Numbered from the stretch's first letter, positions 1 to 64,000 are shown. The stretch is DNA of 64,000 nt from Bryobacterales bacterium (GCA_965248205.1 CBDFIS010000006.1:6637997-6701996); one strand, 5' to 3'. Numbers and translations: made by a program. The notes: generated by a model from the sequence alone, not told the origin.

Positions 1-2
1 AT

Positions 3-1307
3 CGAGTCGGAGACAATCTTTTCGCGAACTGTGTGTTGGCGCTCAACGCTGCCACGGGCGAGAGACTCTGGCACTTCCAGGTAGTCAAGCATGACATCTG
101 GGACCGCGATTTGCCTGCCCCGCCAAACTTGGTTACTCTTCTCCGCGACGGCAAACTGATCGACGCCGTAGCCCAAGTCACGAAGAGCGGGCACATCTTC
201 GTATTTGACCGCGACACAGGAGAACCGCTCTTCCCGATCGGATATCGCAAGGCCCAGACATCGGACGTCCCCGGGGAAGTCACCGCCGAGAGGCAGCCTT
301 TCCCCCTCAAGCCGCCGCCCATCGCCCGGCAGCGTTTCACCGAGGAGATGGTGACCCAGCGGACGCCCGAAGCGCATCGGGCAGTCCTAGAGCGTTTGCG
401 GAAAGTCCGCAATGGCGGCCCGTTTGATCCACCCAGTCTTCAAGGGACCATTTTCTTTCCGGGCGTCGATGGTGGCCCCGGGTGGGGCGGCGCGGCGTTC
501 GACCCGGAAACCGGCCTGCTCTACGTGAATTCCAACGAGATGGCTTGGATCATGCGACTAACCGAGCTCAACCTAGACGATCAGCGGCGCACGGGACGAA
601 CTCTGTACCTGCGGTACTGTGCAAACTGCCACCGCGAAGACCGTAGGGGCTCACCGCCCGAGTTTCCGTCGCTGGTCGGCGTCGAAAACCGGCTCACACC
701 AACGGAGATCTACACGGTCGTAGCCGTGGGCCAAGGGCGCATGCCGGGCTTCCCGACTTTGGGTTGGGATGAGTTGCCCGCCCTAGTCCAATACGCATCG
801 ACCGGGGAGGATACGGTACTCGAGCCGGGGGGCGAACTATCTACGGAACAGGCAAACATGCCTTACTTCCACGACGGCTACAATCGATTCTTGGATCCGG
901 ACGGTTACCCTGCCGTCGAGCCGCCCTGGGGCACGTTGAACGCGATCAATCTGGACACTGCGGAGAATGTCTGGCGAATCCCCTTGGGTGAGTACCCGGA
1001 ACTGGTCGAGCAGGGTATTCGGAACACGGGAACGGAGAACTATGGCGGTCCAGCAGTCACGGCCGGGGGACTAATTTTTATCGCCGCAACCGGGCCAGAC
1101 AAAAAATTCCGTGCGCTCGACAAGATGACCGGCGAGCTCCTTTGGGAAACAACTCTTCCCGCGGGAGGAAACGCTACCCCATCGATCTATGAGGTGGATG
1201 GCCGGCAGTTTGTCGTGATCGCGTGCGGCGGCGGAAAGACCGGCGCGCCGTCCGGAGGCTCCTACGTCGCGTTTGCGTTGCCCAAAGCAGTAACTTCGGG
1301 TATCTGA
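3..1307 (+). CDS. PQQ-dependent (quinoprotein glucose-type) dehydrogenase with internal cytochrome c domain, 5' partial
   Basis: Frame is open from the window start ([17 protein letters not shown]). Contains [23 protein letters not shown] and C-terminal PQQ beta-propeller motifs, plus heme motif CANCH...GRMP. Confidence 0.9.
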
Positions 1308-1450
1308 CAAGCTGTGGCAAAAAGTCAGCGGCGCGGGTTCTCCCGAGCCGTGACCGTGAGGGAGCGGTCCAGGGACTATCGACCGTATTAGCAATCGTGG
1401 ACTGATGGGGACAACCACCATAGCAGCACCTGGCTAGTTCGGAGGGCCGT

Positions 1451-1550
1451 GGGGACAGGCAACCAAGCGAACCTCGTCCGCGCCACGAAGGTGGTCGGGT
1501 ATTTGCCTGTGGGAACCCTGAACGTAGAAGCGTCCGGGGTGCCTGTCCCC
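1451..1550. repeat. ~100 bp palindromic repeat element (GGGGACAGGCA...TGCCTGTCCCC)
   Basis: Terminal inverted repeat. A homologous inverted copy lies at 43083-43191. Confidence 0.8.
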
Positions 1551-1672
1551 CTTCCTGGCGATAGGTAAACCGATCGCCTGGGCCGCGGCATGTTACTGCT
1601 CGTACATCCTTGCGCGGTCGATGGCCGACGACTCGAGTTCATCCCTGAGACCCTAGACTATGATGAAGTGAG

Positions 1673-2674
1673 ATGAAACTGACTGAAAGAGCGACGCGCG
1701 TTCCCCTGCTAGCCTCAGCGGCACTTTTGTGTTGGTTAGGCGCTGTAACTCCTTGCTCCGCCCAAGCGCTGGGGGATCCGGCGGAGGACCTTGCGGCCTT
1801 CGGCCAGCCTCAGAGTGAAGCCCAAATGGGCCCTAGTAATGCTCTGGACAAAGAAGACCTGGAGATCTACTTGCGGCACCTCTACGCTTGGGCGCCGGGG
1901 GTCCAGGTAGAAATCGGGGCCTTTGAACCCTCGTCCGTTGATGGTCTTTTGCGAACGACTGTGCGGCTCTCCTACAAGCTCCGGTCGCGGGAGATCGTAT
2001 TCCGCATTACCAAGGATGGCCGGCAGGTGCTCGACGGATCTGCCTACGAGATCGCCAAGAATCCCTTTCAGTCGAACCTGGAAAAAATTACGACCGCCCC
2101 TCACCCCAGCTTCGGCACCTCCGGAGCGCCGGTCGTGGTCGTGGCCTACAGCGATTTCCAATGTCCGTATTGCGCTAAGGAGGCAAAGGTTCTTCGCACT
2201 CAGCTAATCGAAGCCTACCCCGAAGACGTACGGGTCTACTTTCGGGACTACCCTCTAAAGACCCACAACTGGGCGATGGGCGCCGCGATCGCGGGGCGCT
2301 GCATCTACCAGCTCGAGCCGGAGGCGTTTTGGCAGTATCACGACTGGATCTTCGAACACCAGAAGGATATGACGCCCGCGAACCTAAAAGACAAGGTCAT
2401 GGAGTTCGCCACTGGCGAGGGGCTGGATGTGCTGAAACTAGGCCCTTGCATAGACAGCCGCGAAACGGAAAAGGCCATTCAAGAATCAATAAGAGAGGGG
2501 GCCTCGGTTGGGGTTCGCTCCACGCCCACTCTGTTCATTAACGGGCGCCTCGTGACGGGGGCGGTCGAATGGGAACGCCTGAAGCAGATCGTTGACAACG
2601 AAATTGAGTATCAAAAAGTGGCCAACAACGCCGGGGACGACTGCGGCTGTGAGGTCACGCTTTCAACTCCTTGA
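1673..2674 (+). CDS. DsbA-family thioredoxin-domain protein
   Basis: Signal peptide, YSDFQCPYC active site, GVRSTPTLFING cis-Pro motif, extra C-terminal CGC. Confidence 0.9.
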   Translation: MKLTERATRVPLLASAALLCWLGAVTPCSAQALGDPAEDLAAFGQPQSEAQMGPSNALDKEDLEIYLRHLYAWAPGVQVEIGAFEPSSVDGLLRTTVRLSYKLRSREIVFRITKDGRQVLDGSAYEIAKNPFQSNLEKITTAPHPSFGTSGAPVVVVAYSDFQCPYCAKEAKVLRTQLIEAYPEDVRVYFRDYPLKTHNWAMGAAIAGRCIYQLEPEAFWQYHDWIFEHQKDMTPANLKDKVMEFATGEGLDVLKLGPCIDSRETEKAIQESIREGASVGVRSTPTLFINGRLVTGAVEWERLKQIVDNEIEYQKVANNAGDDCGCEVTLSTP

Positions 2675-2691
2675 GACCCCTGAAAGAATCC

Positions 2692-4539
2692 ATGCGCGTG
2701 GCGATCCCTAGCGGCCGCGTCAAGTGCTACCATGCCGGGCTTGCGCTGGCGGTTTGGTGTGCAACAGCCCTCGCGGAACCCGCCAAGCTCGCCGGCGTCG
2801 ATCCCGACCAGTACGTCGAGCACGTAAGATTTCTTGCTGCTCCCGAGATGAAGGGCCGGGGGGCGGGCTCTCCCGAGCTGAAGCTAGCGGCGGACTACAT
2901 CGCAGGGCAGTTTCAGGATCTCGGGCTGAGCCCGGCCGGAGGCGACGGCTCGTACCTCCAGTCTTTTGTAGTCACCACGGGCGCCACAATGGGCCCGCGC
3001 AACCGGCTCGTCGTTCGCCGCGAGGGTTCTGAGTTAGCGCTTGAACCCGGCGAGGACTACGTCCCCGTGAGCTTTTCCTCCGCGGGATCTGTGACTGGAG
3101 GGGTCGTCTTCGCGGGCTACGGAGTGTCGGCCTCCGAGTTTGAATACGACGACTACTTCCATCTCGATGTGAAGGACAAGATTGTCGTCGTCCTTCGGTA
3201 CGAGCCAAATCAGTTCGCCGAAAAACGCGGATCCGATCCAGGCACGTATACCCACCATTCGCACTTGATCAGCAAGGCGATTAACGCCCGCGAGCGGGGC
3301 GCCAAGGCACTTCTGATTGTCAACGGTGAGCTTGAGGGTGAAGAGGAAGATTTGCTGGTGAAGTTCGGGAGTGTAGCCGGCCCCGAGAATGCGGGCATCT
3401 TAGTGTCCCATGTGAAAAACAAGGCCGTGGACGCGTGGCTTTCGCGGGAAGGAAAGTCTCTCGCCCGACAGCAGTCCGAAATCGACGAAGGCTATCGTCC
3501 GAAGTCCTTTTCTCTATCAGGCGAGTTAACGATTTCTCTCGACGTTGACATCGAGCGCAAGCAGGCGGAGGTGCACAACGTTGCCGGCTACTTCCCTGGG
3601 GACTCGGACGAATACGTCATCATCGGGGCGCACTATGATCATTTGGGTTTCGGTGATCAGAATTCTCTCTCTCCGTCCCGAATCGGAGAAGTGCATCCCG
3701 GCGCGGACGACAATGCGTCGGGTACGGCGGGTCTGATCGAGCTGGCACGCATTTTCGCGGGGTGCCGAGAAACCCTCCGTCGCGGCGTATTGTTTCTGGC
3801 CTTTGCCGGCGAGGAGATCGGCTTGCTCGGATCGTCGCACTGGGCAAACCACCCGACACTCCCGCTTAACAAAGCGATCGCCATGATCAACATGGACATG
3901 ATCGGGCGGATACGGAAGTCCAAGGTATACGTAGGCGGTGTCGGGACTGGTTCTACATTCGGGTCGCTGCTCGAAGCCGCGAGCAAGAATCACCACTTCA
4001 GGATCGACCCGGCCCAGACCGGTTACAGCTCGAGTGACCACACAACTTTCGTTGGCAAACGCATCCCAGTCTTGTTTTTCTTTTCCGGCTTGCACTCCGA
4101 CTATCACAAACCGACCGATACCTGGCAGAAGATCAAAGGCGGGAACGCCGCGGACCTGCTGGACATGATCGCCGAGGTAACTGCGAATATTCAGGCGGCG
4201 CCAGACCCTCCGGCCTTCATCGAAGTCGATCGTCCCCGGCGCGGAGGCGGCCGCTCGGGCGGGGGCGGCGGGTATGGTCCCTATTTCGGTTCGGTGCCAG
4301 ACTTCGGGGAGGTCGAAAGTGGCGTCAAGTTTGCCGACATTCGCCCGGGATCGCCGGCGGCCAAGGGCGGCTTGGAAGCAGGCGATATCCTCGTTCAGTT
4401 TGGCGATAAAGCGATCAAGAACCTTTACGACTTCACTTACGCCTTGCGTGGCAGCAAAGTCGGGGACGTGGTCGAGGTGAAGGTCCTGCGAGAGGGGCAG
4501 GAGGTCTCAACGCGCGTAAAATTGGAGCAGCGCCGATAA
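2692..4539 (+). CDS. M28 family aminopeptidase with PA and C-terminal PDZ domains
   Basis: GAHYDHLG, GADDNASG, GEEIGLLGS, SDH and HSDYHKPTD motifs; PDZ signature GSPAAKGGLEAGDIL. Start codon uncertain (2671 or 2692). Confidence 0.92.
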   Translation: MRVAIPSGRVKCYHAGLALAVWCATALAEPAKLAGVDPDQYVEHVRFLAAPEMKGRGAGSPELKLAADYIAGQFQDLGLSPAGGDGSYLQSFVVTTGATMGPRNRLVVRREGSELALEPGEDYVPVSFSSAGSVTGGVVFAGYGVSASEFEYDDYFHLDVKDKIVVVLRYEPNQFAEKRGSDPGTYTHHSHLISKAINARERGAKALLIVNGELEGEEEDLLVKFGSVAGPENAGILVSHVKNKAVDAWLSREGKSLARQQSEIDEGYRPKSFSLSGELTISLDVDIERKQAEVHNVAGYFPGDSDEYVIIGAHYDHLGFGDQNSLSPSRIGEVHPGADDNASGTAGLIELARIFAGCRETLRRGVLFLAFAGEEIGLLGSSHWANHPTLPLNKAIAMINMDMIGRIRKSKVYVGGVGTGSTFGSLLEAASKNHHFRIDPAQTGYSSSDHTTFVGKRIPVLFFFSGLHSDYHKPTDTWQKIKGGNAADLLDMIAEVTANIQAAPDPPAFIEVDRPRRGGGRSGGGGGYGPYFGSVPDFGEVESGVKFADIRPGSPAAKGGLEAGDILVQFGDKAIKNLYDFTYALRGSKVGDVVEVKVLREGQEVSTRVKLEQRR

Positions 4540-4679
4540 TCTGGATTTACTTAGTGGCCGGCAGCAGCCGAAGCAGATGACCGCCGTCAGGGATGTAGGG
4601 GCGCGATTCATCGCGCCCGCTTGCCGTGCCCGAAGCTCTCGGCCGCTCAAATATCCTGCCTTGCTAGAATGACTCCCTG

Positions 4680-5540
4680 ATGGACGCGGAAATCGGAATC
4701 ATCGGCGGCAGCGGGCTCTACAACATGCCTGGCTTGGAGGACCGTCGGGAGGTCGACATCGATACGCCATGGGGCGCCCCCTCGGACTCCTATGTGCTAG
4801 GGTCCCTTGCCGGACGGAAAGTCGCCTTCTTGGCTCGGCACGGGCGAGGGCATTGCGTCATGCCGTCGAACCTCAATTTCCGCGCCAACATTTACGGTCT
4901 CAAGACGCTGGGCGTTCAATGGGTGCTTTCGTTCAGCGCCGTCGGCTCGCTGCAAGAGAATCTCAAGCCCGTAGACTTCGTCATTCCCGACCAGTTTTTT
5001 GACCGCACGCGTGGCCGGGTCTCAACGTTCTTCGACGAAGATGTGGTGGTTCACATCGGCTTTGCCGATCCGATCTGTTCACAGCTCGCCGATGTCGTCG
5101 AACAGGCCTGCAAAACGGTAGGTGTGACGGTTCATCGCGGCGGAACGTACTGTTGTATGGAAGGGCCGGCTTTTTCGACGCGCGCGGAATCGAATCTCAA
5201 CCGGCAGTGGGGCTTTTCCGTGATCGGGATGACGAACCTACAGGAGGCCAAACTCGCCCGCGAGGCCGAAATGTCTTACGTGACGGTGGCTATGGTGACT
5301 GATTACGACTGCTGGCATCCCGACCACGACGCGGTCACCGTCGAACAGGTAATCGAGTATCTCAGCAAGAATGCTGAAAACGCCCAGGCGGTAGCGCTCG
5401 AAGCGGTCAGGAATGTTCCGCGCGATCAGCCCAGTCCATACGCTTCGGCATTGAAAAACGCCATCCTCACGGACCGAAACATAATTTCCGCGGACTCTCG
5501 CAAAAAGTACGAGCTGTTGATCGGTAAGTATCTCGCGTAG
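4680..5540 (+). CDS. mtnP: S-methyl-5'-thioadenosine phosphorylase
   Basis: [44 protein letters not shown] and VTDYDCWH motifs. Confidence 0.95.
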
Positions 5541-5913
5541 CTGGCGCCGTGGCGGCCGTGGGGAAGGTCCTTCGCCGAAAAAATGGATGCGGGAAGGTGT
5601 GAAAAAATCACTACGGCGAGTTGAAGTGTCTATCGTAGGGCCGATTGGGTGAGCGACATGTTGAGCTTAACCTGGGTTCTTGCGTGCGGGCAGCCCGGAA
5701 ACAGGTGTCGATAGAAGTACCGACACGGCAGGTCTGGGGACCTGCGCTACGAGGGTGGTTGTTCCCTTACGCTCGGAGCGGCGCCGTTGGGCTTCGGTGT
5801 CTGTTGTGGCGCAGACGCCTACGTCTGCCGCGTCGACACTCGTGTCGACGCTGGGACGTCGCTCAGTGCGGCTGACATCCGGCGCCGCCGCGTAGCAAGC
5901 GAAGGCGAAACCA

Positions 5914-6828
5914 ATGTCACTACTTGTAGTCGGCTCGGTAGCCTACGACGGGGTGGAAACGCCCTATGGAAAGGTCGATCGCATGCTCGGGGGCTCGTCG
6001 ACGTATATCTCTCTCGCCGCCAGCCATTTCACGAAGGTCAATCTCGTGGGCGTCGTTGGTGATGACTTTGCTCCGGAAGACGAGGCCATTCTGCTTGACC
6101 ATGGGGTTCACCTCGAGGGGCTCGATAAAGTCCCTGGCAAGACTTTCTACTGGTCGGGCGTCTACTCCAAAGATATGAATGAGCGGACAACGCTGAAGAC
6201 TGAATTGAACGTCTTTGCTGACTTCAATCCTCACGTCCCGGAATCCTATCGTTCCACGCCCTATGCTTTTCTCGGCAACATCGATCCAATGCTGCAGGCG
6301 CAAGTGCGGGAACAGATGCGATCGCCCCGCTTCGTCGGCGGAGATACGATGAACTTCTGGATCGAAGGCACGCCGGACGAGCTGGCCCACGCCATCCGCA
6401 AGTGGGATTTCATTCTTATCAACGATGGTGAAGCACGCCAGCTTTCGGGCGAGTTCAACCTTCGTAGAGCGGCCGAGCGAATCCACGACATGGGCCCGCA
6501 CACCGTCGTCATCAAGCGGGGCGAATACGGTGCCATCCTCTTCCGGTCGGAAGGTTATTTTGTCGCTCCGGGCTTTCTCTTGGAAACCGTCTTCGACCCC
6601 ACCGGCGCGGGTGATTCATTCGCAGGCGGCTTCATGGGCTATCTCGCCGAGGTCGGAATCAGCGATATTGACCACGCGTCTCATGTCCATCTACGCCGTG
6701 CCATGATTTATGGCTCCGTAATGGGAAGTTTCTGCTGCGAGCAGTTCGGCACCGGCCGTCTTCGAACGCTCACCCGCGAAGAGATCGAAGCCCGCTTCCA
6801 AGAGTTCAAGGCGTTCACCGAGTTTTGA
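5914..6828 (+). CDS. PfkB family carbohydrate/nucleoside kinase
   Basis: VVGSVAYD, LGGSSTY and DPTGAGDSFAGG PfkB signatures. Confidence 0.92.
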   Translation: MSLLVVGSVAYDGVETPYGKVDRMLGGSSTYISLAASHFTKVNLVGVVGDDFAPEDEAILLDHGVHLEGLDKVPGKTFYWSGVYSKDMNERTTLKTELNVFADFNPHVPESYRSTPYAFLGNIDPMLQAQVREQMRSPRFVGGDTMNFWIEGTPDELAHAIRKWDFILINDGEARQLSGEFNLRRAAERIHDMGPHTVVIKRGEYGAILFRSEGYFVAPGFLLETVFDPTGAGDSFAGGFMGYLAEVGISDIDHASHVHLRRAMIYGSVMGSFCCEQFGTGRLRTLTREEIEARFQEFKAFTEF

Positions 6829-6842
6829 CCGAGTCTGTCCGA

Positions 6843-7685
6843 ATGACGATTCCTTTCACGAAGGCGCAAGCGGTGGGGAACGACTTCCTGATCGTCGAAT
6901 GGGGTTCGCTGTCCGCGGAAGGTGTCACCGAGCCGAGTCTGCCTGAGCTCGCACGTCGCATCTGCCATCGTCACCACGGTGTGGGAGCCGACGGTCTTGA
7001 GGTGGTTTTCGCGTCCGACGATCCTCACGCCGACGTCCGGCTCCGAATCTTCAACTCCGACGGTAGCGAGGCCGAGGTCTCGGGCAACGGCACACGCGCG
7101 GTGGCAGCGTTTCTGATTGCCGAGCGCAGTGCTGACAGCGCACTCCGTATACAAACCAAAGCTGGTGTCAAGGAAGTTGGCCTGATCGAGCGACAAGGAA
7201 GAATCTTTGTCTTCGAGATGACGATGGGGCGGCCCACCTACCTAGAGAGCGACATCGGCTGCTCCCTCGAAACCCACGGCGGCGCGCGTCGCGTCACGCT
7301 ACTCAACGTCGGCAACCCGCAGTGCGTTGTCTTTGTCACCGATTTCGACTTCAACTGGCGAGCCGTGGGCCGCGAGATCGAAACGCACAACAGGTTCCCG
7401 GATCAAACCAACGTTTCGTTTGTGAAGATCCTCGATCGGAATGTGATGGACGTTCGTTTCTGGGAACGAGGGGCCGGCGAGACAGTGAGCTCCGGTACCG
7501 GGGCCACCGGTGCCGCCGTTGCGGGGATTCTCACAGACCAGGTTCAAACCCCCGTGCGGGTCGTCACGCCGGCGGGCGACCTCAACGTCCGTTGGGAACA
7601 GGGGAACGAAGCCACCCTGGTGGGACCGGTCGAGATCGTTGCCCACGGCGACTTTTACTGGATGTCGGAGTCCGAATCCGACTGA
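6843..7685 (+). CDS. dapF: Diaminopimelate epimerase
   Basis: FTKAQAVGNDF, GVGADG, FNSDGSEAEVSGNG, GNPQCV and ERGAGET motifs. Both catalytic Cys positions read Ser. Confidence 0.85.
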   Translation: MTIPFTKAQAVGNDFLIVEWGSLSAEGVTEPSLPELARRICHRHHGVGADGLEVVFASDDPHADVRLRIFNSDGSEAEVSGNGTRAVAAFLIAERSADSALRIQTKAGVKEVGLIERQGRIFVFEMTMGRPTYLESDIGCSLETHGGARRVTLLNVGNPQCVVFVTDFDFNWRAVGREIETHNRFPDQTNVSFVKILDRNVMDVRFWERGAGETVSSGTGATGAAVAGILTDQVQTPVRVVTPAGDLNVRWEQGNEATLVGPVEIVAHGDFYWMSESESD

Positions 7686-7935
7686 GCGCCACAAACTACA
7701 GTCGACAGAAAACCTGTCACGAACCCGCCTCTCCCGCTTTGTCTGACGAAATGCAACAAGCTTACGCGGGCAAACTGCCGGCGACCGTATCGAGAGATCA
7801 AAAGTTGTCCTCAGACCGGATCTTGTCGCCGTTCGAGCCATCCTGCCACGACCATGGTCCCAAATCTCTTGCAAAAAGGGGCTTTCTCCGGCCCCACCCC
7901 ACGTTTGGTCGCTCGCGTGCTTCTGTCACCGCGTC

Positions 7936-8883
7936 ATGATTTATCCTTTCACCAGCCTCAACCCAACTCTGGAGCCTCATTTCGTCAAAGATCCCGGTCC
8001 CAATAACCGCCAGGCCGCGTTCTGGGCTTTCATTCACGCCCAGGAAAAGACGTCCTCGACGCCGTCCGCCACAGGGCCTCCCCATTCAGAATTGCCCTCA
8101 CGGGCACGACACGTCGCATCCCTCGGCGGCCTCGAGAGCACCTCGGTCCCACCGTTATGGGCTCGAGCCCACCATGTGGCTCGGGGACGACTGCCTACTC
8201 ATTTGCCGCCCCATAGCCCCGCCGGCAGTCATCGTCCCACGAGCCTCCCGGAACTACCCTCCACCACGCAGCCACTCGTTAACCCCGGCACTCCCCGTTA
8301 CGAGGACGTTCCCGAGTGGGCGAAGCACCCTCTAGGACCGTACCGGCAGGCGCCGGCCGAATACGGAGGCGAATGGTGGTTCGTCAATCCGTTCACGGGG
8401 CCGGAACCCTGGATTCCCCGCGCGTCTCAGAGCGAGCAGGTCCTTCCAGACGGCTTCGCCGAAATATTCGGCTCGCGGCCACAAATGCGAGACTACAAGA
8501 GCAGTAACGAATTCTACGCCGCTCGGCTTACTTGGGAACAGGATCTGAAGTTCTTTAGAGGCGCCGGAGTGCCCGAACATCTCGATGTTGCCGAGATCGA
8601 ACGTGTTGGCGACATATACGAAGAGTGGGGCATGGGCCGGCCTTTGTTTTACGAAGGCCGCTACGGTTGGAAGGTTCGCTTTCCCGACTCGCACATCCCC
8701 AATTTTGAAGCCAATCCAGAGGGGATGATCCGCGCGCCACACGTACTCGTCGCACAGTATCAGATTAGGCTGATACAAAAAGGGACAGTCCCAGCGAATC
8801 CACATCCTTTCGTTCCTCCCGAGCTTTTCCCGGGTGGAACTGCGCTTGATCCCTTGAACGTGTCAGGCGAATCCGAATCCTAA
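7936..8883 (+). CDS. Hypothetical protein (Pro-rich N-terminus, aromatic-rich globular C-terminus)
   Basis: 315-aa ORF filling the intergenic space; no recognised motif. Confidence 0.6.
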   Translation: MIYPFTSLNPTLEPHFVKDPGPNNRQAAFWAFIHAQEKTSSTPSATGPPHSELPSRARHVASLGGLESTSVPPLWARAHHVARGRLPTHLPPHSPAGSHRPTSLPELPSTTQPLVNPGTPRYEDVPEWAKHPLGPYRQAPAEYGGEWWFVNPFTGPEPWIPRASQSEQVLPDGFAEIFGSRPQMRDYKSSNEFYAARLTWEQDLKFFRGAGVPEHLDVAEIERVGDIYEEWGMGRPLFYEGRYGWKVRFPDSHIPNFEANPEGMIRAPHVLVAQYQIRLIQKGTVPANPHPFVPPELFPGGTALDPLNVSGESES

Positions 8884-9090
8884 GCGTCCCGCGGTGCCCC
8901 GAACAAACGCTCGCCGCTTCTGACCGCCTTCCAACTGAGCCAGGTCCAGGTAGGCTGCCCGGCCAGGAAGATGTGAAAGAATCGGGACCGCCACAAGCGG
9001 CGCTCTCGGAAGCCTTTCGGATTCACCAGTCTTCACTCGCCGCGGTTGTCTGTCCCAGCGTTTTTTCACACCTTCAGCACCGATTGGTAG

Positions 9091-9867
9091 TTGCCTCTCT
9101 TTGATACAGTAGTGCCGGTGCACCTCTGGGTCTTGGCGGTTTCCGTTTTTTTCAGTAGCTCGTTGGCGACCGCCAAGGTGCGCGTCATGGTGTGGTCGGA
9201 GCGGAGTGAACCCGTGGACGTTTACCCGAACGGCATCAACGGTGCGATTCGGACAATGCTCGAGCTCGACCGCGGAATCAGTGTCGAAGCCGTGAACCTA
9301 CTCGATCCCCAGCAAGGTCTCGACAAAAGCGCTCTAGACAAAACAGACGTGCTGGTCTGGTTTGGCCATTTCAATCACGCAGATGTCACGGATGAGAACG
9401 TAGCCCGGGTTGTACGCCACGTCGTCGAGCGAGGCATGGGTTTTTTGCCGTTGCACTCGGCACACGCCAGCCGGCCGCTTCAGAAACTGTTCGAGGTCAA
9501 AGCCAAAAGCATAGGGATCGAGCTTGATGGAAGAATCGGTGCGTGGTCTCAAGTGACCAACCACGGGAAACCGGAGAACATCCGGGTGCTGGAGCCTCGC
9601 CACCCGATCGTGAGAGGGGTTGCGGATTTCGTAATCCCCGTAACGGAGATGTACGTCAACCCGCTCAACGCTCCTCCGGCGGACCGCAAGATCTTGGAAG
9701 GATCGTGGGAAGGCGGTGAGCAACGCGGCAGCGACGGCTTGATCTGGCGCGTCGGAAAAGGCAAGATCTTCTACTTTCGCCCGGGACACCAAACACGCCC
9801 CATCTATCGTCAGCCGGAGGTTCAACAGATTCTACGAAATGCAATCCGCTGGCTGGCGAAACGCTGA
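9091..9867 (+). CDS. ThuA-like (trehalose utilization) domain protein
   Basis: YPNGINGAI, DVLVWFGH, GMGFLPLHSAH and GKIFYFRPGHQT motifs; possible signal peptide. Confidence 0.88.
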   Translation: MPLFDTVVPVHLWVLAVSVFFSSSLATAKVRVMVWSERSEPVDVYPNGINGAIRTMLELDRGISVEAVNLLDPQQGLDKSALDKTDVLVWFGHFNHADVTDENVARVVRHVVERGMGFLPLHSAHASRPLQKLFEVKAKSIGIELDGRIGAWSQVTNHGKPENIRVLEPRHPIVRGVADFVIPVTEMYVNPLNAPPADRKILEGSWEGGEQRGSDGLIWRVGKGKIFYFRPGHQTRPIYRQPEVQQILRNAIRWLAKR

Positions 9868-10083
9868 CTGATAGAACCCGACATCCCTTCAAAGTCTCAC
9901 CTAGCCAATCGCCGGCCCCCCCCTAGAGGATGCATAGTCCTCCCCAAGAGGCCTTGTCCTCTGGGCGTCGCCATAACTGTCGCGCCTCGGCAAGGTGCCG
10001 CCTTGAATAAGTTTGTGGAGCTACGGATTGTTGTATTGATTACCGACGCGAGACTGCTCCTGCCCCCCAGCGATTAACGTGTG

Positions 10084-11589
10084 TTATCGCTCGTTTTCCG
10101 GTAGAGACCACATTGGTCTCACCCTTTTCCGAAAATCGTCACTGTCCCCGCCACTCAGGACGTCCCACAGGGGCAGCCCCGCCTGGCGTGAGACCTCCTC
10201 CGTTGGAACCAGGAAATCCGAAGGTTCCTTGTCCGTCTTTTCGTTGGGGATAACGAAGGACCACATCCGCAGCCTTCCATGTGTGGGCTCCGCGAGGACC
10301 GATTTAAAGAATGCATCCGGCAAAATGACACGACTGTCACCGATAAACTCAACTCTGCCGCCCACCTGAAAAAGAGGGCCCGAGATCACGTAGACCTCCA
10401 AATACCGTTCCTGTGCTGCTAGTTCCCTCACAGCGACCTCGAGCAGTCGCCATATACCACGATTGAACTTCGGTTTTTGGGGGGTGAGATTACTAGTTAG
10501 GAACGTCTCGCTATTAACGATCGCCCCCTGGCGATGATTGCCTGGCGTAGCCAAATGGCCGCGATCGTACCCAGAGCCCTTCCAATCGTTCGGGGTAGAA
10601 CGAAACTGTGCTGGAATCCTGAGATCCTCACGAAAATTATCCATTCGCCTTAACCCCTCTTCCACCTGCAATGTGCGGTCGTTGAGAAGTTCCAAGACCC
10701 ATCGTGGCTGGCGACGTTCATATGAGTAGCCTACGATGTACTCGCGATTGAGGAGGTATTGGTCTGCTGTCGGGATTCCGTACCGTGCTTCAGGTCTAAG
10801 GCTTAAAATTTGAGCTCTGGTGATGCCGGTCGCATCCTCTTTTGTAGTAGGCGACCCACCATCATCGGTGGGAGTTGTGCCGCTGTCGTCGATGCCAAGG
10901 GCCTGGTCACCGTTGTCTTTCGGCGAAAAGAACACTGCAGCGACCAAGAGTACGGTCGCCGCTGCGACTCCCACCGCCGCGCGCCGAGCGAGGCGGAACT
11001 TCCTTGTACCTTTGCTAGGCGGCGTTGGTCCAGCCTCCACAGGCCTAGTTCGTTCGGTCGCCCCCGCGATCGGTAGGGTGCTATGTGCCCCTTCGTTGCT
11101 CTTGGGGAGCTTGTCCAGTTCGCCTACTTGAATGGGGCCATGCGGCGTTGGGGAAGTCTCGGCAGGTTCTGAAGGCGGGGGAGACGGGCTTACCGCGCGT
11201 TTTTCAATGCCCAGACTCCTCAGAAGCAAGTCGACGCCGTCTTGGTATTCGGCGGTGAAATCGATGTACTGCACGCGCCGCAAACGAAAAGGGATCTCGC
11301 AAGCACGAAGCAAGACCGGAATCACTTGCTTATTCGTTTCCAAGGCGAACGAGATCTCGTCCATGACGTTGGTCGATCCAACGGCTGTGGGAGAAAGTAC
11401 GACTAGCAAACTCTTGCAATTCGCGAGGGCATTCTCGACGGACTGATCCCATCGCTCACCAGGCTGTATGTCGAGTTGGTCAAGCCAGAGGTTTGCTCCG
11501 GCTTCGCGCAGGTCCTTGGCCAGCCGGAGCGCGAACTCACTGTCCTCACGCGCGTAGCTTATGAAAGTTTGACCTTCGTCGTTTGGCAT
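10084..11589 (-). CDS. TIR domain - transmembrane helix - DNA/RNA non-specific endonuclease (NucA/EndoG type) fusion
   Basis: N-terminal FISYAREDSEFA...VMDEI (TIR), then TM AAVGVAAATVLLVAAVFF, then GYDRGHLA, SNLTPQ and FNRGIWRLLE nuclease motifs. Confidence 0.88.
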   Translation of the reverse strand: MPNDEGQTFISYAREDSEFALRLAKDLREAGANLWLDQLDIQPGERWDQSVENALANCKSLLVVLSPTAVGSTNVMDEISFALETNKQVIPVLLRACEIPFRLRRVQYIDFTAEYQDGVDLLLRSLGIEKRAVSPSPPPSEPAETSPTPHGPIQVGELDKLPKSNEGAHSTLPIAGATERTRPVEAGPTPPSKGTRKFRLARRAAVGVAAATVLLVAAVFFSPKDNGDQALGIDDSGTTPTDDGGSPTTKEDATGITRAQILSLRPEARYGIPTADQYLLNREYIVGYSYERRQPRWVLELLNDRTLQVEEGLRRMDNFREDLRIPAQFRSTPNDWKGSGYDRGHLATPGNHRQGAIVNSETFLTSNLTPQKPKFNRGIWRLLEVAVRELAAQERYLEVYVISGPLFQVGGRVEFIGDSRVILPDAFFKSVLAEPTHGRLRMWSFVIPNEKTDKEPSDFLVPTEEVSRQAGLPLWDVLSGGDSDDFRKRVRPMWSLPENER

Positions 11590-11991
11590 TTCGTGTACCC
11601 GCGTGACAGTCAGTTATCGGGCCGTGGAGTCTAGCATATCCTAACGTAAACTGCTGCAGCGCTGGGCATTCAATGGTATTCACCCGCCTCTTGACCAGAA
11701 GCATCAAACAATTCAAGGAAAGTCGTGGACAAGGAAGTTTAGGGACGGAACATGTGAATAGATTCCTGCCATGTTCCAATCCCTCGGTCAAGTTCCTCTT
11801 CTGCGGTCACCGTCACCAAAAAACCGGAACAAGCCGGGTCTGGTACCGTAATTACGATCAGACGCCTTTCTCACCGGCGCGACAATGGCTGCCCTAGACC
11901 TTTCGTGCGCGACGGCTATCCACGGAGTCCCTGTGACCAGAACCCGCGACTTTCCGCGGTTTCTAGGCCATCAGCCTTTTGGTACGCCAAC

Positions 11992-12942
11992 ATGACCCAG
12001 TCCGGTTTCCTCAAAACTCTGCTCCTGTTTCTTACTCTACCCGCCGTGCTGTTGGGGTCGGAAGAACGCATCATGTTCGGTCAGGACATCGTCGTTGCCG
12101 AAGATGAAGTCCTTGGCGAGGTTGTATGCTTCGGCTGCTCGATCCATGTGAAGGGAACGGTAACCCGAGAGGCTGTCGCGATTGGGGGAGATCTGGAGAT
12201 TGACAACCTCGTCGAGGGCGAAGCTGTTGCGATAGGCGGGAACGTGGCCGTCAACGGCACTGTGGGTGGCGAAATCGTTGCGGTCGGAGGCGACGTTGAT
12301 CTTTCTCCCGGTGCCGTGGCAGGATCCGAGGTTGCAGCGATATTTGGCAATGTCAACGGAGCCGGGGCCGCGGCGGTCGATGGAGAGATCACGTCGATGT
12401 TCAGCCCTGTGCAGGAACTCTTGCCCCTAGCGTTGTCGGGCTTCGTGGCCATGCTATTCGGCCTCGCGCTATTACTGCTATTGATCCAGCCACTAATGGT
12501 CTTGGTCGCGTTTGTGATCCTCGGCGAGGACAGGATTCAGGTGCTCGCCAACACGATACGGCAGCGAGCCGGCCTCGCCTTTCTCTCCGGCATCGGCCTG
12601 GTTTTCTGTTGGACCGTCTCGAGTTTTTTTATAGCCATATCCGGTATTTGGATCCCCGGTCTAGAGGTTGTCTTCTTCGTTGTCCTAGTGGTGGGTTATT
12701 CGGGAATCAGCTATTGGGTGGGCCGCGGCATGTCGAAGTCCAGCGGAGCCTTGGTGGCAGCGCTGCTCGGAGCGCTGCTGGTGACGATCTTCCAGGCGAT
12801 CCCCCTTATCGGATGGCTGGGGTTCGCCATTTTTAGCATGATGGCGCTCGGGTCGGCGGTGCTAAGCGGTTTCGGAACCTCGACCGATTGGCTTCTCCGG
12901 CGAGGTCAAGGTGAACCGATCCACAGGCCCACGGCTGGGTGA
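11992..12942 (+). CDS. Membrane protein with polymer-forming cytoskeletal (bactofilin-like) beta-helix repeats
   Basis: Signal peptide, repeated V-x-G-E-[AI]V-A-[IV]GG units, then several TM helices. Confidence 0.75.
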   Translation: MTQSGFLKTLLLFLTLPAVLLGSEERIMFGQDIVVAEDEVLGEVVCFGCSIHVKGTVTREAVAIGGDLEIDNLVEGEAVAIGGNVAVNGTVGGEIVAVGGDVDLSPGAVAGSEVAAIFGNVNGAGAAAVDGEITSMFSPVQELLPLALSGFVAMLFGLALLLLLIQPLMVLVAFVILGEDRIQVLANTIRQRAGLAFLSGIGLVFCWTVSSFFIAISGIWIPGLEVVFFVVLVVGYSGISYWVGRGMSKSSGALVAALLGALLVTIFQAIPLIGWLGFAIFSMMALGSAVLSGFGTSTDWLLRRGQGEPIHRPTAG

Positions 12943-12966
12943 TGCAGCAGTCCGTGGCTCGCTCTG

Positions 12967-14268
12967 TTACCTGTTAACCACTTCGTCAAGCACCTCAAAA
13001 AACTCAGGGAACGATACGGAAGCCGCTTCGGCCTTCCTGATCACGCAAGGCCCGTCAGCACGGAGCGCCGCAACCGAGAACGCCATGGCCACCCGGTGGT
13101 CGCCGAACGAGTCAAGTTTCGTCGCCCGGAACCTCTGCCGTCCGGATATATGCATGCCGTCGTCGAGTATTTCGACCGCAATCCCCATACGAGTAAGATT
13201 CTCAGCCACCGTCGCGATGCGGTCGCTTTCCTTGAAACGCAACTCCGAGGCGTCTCGAATCGTCAGGCCTTCTTCGCTCGCGGCACCTAGAACCGCGAGC
13301 ACGGGAAGTTCATCGATCACTTCCGCGGTCGTCTGACCCTCGATACGGCCTCCTTGCAACACTGGTGCGGAAGTAGGTCCCGATCTTCTAACCCGCACGT
13401 CTCCCAGCGGCTCGCCGTGGATTTCGTCATAGGCCGAAACCTCGATATCAGCGCCCATTGCTCGCAGGACGTCCAGCACGGCCGTCCGAGTGGGATTCAT
13501 CCCCACCCCTTCCACCGTGAGGTCGCCACGCGGTGCCAACAATCCGGCCGCCAGAAAGAAGACAGCTGTCGAAAGGTCGGAAGGCACCGCGAGATGCAGT
13601 GCTCTCAGCTTCGGCCTTCCACGGATCCCGATTCGCTTCTCCCCCATTTCGATGTGCGCGCCAAACTGCTGGAGTGCGATTTCCGAGTGGTCCCGTGTTG
13701 GAAGCGGCTCGCGAACAATAGTTGTCCCCTCGGCGAACAGGCCGGCGAACAGAACACTGGTTTTCACCTGTGCGCTTGCCACCGGTAGTTCGTATTCGAT
13801 GGGTTTGAGATCCGCCCCCTGAATTCGCAGCGGGGGCAGATCGCCATTCCGTCCGACGATGTCGGCGCCCATGCGCGTCAGCGGCGTAATGATCCGGCGC
13901 ATTGGGCGGCGCGAGAGCGATTCATCCCCGCCGATGACGCTTTCAAAGCCCTGTCCCGCCAGAATTCCCGAGAGCATCCGGATGGTGGATCCCGAATTCC
14001 CGGCGTCAAGCTGATCTCGCGGCGCGCTAAGGCCGTCGAGTCCCACGCCTTCGATGACGACCTCGTCGCCATCGTGTCGAATGGGGACCCCAAGGCCCCG
14101 CAAACAATCGAGTGTCGAGGCACAGTCGGCGCCGGAAGCGAAGTTTTCGATCACACTCTGTCCCTCAGCGAGAGCCGCGAGCATGGCGTAGCGGTGGGAG
14201 ATCGACTTGTCACCCGGCAGGCGAACCTTGCCGGAAATAGTCCGAGCCGGGGCGATCTTACGATCCAT
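12967..14268 (-). CDS. aroA: 3-phosphoshikimate 1-carboxyvinyltransferase (EPSP synthase)
   Basis: PGDKSISHR, DAGNSGSTIR, ASAQVK, ELRFKESDRI and GDHRVAM motifs. Confidence 0.97.
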   Translation of the reverse strand: MDRKIAPARTISGKVRLPGDKSISHRYAMLAALAEGQSVIENFASGADCASTLDCLRGLGVPIRHDGDEVVIEGVGLDGLSAPRDQLDAGNSGSTIRMLSGILAGQGFESVIGGDESLSRRPMRRIITPLTRMGADIVGRNGDLPPLRIQGADLKPIEYELPVASAQVKTSVLFAGLFAEGTTIVREPLPTRDHSEIALQQFGAHIEMGEKRIGIRGRPKLRALHLAVPSDLSTAVFFLAAGLLAPRGDLTVEGVGMNPTRTAVLDVLRAMGADIEVSAYDEIHGEPLGDVRVRRSGPTSAPVLQGGRIEGQTTAEVIDELPVLAVLGAASEEGLTIRDASELRFKESDRIATVAENLTRMGIAVEILDDGMHISGRQRFRATKLDSFGDHRVAMAFSVAALRADGPCVIRKAEAASVSFPEFFEVLDEVVNR

Positions 14269-14347
14269 AGAGTTTATTATGGCGACTGGAATACGGGTAA
14301 CCACGGGCGTTTCTCATCGACGCGGGGCCAACGTCGAGAACCTGACA

Positions 14348-14594
14348 GAGCCGTGCCCGTCAGGGCGCGGGCCCGAGGCGAGTCCCCCGCCCGCCGCATG
14401 GTCGCGTTACGGATACTGCGCCTGTCACGAGCGTTCCAAGCTCTGTTCCTTGCTCCCGCACACCCTCTCGTCAAGCGAATCGGAGCCGCGAACGCGAGTG
14501 AGCGGTCAAGCCTATGGCAATGACGTGCGTTTCTCATCGGTGCGTCCCCGCGGCGAGCACCGGATAGAGCCGTGCCTGTCAGGGCGTGGGCTCT
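14348..14594. repeat. Intergenic repeat cluster (GAGCCGTGCCCGTCAGGGC hairpins plus a GAGCAAG[GA]AACAGAGC-family unit)
   Basis: Hairpins at 14348 and 14567 match 26841. The reverse complement of ~14380-14510 matches ~25726-25850 and ~28402-28480. Confidence 0.7.
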
Positions 14595-14638
14595 AGGCTA
14601 ACCTCCCCCCGCCGCTGGACAGAACCGCGGAACCTTGC

Positions 14639-16057
14639 CTACTCCTGCTGCCGCAGCAATGCCTGCAGCGTCTTAACAAGCTCCGAGCGTTGCACTTCTT
14701 GTTGCCCGAAGCGGGCCGACTTCCACTCCTCGTGCTCGGATACGTCAGCGGACTTCGTCTTGCCAATGCCCATTTCTTTGACAGTGACTACACCGCGCGA
14801 GGCTTCGTCGGACCCCATGATGACCACGTACGGAATCTGGAGCCGATCGGCGCGTTGCAGTTGCTTGCCGAGCCGTTTAGGGCGCCCGACGTGGATCTCA
14901 GTAGGAATGCCGGCCCGGCGTAGCTCATACGTGATGGCAAGATACTCTTCGGTAAGGTCGGGGTCCATGGCAGTCACTAGGACTTTCGACGTTGTTCGCC
15001 GTTCCGGGATGCGCTCAAGCTCGATCAGCGCCGCCAGCAGCCGATCGACGCCGATGGACGCTCCCGTAGCCGGAATGCGCTGTCCCGTGAAGCGAGTGAC
15101 GAGATCGTCGTACCGGCCCCCACCGAAGATAGAGCCGAATTGGGGCGCATCGAGCAACATGGCCTCGAAAACCGGCCCCGTATAGTAAGCCAGGCCGCGC
15201 GCGATGCTGACGTCGAGCGATACTCGGTCGCTTTCGTAGCCGAGTGCCGTAAGGTGAGACGAGATGCGCCGCAGGACGGCCAGTTCGTCTTCCGCCCCTT
15301 CAACTCCGGTGAACAGTTCGGCCAGCTTCGACAACACCTCGTCCCGGGTTGAGCCGGTGATGGCGAGGAACTCGTCGATCTTGGCGACTTGATCATCGCC
15401 AAGGCCGAGACCACGAATAGGATCGCCCGACGCATCGGTGTAACCGGTCGTGAGCTCCTTCTTTACTTTGTCGAGGCCCACCTTTTCGAGCTTGTCCAGC
15501 ACGCGAAAGACGTCGGCGGAAGCGTTATCAGGGATGGAGGCATAGGAGAGCAGCAGGGTCAAGATCTTGCGGCTCGAGAAACGGACACGGTAGGGGCCAA
15601 CATTGAGCGCCTCCAATGTGTCACACATGGCGGCGATGATCTCGGTGTCGGCGATTTCGGATTCAGCGCCCACCGAATCGATATCGAATTGCGTGAACTC
15701 CCTGTACCTTCCCGCTCCGGGCTTGTCGGCCCGCCAGACCTGCGCGACCTGGTAGCGCCTAAAGGGAAGAACCATGTCCTGCTGGTACTGGGAGACGACA
15801 CGTGAAAGCGGAACGGTCAGGTCAAATCGCAATCCTAGGTCCTCGTCTTCCGGGTTCGTAACGCGAAAGATCGACCCCTGAGCTTCCTCTCCGGCTGACC
15901 CCGACAGCACGTCAAGGTATTCAACGGCCGGGGTCTCTAGGGGCGAGAACCCATAGAGTTCATAGACCTGCCGAATAGTCTCGACCATGCGCTGGCGCGC
16001 CAGCATGTAGTCCGGCAGCAGATCGCGCAGGCCACGCGATAGACGCGCTTTCGCCAT
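14639..16057 (-). CDS. hisS: Histidine--tRNA ligase (alphaproteobacterial-like subtype)
   Basis: LRFDLTVPL, motif 2 WRADKPGAGRYREFTQFD, RGLAYYTG, GGGRYDDL, motif 3 GASIGVDRL, anticodon-binding domain. Confidence 0.95.
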   Translation of the reverse strand: MAKARLSRGLRDLLPDYMLARQRMVETIRQVYELYGFSPLETPAVEYLDVLSGSAGEEAQGSIFRVTNPEDEDLGLRFDLTVPLSRVVSQYQQDMVLPFRRYQVAQVWRADKPGAGRYREFTQFDIDSVGAESEIADTEIIAAMCDTLEALNVGPYRVRFSSRKILTLLLSYASIPDNASADVFRVLDKLEKVGLDKVKKELTTGYTDASGDPIRGLGLGDDQVAKIDEFLAITGSTRDEVLSKLAELFTGVEGAEDELAVLRRISSHLTALGYESDRVSLDVSIARGLAYYTGPVFEAMLLDAPQFGSIFGGGRYDDLVTRFTGQRIPATGASIGVDRLLAALIELERIPERRTTSKVLVTAMDPDLTEEYLAITYELRRAGIPTEIHVGRPKRLGKQLQRADRLQIPYVVIMGSDEASRGVVTVKEMGIGKTKSADVSEHEEWKSARFGQQEVQRSELVKTLQALLRQQE

Positions 16058-16231
16058 CTTCTTTTGGGGGTGGGAAGCGGCCAAGAGGAATCGCTACAAC
16101 CGCCTCAGGTTAGCATTTTTGAGAGTGCCCGTTCAGCTGGGGCAGTGCCCCGAAGCAGGACGCTGCCGGGACAGACCCCCAATAGGCCGATCGGCAAGAA
16201 TGCGGTCAAACCGATCGCCTAGTGGCTCGCC

Positions 16232-16600
16232 TCACACCCTCCCGGCGGCGCCTTTCGCTGCTTGCTTTGCCGGAACGTAGAAATGGTCAGGCTCCCAGTC
16301 GCCGGCACTCCAGCGGTAGCCCTCCACGAACCGGACATGAATGTAGAAATCCGTCTCGCGGGCCTGACACTCGGTGATAGTCGCGCGAACCTCGAATCCC
16401 TCCGTGGCCAAAGCAACCCCTAGGCCGATCGGGTAGGGGGTCTCCACCGCCAAACCCGCGCCCTCGGTACCGATTTCTTCCAACACGACGACCTGGGGAC
16501 GATCATCGCTGTCCGGAAAACTGCATCGGACAAGGTGGGAGCAGAGTCCGAAATCAGACCCACTACTCTTCGACTGGGGATTCTGGGCGGCGCCTGGCAT
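16232..16600 (-). CDS. PilZ-like domain protein
   Basis: LCSHLV...LEEIGTEGAGL...VRFVEGYRWS...PDH pattern resembles acidobacterial PilZ-like proteins. Start uncertain. Confidence 0.55.
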   Translation of the reverse strand: MPGAAQNPQSKSSGSDFGLCSHLVRCSFPDSDDRPQVVVLEEIGTEGAGLAVETPYPIGLGVALATEGFEVRATITECQARETDFYIHVRFVEGYRWSAGDWEPDHFYVPAKQAAKGAAGRV

Positions 16601-16767
16601 TCCTAATGTAAGGCCTTCAGTAGTTCTCGTAGATCTGTGTAACAAAGGGCTTAGTAAAGTTTTATTCCATGCAGCTCTGAGCGACATACACCTTCCAACA
16701 CCCACTGATTTTACCGTCTAAAAGCGGCGATTGGGGAGGGGACCGGTGTCAGGGGGTAAGAGCGACC

Positions 16768-17826
16768 CTACCGCAACTCTTCCATGATCTCGGCCAAAGC
16801 CGACTCAGAGGGACGCACTCGCTCCTGGCCAAGGTGGACCAGCGGCTGGTCGACGAGATCGAGCGTCTCAAGGAAGTTCTTCTTTTCGTTGTCCAAATAG
16901 AAGACCCCGGTAAGCACCTGTCCCTCGCCAGTTGCTTCATCGAGCAGTTGAAGCGCCCGACGGCGATCGCTGGGATCGTGGTCAGTGTCGATCCTTTTCA
17001 GTAGCAGCGTAGAGCCGTCGTGGAGGGTGACTTCGCGAACCGAGCCGGGTTCCGACTCTTCGTCAAGGTGAATCTCGTCAAAAAAGGGAACGAAGTCGAC
17101 ACCCTGCACGTTGCTGCGGTGTTCTCGGACGTAACTGTAGCTCTTGGTCGATCCGCGATGGTCGTTAAAGGTAACGCACGGGGAGATCACGTCGATCATC
17201 GACGTCCCGCTATGTCCTATGGCCGCCTTGACAACCGAGAGGAGCTGCTTCTTGTCGCCGGAAAACGAGCGTGCCACGAAGCTGGCGCCGAGGTGAATCG
17301 CCAGGGCGCATGTGTCGACCGGGGCGAGTTCGTTGGCAGTGCCGTTCTTCAACGTCGATCCGACATCGGCTGTCGCAGAGAATTGACCCTTCGTAAGCCC
17401 GTAGCAGCCGTTGTCCTCGATGACGTAGATGACGGGCAGATTACGGCGCATCAGGTGGGCAAACTGCCCCATACCGATCGAAACGGTGTCTCCGTCGCCG
17501 GTGACGCCCAAAGCTTTCAGTGAGCCGTTTGCCAGCATCGCACCGGTGGTCACCGAAGGCATCCGGCCGTGAAGGGCGTTGAAAGCGTGGGAAAGTTGGA
17601 GAAAATAGGCAGGCGATTTAGACGAGCATCCGATGCCGGAAAGCTTGATCACATGAGAGGGATCGACGCCCATTTCGAAGAAAGCTTCGATGATGCGTTC
17701 GGAGATCGAATTATGTCCGCAGCCGGCGCAGAGGGTCGTCTTCAGGCCACGGTAGTCTTGGAACTCCAGTCCAATACGATTGATCTTCTTACGGGGCCCC
17801 GGAGGCGCGGCGGTTGTTGTACTCAC
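16768..17826 (-). CDS. 2-oxoacid:ferredoxin oxidoreductase beta subunit
   Basis: LCAGCGH, SGIGCSSK, GDGD, NGCYGLTKGQ and SPCVTFN motifs; overlaps the alpha-subunit stop. Confidence 0.95.
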   Translation of the reverse strand: MSTTTAAPPGPRKKINRIGLEFQDYRGLKTTLCAGCGHNSISERIIEAFFEMGVDPSHVIKLSGIGCSSKSPAYFLQLSHAFNALHGRMPSVTTGAMLANGSLKALGVTGDGDTVSIGMGQFAHLMRRNLPVIYVIEDNGCYGLTKGQFSATADVGSTLKNGTANELAPVDTCALAIHLGASFVARSFSGDKKQLLSVVKAAIGHSGTSMIDVISPCVTFNDHRGSTKSYSYVREHRSNVQGVDFVPFFDEIHLDEESEPGSVREVTLHDGSTLLLKRIDTDHDPSDRRRALQLLDEATGEGQVLTGVFYLDNEKKNFLETLDLVDQPLVHLGQERVRPSESALAEIMEELR

Positions 17827-19664
17827 AGGCCCTCCTGCTGGACGACGTCGTCGGTGACGGTGCGAGCGTCAATCGGTAGTCCGCCGTAGTAGCGCACGCT
17901 GAGAACTCTAGGGGCGAGCTTGGCTGGGATTTGGCGCAGAATCAGCTCGCGCAGTTGCCCGTCGCGATTCTGATCGACGACGTACACACGATCATGCCGG
18001 TCGATGAAATCGGCAAGCTCGCTGTTGAAAGGATACGCCTTCACGCGCGCGTAGGAAGTATTCAGCTTGTGTTCGTCGAGCAGTTGCTGGCGGCTTTCTT
18101 GGATCGCGTAATCGCTCGTGCCGCAGCCGATCAGTCCGACGGCTGCCTTTTCGTTGACGTCCACGACGGGTCGCGGCATCATGCCGCGGGCCGTCTCGAA
18201 TTTGCGGGCGAGTCGGTCGATATTGCGCACCCAATCGGCGGGCCGCTCGCTGTACTGTGCGTTCTCGTTGTGTCCTGTGCCCCGCGTGAAGTAGGCCGCT
18301 AGCCGGTGTTCGGTGCCTGGAAGCGTGCGGTAGCAGATACCGTCGCCATCGATGTCCTGATAGCGATGGAACGTGCGCAGCCTGTCAAGATCTTCCGTCG
18401 TCAAGACCTTGCCGCGCTTGATTGATGCTTCTGGGTATTCGAAGGGGTCCGACATCCAGTAGTTCATGCCCAAATCGAGGTCGAGCATCACGAAAACGGG
18501 TGTCTGGAGCTGCTCGGCAAGATCGAAGGCCTGCATGCCCATCTCGAAGCACTCCTCGGGACTCGAGGGGATCAGCAGGGGATGTTTCGTGTCTCCGTGC
18601 GAAAGTGTCGCGCAGCTGAGCAGATCGCCTTGCGAAGTCCGCGTTGGCAGCCCGGTGGAAGGTCCCATGCGTTGCACGTCGAAAATGACCACCGGAATCT
18701 CCGCGAAGTATCCCAACCCGACGAACTCGGACATCAGTGAGATGCCGGGTCCGGCCGTGGCGGTCATCGCTCGGGCCCCGGCCCAGCCGGCTCCGACGGC
18801 CATGCCGATCGAAGCAATCTCGTCCTCGGCCTGAACGATCGCGAAGGTCGCTTTGCCGGTTTCGGGATCCGTGCGATAGCGGTGGCAGTAATCTGTCAAG
18901 GTTTCCGCTAGAGAGGAAGACGGTGTGATCGGGTACCAAGTCACAACCGTCACGCCGGCAAACAGGGCGCCCAAGGCAGCGGAGGTATTACCCTCGATGA
19001 TGATCTTGCCTTCGGTGGCGTTCATCCGCTCGACGCGGTAAGGATCAGTCTTAGCGAGTGATTCTTTAGCGAACTCATAGCCCACTCGAACCGCGGCCCA
19101 GTTCAGCTCCGCCGCCTTCGGTTTCGTAGCGAACTGTTTAAAGAGCGCTTTGTGAATCTCCTCAAGGTCGATTCCCAGCAGCCAAGCCAGCACCCCGTCA
19201 TAGATGATATTGCGTACGAGGCGCCGCAATTTCGCGTCCGGGCAAACCGGCTTGACCAGTTCGTCGAACGGGACCGGATAGAAGTGGAGATCCGTGCGGA
19301 CGGCGTCAAGTTTCAACGGCAAATCGTAGACGACGGCCGCGCCGGGAGGAAGATCGAGCGTATCTTCGCGGGCGGTCTCCGGGTTCATGGCTACTAAGAA
19401 GTCGATTTCCTTCTTGCGTCCGATGTACCCCTTCTTGTTGGTGCGGATGGTGTACCAGGTAGGAAGGCCGGCGATGTTGGAGGGGAACAGATTCTTTCCC
19501 GAAACCGGGATCCCCATCTGGAACAGGGAGCGGAGGAGGACCAGATTCGCTGTTTGGCTCCCGGACCCGTTTACCGTGGCGACCTGGATGCTGAAGTCGT
19601 TGACGACAGGCTCAACGTCATCAGTTGCAGCCTCGCCTACGAGAGCGGTATCGACACTGGACAT
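17823..19664 (-). CDS. 2-oxoacid:acceptor oxidoreductase alpha subunit
   Basis: NGSGSQTAN, YPITPSSSLAE, QAEDEIA and QRMGPSTGLPTRT motifs. Confidence 0.95.
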   Translation of the reverse strand: MSSVDTALVGEAATDDVEPVVNDFSIQVATVNGSGSQTANLVLLRSLFQMGIPVSGKNLFPSNIAGLPTWYTIRTNKKGYIGRKKEIDFLVAMNPETAREDTLDLPPGAAVVYDLPLKLDAVRTDLHFYPVPFDELVKPVCPDAKLRRLVRNIIYDGVLAWLLGIDLEEIHKALFKQFATKPKAAELNWAAVRVGYEFAKESLAKTDPYRVERMNATEGKIIIEGNTSAALGALFAGVTVVTWYPITPSSSLAETLTDYCHRYRTDPETGKATFAIVQAEDEIASIGMAVGAGWAGARAMTATAGPGISLMSEFVGLGYFAEIPVVIFDVQRMGPSTGLPTRTSQGDLLSCATLSHGDTKHPLLIPSSPEECFEMGMQAFDLAEQLQTPVFVMLDLDLGMNYWMSDPFEYPEASIKRGKVLTTEDLDRLRTFHRYQDIDGDGICYRTLPGTEHRLAAYFTRGTGHNENAQYSERPADWVRNIDRLARKFETARGMMPRPVVDVNEKAAVGLIGCGTSDYAIQESRQQLLDEHKLNTSYARVKAYPFNSELADFIDRHDRVYVVDQNRDGQLRELILRQIPAKLAPRVLSVRYYGGLPIDARTVTDDVVQQEGL

Positions 19665-20026
19665 GCGCTATGGTTGCGAGAACGTCCTTTAAGAGGGGGG
19701 GAGATCGTAGGCAGTACTTTTCATAGTAACAGGTTTTTGCCGAACGCAGAAAAGGGCTTCCCGTGCTACGGCCCGGACCACCCTCAAGCGGTAGGCGGCG
19801 CCTCGGTCGGGCTGTAGTCCCAAGGGATCGCCGCGCTTGCGGGCCTAGGGAAGCACTATGATAGAGAAATGCGCCAAGCCTAGATCGCGCTGTCCGTATG
19901 GTGTGCCTTCATTGAGTCGCTCACACCCAGCGCGCGCCCGGCCTTGAAACCCGGCTGTTCGCAGGCGGCCCCCTCGGCCCCGAATGCGTGCCCCACGTAG
20001 CCTCCTGACTAACATCGGCGACGCAT

Positions 20027-21502
20027 ATGCCCAGCTTTGACAGGCCTCGAGCCACCAGAGACTTCCTGCCCTCGGAGACGGCAGCGCGAAACCACGTTCA
20101 GGCGCAGTTCGCCGAGGTGGCTGAGCGCTACGGCTTCCAGGCGGTTCAAACCCCGACGTTTGAGAAGGCCGAGCTCTTCTTGGCCCAGTCGGGAACGGAG
20201 ATCAAAAGCTCGCTGTTGACGTTTCATTCCGACCACGAAGAATACGCATTAAGGCCGGAGATGACCGCCCCGGTATGCCGTCTGGTAGGTTCCGGCGCTT
20301 TTGAGGGTTCCGAGCGGCACCAAAAGCTCTACTACATCGCGCCGTGTTTCCGCTACTGCCGGCCACAGCCGGGTCGCTATCGCGAGTTTACTCAGGCGGG
20401 CATCGAGTGTATGGGAGCGGCCGGCCCGGCATTCGATGCGGAGGTGATAGCCGTAGCCTGCCAAATCCTGCGCCGCCTAGGAATCTCGAGCTACACCCTG
20501 AAAATCGGTAACATCGGTGTCTTTCGCGATTTGCTTCCGCCCGAGCTGGATCCCGGTGACCGAGCCACCGTCATCGGTCATTTGGACCGTCTGATCAGTA
20601 TTGACGACAAGTGTCGCTCGCTCTCCAAGACCGATGACGCGGGCCTGCTCGAGGATCTAAACCTCGATCGGATGGAGCTGGCGACATTGCAGCAGCAGGT
20701 CGACTATTCAGGGCCGCGGGCTATTGCGCAACGGCCCCGATTGTCGGTGGGCGAGTATGCCGAGACTCTGCCCCAGGAGGCCGAAGCCACGTTTCGCCGG
20801 GTGTGGAGTGTAGAGAACCTGATCCCAGACGAAACTTCGGACTTCCTGCTACGAGTTTCGCGGTTGAGAGGCTCGTTGGCCGAAGTCCATCAGGAAGCGC
20901 AGGCGATTCTCGAGGGTACACCCGCGGTCACGGCTTTAGACGAGTTGGTCTCGGTCTGTCGCCATTTCGAAACCTACCAGCTAGGCGATTTCGACGTTGT
21001 ACTCGGTATCGCACGCGGGTTCACATTCTATACGAGCACCGTGTTTGAAATTGCTTCCGAGGCCGGCAACGGCGGTCGGAAGTACTGCGGCGGAGGCCGC
21101 TACGACGGGCTTGTCGAAGAGTTCGGCGGGCCGCCGCTGCCCTCGACCGGCTGTGCCTTCTGGTTTGACACCCTGGTGGACGCTTTTCTCGCCGAGAATA
21201 GTTGGTCCGCACCAAGGCCTTACCAGCTTTATCTGTTGGCCGAGCGCGACGAGGTCCTGGCCCGTGTAATCGTTCAGGCGGAATCGCTGCGGACAAGGGG
21301 ACTGCGGGTGGGAGTGGAAGTCGGGCCGCAAACCCCACCTAGCCCTGAAGACTGTAAAGGCCGCCAGACCGACTGGATCGCATTGGTCGGCGCGGATCAG
21401 CTCAACAGGAACACGCTGCGAATCAGCGACGGCTCCCGATTGGAAGAAATCTCCGCCGATCCCGAGTCCGTGGCCATTCGAATCAGCCAGGCCAGCGACT
21501 AA
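20027..21502 (+). CDS. hisZ: HisRS paralog, probable ATP phosphoribosyltransferase regulatory subunit (HisZ-like)
   Basis: LRPEMTAP, RYCRPQPGRYREFTQAG and GGGRYDGL are kept, but RGLxYYTG reads RGFTFYTS and motif 3 GxERL reads WFDTL. Co-oriented with hisG two genes downstream. Confidence 0.7.
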   Translation: MPSFDRPRATRDFLPSETAARNHVQAQFAEVAERYGFQAVQTPTFEKAELFLAQSGTEIKSSLLTFHSDHEEYALRPEMTAPVCRLVGSGAFEGSERHQKLYYIAPCFRYCRPQPGRYREFTQAGIECMGAAGPAFDAEVIAVACQILRRLGISSYTLKIGNIGVFRDLLPPELDPGDRATVIGHLDRLISIDDKCRSLSKTDDAGLLEDLNLDRMELATLQQQVDYSGPRAIAQRPRLSVGEYAETLPQEAEATFRRVWSVENLIPDETSDFLLRVSRLRGSLAEVHQEAQAILEGTPAVTALDELVSVCRHFETYQLGDFDVVLGIARGFTFYTSTVFEIASEAGNGGRKYCGGGRYDGLVEEFGGPPLPSTGCAFWFDTLVDAFLAENSWSAPRPYQLYLLAERDEVLARVIVQAESLRTRGLRVGVEVGPQTPPSPEDCKGRQTDWIALVGADQLNRNTLRISDGSRLEEISADPESVAIRISQASD

Positions 21503-21698
21503 CCCGCTTTTCTCACGACGTGGCGAGGCGAAGTGCGGGAGAAGCCCGTCAGTACAAGGCGCGCGCCGCTCGGCGCCCAAATCCCTAAACAATGCGAGCG
21601 TACTTGAACCCTACGTTGAGCACGGCGAGCAAGCGCAACACAGTAATGGCGGGCTTATTGCGTGCTTCGACCGTCCGGTGGCGAGAAATGCGGGTTAA
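21499..21698 (-). mobile_element. 200-bp MITE-like element, family A
   Basis: Ends CTAACCCGCTTTTCTC / GAGAAATGCGGGTTAA. Near-identical inverted copy at 38175-38374. Confidence 0.85.
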
Positions 21699-21794
21699 TT
21701 CGGCCCTCGAGACGCCAGTCACTCCAGGGTGTTCTTGATACTTCTCGCAGCTGCCTGGGTGTCATCCTAGAATCAGATTTCGGAGTGAACATTC

Positions 21795-23450
21795 TTGCCG
21801 GATAACTGGGCTGTTCTTCTAGACATCTTCGTGCTGCTGAGCGCGGCATTGCTCCTCGGCATGCTGTTCGAGCGGCTCCGCCAGGACGCTGTCGGTGGAT
21901 ATCTGGTCGCGGGCATCTTTCTCGGACCCGGAGTTTCGGGATGGATTAGCAATGTCGAGGATTACCGAATTCTCGCTGAGCTAGGAGTCGCCTTACTGCT
22001 GTTTACCATCGGGCTTGAGTTCTCCTGGAGCCGCCTTCGGGAGCTGGGTTCGGTTGCCCTTGTCGGTGGCACGATACAGATACTCCTGACCGCTGTCATA
22101 GCGGCCGCGGTGAGTATCGCTCTCGGCTTTTCTCCCGCGGAGGCGATCGTCGTCGGGGCAGCGCTCTCTCTCAGCAGCACTGCCGTCGTTCTGCGCGTGC
22201 TCACCAACCGAGCCATGTTGGACAGCCTTCATGGACGGAACTCCCTAGGGATTCTACTGCTACAGGATCTGGCCGTAGTTCCGCTCGTCTTGCTGATTTC
22301 GGCTTTGGGCGAAGGTCTCCGCGGTCGAGCGGCTTTCGGTGGGTTTGCCCTCAGCCTCGCTGCGGCGACTGCGTTGGTAGCCGCGATGTTCCTGCTGACC
22401 AAATACGCGTTTCCTCGCGTCCTGCACATGGCGTCGGCCTACCGCAATCGGGACCTGCCCGTGGTTCTGGCATTTGCGGTCTGCCTGGGAGCCGTTGCGG
22501 CATGCCATGCGTTGGGACTCTCCCCAATCCTGGGGGCTTTTGTGGCGGGAATGCTGTTGTCCGAGTCTCCTTTCTCACAGCAGATACGGGCCGACATCAT
22601 CCCACTGCGCGCTGGATTTCTGACTCTGTTCTTCGCCTCGTTCGGAATGTTGACCATCGTACCGGCATACCGGGATCTACTGATGATTGCGCCTCTCGCG
22701 TTGGCCATCATGTGCGGTAAGGCGATGATCGTGGGCTTTGTCATTCGACTTTTCCGACAACCTCGTGGCATGGCTGTGACCACCGGGCTAACTCTAGCTC
22801 AAATAGGGGAGTTCTCTTTCGTCCTGTTGGAACTAGGCTATCTCCACGGCCTGGTGGCCCCAGCAACGTTTCAAGCGCTTTTATGCGCCTGCGTACTTAC
22901 CCTGATCCTAACGCCCAACGTGATCGCTGGAGCTCCCAGGCTCGGCGAATTCATCACGCGCGTTCTGTCTCCCCGGGGCGAGGCGCGATCCGTAGAACCC
23001 CATCCAGGCCGGGAAACCGAGCACGCTCCCGGCCCTGTTATCATCGTCGGCTTCGGACCGGCGGGCCAACGTGTAGCCGAGATACTGCGAGAGGCGATGA
23101 AGCATTTTGTAGTAGTCGATCTCAACCCTCGCAGCGTAGCCGCTCAGAGGTCCAGCCTCCCCATTGAGTTCGGGGATGCTACTCGCCCCGAAATCCTCAA
23201 CCACTTGGGCATACAAGACTCGCGGGCCGTCGTGGTCACTGTCCCTGACCCACAAACATCGGAACTCATCGTTCGTCAGGCGAAGAGGATGGCTCCGCAG
23301 GTTCCGGTTATCGCCCGCTGCCGCTATCACGCACACGCACCGGGCCTGCTGCGTGCGGGTGTTGATCGCCTGGTCGATGAAGAAGACCTCATGGGTCGGC
23401 GGCTGGGTGCCGAAATCGTCGACCTGCTCCACGGCGTGAACACTGCGTAG
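21795..23450 (+). CDS. CPA2 family cation:proton antiporter (Kef-type) with TrkA-N domain
   Basis: LAELGVALLLFTIGLEFS, LLLQDLAVVP, LAQIGEFSFV and C-terminal IIVGFGPAG...GDAT motifs. Confidence 0.93.
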   Translation: MPDNWAVLLDIFVLLSAALLLGMLFERLRQDAVGGYLVAGIFLGPGVSGWISNVEDYRILAELGVALLLFTIGLEFSWSRLRELGSVALVGGTIQILLTAVIAAAVSIALGFSPAEAIVVGAALSLSSTAVVLRVLTNRAMLDSLHGRNSLGILLLQDLAVVPLVLLISALGEGLRGRAAFGGFALSLAAATALVAAMFLLTKYAFPRVLHMASAYRNRDLPVVLAFAVCLGAVAACHALGLSPILGAFVAGMLLSESPFSQQIRADIIPLRAGFLTLFFASFGMLTIVPAYRDLLMIAPLALAIMCGKAMIVGFVIRLFRQPRGMAVTTGLTLAQIGEFSFVLLELGYLHGLVAPATFQALLCACVLTLILTPNVIAGAPRLGEFITRVLSPRGEARSVEPHPGRETEHAPGPVIIVGFGPAGQRVAEILREAMKHFVVVDLNPRSVAAQRSSLPIEFGDATRPEILNHLGIQDSRAVVVTVPDPQTSELIVRQAKRMAPQVPVIARCRYHAHAPGLLRAGVDRLVDEEDLMGRRLGAEIVDLLHGVNTA

Positions 23451-23706
23451 TCAGCTCCCGTGACTGCTCTCTCGGAGGCGGACAAGCGAAACCCAAAGCC
23501 CGGCTATAATAGTTGCAACGTTCCTACTGACTCTCGCGAATATGCTGACATGGCCTGTTCAGCTCATAGGGGTACGGCACGCCGTGCCCGGCCTCCGCGA
23601 GCCTCAGTAAGTTCCTGATTACACTTAACTCCTCACAACGCCATCCTGACCGTTCGATTACAAGTAGTCCTGGGCGGCCTTTTTGGCCGGTGCCCGGCAA
23701 GTAGCG

Positions 23707-24480
23707 ATGAGCCAAGTGAAGCTAGCAATCCCGAAGGGTAGCCTGGAGAAAGCCGTCGCCGCGTTCTTCAAAGAAGCTGGCATTGAACCCCGAGGCTATG
23801 CCGATGGCACGCGCAGCTATCGGCCCGAACTCGATCTTCCGGCTAGCGTCAAGGTTCTTCGTCCACAGGAAATCCCCTACATGATTGCCGCCGGGTTTTA
23901 TGATCTGGGGATTTCGGGCCTTGACTGGTATGTGGAAAGCGAGTGTGCTCCCAATGTGGCCGACCTGCTGGACTTGGGCCTGGGCAGAGTCGACATCGTG
24001 CTGGCTGTGCCGGAAGCCTGGGACGACGTCAACTCGGCGGAGGACCTGTTTCAAAAATTCGTGAACTCAACGGGCACACATCCTCTGCGAATTTGGACAG
24101 AGTACCTTAACCTCACCGAAGCGCTTGTCCGCAAACACGCCGACCTCGAGCCGTCACTCTACAGCCCATATTCGCGCCTGCACGTCGAGCGACGAAGCTC
24201 GTCTCCGGTAGCGATCTTCCATTCCTTTGGAGCGACCGAGTCGAAACCACCCGAAGACGGTGACGCCATCATTGATAACACCGAGACCGGACGCACTCTG
24301 CTCGCGAATGGCTTGAAAATCATCGACAAGATTCTGCCCAACTCGACCGCCCGGCTGCTCGTCAACCGCCGATCTCTACGGAATCGCGAAAAGCAGCGAG
24401 CCATTCAGGATGTCAAAGACGTGTTGATGGCGGCCGCGCCCGTGAAGCGTCAGTCCGAGCCGGTGTTCGGGCATATCTAG
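23707..24480 (+). CDS. hisG: ATP phosphoribosyltransferase (no C-terminal regulatory domain)
   Basis: LAIPKGSL, RPQEIP, DLGISGLDW and GATESKPP...DAIIDNTETGRTLLANGL motifs. Confidence 0.9.
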   Translation: MSQVKLAIPKGSLEKAVAAFFKEAGIEPRGYADGTRSYRPELDLPASVKVLRPQEIPYMIAAGFYDLGISGLDWYVESECAPNVADLLDLGLGRVDIVLAVPEAWDDVNSAEDLFQKFVNSTGTHPLRIWTEYLNLTEALVRKHADLEPSLYSPYSRLHVERRSSSPVAIFHSFGATESKPPEDGDAIIDNTETGRTLLANGLKIIDKILPNSTARLLVNRRSLRNREKQRAIQDVKDVLMAAAPVKRQSEPVFGHI

Positions 24481-25637
24481 TCTCCTGTCCGGGCTAACTC
24501 TTTACAATAGCTTCTTTGCAGCGGCGCACCTTGTCGAGAATGACATCCGCAGTGGCTTTCCAAACAAACGGTTGGGGGTCGTGGTTCCAGATGGCCAGCC
24601 ACTGATAGATCGCTCGCTCCAGTTCTGCCACACAATGGAAGGTTCCTCGGCGGATCATGCGGTCGGTGAGGAGCCCGAAGAGACGTTCGACTTGGTTGAG
24701 CCAGGAACTGCTGGTGGGCGTGAAGTGAAAGTGGAAGCGGCGCCGCTTTTTGGGTTGCAACCAGCGCTGGACGGCCGCGCTTTTATGGCTGGAGTAGTTG
24801 TCCATGATGAGGTGAACTTCTTGATCCAGCGGCACCTCTCTTTCCACTTGGTTGAGAAACCTGACGAACTCCTTGGCGCGATGCCGAGGCAGACAACTGC
24901 TAATCACTTTCCCGTTCAGGATGTTGAAAGCAGCGAACAAGGTGGTGGTTCCGTGGCGCTTATAATCGTGCGTTTGTCGCTGTGGCAAGCCGGGCCGTAA
25001 CGGCAGAATCGGAGCCGTTCGGTCCAGGGCTTGGATTTGGCTCTTCTCATCCACGCACAGCACCAAAGCCCGGTCGGGCGGATGCAGATACAAGCCCACG
25101 ATGTCCCGCACCTTCTCTTCGAACTGCGGGTCCTGGGAGAGTTTGAATTTCTCTACCCGATGGGGCTGCACCTCGTAACGTTGCCAAACCCCATGCACGA
25201 GCGTGCGGCTCACACCGAGATGCCGGGCCAGGGTGCGCACACTCCAGTGGGTCGCATCCGGCGGCCTGGTCTTCAAGGTCGTATCGAGAATCTTCTGCTC
25301 CAACTCGGGCGTCAACACACGTCGCGAGCGCTGGCGTTTTTGCCGCCGCCGGATCGCCTCCACCCCGCCCCGCGCGAAGGCGGCTCGCGTCGCGATCACG
25401 GTCGGACGCGACAAGCCGATCTGCTGCGCAATGGCGTGGTTGGGCACTCCCTCGCCAGCCAGCAAGATCAGCTGGCATTTCCGCGCCAACATCTGCGGCG
25501 TGCTTCCGGCACGGGCCATCGATTCCAGTACCTGTTTCTGCGCCGGATTGATGGCAAGCGGAGTCGCTGGGGTGAACATGCCCCATTACATCATGATCCC
25601 GCTATATTGTCAATAGTTATAACGGACAGGACACTAG
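24477..25637 (-). mobile_element. IS630-family insertion sequence
   Basis: Inverted ends CTAGTCTCCTGTCCG / CGGACAGGACACTAG (1 mismatch) enclose an intact transposase. Confidence 0.93.
24494..25579 (-). CDS. IS630 family transposase
   Basis: HTH region THWSVRTLA; DDE motifs CVDEKSQIQ, YKRHGT, MDNYSSHK and SSWLNQVE. Confidence 0.96.
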   Translation of the reverse strand: MFTPATPLAINPAQKQVLESMARAGSTPQMLARKCQLILLAGEGVPNHAIAQQIGLSRPTVIATRAAFARGGVEAIRRRQKRQRSRRVLTPELEQKILDTTLKTRPPDATHWSVRTLARHLGVSRTLVHGVWQRYEVQPHRVEKFKLSQDPQFEEKVRDIVGLYLHPPDRALVLCVDEKSQIQALDRTAPILPLRPGLPQRQTHDYKRHGTTTLFAAFNILNGKVISSCLPRHRAKEFVRFLNQVEREVPLDQEVHLIMDNYSSHKSAAVQRWLQPKKRRRFHFHFTPTSSSWLNQVERLFGLLTDRMIRRGTFHCVAELERAIYQWLAIWNHDPQPFVWKATADVILDKVRRCKEAIVKS

Positions 25638-25699
25638 TTGGGACGATACGTGCGCAGGGATCTCTCGATAAGCCGGCTGCAATTTAGTGGTGGAGAAGT

Positions 25700-28600
25700 C
25701 TCGGCGTGACAAAATGCGCGATCACGTTGTCGGAGACTTGCGGCCGTTGACTCGGGGTCGTCGTAAGGCTGCGCGAGAGCAAGAAACAGAGCCTGGAACG
25801 CAAGTGACAGGCCAAGTCCCGTAGCGAGGATCTAGGCGGGTGCGATCTCGCTTCCCTCCGCCGCTGTCGCTGCGCCGCCCGCCAGATCCGCGGCCTTTCG
25901 CTTTTGTGGCGCACACTCTCAGTGTGCCGCGTCGAGACTCTTCTCGACGCTTGGGGCCGTTCGGCTCCCAACCGCTGATACTCTCTTACGCCGCTCAGTC
26001 CCGGCAGTCCCGTCGCGCACGGCTCGGCGGTCGTCTTGTCGACACTTGCGACCGTTGGCTATACGTGAACGCGACCAGGCAATTATCGGCCGATCCCGGT
26101 AGGGACAAACAATCCTGTTTGTCCTAAGCTGTGATGGAAACACCGATCTTTTCCGCATTGCACGGTTCGTCACATACGGCCGCGACACTGTCGCGCCCTG
26201 AGGGTGATCGGCCGTGCCAACGGCCGATCCCGCTCTCTCGTCCTTCGCCACCATGCCGCTACCATCTCGCTAGACGGCGTTTTCTCTCCGCTAGGACACG
26301 ATTTTGGTACGGAAAATCCGGCCTCGAGGACCCTTCTGACTACTCCCGCAAAACGCCGTCACAGAGTTTTCACTTTTTTTCTCCTCGCCGCCTCAACGAC
26401 TTAGGCCCCTGGGGCTCTTCTAACCCACAATCCGTCCCGTATTCTGGTACGGGGCCCAGAAACCGAAATCTCAGAGGAATGACCCTGGTATTTCCGCCAC
26501 TTTCTGCCACCGCCATTTCTCTCGGCGGTTGGGAACGTTGCTATGTCTCACAATTCAGAAGACTTAACCATCAAGCAGAACGCTCTCATCGGCACCCCAC
26601 CCGACTGCCAACCCACCGCCAGGTGACGAAAATCGCCCGCTAGCCCACTCCTAGGTTTTTTGCTCGCGAGACGACTTTTTCTGGCGAAATAGTGGCTCAA
26701 ATTGGTCTCGCAGGCATCGTGATTTCTGGCCAGACGGGTAGCGCGCTGTGGGCTGTCACTTGGCCCGCGCGTGCGGCTGTTTTCAGCCGCTTGGACGGGG
26801 TAAGAATCGCAAAGGGAGTGCCGGCGTCGAGCACCGGAAAGAGCCGTGCCCGTCAGGGCACGGGCCCGCCTGATGGGCATGAGTTCCGGCTCGAAGCCAA
26901 CCGTTCACCGCCTGCGGAAAGTACTTGACCTGCCCGCCATTGTCAGTGGAGATCTTGAAGACCAGCACATCCGCAGCAGAGGCAAAAATACGAAACAAAC
27001 CCAATTCCTAGCAAGCCAATTGCAATCAATGGGTTACGGTTTGTTCTGAGCGCCGCGGGTAAGATTAGCGAAGGGGGACATGCTGATTCATGACCAGAGT
27101 CAACAGGGAAGCGGCCATCGCCCAAGACACTTGGACCCACGTGCTCTTCTCGACGAGCGGGGACCGCGCACAACTCATCTATCTTCGCCTAGGATCCTTG
27201 CCCCAGCGAGGACCCCTTGGCCGTTGGCGCTCGACCGATCCCGGTAGGGATGAACACTCCTGTTTGTCCCAGCCGCCGCCAGGCGGCTCTCACGACGTTT
27301 GAGCCGCGGAGCGGCGCCGGAACGGCGGAACCCTAGGCTAGGAATTGAACAGAGTCGAGCCCTGAAAGGGCGGAAGGAACGATGGGGGAAACCGGGACCG
27401 AAACCGGGACCGAAACCGGACCGAAACCGGACCGAAACCGGACCGGGAAACCGAAACCGGGAAACCGGGACAGCCTCGGACCGAAACCGGGGCGGAAACC
27501 GGGACAGCCTCAGTTAACACCTTGGGGCGGAAACCGGGAAACCGGGCGGAAACCGGGGCGGAAACCGAGACAGCCTCAGTTAACACCATGGGCAGCGGGC
27601 ATCTTTCCGGGCCTGCACTACACAACGGCTGGCAACATTCCATTAACGCTGGCCCGGCTGGTCGCATCCTGGTCCGCTCCTTTGGGCGCTCGACCGCCCC
27701 TGACGGTCGAGCGGGGCCTGGGGTGGGGCAAAAAATCGGCCGTGCCAACGGCCGATCCGACTCGCCGCCCGCACTCGCACGACCTCTCCCCCAAAACGCC
27801 GTCACCGCAGTCTGAAATTTCTAACTCGCGCGCCATCAGTGAAATCGTCCTGCCTTGACCATCTACGCTCCCCGTGCGATGTTACTCTGGGCCCGTAAGA
27901 GCGCCGGCCTTCAGGGAGCGACAGACCGGCGCACCCCCGGCCGGGATGTAAGTCCTCCCCATGGCCTCCGTCGGTGAGCCGATCACCCGACCGCGTTACA
28001 CAGAACAACGGGATCGATCCCAAACCGTTTGGCGGCTCCGCGCGATACCAAAGGAGCCGCACCTCATCAAGCCGCGCCCGGGGCGCCCTTAGCAACCCGC
28101 GGTAGAAGCTAGCATCGGCAAAAAATAGGACAACAAGACTTAACCGGAAACAACACAATGGCAGTGCCGCCCCGGATACCGCCGAAAACCCCCTCCAAAT
28201 GGCCGCCAAACCTCTGGTAGAGGCAGGAAAAACCGCGTTTTCCGCTCGCTAGACGTCGTTTCTGGCACGCTAAATGGCACGGCTTGTGCCCTTCGCAGCC
28301 ATCGCCGAGGTCCGGCGGAAGTTCCGATGAGGGAGAATTGCCAAACAAAGCCAATCCACACATAAGTCGAGATAGTCTCATAGTGCATGGGCGCGGCCGT
28401 CGTTTGCTGAGACTTGCGGCCTTGGCTCGGGTCGCCGCAAGGGTGCGCGAGAGCAAGAAACAGAGCCTGAAAGGCCAAGACGAATAGCACACTACCGGGC
28501 TGTTGTCTGGGCCAAGGCCTGGGGCCGTTTCTCCCACACGGGGATCGCTTTCCCGTGCGGTTGGCGATCGGTCGCTGGGGGCGACCGATCGGAGATTGGG

Positions 28601-28850
28601 GTGGCGCAGTGAGGGCCGTCGGGGCCGGCCCTCACCAATCGAAATGACGAAACAAACCCAATCTCGCCTAACTACTTTGGAATCTATCGCGTGCTCCCCC
28701 GTCTGCTCGTGGGAAACGCCGGCTAGAAAGGACAGACAACCTTGCCAATGCCCTGACACTTTGCCGAGTCCGCGGGAGGAGATCGCCGCAAGGCGATCCG
28801 CTCGGAACCGACACGCCAAGCTGCGCCCGTCGAAGGCCGTGGTGTATAGT
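25700..28850. repeat. Gene-poor mosaic of dispersed repeats
   Basis: Paired units GGCCGTGCCAACGGCCGATCC (~26210, ~27738), CCGATCCCGGTAGGGA..CCTGTTTGTCC (~26090, ~27235), ACGAAACAAACCCAAT (~26990, ~28647) and GCGCGAGAGCAAGAAACAGAGCCTG (25771, ~28445). No credible ORF. Confidence 0.7.
27385..27590. repeat. Imperfect tandem array of GAAACCGG(G) units
   Basis: More than a dozen GAAACCG units, with ACAGCCTCAGTTAACACC occurring twice. Confidence 0.9.
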
Positions 28851-28914
28851 GATTTGGTTCACGACCGAGCCGTCACGCCTCCTTTGCGAGGCGTTGCCGC
28901 GGGGAGAACCATCT

Positions 28915-30843
28915 ATGGCATCTGACACTCTCTACCAACCGCCCAAGGAGTTTGCGAAGCGAGCGTCTGTTGCAAGCATGGATCAGTATCGCGAGATCTA
29001 TCGCCAGGCTACCGAGGACCCGGAAGGTTTTTGGGGACAGTTCGCGGAGAAGGAACTCCACTGGTTCGAAAAGTGGTCCCGGGTGTTGGAGTGGGATGTG
29101 CCTTTTGCCAAGTGGTTCGTCGGCGGCAAGACGAATATGAGCTACAACTGCCTGGACCGTCACTTGCTGACCTGGCGGAAGAACAAAGCGGCGATCATTT
29201 GGGAAGGTGAGCCGGGCGACGAACGGGTGCTTACGTATCAAGAGCTGCACCGCCGCGTGGCGCGGTTTGCCAACGTGCTGAAGCAATTGGGCCTCAAGAC
29301 AGGCGACCGCTCCATCATCTATATGCCGATGGTTCCTGAGCTGCCCATTGCGATGCTGGCTTGCGCACGGCTTGGCATTACGCATAGTGTCGTTTTCGGG
29401 GGGTTCTCGGCGGAGGCGCTGAAGACGCGCATCCTTGACCTCGACGCAAGAGTCGTCATCACGGCCGACGGTGGTTGGCGGCGCGGCAAAGAGGTTCGGC
29501 TCAAAGACACGGCGGACGAGGCTTTGCAAGACTGTCCGGATGTCAAACACTGCATCGTCTATCAGCGAACAAACAGCGATGTTCGGATGAAGGCGGGCCG
29601 AGATCACTATTGGGCTGAGCTGGAGCAAAACGCGGGTGAGGAGTGCCCGGCTGAGGTGCTCGACGCGGAGCATCCGCTCTACGTCCTTTACACTTCGGGC
29701 ACCACGGGCAAGCCCAAGGGCATCGTCCATACGACGGGAGGCTACCAGGCGCAGGTCAGCGCGACCATGCGTTGGGTCTTCGACATCAAGGATGAAGATA
29801 CCTACTGGTGCGCCGCTGACATCGGCTGGGTCACCGGACACAGCTATATCGTCTATGGACCTCTGATGGTTGGTACGACCACGGTGATTTATGAAGGCGC
29901 GCCCGACTTTCCCGAGCCGGACCGTTTCTGGCGCGTCATTGAAAAGTACAAGGTCAATATCTTTTACACGTCTCCGACTGCTATCCGGGCGTTTGTCAGG
30001 CAAGGGGAACAATGGCCGGAGCGCCACGACCTGTCGAGCCTGCGGCTGCTGGGAACCGTTGGGGAGCCCATTAACCCCTCGGCGTGGGAGTGGTATCACA
30101 AGACGATCGGCCACGAGCGCTGCCCGATCGTGGACACTTGGTGGCAAACGGAAACCGGGTCGATCATGCTCTCTCCGCTGCCGGGAGCCACGCCGACCAA
30201 GCCTGGGTCGGCGACTTTCCCGATGCCCGGCATTGTGGCCGATGTCGTCGACATGGAAGGCAACTCGGTCGAGGCAGGCGAGGGCTACTTGGTCGTCCGC
30301 CGGCCGTGGCCGTCGATGATTCGGACATTGTGGGGCGACCCGGAGCGTTACAAGGAACAGTATTGGTCACAGATTCCGGGGATTTACTTTACCGGCGACG
30401 CCGCTCGGCGAGACGAGGGCGGCTACACCTGGGTCCTCGGTCGAGTTGACGATGTGATGAACGTAAGTGGACACCGGCTCAGCACGGCGGAGCTCGAATC
30501 GGCGCTCGTGAAGCATGAAACCGTTGCCGAGGCAGCCGTGATCGGCAAACCGGATGAGTTGACCGGTCAAGCCGTCGTCGCGTTCGTGACCCTCAAGCAA
30601 GGTGTCGACGCCAACGATGAGTTAAGTGAGACTCTGCGCGGTTGGGTGTCGCAGGAAATCGGCAAGTTCGCGCGTCCCCAGCAGATCCGCTTCACCGAAG
30701 CCCTCCCCAAAACCCGCAGCGGCAAGATCATGCGCCGCCTGCTACGCGAAATCGTCACCACCGACAAGGTGTCGGGCGACATCACGACCTTGGAAGATCT
30801 GTCGGTAATCAACCGACTGGCGGGGGCCCAGGAGGAAGAGTAG
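28915..30843 (+). CDS. acs: Acetate--CoA ligase (acetyl-CoA synthetase)
   Basis: [31 protein letters not shown] and [11 protein letters not shown] motifs. Confidence 0.97.
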
Positions 30844-31601
30844 GGCGGGCCCAGACACTCTCTGCCTGAATGACGCAGAAGGCCTCCAGATCACCTTTGA
30901 AACAGGACGCCCCGGAGCCCGAGGGCATCGAAACACGCAAACACTCGCTCGAAGCCACCGAGATCACGCCGCAATGAGCCGTGGCGTACCCGAACGAGCG
31001 CAAGACGGGCTGGCTTCAAACGCCGGTGATAAAGGGTGGGGGGGGGCCGGAGGTCCGACCCTAGCTACGTCAACGGTATCACTGGCCAGCTGCCGCCTTC
31101 TTCGCAGCAAGAGCAGCCTGAGCTTGCTCCGTCTTTATCTTCCTTTCTGTCGGGTTTCGGATACCGAGCGTGGTGAAGACACGAAACACTCCGTCGCTCC
31201 CACCAGCGATGAGGAGCGCAGTGATGACCTGACCCCAAAACGTCAGCGTCGCCTTGTACCCTAGGGCAACCAGAACGTCGCGCAAGACATCCAGGTCGTA
31301 GGTCCAAAAGACCAGCAAAGCTAAAATCACCGTCAGTGGAGTTTTGACGCCCTGACCCTCGAATCGAGCAACGAAGACGCGCCAGTTGAATATAGGGGTA
31401 AGCGCTACCTCGAAGATTACAGATAGCACTAAGAAAACAAGCAGCACTTCACCGACCTCGCCGAGTCGTGACTGGTCTTGGGAGGCCGGCGCGGCAACGG
31501 CAACACCAGGTTGGTCGGCGGCCACAGCGGGCGAGGGATCCTGCGCCAACAGCAGCAAAGGTGCGAGCAAAAGGACAAGAAGTCCAGCGACTATGCTTCT
31601 C

Positions 31602-32930
31602 CACTGCTGTCCGGTTAAAAGTCGAATAGAATCAATTGGTTGGGGTCATAGGGGGATTCGTTTGGGGAGTCGGATGGCTGGAGTGCCTGTAAAAGGGGCA
31701 TTTTTTCGAATTGCGTAACGCTGAGAATCTGTAGAATCTGGTAAAGACTCGCTTCCAGCCCGAGGCGTTTCCGGACGATGGCGATGAGCACGTAAATCGA
31801 GACAGCGATCCAGATCTGCGTCTTGACGGCGTTCTCGCTGGTGCCGTAAAACGAGTTGATTCGCAGATGTTGCTTGATCCACTTGAAGAACAACTCAATC
31901 TGCCAACGCGACTTGTAGATGTGGGCGATGGTCAGCGCCGGGAGCGCGAAGTTGTTGGTCAGAAACTTCAGCCGCTTGTTCGTCCGGGCGTCGAAGTAAC
32001 TGACCCTCCGCAACGGGTCGGGATAGGCTTGGGCCGATTCGATGGCAGCCAGTATGACGGTCTGATCCGAGCGCAAGCCCGTGGATTTGTCGACGGGATG
32101 CGAGTAGCGCCGTTGGAGCAAGATGTTCTTCTTGGTTCGCACGACGAAGAACGACGAGCAGAGAGTGAACACGAAGAGGCGTTCGAAATCGACGTAGGCC
32201 CGATCCATGACGTAGAACGCGCCGGCCTCCGGGCCGATCTCGTCGAGGATGTTGATGTCGTGCACTTTGCCTCCAGTAATGCGGATGAACGTGGGAATAT
32301 TGCCGTGCAGATCCAGCAGCGTGTGCATCTTCACGGCGGCTTTTTGCTTGCGGAATCTCGCCCACGGAAACAGCGACAGGCAGAGGTCGATTGTTGTCGA
32401 GTCGAGAGCGTACAGAGTCTGGTCCAAGTCCACACCGATCGGGTCGTGGGCATATAACGGCCGTGCCATGCCAATCAAGACCTGCGCGAAGTCCGCGTAG
32501 ATCCGCCAGTCGCGCGACTCGTTCGCGTCGGCCAGTGTCGAGCGCGCTACCCTGCCGCGGAATCCCATGTGGTAGAGTTTGCCGTGCATCGAACGCAGGC
32601 ACGTCTCGATGTCGCGGAGGCTTGCCCGATAGGTCAGCTGGGCGAATGCCATCGCAAGAAACTGATCCCAGCAGGAGAAACTTTTCAGATAGGAATCGCC
32701 GCGGTAGCGCGATACACATTTCTGAAACTCTTTGCTCGGTAGGTGCTCGATCAGTTGGGAGAAAACCGTACGGCCAAGGTTCATCCCTCATTGTGCCGCG
32801 TCCGGATGCTCCGTTCAGGCGACCATTTGCGGCCTCGGGATTTCAAATCGTTCCCGGGCAAAACAGGCCATAAGACATTGAACGGTCGAGACTTACCGTC
32901 CGATGGCGCGACTTTCCCCGGACAGCACTG
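31602..32930 (-). mobile_element. IS4-family insertion sequence with 9-bp target duplication
   Basis: TIRs CACTGCTGTCCGG / CCGGACAGCACTG. Direct repeat ATGCTTCTC at 31593-31601 and 32931-32939. Confidence 0.95.
31615..32784 (-). CDS. IS4 family transposase
   Basis: DUF4372-like N-terminus, ALDSTTIDL, VMDRAYVD and YKSRWQIELFFKWIKQ (YREK) motifs. Confidence 0.96.
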   Translation of the reverse strand: MNLGRTVFSQLIEHLPSKEFQKCVSRYRGDSYLKSFSCWDQFLAMAFAQLTYRASLRDIETCLRSMHGKLYHMGFRGRVARSTLADANESRDWRIYADFAQVLIGMARPLYAHDPIGVDLDQTLYALDSTTIDLCLSLFPWARFRKQKAAVKMHTLLDLHGNIPTFIRITGGKVHDINILDEIGPEAGAFYVMDRAYVDFERLFVFTLCSSFFVVRTKKNILLQRRYSHPVDKSTGLRSDQTVILAAIESAQAYPDPLRRVSYFDARTNKRLKFLTNNFALPALTIAHIYKSRWQIELFFKWIKQHLRINSFYGTSENAVKTQIWIAVSIYVLIAIVRKRLGLEASLYQILQILSVTQFEKMPLLQALQPSDSPNESPYDPNQLILFDF

Positions 32931-33047
32931 ATGCTTCTCATGTAGTGTCTCCTTTCACGATCGAACTCTTCTGGAGGCTAACGAATGAAGGCTAGCTGGC
33001 AGCTGGGCCCACAAACGACTTCCAAGCAAAAGACCATCGGCATTGAA

Positions 33048-33995
33048 TCAATTACCGCTCTCTGCTGTTTCCGACTTAACTGTGCCCGGCCACGAAAGCC
33101 CCAGGGCTTCCGCGACCATCGGACCGACAATGCCATCGTCGGCTTCGGGACCAAAGTGGCTTTCTTGAAAAGCCATGACGGCTCGATGCGTCCTTGGGCC
33201 AAAGTCGTCGTCGATATCTCCCTCGTAAAAACCTTCCCGCTGTAAGGCCGTCTGTACCTCGGCCACGAGCGAGTCGAGCGAGCCGAAGCGCAGCTTGACA
33301 GGAAGCTTGTTAGGCGCGAGAACGGCCTGCTCCAACTCCCTGGCATTGACAAGAACGTACGGAAAAGACTTTTGGTCTGTCGCGTACGCGTTCGCCTTGA
33401 ATTCCTTCCAAGCTCCCACGACCGGCTTGTCGCCTCTTTTTTCGCATTCTGGAAACCCGACAACGACCTGACATCCCGCACTTCCATAGGAGTCGTGGTC
33501 GACTCCCATCGACCAGCCGGCGTGGAGGTTGTCACCAGGGTTGGTGACCTCGAAACGATCAAGATTGTCAAAGTCAAGGTCGTCCGCCGTGCGGCGAACC
33601 GGGCGCTGCGACGACTGAACGAAAGCCTCGTGCCCTGTGGGCTTGCTCGCCAGATGCCTACCCTTGCGGTAGTCCTTGTAGAATCCCGTCATCATCTGGT
33701 TGGCCCCAGCTCCCGATTTAGCCAGAGCTTTGTGAACGAACTTTTTGTGAGGGACAGTGCTCCCGGGAAACAGAGCGAGAGTGTTCTCTTCCCTGAGGCA
33801 TTGGACCAGCGTACAGCGAGGGTGAGTGTAATCGATGTTCGTAATACTCAACTGTTGCTCTTGGGCAAATCCGAAATCCTGAGGAGCAACGGGAAGAGCA
33901 CCTCGCAAACCGAAGAAGATCAGGTTCTCATCACCCAAGGCGAAGCGATTCCGTTCTACTAAGAGCTGGAGATGATTGGTAGTGACCGAGACCAT
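33048..33995 (-). CDS. Putative L,D-transpeptidase-like (YkuD-type His/Cys) protein with C-terminal peptidoglycan-binding domain
   Basis: NLH-x12-SAGCQV motif. PG_binding_1 pattern VAEVQTAL...DDDFGPRTHRAVMAFQ...DGIVGP. Confidence 0.7.
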   Translation of the reverse strand: MVSVTTNHLQLLVERNRFALGDENLIFFGLRGALPVAPQDFGFAQEQQLSITNIDYTHPRCTLVQCLREENTLALFPGSTVPHKKFVHKALAKSGAGANQMMTGFYKDYRKGRHLASKPTGHEAFVQSSQRPVRRTADDLDFDNLDRFEVTNPGDNLHAGWSMGVDHDSYGSAGCQVVVGFPECEKRGDKPVVGAWKEFKANAYATDQKSFPYVLVNARELEQAVLAPNKLPVKLRFGSLDSLVAEVQTALQREGFYEGDIDDDFGPRTHRAVMAFQESHFGPEADDGIVGPMVAEALGLSWPGTVKSETAESGN

Positions 33996-34051
33996 GGCTA
34001 TTCCCTCGCTCGCTACCCTTAATCCGTTAAACCAACTGCCACCAACTAGCC

Positions 34052-35056
34052 TTAGTTCGCCGTGGCGACCGCGATGATCCCGACTATCGCCGGCAGTACC
34101 CCGATGAAGATCTCAAATGGGCTTTTTTTCTGGGCTTCGATGGCTCTGGTGAGTATTTCAATATTCTGTCGCGAGACCTGGACGGCTTGCTGAAGATCAG
34201 CAACATCAGCTCTCAACAGAGACTTTTTCTGATCCAGCAACTGGTTCTGGGTTCGGGTGTTGGCAAGTCGTCGCTCGTAGAGATTGTGGAGGGCCAGTTG
34301 TAGTTTTAGCTCCTCGTCTCGTTTGAGGACCACGTCGTTTCTGCTGGCCACGTACTGGAGTTGAATACCGCCCGAGCGGACGAAGAGCTGGAACTGGCTA
34401 CCGTCCGGTCTACTCCTGCCCATCTCGAGACGAACGTTATCCGGGTCGATGGGCAGGCTCAGCAGCCCGGCACGGGCCGGCTCGGCTTCTAGGACCTCTT
34501 CAACTGAACTCGCAGCCGGCTCGGCTTCGCGTGCTGCGGTGCCAGTTGTGCTAGTAGCGCCTGAGGCCCCAGAGGATCCCTCTTCGTTTGCCCCCTCCCC
34601 CGTTGCAGCTGACGGTGCCGCTTCCGGGACGGGAAGTGCCGATTCCAGCTCAGCCTGGCTCTGCTTGGCAACGGCGAGCGCCTGCAGCAAGTCAGCCTTA
34701 TTAGCCACCAATGCCCGGACCTGCTTCTCGAGGTCAGACTGCTGCTCCTTGAGGTTGCCGAGCGAGGTTTCGCTTAGAGAGTTGAACTCAGCCAGCGCAG
34801 CTAGTTGTTGTTTGAGTGCCTGTACAACATCTTCGCGGGAGGCCACGTACTTGATGGGAGAACTCCCACCAATGCGCACAAGTACAAGGAACTGGCTGCC
34901 ATCGGGGCGAATTCGGTCACGCACGATCTCAAGAGCAGCGTCCTCGGGCACTGGGATGGAGAGGAACTGCGCTGAACTCGGCGTGCAAACCAGTCCCAGG
35001 AAAACGAACCCGGTGACTAGCCTCGAAAATGGTCGTCTGCGTTTTGTTTCTGCCAT
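34052..35056 (-). CDS. Exported coiled-coil protein with tandem duplicated domain and C-terminal TM anchor
   Basis: AGGAG RBS and signal peptide. RPDGSQF..VR.GG..YVASR.DVV occurs twice, each followed by a coiled coil. Hydrophobic C-terminus. Confidence 0.8.
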   Translation of the reverse strand: MAETKRRRPFSRLVTGFVFLGLVCTPSSAQFLSIPVPEDAALEIVRDRIRPDGSQFLVLVRIGGSSPIKYVASREDVVQALKQQLAALAEFNSLSETSLGNLKEQQSDLEKQVRALVANKADLLQALAVAKQSQAELESALPVPEAAPSAATGEGANEEGSSGASGATSTTGTAAREAEPAASSVEEVLEAEPARAGLLSLPIDPDNVRLEMGRSRPDGSQFQLFVRSGGIQLQYVASRNDVVLKRDEELKLQLALHNLYERRLANTRTQNQLLDQKKSLLRADVADLQQAVQVSRQNIEILTRAIEAQKKSPFEIFIGVLPAIVGIIAVATAN

Positions 35057-35198
35057 GACTCTTGCTCCTATATGGGAAGGACTTCTGAAACTGAAGCGTT
35101 CGTTGCCGAGTTGTTGACTGCGGCACATCGACGCTCGTCTGCCTCGCGGAGCGGGCCGGTCGAGCGCTGTCTTGAGCCAGCGACTATTACTCTACTCT

Positions 35199-35681
35199 CT
35201 ACTGTCCAGGTCCGGCGGGGTCAAGGAGGTCGGCGCCTGAAAGACTCGCAGCATCTTCCGGTGTGCGCACAGTGATCCTGGATTTGATTCTGTTGATCTG
35301 CTCGTCTAGTCCCGCGTTCTCTTGGCGTAGCCGATCCAGCTCCTGGTCGATTGCCGTGAGTGCGGCTTCTCGCTCGCGCACCCTCGCTTCCGCGGCCGCT
35401 ACCTTTTCGTTGTTGCTTCTTACCTGACTCAGCACCTGGTCGAAGTTCTCGTTGGAGGAGCCTGTGATAGCGTCAACGATCGTTCTGAAGTCCTCGCCAG
35501 CGAGAGCGCTAAGTACTTGGGAGATCCGAGACTGCTTTTGCGGATCGGCCATCGCGTTCTCCATTTGTTCCGACTCTTCTGCTGGTAGAGGTGCTCCGGT
35601 TGTGTCCTCCGGCGTTTCGTCCGGGCTACCTGTGGTGGTGTCGCTGCTCGTTTCTTCGTTTGCGTTGGTATCTTCTGGCAT
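35199..35681 (-). CDS. Hypothetical acidic coiled-coil protein
   Basis: AAAGGA RBS, heptad-rich C-terminal half, co-oriented within the operon. Confidence 0.75.
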   Translation of the reverse strand: MPEDTNANEETSSDTTTGSPDETPEDTTGAPLPAEESEQMENAMADPQKQSRISQVLSALAGEDFRTIVDAITGSSNENFDQVLSQVRSNNEKVAAAEARVREREAALTAIDQELDRLRQENAGLDEQINRIKSRITVRTPEDAASLSGADLLDPAGPGQ

Positions 35682-35740
35682 AGTTAGCTCATCCTTTAGT
35701 TAGTCTTCTAGTTCATAGTTCAAGTCTTTGTGGCTGGCAG

Positions 35741-36571
35741 TCAAGCCCTCCGCAACTCCAAATCCTCCGCGATCACTTCTTGCCCTTTGCGATACGCTTC
35801 CGTGAACGGCTCCAGGCCGTGGCTGCCGCCGTTGACCAGCTTGCGGGCTTGGCGGAGGTCGTCTTGTGCGAGCGCCGCGCGGATTCTTGCCTCCTGGCCT
35901 TTGATGAAGCTTGCCAGCAGCTTGGAGGCGATTTGGGAGTCGTTGCCAAGATCAGGTTCTTCGACTAGTCGGTCGCCGAGGCCTATCGCCTGGCTGTGTT
36001 TCGTGTAGTTGAAGCGGCCCGTCAACTGAATGAATCCGCGACCCTTGAAACGGGCGCCGTCAGGTTTGCCTTGGTTGCCGAGGTCCGTGCGATCGTCGTA
36101 GAGATCGAAGTCGTGTCCGTCGGGGGAGGTGTTGAATCTAGACTTCAACTCGCTAATGGGCTTGAAACCCTCGGTCTCCGCCCGGATCGACGACAAGGCC
36201 ATCAGGACCATCTTTTGGTCCCGCAGTGCGGAGTCCACCAGCGCGCCGAGGACATTTGGCAGGTGCTCGCGGATATTCCTGAGCGGCGTATGCGGCGAAA
36301 ACATCTGCGATACTGCGGTGACGCTGACGCCCTCGAACCCTGAAGGGATCTCGGCATCGGGGTCGAAGTTCAGCGCCGCCGCAGTCGTTTCACCCACGAC
36401 CCCGTCGACTGTTAAACCATTAAAGTCTTGGAAAGCGCGAACGGCACGCTCCGTGCCCGGGCCGAAGCTGCCGTCAACCCCACTGGGGTCGAACCCCAGT
36501 TCTTCCAGGCGAAGTTGTAGCACGATCACAGCCGTGCCGGCGGAACCTCTTCGCAGCGGAAGCAAGCCCAT
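35741..36571 (-). CDS. Peptidoglycan-binding domain + GH19 lysozyme/chitinase-like enzyme
   Basis: N-terminal DGSFGPGTERAVRAFQ...DGVVG. GH19 motifs AETEGF, DGARFKGRGFIQLTGRFNY and VNGGSHGL. Confidence 0.9.
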   Translation of the reverse strand: MGLLPLRRGSAGTAVIVLQLRLEELGFDPSGVDGSFGPGTERAVRAFQDFNGLTVDGVVGETTAAALNFDPDAEIPSGFEGVSVTAVSQMFSPHTPLRNIREHLPNVLGALVDSALRDQKMVLMALSSIRAETEGFKPISELKSRFNTSPDGHDFDLYDDRTDLGNQGKPDGARFKGRGFIQLTGRFNYTKHSQAIGLGDRLVEEPDLGNDSQIASKLLASFIKGQEARIRAALAQDDLRQARKLVNGGSHGLEPFTEAYRKGQEVIAEDLELRRA

Positions 36572-36942
36572 GGAAACCGGACACACCTTGGCACTATTGA
36601 GACACTTTTGTCAATGGCCTGGTGGGTATCCGAAAGATCTGTTCCGAAAGTGGAACAAGAACGTGTTTTATGTGGACCTGCGCGATTGATTCCAAAGGTA
36701 TTCCGGGCAAAGGACGAGCAGACTTCACTAACATACGTGCACGGGTGACTACTTTTTTCGGGAATCAGAACAGAAATAATGAATGAGATGTAAACTAACT
36801 CGCCCTTGTTCTGGTGAGACGCGTCTACTCCACGTACACGTTCGACCACAAGTTGCCGGCGGGTGCCGCATTCTGCAGGGTCTTGGTCGGTGAGCGGAAC
36901 GGGCGGGATTCACCTCCGTGACGGACTCCTTGGGGTGTGTAG

Positions 36943-37098
36943 TTAAGGGCCATCCCAGGGGTAGTGTCTTCGTGAAAAATCGGGTACAGCCAGCCAGTGC
37001 GCTTCAGACTGAGTCCTTTGTTTCGAGGGCCATGACGGGGAGCGAATTGTGGCAGTCCCCATTTTCCGCTCTGCACCACCTTTGCCGGCAGGCGCTAG
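36943..37098 (+). mobile_element. Degenerate MITE, family B
   Basis: Core AAAAATCGGGTACAGCCAGCC...GGCAGTCCCCATTTT is shared with 52295-52451. Ends decayed. Confidence 0.7.
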
Positions 37099-37234
37099 GG
37101 TTCTGCACTACATCGTTTCGGGGGAGCGGGGCTGGGCGTGGTTCACTATCGTGAAGGTTACGAGCTTACTCTAGCGGTGTTGGCTTCTCATTTCCTTGCT
37201 CTCTGGTGTTTCGGCGATTGGGCCGTGAGTTCCC

Positions 37235-38218
37235 ATGTACTTGCCGCTTGCGCTGGGGCGTCTAGTGAGGCTCCCGAAATACCGTGACCTTGGAAGCCGG
37301 GCACGGCAGGCCGTGCCCCTACGATCTGAACAAGGGGACGTGTCAGTCCAATTCGCGAAACTCAGCAGGGACGACCGGTGCCGGGGCAAACCGTATGCGG
37401 CGTGGGAGGGAACATCACTTCAAGACAGGACAGCTCTGGTTCTGTACGATCCCGTTTTGGGGTCTGACAACGCGCGGCTCTATCTGAAACGGGGAGAGTT
37501 GCAGCGCCTTCACCGCGATTGGGACGCTGCTTTGGCGGACTACAACCGCGCTTCTGAGCTGGCGCCGGATCTCTCGGGGGTCCATCTTTCCCGCGGCCGA
37601 ATGTGGTTCGAGTCGGGACGATTCAGCTCTGCCCTGACCGAGCTAGACCGCTTCCTATTTGCTCAGCCTGGGCACGCGGAAGGACTTCTCTGGCGGGCGC
37701 GGGCGCTGGTCAAGCTCGGGAACGGACTTGAGGCTGCAGAGGACTACACCGCTGCCATTGCCCGACTGAAGCGCCCAACGCCGGAATACTTCTTGGAGAG
37801 GGCGCGAGCATTGGTGAACGCGGGTGACGAGTATATCGACGAAGCACTCCGCGGGCTGGACGAGGGAATCGTTCGACTGGGTTCCCTAGTCACCCTCCAG
37901 CAATTTGCCATCGAACTCGAGCTCAAGCAGCAAAGATACGAGCAGGCGCTGGCGAGGCTCGACCGGGTGGCACGCTGGATGGCACGGGAACGGTTCCTTC
38001 AACAGCAGGGCGCCATTCTCGAGCAGGCCGGCCGATCTGTCGAAGCCAGGCAAGCCTTTTCGGCAGCACTAGCCCACATTGAATCTCTTCGGGAAACGCG
38101 CCGCAGCGCAAAGCCCATCGTAGAGCTTCAGACCTCTCTGCGCGCCGCCCTTGGCCTACGATCCCCTGACAGAGCTAGCCCGCTTTTCTCACCACCCGAC
38201 GGTCGAAGCACGCAATAA
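37235..38218 (+). CDS. Tetratricopeptide repeat protein (5' end uncertain, possibly pseudogenised)
   Basis: TPR units YLKRGEL..WDAALADYNRA and RARALVKLG..AAEDY. 5' region holds a REP hairpin; the C-terminus runs into a MITE. Confidence 0.7.
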   Translation: MYLPLALGRLVRLPKYRDLGSRARQAVPLRSEQGDVSVQFAKLSRDDRCRGKPYAAWEGTSLQDRTALVLYDPVLGSDNARLYLKRGELQRLHRDWDAALADYNRASELAPDLSGVHLSRGRMWFESGRFSSALTELDRFLFAQPGHAEGLLWRARALVKLGNGLEAAEDYTAAIARLKRPTPEYFLERARALVNAGDEYIDEALRGLDEGIVRLGSLVTLQQFAIELELKQQRYEQALARLDRVARWMARERFLQQQGAILEQAGRSVEARQAFSAALAHIESLRETRRSAKPIVELQTSLRAALGLRSPDRASPLFSPPDGRSTQ

Positions 38219-38374
38219 GCCCGCCAATACTGCGTTGCGCTTGCTCGCCGTGCTCAACGTAGGGTTCAAGTACGCTCCCATTGTTCAGGGATTTGGGTGC
38301 CGAGCGGCGCGCGCCTTGCACTGACGGGCTTTTCACGCACTTCGCCTCGCCACGTGGTGAGAAAAGCGGGCTAG
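38175..38374 (+). mobile_element. 200-bp MITE-like element, family A
   Basis: Perfect TIR CTAGCCCGCTTTTCTCACCAC / GTGGTGAGAAAAGCGGGCTAG. Copy at 21499-21698. Confidence 0.9.
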
Positions 38375-38443
38375 AATAGGCTCTTGCCGTCAGCGGGAAC
38401 CTCCGTCGGCCAAGCGCTCAATTCCTCTCTGGTGGACAACACG

Positions 38444-40090
38444 ATGAAAGGGTCGGATCTATTCGTCCAGTGTCTCGAAAACGAGGGTGTCCGCTACATC
38501 TTCGGGCTGCCCGGTGAAGAGAATGCCGACTTGATGATGTCGCTGAAGCATTCCTCGATCAAATTCGTGCTCTGCCGTCATGAGCAGACGGCTGCGTTCA
38601 TGGCGGACGTTTACGGGCGGCTAACCGGACGGGCCGGTGTGTGCCTGGGAACGCTCGGGCCGGGTGCTACAAACCTCGTGACCGGTGTGGCCGACGGCAA
38701 CATGGACCGCGCGCCTATGGTCGTGATCACGGGCCAGGCTGATACCAAGCGGATGCATAAGGAGTCCCATCAAGCCATGGACGTGGTCGACATGTTTCGG
38801 CCCTTGACGAAATGGGCTCGTCAGATCATCAATCCCGACAACATCCCTGAGGTTGTCCGCAAAGCATTCAAGCTCGCGGAGATGGAAAAGCCGGGCGCCT
38901 GCCATATCGAGCTGCCCGAAGACATCGCGAAACTTCAGACCGAGGTCGCCCCGGTTCCTTTTCACAAGCTTCGCCGGCCGGCGCCCGATGAGAAGATCGT
39001 CGATCAAGCGATCGAGCTGATCCACGCTTCGAAACAACCCGTTATTATTGCCGGCAACGGTGCAATTCGGAAGCGGGCGTCCCGGCAGTTGCTCACCTTC
39101 GTTCACAAGACAGGTATTCCCGTTTTCAGCACGTTCATGGGCAAGGGGGCTCTCCCTCGAACGGACGCGCACTGCTTGTTTACTGTGGGTTTGCAGTCGA
39201 AGGACTACGCCGTCCACGTGATCGAGGGTGCTGATCTCGTGATCACGATTGGCTACGACTTGGTCGAGTATCCTCCTCGGCTGTGGAACGCTGGCGTAAC
39301 GAAGAAGATTCTTCACATCGACTTTCTCCCGGCGGAAGTCGACGACAAGTATCGGGTGGATGTCGAGATCAACGCCGACGTTGCGAACGCCATCTGGCAG
39401 CTGAATGAACGTCTGGGAGAAGAGAAGCCGCAGTTCAACATCGGAGACTACAACGGTGTTCGTGAGGATTTGCTTAGGGAGTTTGCCCAGTACAGAGATG
39501 ACGATGCAGTAGGCGCCATCAAGCCGCAAAAAGTGTTGTGGGATGTTCGGGAGTTCATGGACCCATGTGACATTGTCCTCTCTGATGTCGGTGCACATAA
39601 GATGTGGGTCGCCCGCTACTATCAGTGCGATGAGCCAAACACTTGCCTCATCTCGAACGGCTTTTGCTCCATGGGGTTCGCTATGCCAGGAGCCATGGCC
39701 GCCAAGCTCGTCTATCCGGACCGAAGAGTGCTGGCCATCTGTGGTGACGCCGGTGGGCTGATGAATATTCAGGATCTGGAGACCGCCAAGCGCCTCGGAC
39801 TCAACTTCGTGATGATGATCTGGGAAGACCACGAGTACGGGTTGATCAAATGGAAACAGCAGACCCACTTCGGCGATCACAGCGATCTGGCGTTCACGAA
39901 TCCCGACTGGGTCAAGCTTGCGGAAGCATTCGGGTGCAAGGGAGTTCGCTGCGACGATTCGTCTAAGTTGACCGCGGCGTTGGAGGACGCCTTCTCAGCC
40001 GACTCGCCGGCCATCCTTGTCCTACCGATCGATTATCGAGAGAATCTCGAGCTCACCAAGCGCCTGGGCGAGATTACTTGCCAGATTTAG
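38444..40090 (+). CDS. Acetolactate synthase large subunit-like ThDP enzyme
   Basis: FGLPGEEN, RHEQTAAFMA, GPGATN, SDVGAHKMW, SMGFAMPGA and GDAG motifs. No small subunit adjacent. Confidence 0.92.
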   Translation: MKGSDLFVQCLENEGVRYIFGLPGEENADLMMSLKHSSIKFVLCRHEQTAAFMADVYGRLTGRAGVCLGTLGPGATNLVTGVADGNMDRAPMVVITGQADTKRMHKESHQAMDVVDMFRPLTKWARQIINPDNIPEVVRKAFKLAEMEKPGACHIELPEDIAKLQTEVAPVPFHKLRRPAPDEKIVDQAIELIHASKQPVIIAGNGAIRKRASRQLLTFVHKTGIPVFSTFMGKGALPRTDAHCLFTVGLQSKDYAVHVIEGADLVITIGYDLVEYPPRLWNAGVTKKILHIDFLPAEVDDKYRVDVEINADVANAIWQLNERLGEEKPQFNIGDYNGVREDLLREFAQYRDDDAVGAIKPQKVLWDVREFMDPCDIVLSDVGAHKMWVARYYQCDEPNTCLISNGFCSMGFAMPGAMAAKLVYPDRRVLAICGDAGGLMNIQDLETAKRLGLNFVMMIWEDHEYGLIKWKQQTHFGDHSDLAFTNPDWVKLAEAFGCKGVRCDDSSKLTAALEDAFSADSPAILVLPIDYRENLELTKRLGEITCQI

Positions 40091-40193
40091 TGCTATTGGC
40101 GACCACGCTGCGCGGACACAACACCGTGATTGTTGATCTCAAGAGTCAGTCCGACTCTCGGGGCGACGAGCTACATTGGATAATGTAGCTACC

Positions 40194-40469
40194 ATGACAA
40201 CTGTCGCGAGCCGTGAGCTCAAGAACCGCCTGGGAAAGTATCTGCGTCTGGTCCGTGACGGGCGGCCCGTACGGATCACGGACCGCGGCCGTCCCATCGG
40301 TTGGATACTTCCCGAGTCTTCCACCGCCGAACGTTCGCAGGCCCTATTGAAGGTGCTGGGAAAAGGAAATACTCGTTTCGGTTCCGGTCAGCTCGGAAAG
40401 AAACGTCGTCCCGCGGCCATGAAGCCCGGTAAGTCCATCGCGGAGATGATCAGCGAAGACCGCCGCTGA
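40194..40469 (+). CDS. Phd/YefM family antitoxin
   Basis: MTTVASRELKNRLGKYLRLV..G.PV.ITDRGRP; stop overlaps the vapC start (TGATG). Confidence 0.9.
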   Translation: MTTVASRELKNRLGKYLRLVRDGRPVRITDRGRPIGWILPESSTAERSQALLKVLGKGNTRFGSGQLGKKRRPAAMKPGKSIAEMISEDRR

Positions 40470-40522
40470 TGCTCTACGTAGATACGTCGGCTCTCGCCAC
40501 ATTCTACTTGGCCGAGCCCGGC
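40469..40522 (+). pseudogene. VapC (PIN) toxin N-terminal remnant
   Basis: MLYVDTSALATFYLAEPG is a typical PIN N-terminus; similarity is lost after it. Confidence 0.75.
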
Positions 40523-40581
40523 GGGATCACATCGCGGACTCCGGCGTTGACATCTTGGTGTTTCAAAGACATCATCAAGAT

Positions 40582-40827
40582 GTGCGAACGACCCTGACTC
40601 TTGACAATGATATCGCTGACAAACTTCGCGAGGTCGCCAAGAAAACGGGCCGGCCCTTCAAGCAAGTTGTCAACGGAACGCTACGTTTGGGTCTAAACGC
40701 TAAGCGAACCATGAAACCCCGCAGGCGGTTTACTGTTCGTACGCGCGACACAGGACTTCGTCCCGGCTTTGAGTTTGACTGTGTGTCGTCTCTGCTGGAG
40801 GATCTCGAGGGACTGCCGAGTCGATGA
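40582..40827 (+). CDS. VapB-type ribbon-helix-helix antitoxin
   Basis: (V)RTTLTLDNDIADKLRE...FKQVVN.TLRLGL motif. Confidence 0.88.
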   Translation: MRTTLTLDNDIADKLREVAKKTGRPFKQVVNGTLRLGLNAKRTMKPRRRFTVRTRDTGLRPGFEFDCVSSLLEDLEGLPSR

Positions 40828-40967
40828 AGCTCGTCGATGCCAACCTTCTTCTACAGCCTTATGACCCGTCGACCGATCATCATGCGGCGGCGAGGGTCTG
40901 GCTGAAGACCACGGACAACGACTTTGGCCGTTTCGATCAGGTCCAAGTTGTGAATCCACTCGACTGA
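40824..40967 (+). pseudogene. VapC toxin with in-frame internal deletion (47 aa)
   Basis: MKLVDANLLL..HHAAARVWLK is fused directly to the C-terminal TTDNDFGRF..VNPLD. ATGA overlap with the antitoxin. Confidence 0.85.
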
Positions 40968-41004
40968 GCGACCCGCCGGCTGCCAGGGAAGCCCTAGAGA
41001 ATTC

Positions 41005-41514
41005 ATGGTTACCCTTCTGGTTCTTCGCCATGGGAAGGCGGATGGGGATGCGTCATTCGAAAGCGACCACGAGCGGCCGCTAGCCGAACGGGGCCGCAAG
41101 GCTGCGTCTCTGGTAGGAGCGTTTCTGAACGCCATAGGATTGACCCCTGACTCGGTGATTACGTCGTCGGCCGTTCGCGCCAGAACCACCGTCGAGATCG
41201 CGGCTGAAGCAGGAAGCTGGGGCTGCGGGATCAGGACGACAGATGGCTTTTACGGTGCGACGCCGGGGCAGGTCATGGAAGAAGTGAAATCCGAGACAGA
41301 CTCGACAAAAACCCTTCTGATCGCGGGGCACGAGCCGACGTGGTCTGCTCTGATTACCCTCCTCATCGGCGGAGGCACGCTTCGGTTTCCTTCCGCTGCG
41401 CTCGCGTGCGTGGAGTTTCCGGTCGAGCATTGGAGGGACGTGGAACCCTCGCGGGGTCAGCTCGCCTGGTTGGTAACGCCCAAGCAGCTCAAACTGCGTG
41501 GGTTGGGGAAGTAG
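41005..41514 (+). CDS. sixA: SixA-like phosphohistidine phosphatase
   Basis: LRHGKA, RPLAERG, SSAVRARTT and AGHEP motifs. Confidence 0.88.
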   Translation: MVTLLVLRHGKADGDASFESDHERPLAERGRKAASLVGAFLNAIGLTPDSVITSSAVRARTTVEIAAEAGSWGCGIRTTDGFYGATPGQVMEEVKSETDSTKTLLIAGHEPTWSALITLLIGGGTLRFPSAALACVEFPVEHWRDVEPSRGQLAWLVTPKQLKLRGLGK

Positions 41515-41716
41515 GCGGGAACGGTGGGTCCAACCGCCCATGCCTCGAAGGGGCTGCGTGCACCCACTGGTCTCCGCTATTTGATGTCGCCACGAATGGC
41601 GACACGGCACGCAAGAATGCGCGCGCCACGAAGGGCTTCATGAAGCTTTCGCAGTGATGGCGCCCGAACGGAACGTCGCTACCGCTCGACCCGTGTGTGA
41701 CGGTGCTGCGTTCCTC

Positions 41717-42868
41717 CTACCAGTAAGATCCCATCCATGTGGCCTCGAAGGGTAGCTCTACAGGTGGCCGCTTGAGGATGGCCTCTTCGTTAATGTCGGT
41801 GCCTAGGCCGGGCCGGGTTGGTATCTTCAGGAATCCGTCTTCGTACTCGATGGGATCGGTAAGGATCTCGTTGTACAATTCCAAATCCGGGTAGAAGAGC
41901 TCCTGAATGATGAAATTGGGAATGCAGGCATCGAGGTGCAGGCTGGCGACGGTGGATATCGGGCCGTTCGAGTTGTGGGGCTGGACGGAGACGTAATAGG
42001 CTTCGGCCATGGCCGCGATCTTTTTCAGTTCCAGGATGCCGCCCGCGTGGCAGATGTCAGGCTGAATGATTCGAGCCGCCTGTTTTTCAAACAGCGGTCG
42101 AAACTCCCACCGATTGTAGAGCCGCTCCCCGGTTGCAATGGGAAGGTTGATCGCGCGCTGCACCTCGGCCATGGCGTCCACGTTGTCGGGTGGAATCGGT
42201 TCCTCGTAGAAGAAGGGGTCAAACGGCTCGAGTTTTTGCGCCATCCGGATCGCGCTCCACATGTTGAAGCGCCCATGACACTCGATTAGGAGATCAATGT
42301 CCGGCCCGACGGCTTCTCGCACAGCCCTGACCGAAGCGATCGCGTACTTTTCCTCTTCTTTGGATATGACCTGGCCGCCGCGACGGAAGGGGTCCCACTT
42401 CAAGGCGGTGAACCCGTCCGAGACGGTCGCCTCGGCGTTTTTGGCGACGGATTCAGGTTTGTCGTCCATGCCTCCGAGTTCGATCGCCTTAAAAGCCCAG
42501 GCGTTGGCGTAAGCTCGAACTTTTCCCCGTAGTTTTCCACCGAGGAAGTCGTAGACGGGCATTCCGAAGTGCTTTCCCTTGATGTCCCACAGGGCCTGCT
42601 CGACTCCGCTCAGAGCAGCGAGGGTGATGAGTTGACCGTACCAGAAGGTTTGCTTGAAGAGAGAGTTCCAAATTTCCTCAATTTGAAAGGGATCTCGCCC
42701 TACGAGGAAGTCCTTAAATGACGCCAGCGCCTGGGCGACCACAGGCGCGTGGCGCTCGATGCTGGACTCCCCGACGCCGGTCAAGCCCGAGTCGGTGTAT
42801 AGCTTGACGAACGTCCAGTTGCCGTGCAGCCCGTGGGTTTGGAAAACCTTTAGGTCAGTGATTTTCAA
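41717..42868 (-). CDS. Mandelate racemase/galactonate dehydratase family enolase-superfamily protein
   Basis: EQALWDIKGK, ECHGRF, FYEEP, ATGER and QPDICHAGGI motifs. Confidence 0.92.
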   Translation of the reverse strand: MKITDLKVFQTHGLHGNWTFVKLYTDSGLTGVGESSIERHAPVVAQALASFKDFLVGRDPFQIEEIWNSLFKQTFWYGQLITLAALSGVEQALWDIKGKHFGMPVYDFLGGKLRGKVRAYANAWAFKAIELGGMDDKPESVAKNAEATVSDGFTALKWDPFRRGGQVISKEEEKYAIASVRAVREAVGPDIDLLIECHGRFNMWSAIRMAQKLEPFDPFFYEEPIPPDNVDAMAEVQRAINLPIATGERLYNRWEFRPLFEKQAARIIQPDICHAGGILELKKIAAMAEAYYVSVQPHNSNGPISTVASLHLDACIPNFIIQELFYPDLELYNEILTDPIEYEDGFLKIPTRPGLGTDINEEAILKRPPVELPFEATWMGSYW

Positions 42869-42929
42869 TTCTGTGTCTCCTGTTCACGAAGCATGCACGG
42901 CGGTCGAATTCCATAGTCTAAACGAACTG

Positions 42930-43255
42930 GTGTCGGTGGGAAAATCGGGTACAGTTGGCCAATTCGCTCCAGGCTAAGTACTCTGCTTCGAGGGCCATGA
43001 CGGAGGTGAATTGGTGGCTGGAAGGTGTGAAAAAATGCCGGGACAGTCAGCGCGCGGCGGAAGCTGCGATTGCTTCCGGAGCGGGGACAGGCACCCTGGA
43101 CGGTTCTACGTTCGGCGTCCGGCAGGCAAAAAACCGACCATTACCGACCATCTTCGTGGCGCGGACATGGTTCGCTTGGTTGCCTGTCCCCGCAACCGTC
43201 CGACAGCCCCTGATTTTTTCACACATTCCAGTCCTGGCAGTCCCCATTTTTCCTG
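42930..43255. repeat. Nested repeats: family B MITE remnant interrupted by a 214-bp TIR element containing the GGGGACAGGCA element
   Basis: Inner TIR CTGGAA[G/T]GTGTGAAAAAAT at 43018 and 43231. Innermost IR spans 43081-43193. Confidence 0.75.
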
Positions 43256-43343
43256 GTGGACGATCGGGACTTCTTCTTTCCGAACTCGGGCTTTTGGGTC
43301 GGGACCCATCTTCAAACCTGAAGGGATTGACCCAGGGTGCGCC

Positions 43344-43811
43344 TCATTCGGTTCGCGGGGAATCCGCCGCGGCTCCGAAGATTCGCTGAAATTGCTGCTG
43401 CCGGTGGTCGAAGATTCTTCTTAGGTCACGTTTGACCAGAATCCGATTCACAAGCGAGCCACCGGGCACCGCGTAGCGGATCTCGTCCAGCGCCAGCGTG
43501 TACTTCTCGACTTCCTGAAAGCGGTGCTCGTGAATCCAAAGCCGATAGGGACCTCGCCTCTGCTCATCGACGAAGCGGTGTGGGGGTTCCCATGCGGTGA
43601 TCTCGCTTTGCCACCGAGCGGGCAAACCGTGAACGCGGAGCCGGTAGTCGATCCTCGTACCTATTTGCATCCGGATTGGCCCCAGCGTAAGAACCTGAAA
43701 ACTGAGCCAAGGTGGTGTGAGAATTTCGAGGTTGTGCGCGTCGGCGAAGAACGAAAAGACCTGATCGATGGGCGCCGCCAGTCGCACCTCGGCGGAGAAA
43801 GTGTGGGGCAT
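43344..43811 (-). CDS. SRPBCC family protein
   Basis: VFSFFADAHNLEILTPPW and FVDEQRRGPYRLWIHEH motifs. Confidence 0.9.
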   Translation of the reverse strand: MPHTFSAEVRLAAPIDQVFSFFADAHNLEILTPPWLSFQVLTLGPIRMQIGTRIDYRLRVHGLPARWQSEITAWEPPHRFVDEQRRGPYRLWIHEHRFQEVEKYTLALDEIRYAVPGGSLVNRILVKRDLRRIFDHRQQQFQRIFGAAADSPRTE

Positions 43812-43863
43812 GGTAGGGAGTGTTGGACCGGTACCGCACCCGGGCCATAACCCCGCTACTTTA

Positions 43864-44235
43864 CTAGAGACCAAGCATCCGACGAATTGACAGCATCAGG
43901 TGCAGCCGTCGGAAGGTGAGGAACTCCCGGGCAGCGACGACTCCGAACTCTGGATTGGTGCTCGTGGGGATCGCAAATCGCAGCACCCTCCAGAAACGTT
44001 GGAAATCCCCCCAAATCTTTTTGGCGAGAGCCGAACGCAGTCGCCGTCGGGCAGTCGACGTTGCCGCTTCAAGGTCCCGGAGCGTGTCTCGATAGGCCTC
44101 TTCAGCAAGGGGTGTTGCTTCAAGGTCCTGTAGATCTGCTGGTCGTTCAGGCGGAGGTCGACCTAGCTTGACCAAAACGACCAGGAGCGTTAAGGTCGAC
44201 AAGGCTGTGAGCGCCAGAACTAGGACAAAAATCAT
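43864..44235 (-). CDS. Hypothetical membrane-anchored protein
   Basis: N-terminal TM helix; co-oriented upstream of the SRPBCC gene. Confidence 0.45.
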   Translation of the reverse strand: MIFVLVLALTALSTLTLLVVLVKLGRPPPERPADLQDLEATPLAEEAYRDTLRDLEAATSTARRRLRSALAKKIWGDFQRFWRVLRFAIPTSTNPEFGVVAAREFLTFRRLHLMLSIRRMLGL

Positions 44236-44613
44236 CTAGATGGAACCGCGGAGAAGGAATGCTGGGGGAACGGGGAGACCTGCCCGGTAAAGCGTAGAAA
44301 AGCAGCGTGATGGGGAGTCGGGCCGTTCCCGAGGGCTGTGACAAGCCGGGTGATTAACCGCGCTATGGCAGGCGGATTAGGACTAATATGACCCATAACG
44401 ATCGCTGGAGTCAACAACAAAAACGCTATTCGCAGAGTTGCTTTCATTGTTCTTCCGTTGGGTGCATTGAAATGTTTCAAAACTGTTTCAATCTCGGGCG
44501 CCGAACGTTCTTGGTCAACCCTTCACGCTTCGACCTTTGATTCACCTGGTATAGCCAGCAGGACAGCGGGTCACGAGCCGTTGTAGAATGTCACGGTAGG
44601 TGAGGAGGCAACA

Positions 44614-45624
44614 ATGGCAAAGGAGAGCTCCCGGCGGGACTTGTTGCGTGGGACGGTTGGTGGTGCAATGACAGCCGCGCTTGCGAACCGTGCTCTTGGC
44701 CAGCAATCCGGGTCCACAGGCATTCCGACTCGAAGACTGGGGCGGACGGGTGAACAGGTCTCGATTCTCTGCCTGGGCGGCGGACACATGGCTTCGGTGG
44801 CTTCCAAAGACAAGCCGGCGGCGGTCCGCATGATGCACGCGGCGGTTGACGAGGGGGTCACCTTCTTCGACACGGCTTGGGAATATTCGGGTGGCCTGAG
44901 CGAGCAGGTAATGGGGGAAGCCTTGGCAGAGGGTGGACGACGCGACAAGGTGTTCCTGATGACCAAGAACTGCGAGCGCGACTACGCCGGGTCGATGAAG
45001 TGCCTGGAGGACAGTCTTCGCCGCCTTAAGACGGACCATCTGGACCTGTGGCAGTTCCATGAAATCGACTACGATAATGATCCCGATTGGGTGTTCGAAA
45101 GAGGGGGGATCAAGGCAGCCATCGAGGCCAAAAAGGCCGGCAAGGTTCGATACGTCGGTTTCACCGGCCACAAGGACCCACTCATTCACCTGAAAATGCT
45201 GAGCAAGCCTTATGCCTGGGATACTTCTCAGATGCCGATCAATGTCATGGATGCCCACTTTCGAAGCTTCCAGCATCAAGTCGTGCCGGTGTGCCGGGAA
45301 AAGGATGTGGGTGTCATTGCGATGAAATCTCTGGGAGGGGGCAACGGAATCATTCCCTCGAGTACGGACCTGACGGCCGAGGAGTGCCTGCGCTATACGC
45401 TAAGCACCCATGTTTCGACGCTCGTCGTGGGTTTCACGTCTATCGAGCAGCTCAAGGAGGCAGTGGCCATAGCCCGTGACTTCCGGCCGCTCTCGGAAGG
45501 GGCCAAGCAGAAGCTGCTAACTCGGGCCAAGTCCGAGGCTACCGACGGTCGCCACGAGCGCTTCAAGACGACGCAGATTTTCGACGCCACGCATCACAGG
45601 CTGCAGCATGGCTTTGAGGCCTAG
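44614..45624 (+). CDS. Aldo/keto reductase with Tat signal peptide
   Basis: SRRDLL Tat motif; FFDTAWEY, SLRRLKTDHLDLWQFH and GFTGH motifs. Confidence 0.93.
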   Translation: MAKESSRRDLLRGTVGGAMTAALANRALGQQSGSTGIPTRRLGRTGEQVSILCLGGGHMASVASKDKPAAVRMMHAAVDEGVTFFDTAWEYSGGLSEQVMGEALAEGGRRDKVFLMTKNCERDYAGSMKCLEDSLRRLKTDHLDLWQFHEIDYDNDPDWVFERGGIKAAIEAKKAGKVRYVGFTGHKDPLIHLKMLSKPYAWDTSQMPINVMDAHFRSFQHQVVPVCREKDVGVIAMKSLGGGNGIIPSSTDLTAEECLRYTLSTHVSTLVVGFTSIEQLKEAVAIARDFRPLSEGAKQKLLTRAKSEATDGRHERFKTTQIFDATHHRLQHGFEA

Positions 45625-45669
45625 GAGGGCCTTAGAGGGAAGCAGTATCAACATGAACGAGGACCTCTT

Positions 45670-46005
45670 ATGAAACAGAAAAGTCTCTCAAACGCCAAGG
45701 CAGTAGCCATGATGGAGGGCATCGTCCGCAAGACGCTGACTTATAACGACGACGCGATGCTCTGCCACATTGAGATGAAGCAGGGGGCCAAGATCCCTCT
45801 GCACCATCACGAACCGGTGCAAATCGGCATATGCTTGTCCGGGAAAATCCGTTTCATCGGAGAGAGTGCCGAGGATGAGTTCATCGCGGCGGCGGGCGAT
45901 GGTTACATAATGGACTCGAACAAGCCTCACGGGGCTGTGGCGTTGGAGGACTCGGCCGTCGTCGAGGTGTTCACACCTTCGCGGCCGGAGTACGCGGACT
46001 TCTAG
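45670..46005 (+). CDS. Cupin domain protein
   Basis: PLHHHEPVQ...KPHG...EVFTPSRPEY pattern. Confidence 0.88.
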   Translation: MKQKSLSNAKAVAMMEGIVRKTLTYNDDAMLCHIEMKQGAKIPLHHHEPVQIGICLSGKIRFIGESAEDEFIAAAGDGYIMDSNKPHGAVALEDSAVVEVFTPSRPEYADF

Positions 46006-46340
46006 ACGGCGGGAAAGCCGGTCGACCCGAAGGCCGAAGGCCTTTGTCCGCAGGATGAATGACGCCCGCGTGCCCTATTCAAAGGGTTGCAGGCGGTCGA
46101 TTTCCCAGTGGTGAACTTGCCGCCCGCGGACGAACCTGCAAAAATGTAGTTAGTCTACGAGCCGGAAGTAGGTCAAGAGATTCCTCGTCGTCATCCGTCT
46201 CTCGCCGCTGATTCGACCGAATTCGGGATACTCACCGACGGTACCACCGCAATATGGCGGAGCGGTGTCATATCGGTCACAGGGTCCGGTCTTGCCAGCC
46301 CTTGTGCCATGACTTTTCGTGCATTCTAAGGTAATTGAAC

Positions 46341-47405
46341 ATGGCAACAGACAACCAAATCAAGGTCGCAATCGCGGGTGTTGGGAATTGCTGCCAAGCC
46401 CTCGTTGAAGGGCTTGAGTACTACAGGCGGAATCCCGAGGACACCCGCGGGCTGATGAACGTCGATATCGGCGGGTACAAGGCGACCGACATCGTGCCAG
46501 TGGCAGCGTTCGACATCAATGCGGACAAAGTCGGGAAAGACCTGAACGAAGCTATCTTTGCCGCACCGAACATGGCCTACCGCTACGGTCTGGACCTCGA
46601 ACCGTCGGGCGTGACCGTCCAGATGGGACCTGTACTTGACGGCAACCCCCCAAACCTAGGAGTTACAGCGGCGGCGGCCGAACCGAGTAAGGTCGCCGAA
46701 GTACTGAGCAGCTCCGGGGCTGAGATGCTGTTGAACTTCATCCCTACGGAGTCGCATGACGCCGCCCGGTTCTATGCGGATGCCTCGATTAAGGAGTCCA
46801 AAACCGGCTTCATCAACGGCATGCCGACGTCGATTGTCTGCGATCCCGCTTATCAGAAGGCCGCCGTGGAAAGTGGAGTGCCGATTATCGGCGATGACGT
46901 CAAGAGCCAGTTGGGGGGAACGGCCATCCACCGCGCGCTGGCGACGTTGTTCGACACGCGCGGCGTCCACATGCCCGAGACCTATCAGCTCAACTACGGC
47001 GGCAATACCGATTTCGCCAATTTGCAGGCCAGGGGCAAGAGCAAGCTGAAGACGAAGACGGAGTCCGTCACCAGCCTGATGCCCTATCCCGTGAACATGT
47101 CGACGGGATTCAGCTACTTGCCGCTGATGAAAGATCGAAAGACCTCGATCTTTTGGATCAACGGCGGCAACTTTGGCAACACGCCACTGCATTTCGAAGG
47201 GAAGCTGGAGGTGGAAGACAGCGCTAACTTCGCGGGCGTCATCGTTGACATGGTCCGCTATACCCGGATCGCCCTCGACCGAGGCGTCTCGGGCGCGCTG
47301 AATTCGGCTTGTTCCTTCCTCACGAAGCATCCGCCCGAACAGATTCGCGATATGGACGCTTGGGAGCATCTTAAAGAGTTCGTAGCCGGCTCCAGAGAGA
47401 GATGA
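46341..47405 (+). CDS. ino1: myo-inositol-1-phosphate synthase
   Basis: GVGNC, GDDVKSQLGGT, GGNTDF and KLEVEDSANFAG motifs. Confidence 0.88.
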   Translation: MATDNQIKVAIAGVGNCCQALVEGLEYYRRNPEDTRGLMNVDIGGYKATDIVPVAAFDINADKVGKDLNEAIFAAPNMAYRYGLDLEPSGVTVQMGPVLDGNPPNLGVTAAAAEPSKVAEVLSSSGAEMLLNFIPTESHDAARFYADASIKESKTGFINGMPTSIVCDPAYQKAAVESGVPIIGDDVKSQLGGTAIHRALATLFDTRGVHMPETYQLNYGGNTDFANLQARGKSKLKTKTESVTSLMPYPVNMSTGFSYLPLMKDRKTSIFWINGGNFGNTPLHFEGKLEVEDSANFAGVIVDMVRYTRIALDRGVSGALNSACSFLTKHPPEQIRDMDAWEHLKEFVAGSRER

Positions 47406-47523
47406 GGGCTGCGCCTGATCCGACCTCCCAGAGAGGGCCTCAATCATCTCGTCGCGCCCTTGGCTTTGAACGCACCCTCGTAGGGCAAACGGCCTCGTAG
47501 GGAGGGCCAAAAAGGCAAACACG

Positions 47524-48699
47524 ATGGCAGACGTAAGAATGGGCGTTCTCGGTTGCGGCAGCATCGCCCAGATCGCTCATCTTCCCGCAATTTCTCGCAA
47601 CGATCAGGCGACGTTGGCGGCAGTCTGTGACACGAGCACCGAAAGGGCTGAGGAAGCGGCGGCCAAGTGGGGTGCTGAAGGCTGGTTCACCGACTACCGG
47701 GAGATGTACGAGAAGGCCAAGCTCGATGCTGTCGTGATCGCCACTCCGAACTACGCCCACCGCAACCAAGCCATCGCCGCGGCTCAAGCCGGAATCAGTG
47801 TGGTCGTCGAGAAGCCCCTCGCCGTGACGAACGTCGAGGCCTGGGACATCGTCGACGCCTGCAACAAGGCCGGCGTGAAGCTCATGGTGGGTTGCGACCG
47901 GCGATTTTGGACGCACAACCAGTGGGCGCGGGAACTGATCGAAGCCGGTGTCATCGGCAAGGTGCTGATGAGCCGTTCGTGCTTGCACGAGCACTGGTTC
48001 AACTATCAAAACCACGTCGCTGTCACTGACTTCCGGCTGGATGTGAAACTTGCCGGCGGTGCAGCAATTAATGACACTGGGGCGCACGCCATCGACTTGC
48101 TGACCTGGCTGAACGGGAGCAAGGTGAAACGAGTGATTGGAGTGGCCAAACGGATGGTAATGCCGGAGGACTACACGCACTGCGATGACACAGCCCTGGC
48201 CATGGTGGAATTCGAAAACGGCGCTTTCGGCACCATTAGCTGCAACCGTTTTTCGCACGCGGTCAACCAAGCCACGGAATTGTGCGGTACCGAGGGCACG
48301 ATCTTTACCGCTACGGACGCGACGAATCCCTTCCAGAGCTGGCCGATGGCCGTTTACACGAATAAGGAATTCACGGAAGAGACGCTCCCACCCGTCCTGA
48401 AAAACTTTCGTTGGCCGGAGTTGTTTTGGGTAGAAGATAGGATCGAGGCTACCGTTCGGAAACGCTGGGTTCCCATCTGTCCCCCGCGTTACCCCAGCAA
48501 CTACGAGCGCATGACGGCCCATTTCCTCGACTGCATCATTAACGACAATCCTCCGCTGGTCAGTGGTGAAGACGGAGCCCGTGCTATCGAGGTGATGTGC
48601 GGCGCCATCAAGAGCATGGAAACGGGTGCCTGGGTAGATCTGCCGCTGAAGGAGGAAGTCGTACCTCCGGGTTATGATCCTCCTCAGGATGGTGCGTAG
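47524..48699 (+). CDS. Gfo/Idh/MocA family oxidoreductase
   Basis: GCGSIA, IATPN, VEKPLA and GGAAINDTGAHAID motifs. Confidence 0.92.
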   Translation: MADVRMGVLGCGSIAQIAHLPAISRNDQATLAAVCDTSTERAEEAAAKWGAEGWFTDYREMYEKAKLDAVVIATPNYAHRNQAIAAAQAGISVVVEKPLAVTNVEAWDIVDACNKAGVKLMVGCDRRFWTHNQWARELIEAGVIGKVLMSRSCLHEHWFNYQNHVAVTDFRLDVKLAGGAAINDTGAHAIDLLTWLNGSKVKRVIGVAKRMVMPEDYTHCDDTALAMVEFENGAFGTISCNRFSHAVNQATELCGTEGTIFTATDATNPFQSWPMAVYTNKEFTEETLPPVLKNFRWPELFWVEDRIEATVRKRWVPICPPRYPSNYERMTAHFLDCIINDNPPLVSGEDGARAIEVMCGAIKSMETGAWVDLPLKEEVVPPGYDPPQDGA

Positions 48700-48750
48700 C
48701 GAGCGACAGCCGACGGCCTTGTCGATCCTACTCCGTCACAATAAGACAAG

Positions 48751-49710
48751 ATGTCGGTTCGCCTCGTCACCATGGGCCACGTTTTGTGCGAGACGATTGT
48801 CTTTGCGGACGGTCGACGTGAAGGGCCTGTGCTGGGTGGTCCGACGGCATATGCTGGAACCGTGACAGCCCGGCTTGGGGTGCCGACGGGTGTCGTAACC
48901 AAGTTTGGACCGGATGCGCCCGGCCTTCTGCTCGATCCTTTGCGCGATGCGGGGGTAGACCTCGGGGGCGTTGATACCAAACAGGGAATCACGACAACCA
49001 ATGAGCTCGTGTACGCCGCGGACGGGACTAAGGAGCTGAGGTTCCTCAAACAAGCCAGCCCGCTGACCCCGGAGGATATTCCGGCCGATTACCGGCAAGC
49101 AGAGGTGTTTCACGCCGGCCCTTTGGACTACGAGGTTCCGCTTGCGACCGTGCAGGCCGTTGCGAGCTTTGGAGCGCAAATTAGCCTCGACCTTGGCGGG
49201 TACGGTGGAGCTCACGTCCGCCGGGACACCTATGAGCAAAAGAAGCTCTCCCGGTCGTCACTCGAGGAGTTGATCAGTTGTTCTCAAGTCGCTAAGGCGA
49301 GCGACGAAGACGCCCGACTGCTGTTTGCGGAGGAAAATCTTACCGAAGCACAAAGTGCGCAGCGATTGGTCGATTGGGGCGCCGGAATTGGCGTCATCAC
49401 GCTGGGGGCGCGAGGCAGTCTGGTTTTCACCAAGGACGCGAAGTTTGCCGTCCCCGCCATCCCCGGCGGTGCCGTGGATATCACAGGCGGAGGCGACTCC
49501 TATATGGGAGGGTTTCTCACCGAGTATATGCGGACCGGGGATCCCTGGCAGGCGGGGGTGTTTGCCTCGGCCGTGGCCTTGTGCGTGATCGAAAGAACGG
49601 GGGGAGTCCGAGCGGAGAGAATGCCGACGGCCGAAGAGGCGCGAAAGAGAATTCCGCCGGATGCGAAGCCGCAGCGACTACGAAACGAGGGGCCACACGA
49701 TTGTGAGTAG
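48751..49710 (+). CDS. PfkB family carbohydrate kinase
   Basis: LGGPTAY, ITLGARGS and DITGGGDSYMGGF motifs. Confidence 0.9.
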   Translation: MSVRLVTMGHVLCETIVFADGRREGPVLGGPTAYAGTVTARLGVPTGVVTKFGPDAPGLLLDPLRDAGVDLGGVDTKQGITTTNELVYAADGTKELRFLKQASPLTPEDIPADYRQAEVFHAGPLDYEVPLATVQAVASFGAQISLDLGGYGGAHVRRDTYEQKKLSRSSLEELISCSQVAKASDEDARLLFAEENLTEAQSAQRLVDWGAGIGVITLGARGSLVFTKDAKFAVPAIPGGAVDITGGGDSYMGGFLTEYMRTGDPWQAGVFASAVALCVIERTGGVRAERMPTAEEARKRIPPDAKPQRLRNEGPHDCE

Positions 49711-49795
49711 AGGTAAACAATCTTGTTTGTTCGCCTCAGCGTCTCGCGAAAGCGGCTATCGATTTCTCCTCGCAAGGGAATGAAACTCTAGATCT

Positions 49796-50500
49796 ATGTC
49801 GAATTATCTCAGCGATTTGAGACCTAACTTCTCACCCTTCGAGATTGACTGTGGGAAGATCGGCGCCTACCAATACAAGGGGAACTTGAAAGCGGAGTTG
49901 AGCGCGGGGCGAATGGATGCATCCATCGCCCGGGATTTGTTGGAAGGCATGCTCATGGTCCGCGAGATGGAAGAGATGATCGTGAAGCTGCGCTCGGGTG
50001 CCTACGATCCGCTTCGCACTTTCAATTACCGGGGGCCGACTCACGTCTCAATCGGCCAGGAAGGCAGCTCCATGGGCGCGTTCAGCGCGCTGGAAGTCGA
50101 AGACTACATCACCAGCACGCACCGGGGCCATGGCGACAGCTTGGGCCGTGGTTCGCAAACCCTACGGCGCATGGGGGAGGAGCAATTACGGGATCGCCTT
50201 CCTCAATCGCAGGCTTCTTCGCGAGAAGAGCTTTTAGAGGAAGCGCTGGAAGACCATCTTTACCGCACCATTGCCGAGCTTTTCGGCAAAGAAGACGGAT
50301 ACTGCCGGGGCCGCGGTGGCAGCATGCATATTGCCGACTTCCGTGTCGGACACTTGGGGGCGAACGCCCTAGTGGGTGGAAACGTTCCTATTGCCACGGG
50401 CGCCTCGCTGGGCGTCCGCTCAACGGCAGCTCGCTCTTGCGGCGACGACACCTGCGGAACAAAAACACATTTGACCGAGGAACCGGGGACAGTGGCGTAG
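49796..50500 (+). pseudogene. Truncated 2-oxoacid dehydrogenase E1 alpha
   Basis: HVSIGQEG, THRGHG and GRGGSMHIAD are present. Similarity ends at ~50420, before the GDG..NN ThDP motif. Confidence 0.82.
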
Positions 50501-50867
50501 CCCAGGCCTCGGCAGCCGTTTTGCCGAGACTTGCGGCCGTTGGCCGTCCAATCGCACCCCGCCCGATGAGGCAGCACATGGGAGGCCCGCAACGCTGATC
50601 TGGAAAGTCGGGGGAAAGACCCGTAGCGCGGATCTCGCCTTTGAGATCCGCGACCGTTTGTTCAATGGCCCGCCGGCCCCTTCGACTCGTCGCCTGCCGC
50701 CGGTTGAGAACAGCCGGGTGGGACAATCGCAACTGCGGTTGAAAACTGTTCTGCTTCCATGAATCCAGCGTTGCGACGATTCGTAAGGGAGTGGATGCCA
50801 GGCCCTCTTCGCCACGTTGGTCGGCTTCTCTACTACCTCCTCTATCGGACATTCGTCTGGATGTGGT

Positions 50868-52290
50868 GCGGAACCGATCTAAAGGAAGAACCTTCGCAAA
50901 GTACGTTCGGCCGATCTTATCCCGCCGGCCAATCAGGTAGTTGCCCAACAGTTCCTCGTCCGCGGGGTTGCTGTATTGGGCCGCTTTCACGACTGCGCGG
51001 ATCTGCTCGTCCGTGAAAGCCATCACTTTTTTGGCGGCCCAGAACTCGTCGTCCGGTAGGCGATTCTCGAAGGCGGGGCTCGGGTAGTTAGGCTTGAACC
51101 GCTCCGGGTCGAAACTGGGGTACTCCAGCATTCCCAGAGCGCGAGACCTTTTGTAGCGGGCACGCATCCAACGGGGCGTATAGATTCCCAAGGTGAGCAT
51201 TTGAGCCACAGCCGGTTTAAAATCCCACAAGTAGGCATTCCCGTCGCGGGCCGAGTTCGACACAACGCTGGCACTCCCGAGAATCGACCCGAAGTCGATC
51301 AGGTAGTGCCTCACAAACTTCACGCCGCCGACTTCCACAAGCGAGTCAAGTGTGTTGATCGCTCGGGAGTCGCTGTGGTTTAGCCAGCCGCAGAAGACGA
51401 ACAGGCCGCGTAGCTCCCGCCGATGCTCGTGATCGATGATGTCATTCGGATCATCCTTGCGGGTTCCGTAATAGCGGAACTCGCCGAGAATCTTGCCGGG
51501 AAGCAGTAGGCTGGCGACACCGCGAAGCCGTCCCTGGTTGTCGCGCGGCACGTTCAAGAGGCTGATGGTGACATCCCTGAGCGTCATGGGACGCTTTTGA
51601 CCAGTAATGTCCTTGAACGTGGTTCCCTTGGCGATGACCAGTCGGTCCCTCGCAAAAGTGACCAAGTAGTTTTCCGGAACGTTGTAGCCGAGGGCATAGA
51701 ACAGGCGAGAACCGACGACGTCCACGCTCGTCGCCATCTCGGGATGCGCTGCTGGGTCGAATTTCAGAAAATACTGACGCCCCTTCGAATCCCGGATGCG
51801 GAACCCCGGCGTCACGCCTTCGGTCTTGGCGGCCACGATCTCCCACGGGCCGTCCAGTGCCGGCGCGTTTTCGTTGCCCGGCCCCCGCATTACGTCTTCG
51901 ACGCTCACGGGGTGAGAGCCGATCCGATTGGTGAACCAGGCACTGTCGGGGACTTCCCCCAAGGTGTTCGCGGACTGCGCCGGAATCAGTTTGATCTGCT
52001 GTCCAGCCTGCTGTGCTTTCCGGATCTCCTTTTCCGTGGGCTGCCGACCGCCCGGCTTGGCGAACATGTTCTGAAACAAGTCGACGTAGTCGTTGAGTTT
52101 CCTGAAACTCGCGTCCTCTACCGGCAGCGGCGGCGGTTCTTTCAGCAGCGGATCATCGGGGTAGAACTTCCCCGCGACCGCCAGCGACGGCAGAAGTATG
52201 GCTAACGCAGCGACAAGTCCGAATCGGCTGGCGCCGGCAAGCGGCCTCTTTGGAGGTCTGACTGCGGTAACCGCCCGCGCCGTTTCTATC
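50868..52290 (-). CDS. Exported atypical kinase-like protein (probably C-terminally truncated; start unclear)
   Basis: Signal peptide; YFLKFD, HPEM, NHSDSRAIN and YLIDFGS motifs. The tail after LDRFR (to stop 50388) looks like read-through. Confidence 0.65.
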
Positions 52291-52294
52291 TCGC

Positions 52295-52451
52295 CTAGCA
52301 GCCCGTGGTGAAAGTAAACGTCGCGAAAAATCGGGTACAGCCAGCCAATTCGCTTCAGGCTAGGTGCTTCGTTTCGAGGGCCAGGATGGAGAGCGAATTG
52401 GTGGCAGTCCCCATTTTTCGCTCCCACCCGACCTTTGCCACGGGCTGCTAG
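52295..52451 (+). mobile_element. 157-bp MITE, family B
   Basis: TIR CTAGCAGCCCGTGG / CCACGGGCTGCTAG; same ends as 63599-63764. Confidence 0.9.
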
Positions 52452-52458
52452 TCGGTTG

Positions 52459-53823
52459 CTAGAATACATTTCCAAATTTGAGCCAAATCTGTGGTCCTTC
52501 ATGACTAAAGCCTACGTCGATCCGTATGAAGACACTGTTAGCTGCATTGAACCGGAAACCGAAACCTGCTGAGCCCTCGAGGTCGTGGAAGTTGATCTCC
52601 GAACGCTTGGGAGTAACCTTGCCCGCATCGAAGAACAGGGCCATATCCAGGCCGCTAAACGCTTCCCAACGATACTCCGCTGTCGCCACGATCAAGTTGT
52701 CATCGTAGAAGCGCCACTGCCGGAAGCCGCGCAGGTCATCCGATCCGCCCAAGACCGGCTGCATATAGAAAGGAACAACGGCGCTGCCGTTAGCGAAGGT
52801 CATGATTGTCTTGGCGCGGAGCGCAATGACTCTTTTTCTGTTGAAAAACGGAAAATAGTGCTGGGCATCCAGATCTAGCCTTCGGTGGCTGTGGCTCTCG
52901 AGATTACGGTCATGGTAGTAGACAAACCGGGCCGCATAGTTGCCTCCTATTCGCGGCGTGCCGGGGACGTCTCGATTGTCGAACTGGACGAAAAATCCGC
53001 CTCGCAGAAAATCCGGCTGGTCGATCAGTCCGGGAATCGACGAAGGGGGGAAAACGTCACCGATCTGGACATCATCGTGACCCCGGCCCGTGTTGGGCTG
53101 GTACAAGCCTCCCGTCACACCCAACGTGAACGGTCTGAAGGGATGCAACCCTATTGTAAAGTCGTAGCTGTTCTCCTCGATCCGATAGTTCGTCTCGTTA
53201 CTTTCTTTCGAGTCCGGACCTGGTCCGAAATACTCGAACATCGGAGAGTTTCGGTGCAAGGCGTGGAAGTCCAAGGTGAACTTCCCGTTTGCCAGCTTGG
53301 GCATTGTGACCTGTAGATCTGCCAGCCAGGCTGTGGTGAGTGTCCCGGCCAGCGAGGTGCGGAAAACGACGTTGCCGTCGGCCAGGTCACGACGCAAATA
53401 CTCCGGACCTACTGCAAAACCCTGCCCTGTCGGCATGCCGCCAAGCCTGACGCCCAAGCCATCCGCTCCCACCATGAGACGTTCGATAACTCTTTGACGG
53501 TCAAGGTTGTTGAGCCGTTCTTCGATTTTGTAGGACACCTCCGGTTCGAGGCGGTCGGCCTTTTCTTTCCGCGCGGCGCGAATCTCGTCCTCGCGTGTTT
53601 CATGTTGAGCGGCCAACGGCACCGCCAGCAACATGCCGACAAGAAAGCATCGCTCGAACCGTGCCGCTCTGTGCGATGGGGAGGAACCAACGGTTCGCTT
53701 TGAAGGAAGCCCCTGCACGGTGTCATTCCATACGGTCTGCGCAGGCGGGCTCTTGCTCGGTGAGGCTTCGCTGTGAAGGTCGGGAACCACCAGAAAACGC
53801 CCGGACGAACCACCGCAAATCAC
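52459..53823 (-). CDS. Omp85/BamA-TamA family outer-membrane beta-barrel (no evident POTRA domains)
   Basis: LGGSDDLRGF lid-lock motif, AEYRW, FFDAG, GFGFRF and terminal Phe. True start probably downstream of 53823. Confidence 0.88.
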   Translation of the reverse strand: MICGGSSGRFLVVPDLHSEASPSKSPPAQTVWNDTVQGLPSKRTVGSSPSHRAARFERCFLVGMLLAVPLAAQHETREDEIRAARKEKADRLEPEVSYKIEERLNNLDRQRVIERLMVGADGLGVRLGGMPTGQGFAVGPEYLRRDLADGNVVFRTSLAGTLTTAWLADLQVTMPKLANGKFTLDFHALHRNSPMFEYFGPGPDSKESNETNYRIEENSYDFTIGLHPFRPFTLGVTGGLYQPNTGRGHDDVQIGDVFPPSSIPGLIDQPDFLRGGFFVQFDNRDVPGTPRIGGNYAARFVYYHDRNLESHSHRRLDLDAQHYFPFFNRKRVIALRAKTIMTFANGSAVVPFYMQPVLGGSDDLRGFRQWRFYDDNLIVATAEYRWEAFSGLDMALFFDAGKVTPKRSEINFHDLEGSAGFGFRFNAANSVFIRIDVGFSHEGPQIWLKFGNVF

Positions 53824-54015
53824 GGGGGGATTAGGCTGCCAGTATAGGGTTAGACGAGGCAGGTTTACAAGTTGTCGGGTTCACAGCGGGCCCGGTGAAC
53901 CAAATGGTCGTATGCGAGTCTCTCACGCAAGGATTTGCCAGCGCTGACAGGGAGATGACTTGCGGGGCAGGACCGGCAGAGCCATACGTGGTTTAGAATA
54001 AAGCAGACAGACGAC

Positions 54016-54093
54016 GCTGGCGTAGCTCAGATTGGCTAGAGCGCCTGACTGTGGATCAGGAGGTCCCCGGTTCGATCCCGGGCGCCAGTACCA
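54016..54093 (+). tRNA. tRNA-His(GTG)
   Basis: Cloverleaf: acceptor GCTGGCG/CGCCAGT, D stem GCTC/GAGC, anticodon CCTGA-CTGTGGA-TCAGG, T arm CCCGG-TTCGATC-CCGGG, discriminator A, encoded CCA. Confidence 0.97.
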
Positions 54094-54130
54094 TTCTTTT
54101 CTACAACAAGTTGCTACTTAGGAGGATGTC

Positions 54131-54574
54131 GTGAACCCTGTTATTGCTCGCTTTTCCCTCTTACGGATTGTTGTTCTCGTTGTCTCAGTGACTCTCATGC
54201 TGCTGGGCGTATCGATCCCGTCGAGTTTCGGGGCCGACGACGGGCGTGTCTTTGAGCTTCGAGTCTACACGGCTCACGAAGGAAAACTGGATGATCTTCA
54301 CAGCCGTTTTCGAGAGACGACGAATCCCCTTTTCGTCAAACATGGAATCGCCCTCATTGGGTACTGGACTCCTACGGATGGCGAGCGAAGCGGTAACACC
54401 TTGATCTACGTCGTCGGGCATCAGAGCCGAGAGGCGGCGAAAGCGGCCTGGGAGGCCTTCCGGGAGGACCCGGAGTGGAAGGCCGGCTACGCGGCATCCA
54501 TTGAGAACGGAAAGCTGGTGAGTAAGGTGGAGTCGACGTACATGAAGGCTACTGACTACTCGCCTGTCCAGTAG
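54131..54574 (+). CDS. NIPSNAP family protein
   Basis: VFELRVY..HEGKL..LHSRF, FREDPEW and TDYSP motifs; AGGAGG RBS; signal peptide. Confidence 0.92.
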   Translation: MNPVIARFSLLRIVVLVVSVTLMLLGVSIPSSFGADDGRVFELRVYTAHEGKLDDLHSRFRETTNPLFVKHGIALIGYWTPTDGERSGNTLIYVVGHQSREAAKAAWEAFREDPEWKAGYAASIENGKLVSKVESTYMKATDYSPVQ

Positions 54575-54939
54575 CTGTTGTCTTCCCTTCGGCGGTCGGT
54601 GAGCGGTCACCCACTTGAGTCTTACACAGCAAGCGGTTACCGTGGTCCGGCTACACGTTGTGTTCGTGCCGCTCTTATTTTCGTTCCACGCCGGCCGTCC
54701 AAACTCCCGTGACGAAAGAGGGCCTGTGGCGCATTTCTCACGACAGAACTTTAGGAGCCGGCCACTGTGCCCGCCTAGAGAAGTTTTTGCCCGGTTTGGT
54801 CACGTGATCGAATGCAACGCGGTGTGAATCTCGCTGCATGGGCGGACACGGCGGTCCGCCCCTACAACATAACGTTCGTTCAAAGCGGGCCATCCGAACC
54901 TTCGTGAGAAGAGCGGGCTAGTGGCGCTGAATAGCATCC

Positions 54940-56481
54940 TCAGGTGCTGCCGACTCGGGTCGCGTCGACAAACTGTTCGGTGGTGTCGTCAAGAGAGCGG
55001 GCCTGGCGGCCGCTGTCTTCGTGAATGTAGAGCAGTTTGGGATCTACCTGATCCCGAGGGGCGGGAGGAAGTGCGATTTCATAGCTGACCGGTCGCTTGT
55101 GGTCCGCCAACTGCAACTTCGGATTGTAGACGCTGTTGAACTTCCACAATAGCTTGACGAAGTTCGTCTGGCCTCGTAGCAGGTGCCCGAGGGCCAGCGT
55201 TGCGGCGCCACGAAGTGCCGTCCAGCCGAGGTGTTTTTGGTTTAACACTTGCTGAGTTCGTACCAGCTCTTTGTAGAACTCGGGCAACGGAAGTTTCGTC
55301 GGAAGGACGGCATGCTGAATATCGAATAGCCGATAGTCGCGTGTCGTAATACGCCGCGACTCGGTATGCCAGGTTTCGGTGCCCGGGTAGGGGGTATTCA
55401 CACTGATGCTGACGATCTCGGGAATCTCGAGACACCATTGGCGGATCACCTCGAAGCGCGCTTTGTCCCAGTCAGGATCGGCAATGAGGTTGATCGCGAC
55501 GTGAATATCGAGTGAGCGCGCGAAATCCAACGCCTCGAAGTTCTTGCTTAGCGTAATTCGCTTGCGGTACTTGTTGAGGCCTTCTTCGTCGATAGCCTCC
55601 ACGCCGAGGAACATGTACCGCAGGCCAAGCTTCCTCCATAGCCGAAAAGCCTCTTTGTTTCGCAGCAACACATCGCCGCGCGTCTCGAGGTAGTAGTTCT
55701 TCCGAATACCCTTCGCGGCCACGGCTTCCCCGATGCTCACGGCCTGGTCCGACTGGATGAACGCCACGTCATCGACAATGAAAACGCCCGGCTCCTTTAC
55801 GCGGGCCAGATCCTCCACAGCGCGTTCCGTGGTGACCGTCCGGTAGCTGCGGCCGTAGAAGGTCCACGCGCTACAAAAGGAGCAGTCCCACGGGCAGCCG
55901 CGCGTGAACTCGATCGAAGCGCAGGGGTCTAGTTCACCCAGAAAGTACTTGCGTCGGTGCCGCAACAGGTCCCGGGCCGGCCACACGTCGTCCAGCGAAT
56001 CAACGAAACTGGGGGCAGGTCCGCTACCCTCTAGCGTGACCACGCCCGCGACTTTGTCCACCGACCGGCGATCGTGTTCTACGGCTTCGAGCAGGGCGGG
56101 CACACCTGCTTCTCCCTCCCCGAGCAAGATGCAGTCAATGGTTCCCGCTCCGTGTTCGAGGATTTCTTGTGCCGTAAACGACGCGCTGTGGCCCCCGATG
56201 AAAAAGAATACGTCCGGCAGCTTCTGCCTGCTGGCTTTGGCCAGGTCGATGATCTCGGGGATGTTGGCCAGGTAGTTGCACGAGAATGCGATGACCTCGG
56301 GCTGCCAATCATCGAGGACTCGAAAGTAATCCCGGTGGCTTTCGACCTGTAGGTCGAGCAGCCGAACCTCGTGACCTGCCCGACGTGCTGTCTCGGCTAC
56401 CAGCTCGAGGCCCAGAGGTTCCAGCCGCAGGAAGATCTTTGTATACATCAAGGGGCCGGGATGCACCGCAAGGACTCTCAT
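54940..56481 (-). CDS. hpnR: Hopanoid C-3 methylase (B12-binding radical SAM)
   Basis: N-terminus MRVLAVHPGPLMYTKIFLRLEPLGLE, RGCPWDCSFCSAW and YRLFDIQHAVLPT match my recollection of HpnR. Confidence 0.85.
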   Translation of the reverse strand: MRVLAVHPGPLMYTKIFLRLEPLGLELVAETARRAGHEVRLLDLQVESHRDYFRVLDDWQPEVIAFSCNYLANIPEIIDLAKASRQKLPDVFFFIGGHSASFTAQEILEHGAGTIDCILLGEGEAGVPALLEAVEHDRRSVDKVAGVVTLEGSGPAPSFVDSLDDVWPARDLLRHRRKYFLGELDPCASIEFTRGCPWDCSFCSAWTFYGRSYRTVTTERAVEDLARVKEPGVFIVDDVAFIQSDQAVSIGEAVAAKGIRKNYYLETRGDVLLRNKEAFRLWRKLGLRYMFLGVEAIDEEGLNKYRKRITLSKNFEALDFARSLDIHVAINLIADPDWDKARFEVIRQWCLEIPEIVSISVNTPYPGTETWHTESRRITTRDYRLFDIQHAVLPTKLPLPEFYKELVRTQQVLNQKHLGWTALRGAATLALGHLLRGQTNFVKLLWKFNSVYNPKLQLADHKRPVSYEIALPPAPRDQVDPKLLYIHEDSGRQARSLDDTTEQFVDATRVGST

Positions 56482-56846
56482 GATGGCGCGCCTTTTTTCC
56501 GATTCGCCCGAAGCGCCGGGCGAAACCGGAGGAGAACCAAGTGTACACGGTATGCCCGTGGCCTGACCATTAGCTGGGCACTTCCGACGAAGCGGCTCCT
56601 TTTCCGTTTCGCGGGGTGCACGAATTCATCGTGCGACAACAGGGTCTTGCCTGACAGCGTGACTGCGACCAGAAGTCGACTCAGGCGCGCCGCCCCTGGC
56701 GGCGCGCTCTCGAGTTTGGCGTTTTGACTAGATAGATTCCCACATTTGAGAGGACGAGAGCGGGCCGAGGGGATAAAAACTCTTGCTGGGGCGAAACATT
56801 GTGAGGTATTCTGGTATCCAGTTATATAACTAGATAAGGAGGCGAC

Positions 56847-57005
56847 ATGGGTTACCCTACCAGAGTCCAACTCATCAACCGCAAAGCCAGTCAGCAGTGG
56901 TACGTCAACTTCCCTTCCGCCTTGGCCCAGGCGCTGGAATTCTCGCGCGGTGAAACCGTCGAGTGGGTCATCGAAGACCGCTCCCAACTGCTGTTGAACC
57001 GTCGG
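56847..57005 (+). pseudogene. Small AbrB-like IS accessory ORF (3' end fused to IS481 remnant)
   Basis: MGYPTRVQLI...QWYVNFPSALAQALEF.RGETVEW with AAGGAGG RBS; this ORF type usually precedes a transposase. Confidence 0.55.
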
Positions 57006-57282
57006 CAGGTGCGCCCCGGACTGCTGTGGGGGCGCCGGCTGTGCTCCTCCAGCCCGGCCACGCCTCCCGATTGGTAGCGCCTCCACCACTTGTAACCCGT
57101 CGCCCGGCTGATCTCAAACTCCCGACACAACGCCGCCATCGATTGCTCCCTGCGCTCGGCCGCTACCGCAAATCGTATCCGCTGCTCGTACACATCCACC
57201 TCGTTCCAGGCCATTCGCGCAGCTTCTCAGCTGTCTGCGATGTCCTGATAACGAACTGTCTACCATGTCATGAGATTGAACA
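57005..57282 (-). mobile_element. IS481-family remnant (left end + HTH of transposase)
   Basis: MAWNEV..QRIRF..LCREFEISRATGYKWWRRY..SRRPHSSP. TGT-type end at 57282. Confidence 0.8.
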
Positions 57283-57377
57283 TCCCCAGGCCGGCCGAGT
57301 CATTTCTGAGCTGCTCGCACGAAAAGAGCCCAGTCTAAAGGGGGCGCAGACTTTCTCCAACCAACCTAAACCGCCGC

Positions 57378-58682
57378 CTACGACCCGTCTCCGCCACCCG
57401 CGTTGGTTTTCCCGCTGGTTGCTTTCTTCGCGTTGGCTGTTTCCCCGCGGATCAATTCCTCGTAGGTTTCCCGTTCACGAATCACTTGAAATCGATCTCC
57501 CTCGACCAGCACCTCGGGCGGACGCGGGCGGGAGTTGTAGTTGGACGACAGGACAAAGCCATAGGCCCCTGCCGTCAAGACCGCCAGCAGCTCGCTGGGC
57601 TCGACATCTTCCATTTCTCGATCGCGAGCCAGAAAATCACCCGTTTCGCATACGGGCCCCACAACGTCGGCACGCACAACCGCGCGTCCGCTCGACCGCG
57701 CGATCGGGATGATCTCGTGATGTGACTGATAAAGGGCCGGCCGGATCAGGTCGTTCATCCCGGCGTCGACGATGACGAACTCCTTGCTGCCCGTCCGCTT
57801 GCGATAAAGAACTCTCGTTAGTAACACGCCGGCCTGACCGACAATCGAGCGCCCCGGCTCGAGCAGTAGCGTCAGGCCTTTTCCCTCCACGGCCTCCGCC
57901 AGCACACTCGCGTAGTCGCCGACCGACGGGCTCGGGTCCTGGTCCCGATAGGCAACCGCCAAGCCTCCGCCCAGATCCAGATAGCGGATGTTAAATCCGC
58001 GCTTTCTAAGGTCCAGCGCCAACGCGATGACCTTGTCGAGCGCCTCAAGGAGAGCTCCCGTGTCGAAGATTTGTGACCCAATGTGGCAGCTCACTCCTTC
58101 AAACTGAACATGGGACAGGGAGGCGTGCCTTTCATAGATTCCCTCCGCCTTTTCCATCTCCACACCGAACTTGTGTTCCCGCAGGCCAGTAGCGACATAG
58201 GGGTGCGTCTCGGCGTCTATGTCCGGATTGACTCGCAGGGCGGCTCTGGGGCGAGAGTCAAGGCGCTCCGCAAGCTGGTTCAGCAACAACAGCTCCGCTT
58301 CCGACTCACAGTTGAAGAACCCAATATTGGAACGAAGTGCGTACTCGATTTCCTCTGCCGTCTTACCTACGCCGGAGAACACAACTTTGGACGGGTCTCC
58401 TCCAGCCTGCAGTACGCGGAATAATTCACCTCCGGAGACGATATCGAACCCCGCTCCTTCGCCGGCGAGCAGTGCCAGTAGGCCTAACGACGAATTGGCC
58501 TTGACGGAGTAGTGAACCTGGTGAGGGCTCGGCAGGGCAGTTGAGTAGGCTCGATAGTTGGCGACAATCGAGCTCGCCGAATACACATAGCAGGGCGTAC
58601 CGAGATCGGCAGCGAGGTCACCTAGAGAGACGCTCTCGCAGTAGAGCTGCTCCTGTCGATACTCGAATCCCAACCTTGGCAT
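57378..58682 (-). CDS. lysA: Diaminopimelate decarboxylase
   Basis: YSVKANS, HIGSQ, DLGGG, EPGRSIV, GPVCETGD and SSNYNSRPR motifs. Confidence 0.96.
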   Translation of the reverse strand: MPRLGFEYRQEQLYCESVSLGDLAADLGTPCYVYSASSIVANYRAYSTALPSPHQVHYSVKANSSLGLLALLAGEGAGFDIVSGGELFRVLQAGGDPSKVVFSGVGKTAEEIEYALRSNIGFFNCESEAELLLLNQLAERLDSRPRAALRVNPDIDAETHPYVATGLREHKFGVEMEKAEGIYERHASLSHVQFEGVSCHIGSQIFDTGALLEALDKVIALALDLRKRGFNIRYLDLGGGLAVAYRDQDPSPSVGDYASVLAEAVEGKGLTLLLEPGRSIVGQAGVLLTRVLYRKRTGSKEFVIVDAGMNDLIRPALYQSHHEIIPIARSSGRAVVRADVVGPVCETGDFLARDREMEDVEPSELLAVLTAGAYGFVLSSNYNSRPRPPEVLVEGDRFQVIRERETYEELIRGETANAKKATSGKTNAGGGDGS

Positions 58683-58884
58683 TGGCCTGTGAGCTTATTC
58701 CTGCAAGTCTAAAGTAGAGGTGATATCGCTCCTGATTTGGACCGACGACACCTCTTCAGGCAGAAGTCAGAGCCGTCAACGTCAGTTCGGCAACCAACCA
58801 CTCAGGAACCGGGCCTGCCAAATCTAGCGCTACTCTTGGTCCTGCGTTTCGTAAACACACTCACACTTCGGCCCGAGTGCAAGC

Positions 58885-58953
58885 GGGCACGGCATGCTGT
58901 GCCCTACAAATATGTGGGGTCGCTTGAAACGTGGGGCACGGCAGGCCGTGCCC
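58885..58953. repeat. REP-like palindromes (GGGCACGGCA..CGTGCCC family)
   Basis: Two hairpins here; related copies at ~23570, ~37299, ~4596 and ~54840, some with GTAG/CTAC ends. Confidence 0.7.
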
Positions 58954-59014
58954 AAAGTTCCCGATCGTCCACCTGGCTTCTAACATACGTGACCGTACCA
59001 ATGACATGGACCAC

Positions 59015-60766
59015 TTACTCCGTCGCCTTAACAACGATAATCGTGCAGTCGTCGTCTTTGCGGCCGCCGGCGGTGAACTCTTCGACGTCCTCGAAGATTC
59101 CATCGAGAAGTTCCGAAGCCGGCGCGCCGGCGTGGCGCTCGAGAATCTGGGGCAGCCGTTCTTCCCCGTACTGCTTGCGAGTGACGTCTTCGCTTTCGGT
59201 GATACCGTCGGAAAAAAGCACGAGCGTATCTCCTGGGCTCAGCGTCAACTTGAGCTCCTCGTATTTCGAACCCGGCAAAAGGCCCAGGGGGATTCCGGTC
59301 ACCGCCAGCATGTGTTTCTCCGCCTTGCGGAGAAGAAACGGACGCGGTTGCCCCGCGTTGGCAAGCCGCAACGTTCGTGTCTCGCGGTGCCACAGAGCGT
59401 ACAAAGCCGTCAAATAGCGGGTCTCGATCTTGCGATCCAGAAGCGCGCCGTTGGCATCTGATAACAGTTGAGCCGGCAAGCGCTCCGGTCCCACGAGGTT
59501 CCTCACCAAGCCACTGAACAACGCCCCGTATAGCGCAGCGGCGGCGCCCTTGCCGCTCACGTCTCCCAACAGGATGCCCACGACCCCGTTGTCGAACGGA
59601 AAAAACTCGTAAAGATCTCCGGTCACCTCAGTGGCCGATCTATTTCGGGCTGCGATCTCAAGCCCCTGGCAGGAAGGACAACTTTCCGCCAGCAAATGTT
59701 TTTGCAACTCCCGGGCGGCCGTCAGGTCTCGCTCCATTCTCTCTTCGTTCTGGCGCACTTGCTCATAGAGACGAGCGTTTTCGATCGCAGTGGCCACCCA
59801 GGGAGCCAACAGCGAGAGCAACTGCAGGTGAGCTTTCGAAAACGATCCCACTTGCTTGCTTTCCAGGTTGAGGACGCCGATTACCTCGTCCTTGGCGATC
59901 AGCGGTACCGCCAGCTCGGACCGGATACCCTCAACGAGTTCCACATAGCGGGCGTCACGCTTCGTGTCGCGCACAAGCACCGGCTGCCCCGAGTGTGCCG
60001 CGGCGCCAACGATGCCCTTGCCCAACGGTATGCTCTCTAATTGCACCCGTTGGTCGAAGCGGACACCGTAGTAGTGTTTGAGCGCCTCCGCTTTCGGGTC
60101 CAGCAACAAGACGCTAAAGGCGTCGTACGGGATCTGGCCTCGCACGGAGGACGACACTTTGTTGAGCAACCCCTCGAGTCGCAGAATCTGTGAAAACTCC
60201 TGGGCGATCTCGGTCAGCGTGCGCAGGGTGCGGTTTTGGCGAACCGTCGCGCGATACAGCCGAGCGGCGTCAATCGCCAACGAAAAGCGAGAGCCGATGA
60301 GCTCGAGGATGTTCCGCTCGCGATCGCTGAAAGCATTCAATTCGGGGGACTGCAGGTCGACGACACCCACTATCTTGCCGCGCGCAACCAGCGGCACCGC
60401 CATCTCGGAGCGCACGTTGTCGACCGCGGGGATGTATCGGGAATCGCGGCTTACATCGTTGACGATGACCGGCTTGAGCTGTTGAGCCGCCGTTCCGGTG
60501 ATGCCTTCTCCGATCTGAATACGCAAAGACCGAACGACGTCGTCCCCGTAACCGATGGAGAATCGAATTCGTAACGCGTCACCCTTTTCGGTGCTAAGTA
60601 ATACGGCAAAGAGCTGATAGTCGATGACTTTGCGGATGAGATCGGCCAGGGCTTGCAACAGCTCGTCTAAATTCAGCGTGTGGCCCGCGGCAATGTCCGA
60701 CGCCTCGATAAGGATTTCCAAGGGGTCGAGACCGCGGCGCGTCGAAGCTGGTGACGGCGAAGACAT
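59015..60766 (-). CDS. GAF-GAF-SpoIIE (PP2C, RsbU-like) phosphatase
   Basis: Two GAF domains (GEGITG..VNDV; RSELAVPL) and GDLY, GDVSGKG, SDGITE, DDCT motifs. Confidence 0.94.
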   Translation of the reverse strand: MSSPSPASTRRGLDPLEILIEASDIAAGHTLNLDELLQALADLIRKVIDYQLFAVLLSTEKGDALRIRFSIGYGDDVVRSLRIQIGEGITGTAAQQLKPVIVNDVSRDSRYIPAVDNVRSEMAVPLVARGKIVGVVDLQSPELNAFSDRERNILELIGSRFSLAIDAARLYRATVRQNRTLRTLTEIAQEFSQILRLEGLLNKVSSSVRGQIPYDAFSVLLLDPKAEALKHYYGVRFDQRVQLESIPLGKGIVGAAAHSGQPVLVRDTKRDARYVELVEGIRSELAVPLIAKDEVIGVLNLESKQVGSFSKAHLQLLSLLAPWVATAIENARLYEQVRQNEERMERDLTAARELQKHLLAESCPSCQGLEIAARNRSATEVTGDLYEFFPFDNGVVGILLGDVSGKGAAAALYGALFSGLVRNLVGPERLPAQLLSDANGALLDRKIETRYLTALYALWHRETRTLRLANAGQPRPFLLRKAEKHMLAVTGIPLGLLPGSKYEELKLTLSPGDTLVLFSDGITESEDVTRKQYGEERLPQILERHAGAPASELLDGIFEDVEEFTAGGRKDDDCTIIVVKATE

Positions 60767-60875
60767 GAGAGTTCTACTAGGAACTAGATGCTCGATTACT
60801 GAGTCTCGCAGATCATGATGACATGGCTCGTGTTCAAGCTATGGGGGCGCAGCATGCCGTGCCGGTGCTACAAAG

Positions 60876-61754
60876 TCACCCTATTTTGCGAGCCTGAATA
60901 CCTGCGGAAGACTGTTGAAGAATCTCTACGCTCGAGCTGGAACCGATTCGGGTCGCCCCCGCGATCATCATCGCTTTCATGGCAGCGTACGAACGAATGC
61001 CACCCGCCGCTTCGATGCCCAGTGTCCCACCGACTGTATTAGAAATCAGCGCCACGTCGGAAGGGTCAGGCCCTGCCGGACCAAAGCCGGTGGATGTCTT
61101 GACGAATTCCGCGCCGGCGAGTTTGGCGAGCACGGAGCCTGTGATCGTTTCTTCTTCGCTCAAGGAGCCGGTCTCCAGGATCACCTTGACCAGAACGTCG
61201 GCCTGATGCGCGAGTGCAACGACCGATCGGATGTCCGTGAAAACTAGATCACGGTTTTCGGATCTTAGCGCGCCAACGTTCGTCACGATGTCGATTTCCT
61301 TGGCCCCGAGTTTCATGACTTGCTCGGCCTCTACACACTTCACGGGCGTGACCGTGGCGCCGTGGGGGAAGCCGATCACCGTTGAAACGTCGACCTTGGA
61401 ACCATGAAGCTCCCGTACGGCCCGCGCCACCCAGCTCGGCTGCACGCAAACAGTCCGGAACCCATGGCGATCGGCCTCGGAACAAAGATCCGTGATCTCA
61501 GACTCCGTGGCATCGGGTCTGAGGAGTGTATGATCCATTAGGCCTGCGATGCCCTTCTCAGGCGGAGTCCAATCGATGTCTCCCCAACCGTCGATCCCTG
61601 GCACCGGAGCTGCCCCGGATTTCCCTAGTGGCCCGCAAGCGCACGTAGATGCTTCCGCCAACCGACTCTTCAGCGACGAGTCGCCGAGCTGAGCCAGCAC
61701 CTCGTCACCGATCCGGCGAACCAGGACATCGAGTTCTTGTTGTGTCACCGCCAT
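60876..61754 (-). CDS. deoC: Deoxyribose-phosphate aldolase
   Basis: DHTLLRPDAT, IGFPHG, KVILET, FVKTSTGF and RIGSSS motifs. Confidence 0.9.
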   Translation of the reverse strand: MAVTQQELDVLVRRIGDEVLAQLGDSSLKSRLAEASTCACGPLGKSGAAPVPGIDGWGDIDWTPPEKGIAGLMDHTLLRPDATESEITDLCSEADRHGFRTVCVQPSWVARAVRELHGSKVDVSTVIGFPHGATVTPVKCVEAEQVMKLGAKEIDIVTNVGALRSENRDLVFTDIRSVVALAHQADVLVKVILETGSLSEEETITGSVLAKLAGAEFVKTSTGFGPAGPDPSDVALISNTVGGTLGIEAAGGIRSYAAMKAMMIAGATRIGSSSSVEILQQSSAGIQARKIG

Positions 61755-61829
61755 CGTGTAAGCCAATCCCGCGACGCAAGCTATCTAATCAGAGTACCGT
61801 TTTTGTGGGGAGCAGACCCAGAAGGGCAG

Positions 61830-62010
61830 TGGTGCAGACGGATGACGCGGTTAACCTGCGCCTTCTCGAAGAGCCGGGAGAATCTGCGGGCGGCGCTGGC
61901 CTTGCACTTCGCCTACTACAACTTCTGTCGGATTGATGCCTCGTTGAGGGTGACTCCTGCCATGGAAGCGAATGTAACAGATCACGTTTGGGGCCTCCAG
62001 GAACTAGTTT
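61830..62010 (+). mobile_element. IS1-family transposase C-terminal remnant
   Basis: RRMTRLTCAFSKSRENL..YYNFCR..LRVTPAMEA..DHVW pattern. Confidence 0.8.
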
Positions 62011-62079
62011 CTTACCCACCCTTATTGACCATCGCGATATAAAGAGCGCATAATGGCGGCAAAACACAGGAGGCCCACC

Positions 62080-62448
62080 ATGCAAACCGCTGCACTTCTC
62101 TGCTTGTCCTTCGGTTTATCATTCGCTGCGTCGGCGGCGGAATGTGATTCCGCCATTCAGATCATCGAGGAGAAGGGCCAACTGATCATCAAAAACGTCT
62201 CGGGCAAGCCGATCGTTGCCTACGTCTTCACTAGCGTCAACTCTAAATCACAGGATGGGTCACCGACCCGCACCTTCTCCGGCACATTCGGCGGAGGGGA
62301 TTCGTTAGGACTGGGACAGTCTATGGAAATCGGCAAAGCGGAAATGGCCCCGAAAGAACTATCCGTCGATTACGTCCGATTTGCGGATGGCTGGCGGTGT
62401 GGCGAAGCGCCGCCCGAGGTTCGCAGCAGCGAATCAACCGGGAAGTAG
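62080..62448 (+). CDS. Hypothetical secreted protein
   Basis: AGGAGG RBS, signal peptide, IKNVSGKPIVAY..VDYVRFADG. Confidence 0.7.
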   Translation: MQTAALLCLSFGLSFAASAAECDSAIQIIEEKGQLIIKNVSGKPIVAYVFTSVNSKSQDGSPTRTFSGTFGGGDSLGLGQSMEIGKAEMAPKELSVDYVRFADGWRCGEAPPEVRSSESTGK

Positions 62449-62533
62449 CAATATCCCCATCTCCACACTAAGACCCCACTACCCTAGACGCTCCCTGGGA
62501 CCTAGCCAGCTGCGCCGGCTGTAGAGCCGCCGG

Positions 62534-63595
62534 TTACTCGACCGCCGGCTGTTGCTGGGTGCAGCAGTGAACTGTGCCGAACCCCCAGGCCAGGTCCACG
62601 CTATGGATCCCTACGACCTCGCGGTCGGGAAACAGCTTTTGAAAGGCGTCAAGCGCAACGCGGTCGTTGGGGTCGTTGAAGGTCGGCACCAGGACGAGGC
62701 CGTTGGCGATGTAGAAATTGGCGTAGCTCGCCGGTAAGCGATAGCGGTCGAAATAGAGCGACCGCGGCATGGGGAGCTCGACGACGTCGAGGCGGTTGCC
62801 GTCCTGGTCCGTCGCGGCGCGAAGCCTCTGGAGGTTTCGCCTCAACGGCGCATAGTTTGGGTCGTTACGATCGGGTTCGACGGCGGCAACGACGGTCCGT
62901 GGCCCTACAAATCGCGCAACATCGTCCACGTGGCCTCCCGTATCGTCCCCGGCGATTCCGCTTGCTAGCCATACGACATTGCCGACGTTGAAGTGGCTCG
63001 CCAGTATCTCTTCGACTTGCCGTTTGTTCAGGCCGGGGTTGCGTTGCTGCTTCTTCCCGAGCAGGCACTCTTCGGTCGCAAGGAGTGTTCCACGTCCGTT
63101 GACGTCTACGCTACCTCCTTCGAGAACAACCGGCCGACCCGCTTCCGAAGGGTGCCAAGCGCGAACACCGGCCAATCGTGCGATGTGGTCAGCTACTCTG
63201 ACGTCACGCTTCCAGTTTGAATACCGGCCCCAGCCGTTAAAGAGCCAGCACACCGCCCCAAGCTCTGAGCCGTTGGTGACGAAAATAGGACCGGAGTCCC
63301 GAAGCCAGGAACGGTCAGTCGCGATTCGATGGAATGCCACGCGCGAAAGGTTCACCCTTCCCCGCTCGAGCATCTTGCGGGTACGCTCTTCGTGCTTGCC
63401 GCTTTCAACGATCACGCAAACGCGCTCTCGCCGGCAGAGGTGGCGCACGATTTCGACGTACACCCAGTGAATCGAGGCTAGCTTACCGGGCCAGTCCTCA
63501 CGGTTGTGAGGCCAGGCAATCCAGGTCGCATCGTGCGGTTCCCACTCAGCGGGCATGCGGAAGCCCAGTGCCCGCGGCGTTTGGTCGTCAGGCAT
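62534..63595 (-). CDS. aguA: Agmatine deiminase
   Basis: MPAEWEPH, WLRDSGP, LEGGS, DDTGGHVD and GTVHCCTQQQP motifs. Confidence 0.95.
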   Translation of the reverse strand: MPDDQTPRALGFRMPAEWEPHDATWIAWPHNREDWPGKLASIHWVYVEIVRHLCRRERVCVIVESGKHEERTRKMLERGRVNLSRVAFHRIATDRSWLRDSGPIFVTNGSELGAVCWLFNGWGRYSNWKRDVRVADHIARLAGVRAWHPSEAGRPVVLEGGSVDVNGRGTLLATEECLLGKKQQRNPGLNKRQVEEILASHFNVGNVVWLASGIAGDDTGGHVDDVARFVGPRTVVAAVEPDRNDPNYAPLRRNLQRLRAATDQDGNRLDVVELPMPRSLYFDRYRLPASYANFYIANGLVLVPTFNDPNDRVALDAFQKLFPDREVVGIHSVDLAWGFGTVHCCTQQQPAVE

Positions 63596-63598
63596 GGC

Positions 63599-63764
63599 CT
63601 AGCAGCCCGTGGTAGAAGTGATTCGCCTCAAGAATGGGTACAGTCACCGATTTTCGTCGCCCAGACCAGCCTGGAAACAAGGCAGTTGCGGAAGCGAAAA
63701 TCGTTGACAGTCCCTGACAGTCCCCATTTTTCGCTCCTGCACGACTTCTACCACGGGCTGCTAG
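63599..63764 (+). mobile_element. 166-bp MITE, family B
   Basis: Perfect 21-bp TIR CTAGCAGCCCGTGGTAGAAGT / ACTTCTACCACGGGCTGCTAG. Confidence 0.9.
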
Positions 63765-63853
63765 GCCGACCCTTGGCCTCCTCAGAGAGGTCTTGCGGCG
63801 TTTGATTCCGCGATCAAATGGCATGCCGTGTGAGCTTCACTTAGCAAACCGCG

Positions 63854-64000
63854 CTAGGCTCGTTCGTCGAGAAAGCGATTGCCGATGTCTTGGTAGGCGT
63901 CGATGCGGCGGTCTCTGAGAAACGGCCAGTTGCGGCGCGTCTCCTCGATCAGTCCGAGATCGCATTCGACGATCAGCAGTTCCTCCTGGTCACAGGTAGC
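63854..64000 (-). CDS. aguB: Carbon-nitrogen hydrolase (N-carbamoylputrescine amidase), 3' end only
   Basis: Manual translation gives ...EELLIVECDLGLIEETRRNWPFLRDRRIDAY...*; adjacent to aguA. Confidence 0.82.
   Translation of the reverse strand, partial: ATCDQEELLIVECDLGLIEETRRNWPFLRDRRIDAYQDIGNRFLDERA

Follow-up and report, generated by a model that had tools for sequence, protein, structure and literature searches.

The five genes between positions 31079 and 36586 of the window, a 64,000-nucleotide stretch from a soil-type acidobacterium, form a mosaic whose sub-modules belong to a general kind that is already known, and not one undescribed five-part system, since at the loci searched the five-gene set does not recur and g2 and g3 are the only recurring pair. 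We consider it possible, with a probability of roughly 45%, that this mosaic is a phage-derived holin/endolysin-type cassette resembling type 10 secretion or autolysis, which is probably off in this strain. An earlier note on the same DNA had proposed an undescribed module with a holin-like protein and spanin- or conduit-like coiled coils. The signal-less enzymes, the holin-like topology and a real coiled-coil pair survive from this proposal, whereas the five-part system does not.

The cassette is situated at a changeable chromosomal site and is flanked by acs and a TPP-enzyme gene. All five ORFs are located on the minus strand where the earlier note had placed them, with intergenic gaps of 56-142 nt. 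That note had also credited four of them with ribosome-binding sites, and by eye Shine-Dalgarno-like motifs are present upstream of g2, g3, g4 and the original g5 start, while no clear motif precedes g1. The features are as follows:

36587..36850, minus strand: AT-richer region upstream of g1, possible promoter region
35741..36586, minus strand: g1, PG_binding_1 domain plus predicted GH19-type endolysin-like glycosidase, without signal peptide
35199..35681, minus strand: g2, acidic soluble coiled-coil protein, putative partner of g3
34052..35056, minus strand: g3, signal peptide, two copies of a beta-rich domain plus coiled coil, low-complexity linker, C-terminal transmembrane (TM) anchor
33048..33995, minus strand: g4, N-terminal Cys/His domain with modelled YkuD fold (residues 1-235) plus C-terminal PG_binding_1 domain, without signal peptide
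32931..32954, minus strand: original g5 ribosome-binding site AAGGAG (32949-32954), start codon (32939-32941) and next codons, now cut off from the gene by the insertion sequence (IS)
31602..32930, minus strand: IS4-family element of 1329 bp, transposase at 31615-32784
31079..31592, minus strand: g5 remainder (31079-31570 as ORF now), membrane protein with low-complexity linker, hydrophobic segments and basic C-terminal tail

The first gene, g1, starts either at GTG 36586 or at ATG 36571, the latter being the choice of the earlier note, which had read the product as a PG-binding GH19 enzyme without signal peptide. The PG_binding_1 domain is matched in Pfam with 1.1e-19, and no hydrophobic segment and therefore no signal peptide was seen. 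The GH19 part did not reach the same level in Pfam: Glyco_hydro_19 scored 23.3 bits, below the curated cut-off of 25.5, and covered only profile positions 103-147 of 232. We base the GH19 reading on two PHROG endolysin families (phrog_181, 1.7e-24, residues 24-274; phrog_9506, 3.2e-16, residues 92-264) and two solved phage endolysins (PDB 9ms7, 6.6e-11; 4ok7, 3.4e-7), all of which we take to be of GH19 type. Judged by its sequence, g1 is a GH19-type glycosidase of the endolysin class with predicted activity.

For g4 a His/Cys, YkuD-like enzyme with a PG-binding domain and no signal had been claimed. The C-terminal PG_binding_1 domain (residues 243-298, 4.5e-13 in Pfam) is clear, and no hydrophobic segment was found in the protein. 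No Pfam family covers residues 1-235, YkuD (PF03734) gave no hit at E≤0.1, and hhalign gave a probability of 0.16% for the 131-sequence alignment of g4 against an 11-sequence YkuD alignment. A first AlphaFold model of whole g4, built from 20 sequences, was poor at residues 95-187, and Foldseek on it found the PG-binding domain only; it was replaced by a model of the domain from 131 sequences with a pLDDT of 96. When this model was compared with 48,161 PDB representatives, all 20 chains with a Z score of at least 5 had the YkuD fold (Z 5.4-8.0). The best matches were Pgp2 (Z 8.0, rmsd 3.7, 123 aligned), Bd1075 (7.8) and Csd6 (7.6), the type 6 secretion effector Tlde1a was found at Z 5.6, and the first unrelated chain followed at Z 2.6. 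The top rows of Foldseek were L,D-transpeptidases as well, though only with E values of at least 0.046. H158, G174 and C175 do not vary in any of the 131 family sequences, and S172 is retained in almost all (90% or more). The S-x-G-C motif is located 17 residues past the histidine (His-x16-Cys), a spacing that is YkuD-like by sequence and marks a putative catalytic pair; in addition the family has an invariant C61 and H114. From the model we assign residues 1-235 to the YkuD fold, so that the earlier description of g4 stands, and regard the domain as a predicted Cys/His enzyme of an undescribed family with look-alikes among phage lysins. The latter comprise phrog_3000 and five phage proteins in BFVD (E≤0.001, 6.3e-10 for the best), of which one bears the name 'Lysin'; in a tblastn search of 50,697 phage records a single record was hit, through its PG-binding part alone. 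ESM Atlas look-alikes of g4 and g3 (0.83-0.84) point to phage proteins too, and being below counting level they serve as leads only. A table in PMC8310338 counts YkuD among the rare lytic domains of phages, with 10 entries. The g4 family comprises 239 relatives found in many phyla, 48-79% identical.

The products of g2 and g3 likewise agree with what had been described, namely an acidic coiled coil and an exported, duplicated protein with a C-terminal TM segment. g2 has a net charge of -19 and no hydrophobic segment, signal or lipobox; its family hits are 19 weak coiled-coil matches only, each under its cut-off, and its conserved part spans about residues 42-160. Counted from the ATG used by the database form P0001, g3 has 334 aa (the open frame extends to 35128), with hydrophobic segments at 13-29 and 312-334 and two halves that align over 106 aa with 41% identity (E 1e-19). 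Relatives of g3 are scarce: among 1.84 billion representatives there were 12 matches, 9 of them with E≤1e-10. In all four metagenome loci, which belong to two independent lineages, g2 directly precedes the g3 relative. A model of the g2-g3 complex scored 0.78 and the best of three controls 0.00, the controls being unrelated proteins and not other coiled coils; the mark set for this score was attained by 116 of 157 solved complexes and by 2 of 215 mismatched pairs. The runs shared at least 66% of the contacts, and the partner pLDDT was at least 75. The model sets g2 against a periplasmic part of g3, although g2 carries no export signal; the modelled interface involves residues 97-129 of g2 and 256-287 of g3. 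g2 and g3 are a very rare, conserved gene pair, and by this model their products would be joined in one complex.

In the second lineage (locus L038) the pair is preceded by a LysM+Peptidase_M15_4 gene, a 107-aa 2-TM protein and proteins of 303 and 283 aa. The hydrolase (Peptidase_M15_4 1.3e-16) matches endolysin PHROGs and is signal-less, and the 2-TM protein directly after it is holin-like with a charged tail. In both independent lineages a signal-less hydrolase stands beside g2-g3. No PHROG spanin family matched g2 or g3, and no lipoprotein of the o-spanin type is found in the cassette. A u-spanin reading of g3 was rejected because the lipobox-like Cys in its signal peptide is not conserved in an 11-sequence alignment.

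The last gene, g5, is cut by the IS element three and two-thirds codons past its start codon, an interruption to which the earlier note had alluded only with its word 'repaired'. The element has imperfect terminal inverted repeats and is bordered by a 9-bp target duplication (31593-31601 and 32931-32939); the genome contains 224 full-length copies, of which 210 are identical. With the IS removed the g5 frame is open over 174 aa, and in the public run X2 an IS-free allele exists, one contig bridging 31592 to 32931 with one differing letter per piece. The insertion is recent, and because it leaves g5 without ribosome-binding site, start codon and the first residues of the signal peptide, the cassette is probably off in this strain. 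The consensus of the g5 family combines a signal peptide with three TM stretches and a basic tail, which bears out the multi-TM protein described before. Pfam, PHROGs, NCBIfam and PADLOC hold no family for g5 and hence no holin family; as a holin candidate it fits by its architecture (signal peptide, multi-TM), the candidate in the second lineage being the 2-TM protein that directly follows its hydrolase. We found 195 relatives with 47-88% identity across phyla, a conservation unusually high for a holin. At the five loci of which the flanks were read the relatives stand alone or have an exported nuclease as neighbour, and at none of these loci is a wall hydrolase adjacent.

The remaining surroundings yielded few further parts. 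No sigma-70-like consensus is present in 36587..36850 and the promoter scan gave 0 hits; this stretch is about 90% identical to its counterpart in the congener G003. A terminator scan was uninformative (5 found versus 6.9 expected), and Rfam had no match in 25500-37400. The ORFs scanned around the cassette included no candidate for a cargo protein, no regulator was seen near it, and no sensor, immunity gene or delivery system in the window. The upstream TPR gene (37235-38218) is not conserved in five congeners, where it gave weak repeat matches only. The slot between acs and the TPP-enzyme gene holds different hydrolase-led gene sets in three congeners. In G002 it contains a Muramidase PF11860 + PG_binding_1 gene plus a 790-aa unknown protein, and in G003 the first ~134 codons of g1 (a 143-aa ORF, 89.6% nucleotide identity over 597 nt, ending immediately ahead of the catalytic part), after which comes a 665-aa gene that is unrelated. 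In all four sequencing runs assembled contigs break at 35696, between g1 and g2, and the depth of the g1 region in X2 amounts to about 6.7 times that of g2-g5; g1 is therefore frequently linked to other DNA. In the RNA-library run X19 contigs cover g1 and the IS but not g2-g5, which is uninformative either way about transcription.

Co-occurrence elsewhere, on which the earlier note had made its module depend, was found for g2+g3 as the only recurring pair. Relatives of g4 were inspected at 29 genome loci, those of g3 at 4 metagenome loci and those of g5 at 5 loci, and the five-gene set was absent from every one. g1 and g4 are adjacent once (L010), a second wall hydrolase neighbours g4 relatives at 2 of 29 loci (L007, L010), relatives of g2, g3 or g5 do so at none of the 29, and g5 was never beside any other cassette gene in the loci examined. 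The neighbours of g4 relatives were unrelated at 27 of the 29 loci, with shared clusters only among close kin. These counts would suit wall genes that were acquired independently, became neighbours by chance in a hot spot of recombination and act each alone, as would the solitary g5 relatives, the lack of a g5 relative in any of five genomes with g4, the contig breaks between g1 and g2 and the three gene sets in three congeners. We nevertheless hold this to be quite improbable, given the single orientation with short gaps and ribosome-binding sites and the signal-less hydrolase beside g2-g3 in both lineages. Small co-oriented proteins with at least two TM segments also adjoin g4 relatives at 3 of 29 loci versus 2 of 162 control ORFs, albeit in small numbers. 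Moreover, g1, g2 and g4 have no export signal while their targets are outside the cytoplasm, so a partner is needed. Very unlikely, in our judgement, is an anti-phage module (abortive infection by self-lysis) or one for inter-bacterial antagonism in a hot spot resembling a defence island. Such a role would account for the variable slot with differing hydrolase-led sets (G002, G003), for the match to Tlde1a and for g4 relatives next to CHAT (L002), trypsin + KAP NTPase (L024), SLATT/DUF4231 (L010) and AAA ATPase (L007) genes; yet such neighbours occur at only 4 of 29 loci, PADLOC matched none of the five proteins except for coiled-coil noise on g2, and a sensor, immunity gene or delivery system was not seen in the window.

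The cassette might also be the decaying remnant of a lysis module from a prophage or other mobile element, without present function and lost piecemeal. The interrupted g5, the truncated g1 in G003, the phage relatives of g1 and g4, and a g3 query that matched in none of 40 relatives (g3 being the only cassette gene queried there) point in this direction. However, all five frames are open apart from the IS, and X2 retains a nearly unchanged IS-free copy. A scan of 21 larger ORFs between 12967 and 53823 hit no phage structural or integrase family, in line with the lack of nearby phage structural genes reported before, and no tRNA was found at the cassette borders. Searches of viral contigs yielded no member of the g3 or g5 family, and the confinement to prophages that the earlier note had named as evidence against its module was not observed. 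The second-lineage cassette also lies in a chromosomal setting, between housekeeping genes and a 16S rRNA gene. Finally, the strong conservation of the g4 and g5 families across phyla argues for selection. We therefore regard the remnant explanation as unlikely. A further possibility, which appears quite improbable to us, is that g2-g3 form the centre of a so far undescribed device, not of phage type, with which soil bacteria open their envelope and which would be a new functional class alongside spanins. The acidic coiled coil g2 would then have to exit the cytoplasm together with the signal-less wall hydrolases, and once outside it would arm the exported, duplicated and anchored g3, or g2 would restrain g3 until then. 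The hydrolases would be exchangeable (GH19 and YkuD-fold here, LysM-M15 in the second lineage), and the slot between acs and the TPP-enzyme gene would be a hot spot of hydrolase-led cassettes, possibly for defence self-lysis or content release.

In the favoured reading as a phage-derived holin/endolysin-type cassette, a membrane component (g5 here, the 2-TM protein in the second lineage) would pass the signal-less g1, g4 and possibly g2 across the inner membrane. g1 would cut the glycan strands and g4 cut or edit L,D bonds of the stem peptides, and the g2-g3 complex, on the periplasmic side of the inner membrane, would play a spanin-like or a gating or regulating role. The wall would thereby be opened locally or the cell lysed, as happens in type 10 secretion or autolysis. 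Against this reading speak the non-recurrence of the set, the missing holin family and hydrolase neighbours of g5 and its high conservation, the scarcity of second hydrolases beside g4 relatives, the lack of a lipoprotein, cargo gene and regulator, the missing export signal of g2 and the contig breaks between g1 and g2. To our knowledge, holin/endolysin cassettes that work outside phages, in type 10 secretion or programmed lysis, have been described almost exclusively in a few Proteobacteria and Firmicutes, and a word search of the literature found no entry joining 'lysis cassette' with 'Acidobacteria'. The cassette would then be an acidobacterial case with different parts. g4 (YkuD-fold domain plus PG_binding_1), g5 and g2-g3 constitute three families without a Pfam, NCBIfam or PADLOC family or a named PHROG, each a concrete target for biochemistry, and the g4 family may be an unrecognised class of lysins. 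What limits this in practice is that the five genes do not make up a conserved system and that their function is predicted only.

Compared with the holin-endolysin-spanin cassettes of phages of Gram-negative hosts, the region shares modular endolysins with PG_binding_1, a small protein with several TM segments whose C-terminal tail is charged, and a coiled-coil protein of the periplasm that the inner membrane anchors (g3). It differs in having no phage genes around and in the families of g3 and g5, which viral contigs did not yield. Spanins are defined by an inner-membrane coiled coil plus outer-membrane lipoprotein, or by a lipobox plus C-terminal TM, and g2 and g3 correspond to neither arrangement. 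An i-spanin has an N-terminal anchor, in contrast to the signal peptide and C-terminal anchor of g3, and g2 is a soluble acidic protein and not an outer-membrane lipoprotein such as an o-spanin. With YkuD-fold enzymes (Pgp2, Bd1075, Csd6, LdtGo, DpaA, Tlde1a) g4 shares the modelled fold and the His-x16-Cys in S-x-G-C. It is unlike them in about 90 extra residues, C61/H114 and the lack of an export signal and of a Pfam YkuD match, and groups instead with phrog_3000 and the phage 'lysin' look-alikes. PMC13284979 defines type 10 secretion by a holin together with a phage-derived hydrolase that lacks a signal sequence, spanins being optional. Such systems, or domesticated phage lysis cassettes, are ChiWXYZ of Serratia, and ChiH-ChiP and TtsA with YcbB of Salmonella. 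Our cassette has no recognisable holin family, no lipoprotein spanin pair and no cargo gene, contains two hydrolases instead of one and is not conserved as a unit. g4 is also unlike YcbB, which is Sec-exported according to the same source, in being without signal peptide and carrying PG_binding_1. Shared with type 10 secretion, as far as described there, are the chromosomal, stand-alone position, a signal-less hydrolase that needs a membrane protein and optional envelope coiled coils. The typhoid-toxin system, again according to PMC13284979, pairs a muramidase-type with a YkuD-fold enzyme, and this pairing is mirrored by g1 and g4.

Reading of the ORFs confirmed the earlier note's observation of five co-oriented genes, here named g1 to g5 in order, on the minus strand.

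Features of the cassette
31079-36586, minus strand: five ORFs, g1 to g5
from GTG 36586 (alternative ATG 36571), minus strand: g1, 281 aa, PG_binding_1 and an endolysin-like catalytic part
31602-32930: IS4-family element of 1329 bp, between g4 and the main portion of g5

The intergenic gaps amount to 56 to 142 nt. Four ribosome-binding sites had been claimed, and Shine-Dalgarno-like motifs are indeed located before g2, g3, g4 and the original start of g5; by eye, g1 has no clear one. Pfam places PG_binding_1 at the N-terminus of g1 (1.1e-19) and gives a partial match to Glyco_hydro_19 that, with 23.3 bits, stays below the cut-off of 25.5. The entire catalytic part is matched by phage endolysin families in PHROGs (phrog_181, 1.7e-24; phrog_9506, 3.2e-16), and solved phage endolysins in the PDB resemble g1 (9ms7, 6.6e-11; 4ok7, 3.4e-7). 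The g2 protein (160 aa) is strongly acidic with a net charge of -19, no hydrophobic segment was found in it, and its Pfam matches are 19 weak coiled-coil families, each below its cut-off. From ATG 35056, a start also used in the database form P0001, g3 encodes 334 aa with a signal-like hydrophobic segment at the N-terminus (13-29) and a second one at the C-terminus (312-334). Aligned with each other, its halves share 41% identity across 106 aa (E 1e-19), in agreement with the duplicated domains noted before.

The fourth protein, g4 (315 aa), carries PG_binding_1 at 243-298 (4.5e-13); no hydrophobic segment was found. An initial model built on 20 sequences resolved the catalytic region poorly; a later one of residues 1-235, built on 131 sequences, reached a pLDDT of 96. 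We aligned this model to 48,161 PDB representatives without a pre-filter. Z ≥ 5 was reached by 20 chains, every one of them a YkuD-fold protein, led by Pgp2 (Z 8.0, rmsd 3.7, 123 aligned), Bd1075 (7.8) and Csd6 (7.6) and further including several L,D-transpeptidases, DpaA and Tlde1a (5.6); the first non-YkuD chain is unrelated (Z 2.6). The best Foldseek rows are likewise L,D-transpeptidases, yet with E of at least 0.046. Across the 131 family sequences H158, G174, C175, C61 and H114 never vary, and S172 is nearly invariant (at least 90%); H158, S172, G174 and C175 are spaced as in YkuD. The description of g4 as YkuD-like thus holds at the level of fold and not at that of sequence profiles, where Pfam found no family in residues 1-235 and hhalign of the g4 family against 11 YkuD domains from the own genome and relatives gave a probability of 0.16%. 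The domain further matches phrog_3000, and at E ≤ 0.001 it resembles five predicted structures of phage proteins, one of which carries the name 'Lysin' (best E 6.3e-10). Distant relatives occur in two viral contigs, in one of which two small membrane proteins precede the gene. A published table lists YkuD as a rare domain class among phage lytic proteins, with 10 entries (PMC8310338). Fold matches, invariant motif and lysin look-alikes together mark g4 as a predicted new YkuD-fold family with lysin-like relatives.

Of 652 candidates, 239 proteins belong to this family at E ≤ 0.001, with 48-79% identity to g4 among the 120 matches listed, own entry excepted; named sources include Geobacteraceae, Carboxylicivirga, Desulfobaccales, Longimicrobiales, Cyanothece and Rufibacter. 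When 29 genome loci of g4 relatives were searched with all five proteins, a g1 relative adjoined g4 in one (L010, 3e-87), and none held a relative of g2, g3 or g5 nearby. An all-against-all comparison found no neighbour clusters common to these loci beyond close kin. A Pfam scan of 93 of the 117 neighbouring ORFs (the other 24 being mostly antisense or overlapping ORFs and g4 relatives) revealed a second wall glycosidase at two of the 29 loci (L007, PF11860; L010, GH19) and isolated defence-type domains (CHAT, trypsin with KAP NTPase, SLATT, AAA). Small co-oriented proteins with at least two TM segments within 300 bp of the g4 relative were found at 3/29 loci versus 2/162 control ORFs. In L010 (467-3098), an Ignavibacteriaceae MAG contig, a g1-like gene with GH19 and PG_binding_1 lies directly before the g4-like gene, and a divergent gene for a SLATT/DUF4231 protein with 2 TM segments lies upstream.

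The g3 protein is rare: among 41 relatives it was found in its own genome alone, and a sample of 401 genomes of the phylum added two weak partial coiled-coil matches. A collection of 5.8 billion proteins holds 5 relatives, 1.84 billion representatives gave 12 matches (9 at E ≤ 1e-10), and none was found in viral contigs. A g2 relative is located directly upstream of g3 at all four metagenome loci; three of these are near-identical copies, and therefore the pair represents two independent lineages. The gene-neighbourhood check proposed in the earlier note thus upheld the g2-g3 pair and a single g1-g4 adjacency, and no wider linkage to g4. In the second lineage, locus L038, four same-strand genes precede the pair.

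Features of locus L038
4623-8951: cassette including the g2-like and g3-like genes
gene 1: LysM and Peptidase_M15_4 (1.3e-16; several endolysin PHROGs)
gene 2: 107 aa, two hydrophobic stretches and a charged tail
gene 3: 303-aa membrane/coiled-coil protein
gene 4: 283-aa protein, no family
9696-11245: 16S rRNA gene, directly after the g2-g3 pair

Upstream lie genes for a phosphoglucosamine-mutase-type protein, a methyltransferase, a TPR protein and a LuxR-type regulator. In both lineages, g2-g3 are thus accompanied by small membrane proteins and by a wall hydrolase without a signal peptide; the hydrolase and membrane protein families differ between the two, and no phage genes were found near the pair in either. 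A g2-g3 complex model, built from shallow self-made alignments (3 and 11 rows), scored 0.78, a mark reached by 116 of 157 solved complexes versus 2 of 215 mismatched pairs, and the best of three controls, all non-coiled-coil proteins, scored 0.00. Between runs at least 66% of contacts are shared, with a partner pLDDT of at least 75. In the model the second coiled coil of g3 (~242-308) carries a g2 helix (~79-133) in antiparallel orientation, and the g2 tail (135-153) packs against the second of the g3 beta-rich domains. The positive-inside rule would put most of g3 in the periplasm, whereas g2 carries no export signal; g2 would either travel out together with the enzymes or attach to g3 ahead of export and act as holder or regulator.

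For g5 no match was found in Pfam, PHROGs, NCBIfam or PADLOC. The IS element (transposase against NF033592, 8.8e-74; 18-nt imperfect terminal inverted repeats; 9-bp direct target duplication) sits directly behind the third codon following the g5 start codon and cuts the body off from its ribosome-binding site, ATG and first signal-peptide residues. Once the element and one duplication copy are removed, an open frame of 174 aa results, now with a hydrophobic segment at its N-terminus. In the public sequencing run X2 a single 3641-nt contig links 31592 straight to 32931, the 9 letters at the joint being compatible with either side; in each of its two pieces, 30800-31592 and 32931-35700, one letter differs. 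Therefore an IS-free g5 allele exists, and the insertion is recent. The genome (contig C6) holds 224 full-length copies of the element, 210 identical to that in the cassette, a massive recent expansion over ~0.3 Mb of 6.9 Mb. Among 758 candidates, 195 match at E ≤ 0.001 and make up the g5 family (47-88% identity among the matches listed, own entry excepted), which has a consensus of signal peptide, variable linker, three hydrophobic stretches and basic tail. Its occurrence is sporadic: 4/401 genomes in the phylum sample (own genome counted, one match weak), 2/401 in a second phylum sample, none of five genomes holding g4, and none found in viral contigs. Neighbours of g5 relatives are unrelated in the loci read. 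One is an exported nuclease: at L052 (7962-9415) the gene of a g5-family protein that lacks a signal peptide extends into the start of a gene for an exported Endonuclease_NS, an overlap suggestive of translational coupling.

Around the cassette, 21 larger ORFs between 12967 and 53823 were scanned. They are housekeeping or ordinary genes, among them acetyl-CoA synthetase (acs), immediately downstream of the cassette, and on its upstream side those for a TPP enzyme and a TPR protein; none matches a phage structural family, in line with the absence of such genes claimed earlier. The sole tRNA lies at 54016, and Rfam gave no match in 25500-37400. In two congeners the slot between acs and the TPP-enzyme gene is filled differently.

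Slot contents in congeners
L076, 931-3517: truncated g1 and 665-aa ORF (genome G003)
L077, 1442-5679: slot contents of genome G002

G003 has flanking proteins with 99% and 98% identity, and its interval measures 3.3 kb versus 7.5 kb here. It retains the region upstream of g1 and the opening ~134 codons of g1 (89.6% identity over 597 nt) as a 143-aa ORF stopping just short of the catalytic part, followed by the unrelated 665-aa ORF without a Pfam family. G002 holds a 790-aa ORF without a family, unlike that of G003, and a single signal-less protein that combines Muramidase (PF11860, 7.9e-57) with PG_binding_1. All four public runs show a contig break at 35696, between g1 and g2; X2 depth is 64.6 for the g1 region versus 9.54 for g2-g5, and in the RNA library X19 a contig leads from g1 into unlike sequence. 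Therefore g1 with its upstream region is a stable edge, and the genes after it are exchangeable.

Several further elements lie nearby. A ~120-bp repeat between the TPR gene and g1 (36968-37090) has ~95 genome copies, 82-94% identical among the 11 matches listed, is very deep in the runs, recurs beside acs in G003 and resembles a MITE/REP-type element. Next to hisG lies a second transposase gene, different from that of the IS element (24494-25579; DDE_3 with HTH domains). A short tandem array of 11-12-nt units of GAAACCGG(G)ACC type with a 34-nt super-period (27388-27577; no Rfam match) sits upstream of acs in a ~3-kb stretch without convincing ORFs. At 40176-40827 a Phd/YefM-type antitoxin gene and a 90-aa ORF without a family may form a toxin-antitoxin pair.

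Because of the parts and the missing export signals, we tentatively read g1-g5 as a holin/endolysin cassette outside a phage (probability roughly 0.45). A decaying remnant, with g5 interrupted in the assembly and uninterrupted in the IS-free allele, is an unlikely reading. Unrelated neighbours in a hot spot, set beside the exchangeable slot on the one hand and the recurring g2-g3 pair on the other, are somewhat less probable still. We give least credence to a defence or antagonism module, the defence-type domains near g4 relatives being isolated. Three uncharacterised protein families here merit testing.

PMC13284979 describes T10SS as a holin with a signal-less hydrolase of phage origin, spanins being optional, and one case in which a muramidase depends on a YkuD-type enzyme. 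Compared with T10SS and holin/endolysin cassettes, membership of g1-g5 in the class is incomplete: no holin family was matched, neither a spanin pair including a lipoprotein nor a cargo gene was found, and the five genes are not conserved as a unit. The module proposed in the earlier note is partly supported: its parts and its signal-less enzymes stand, and it is in these parts and in the lack of export signals that the cassette fits the known systems.
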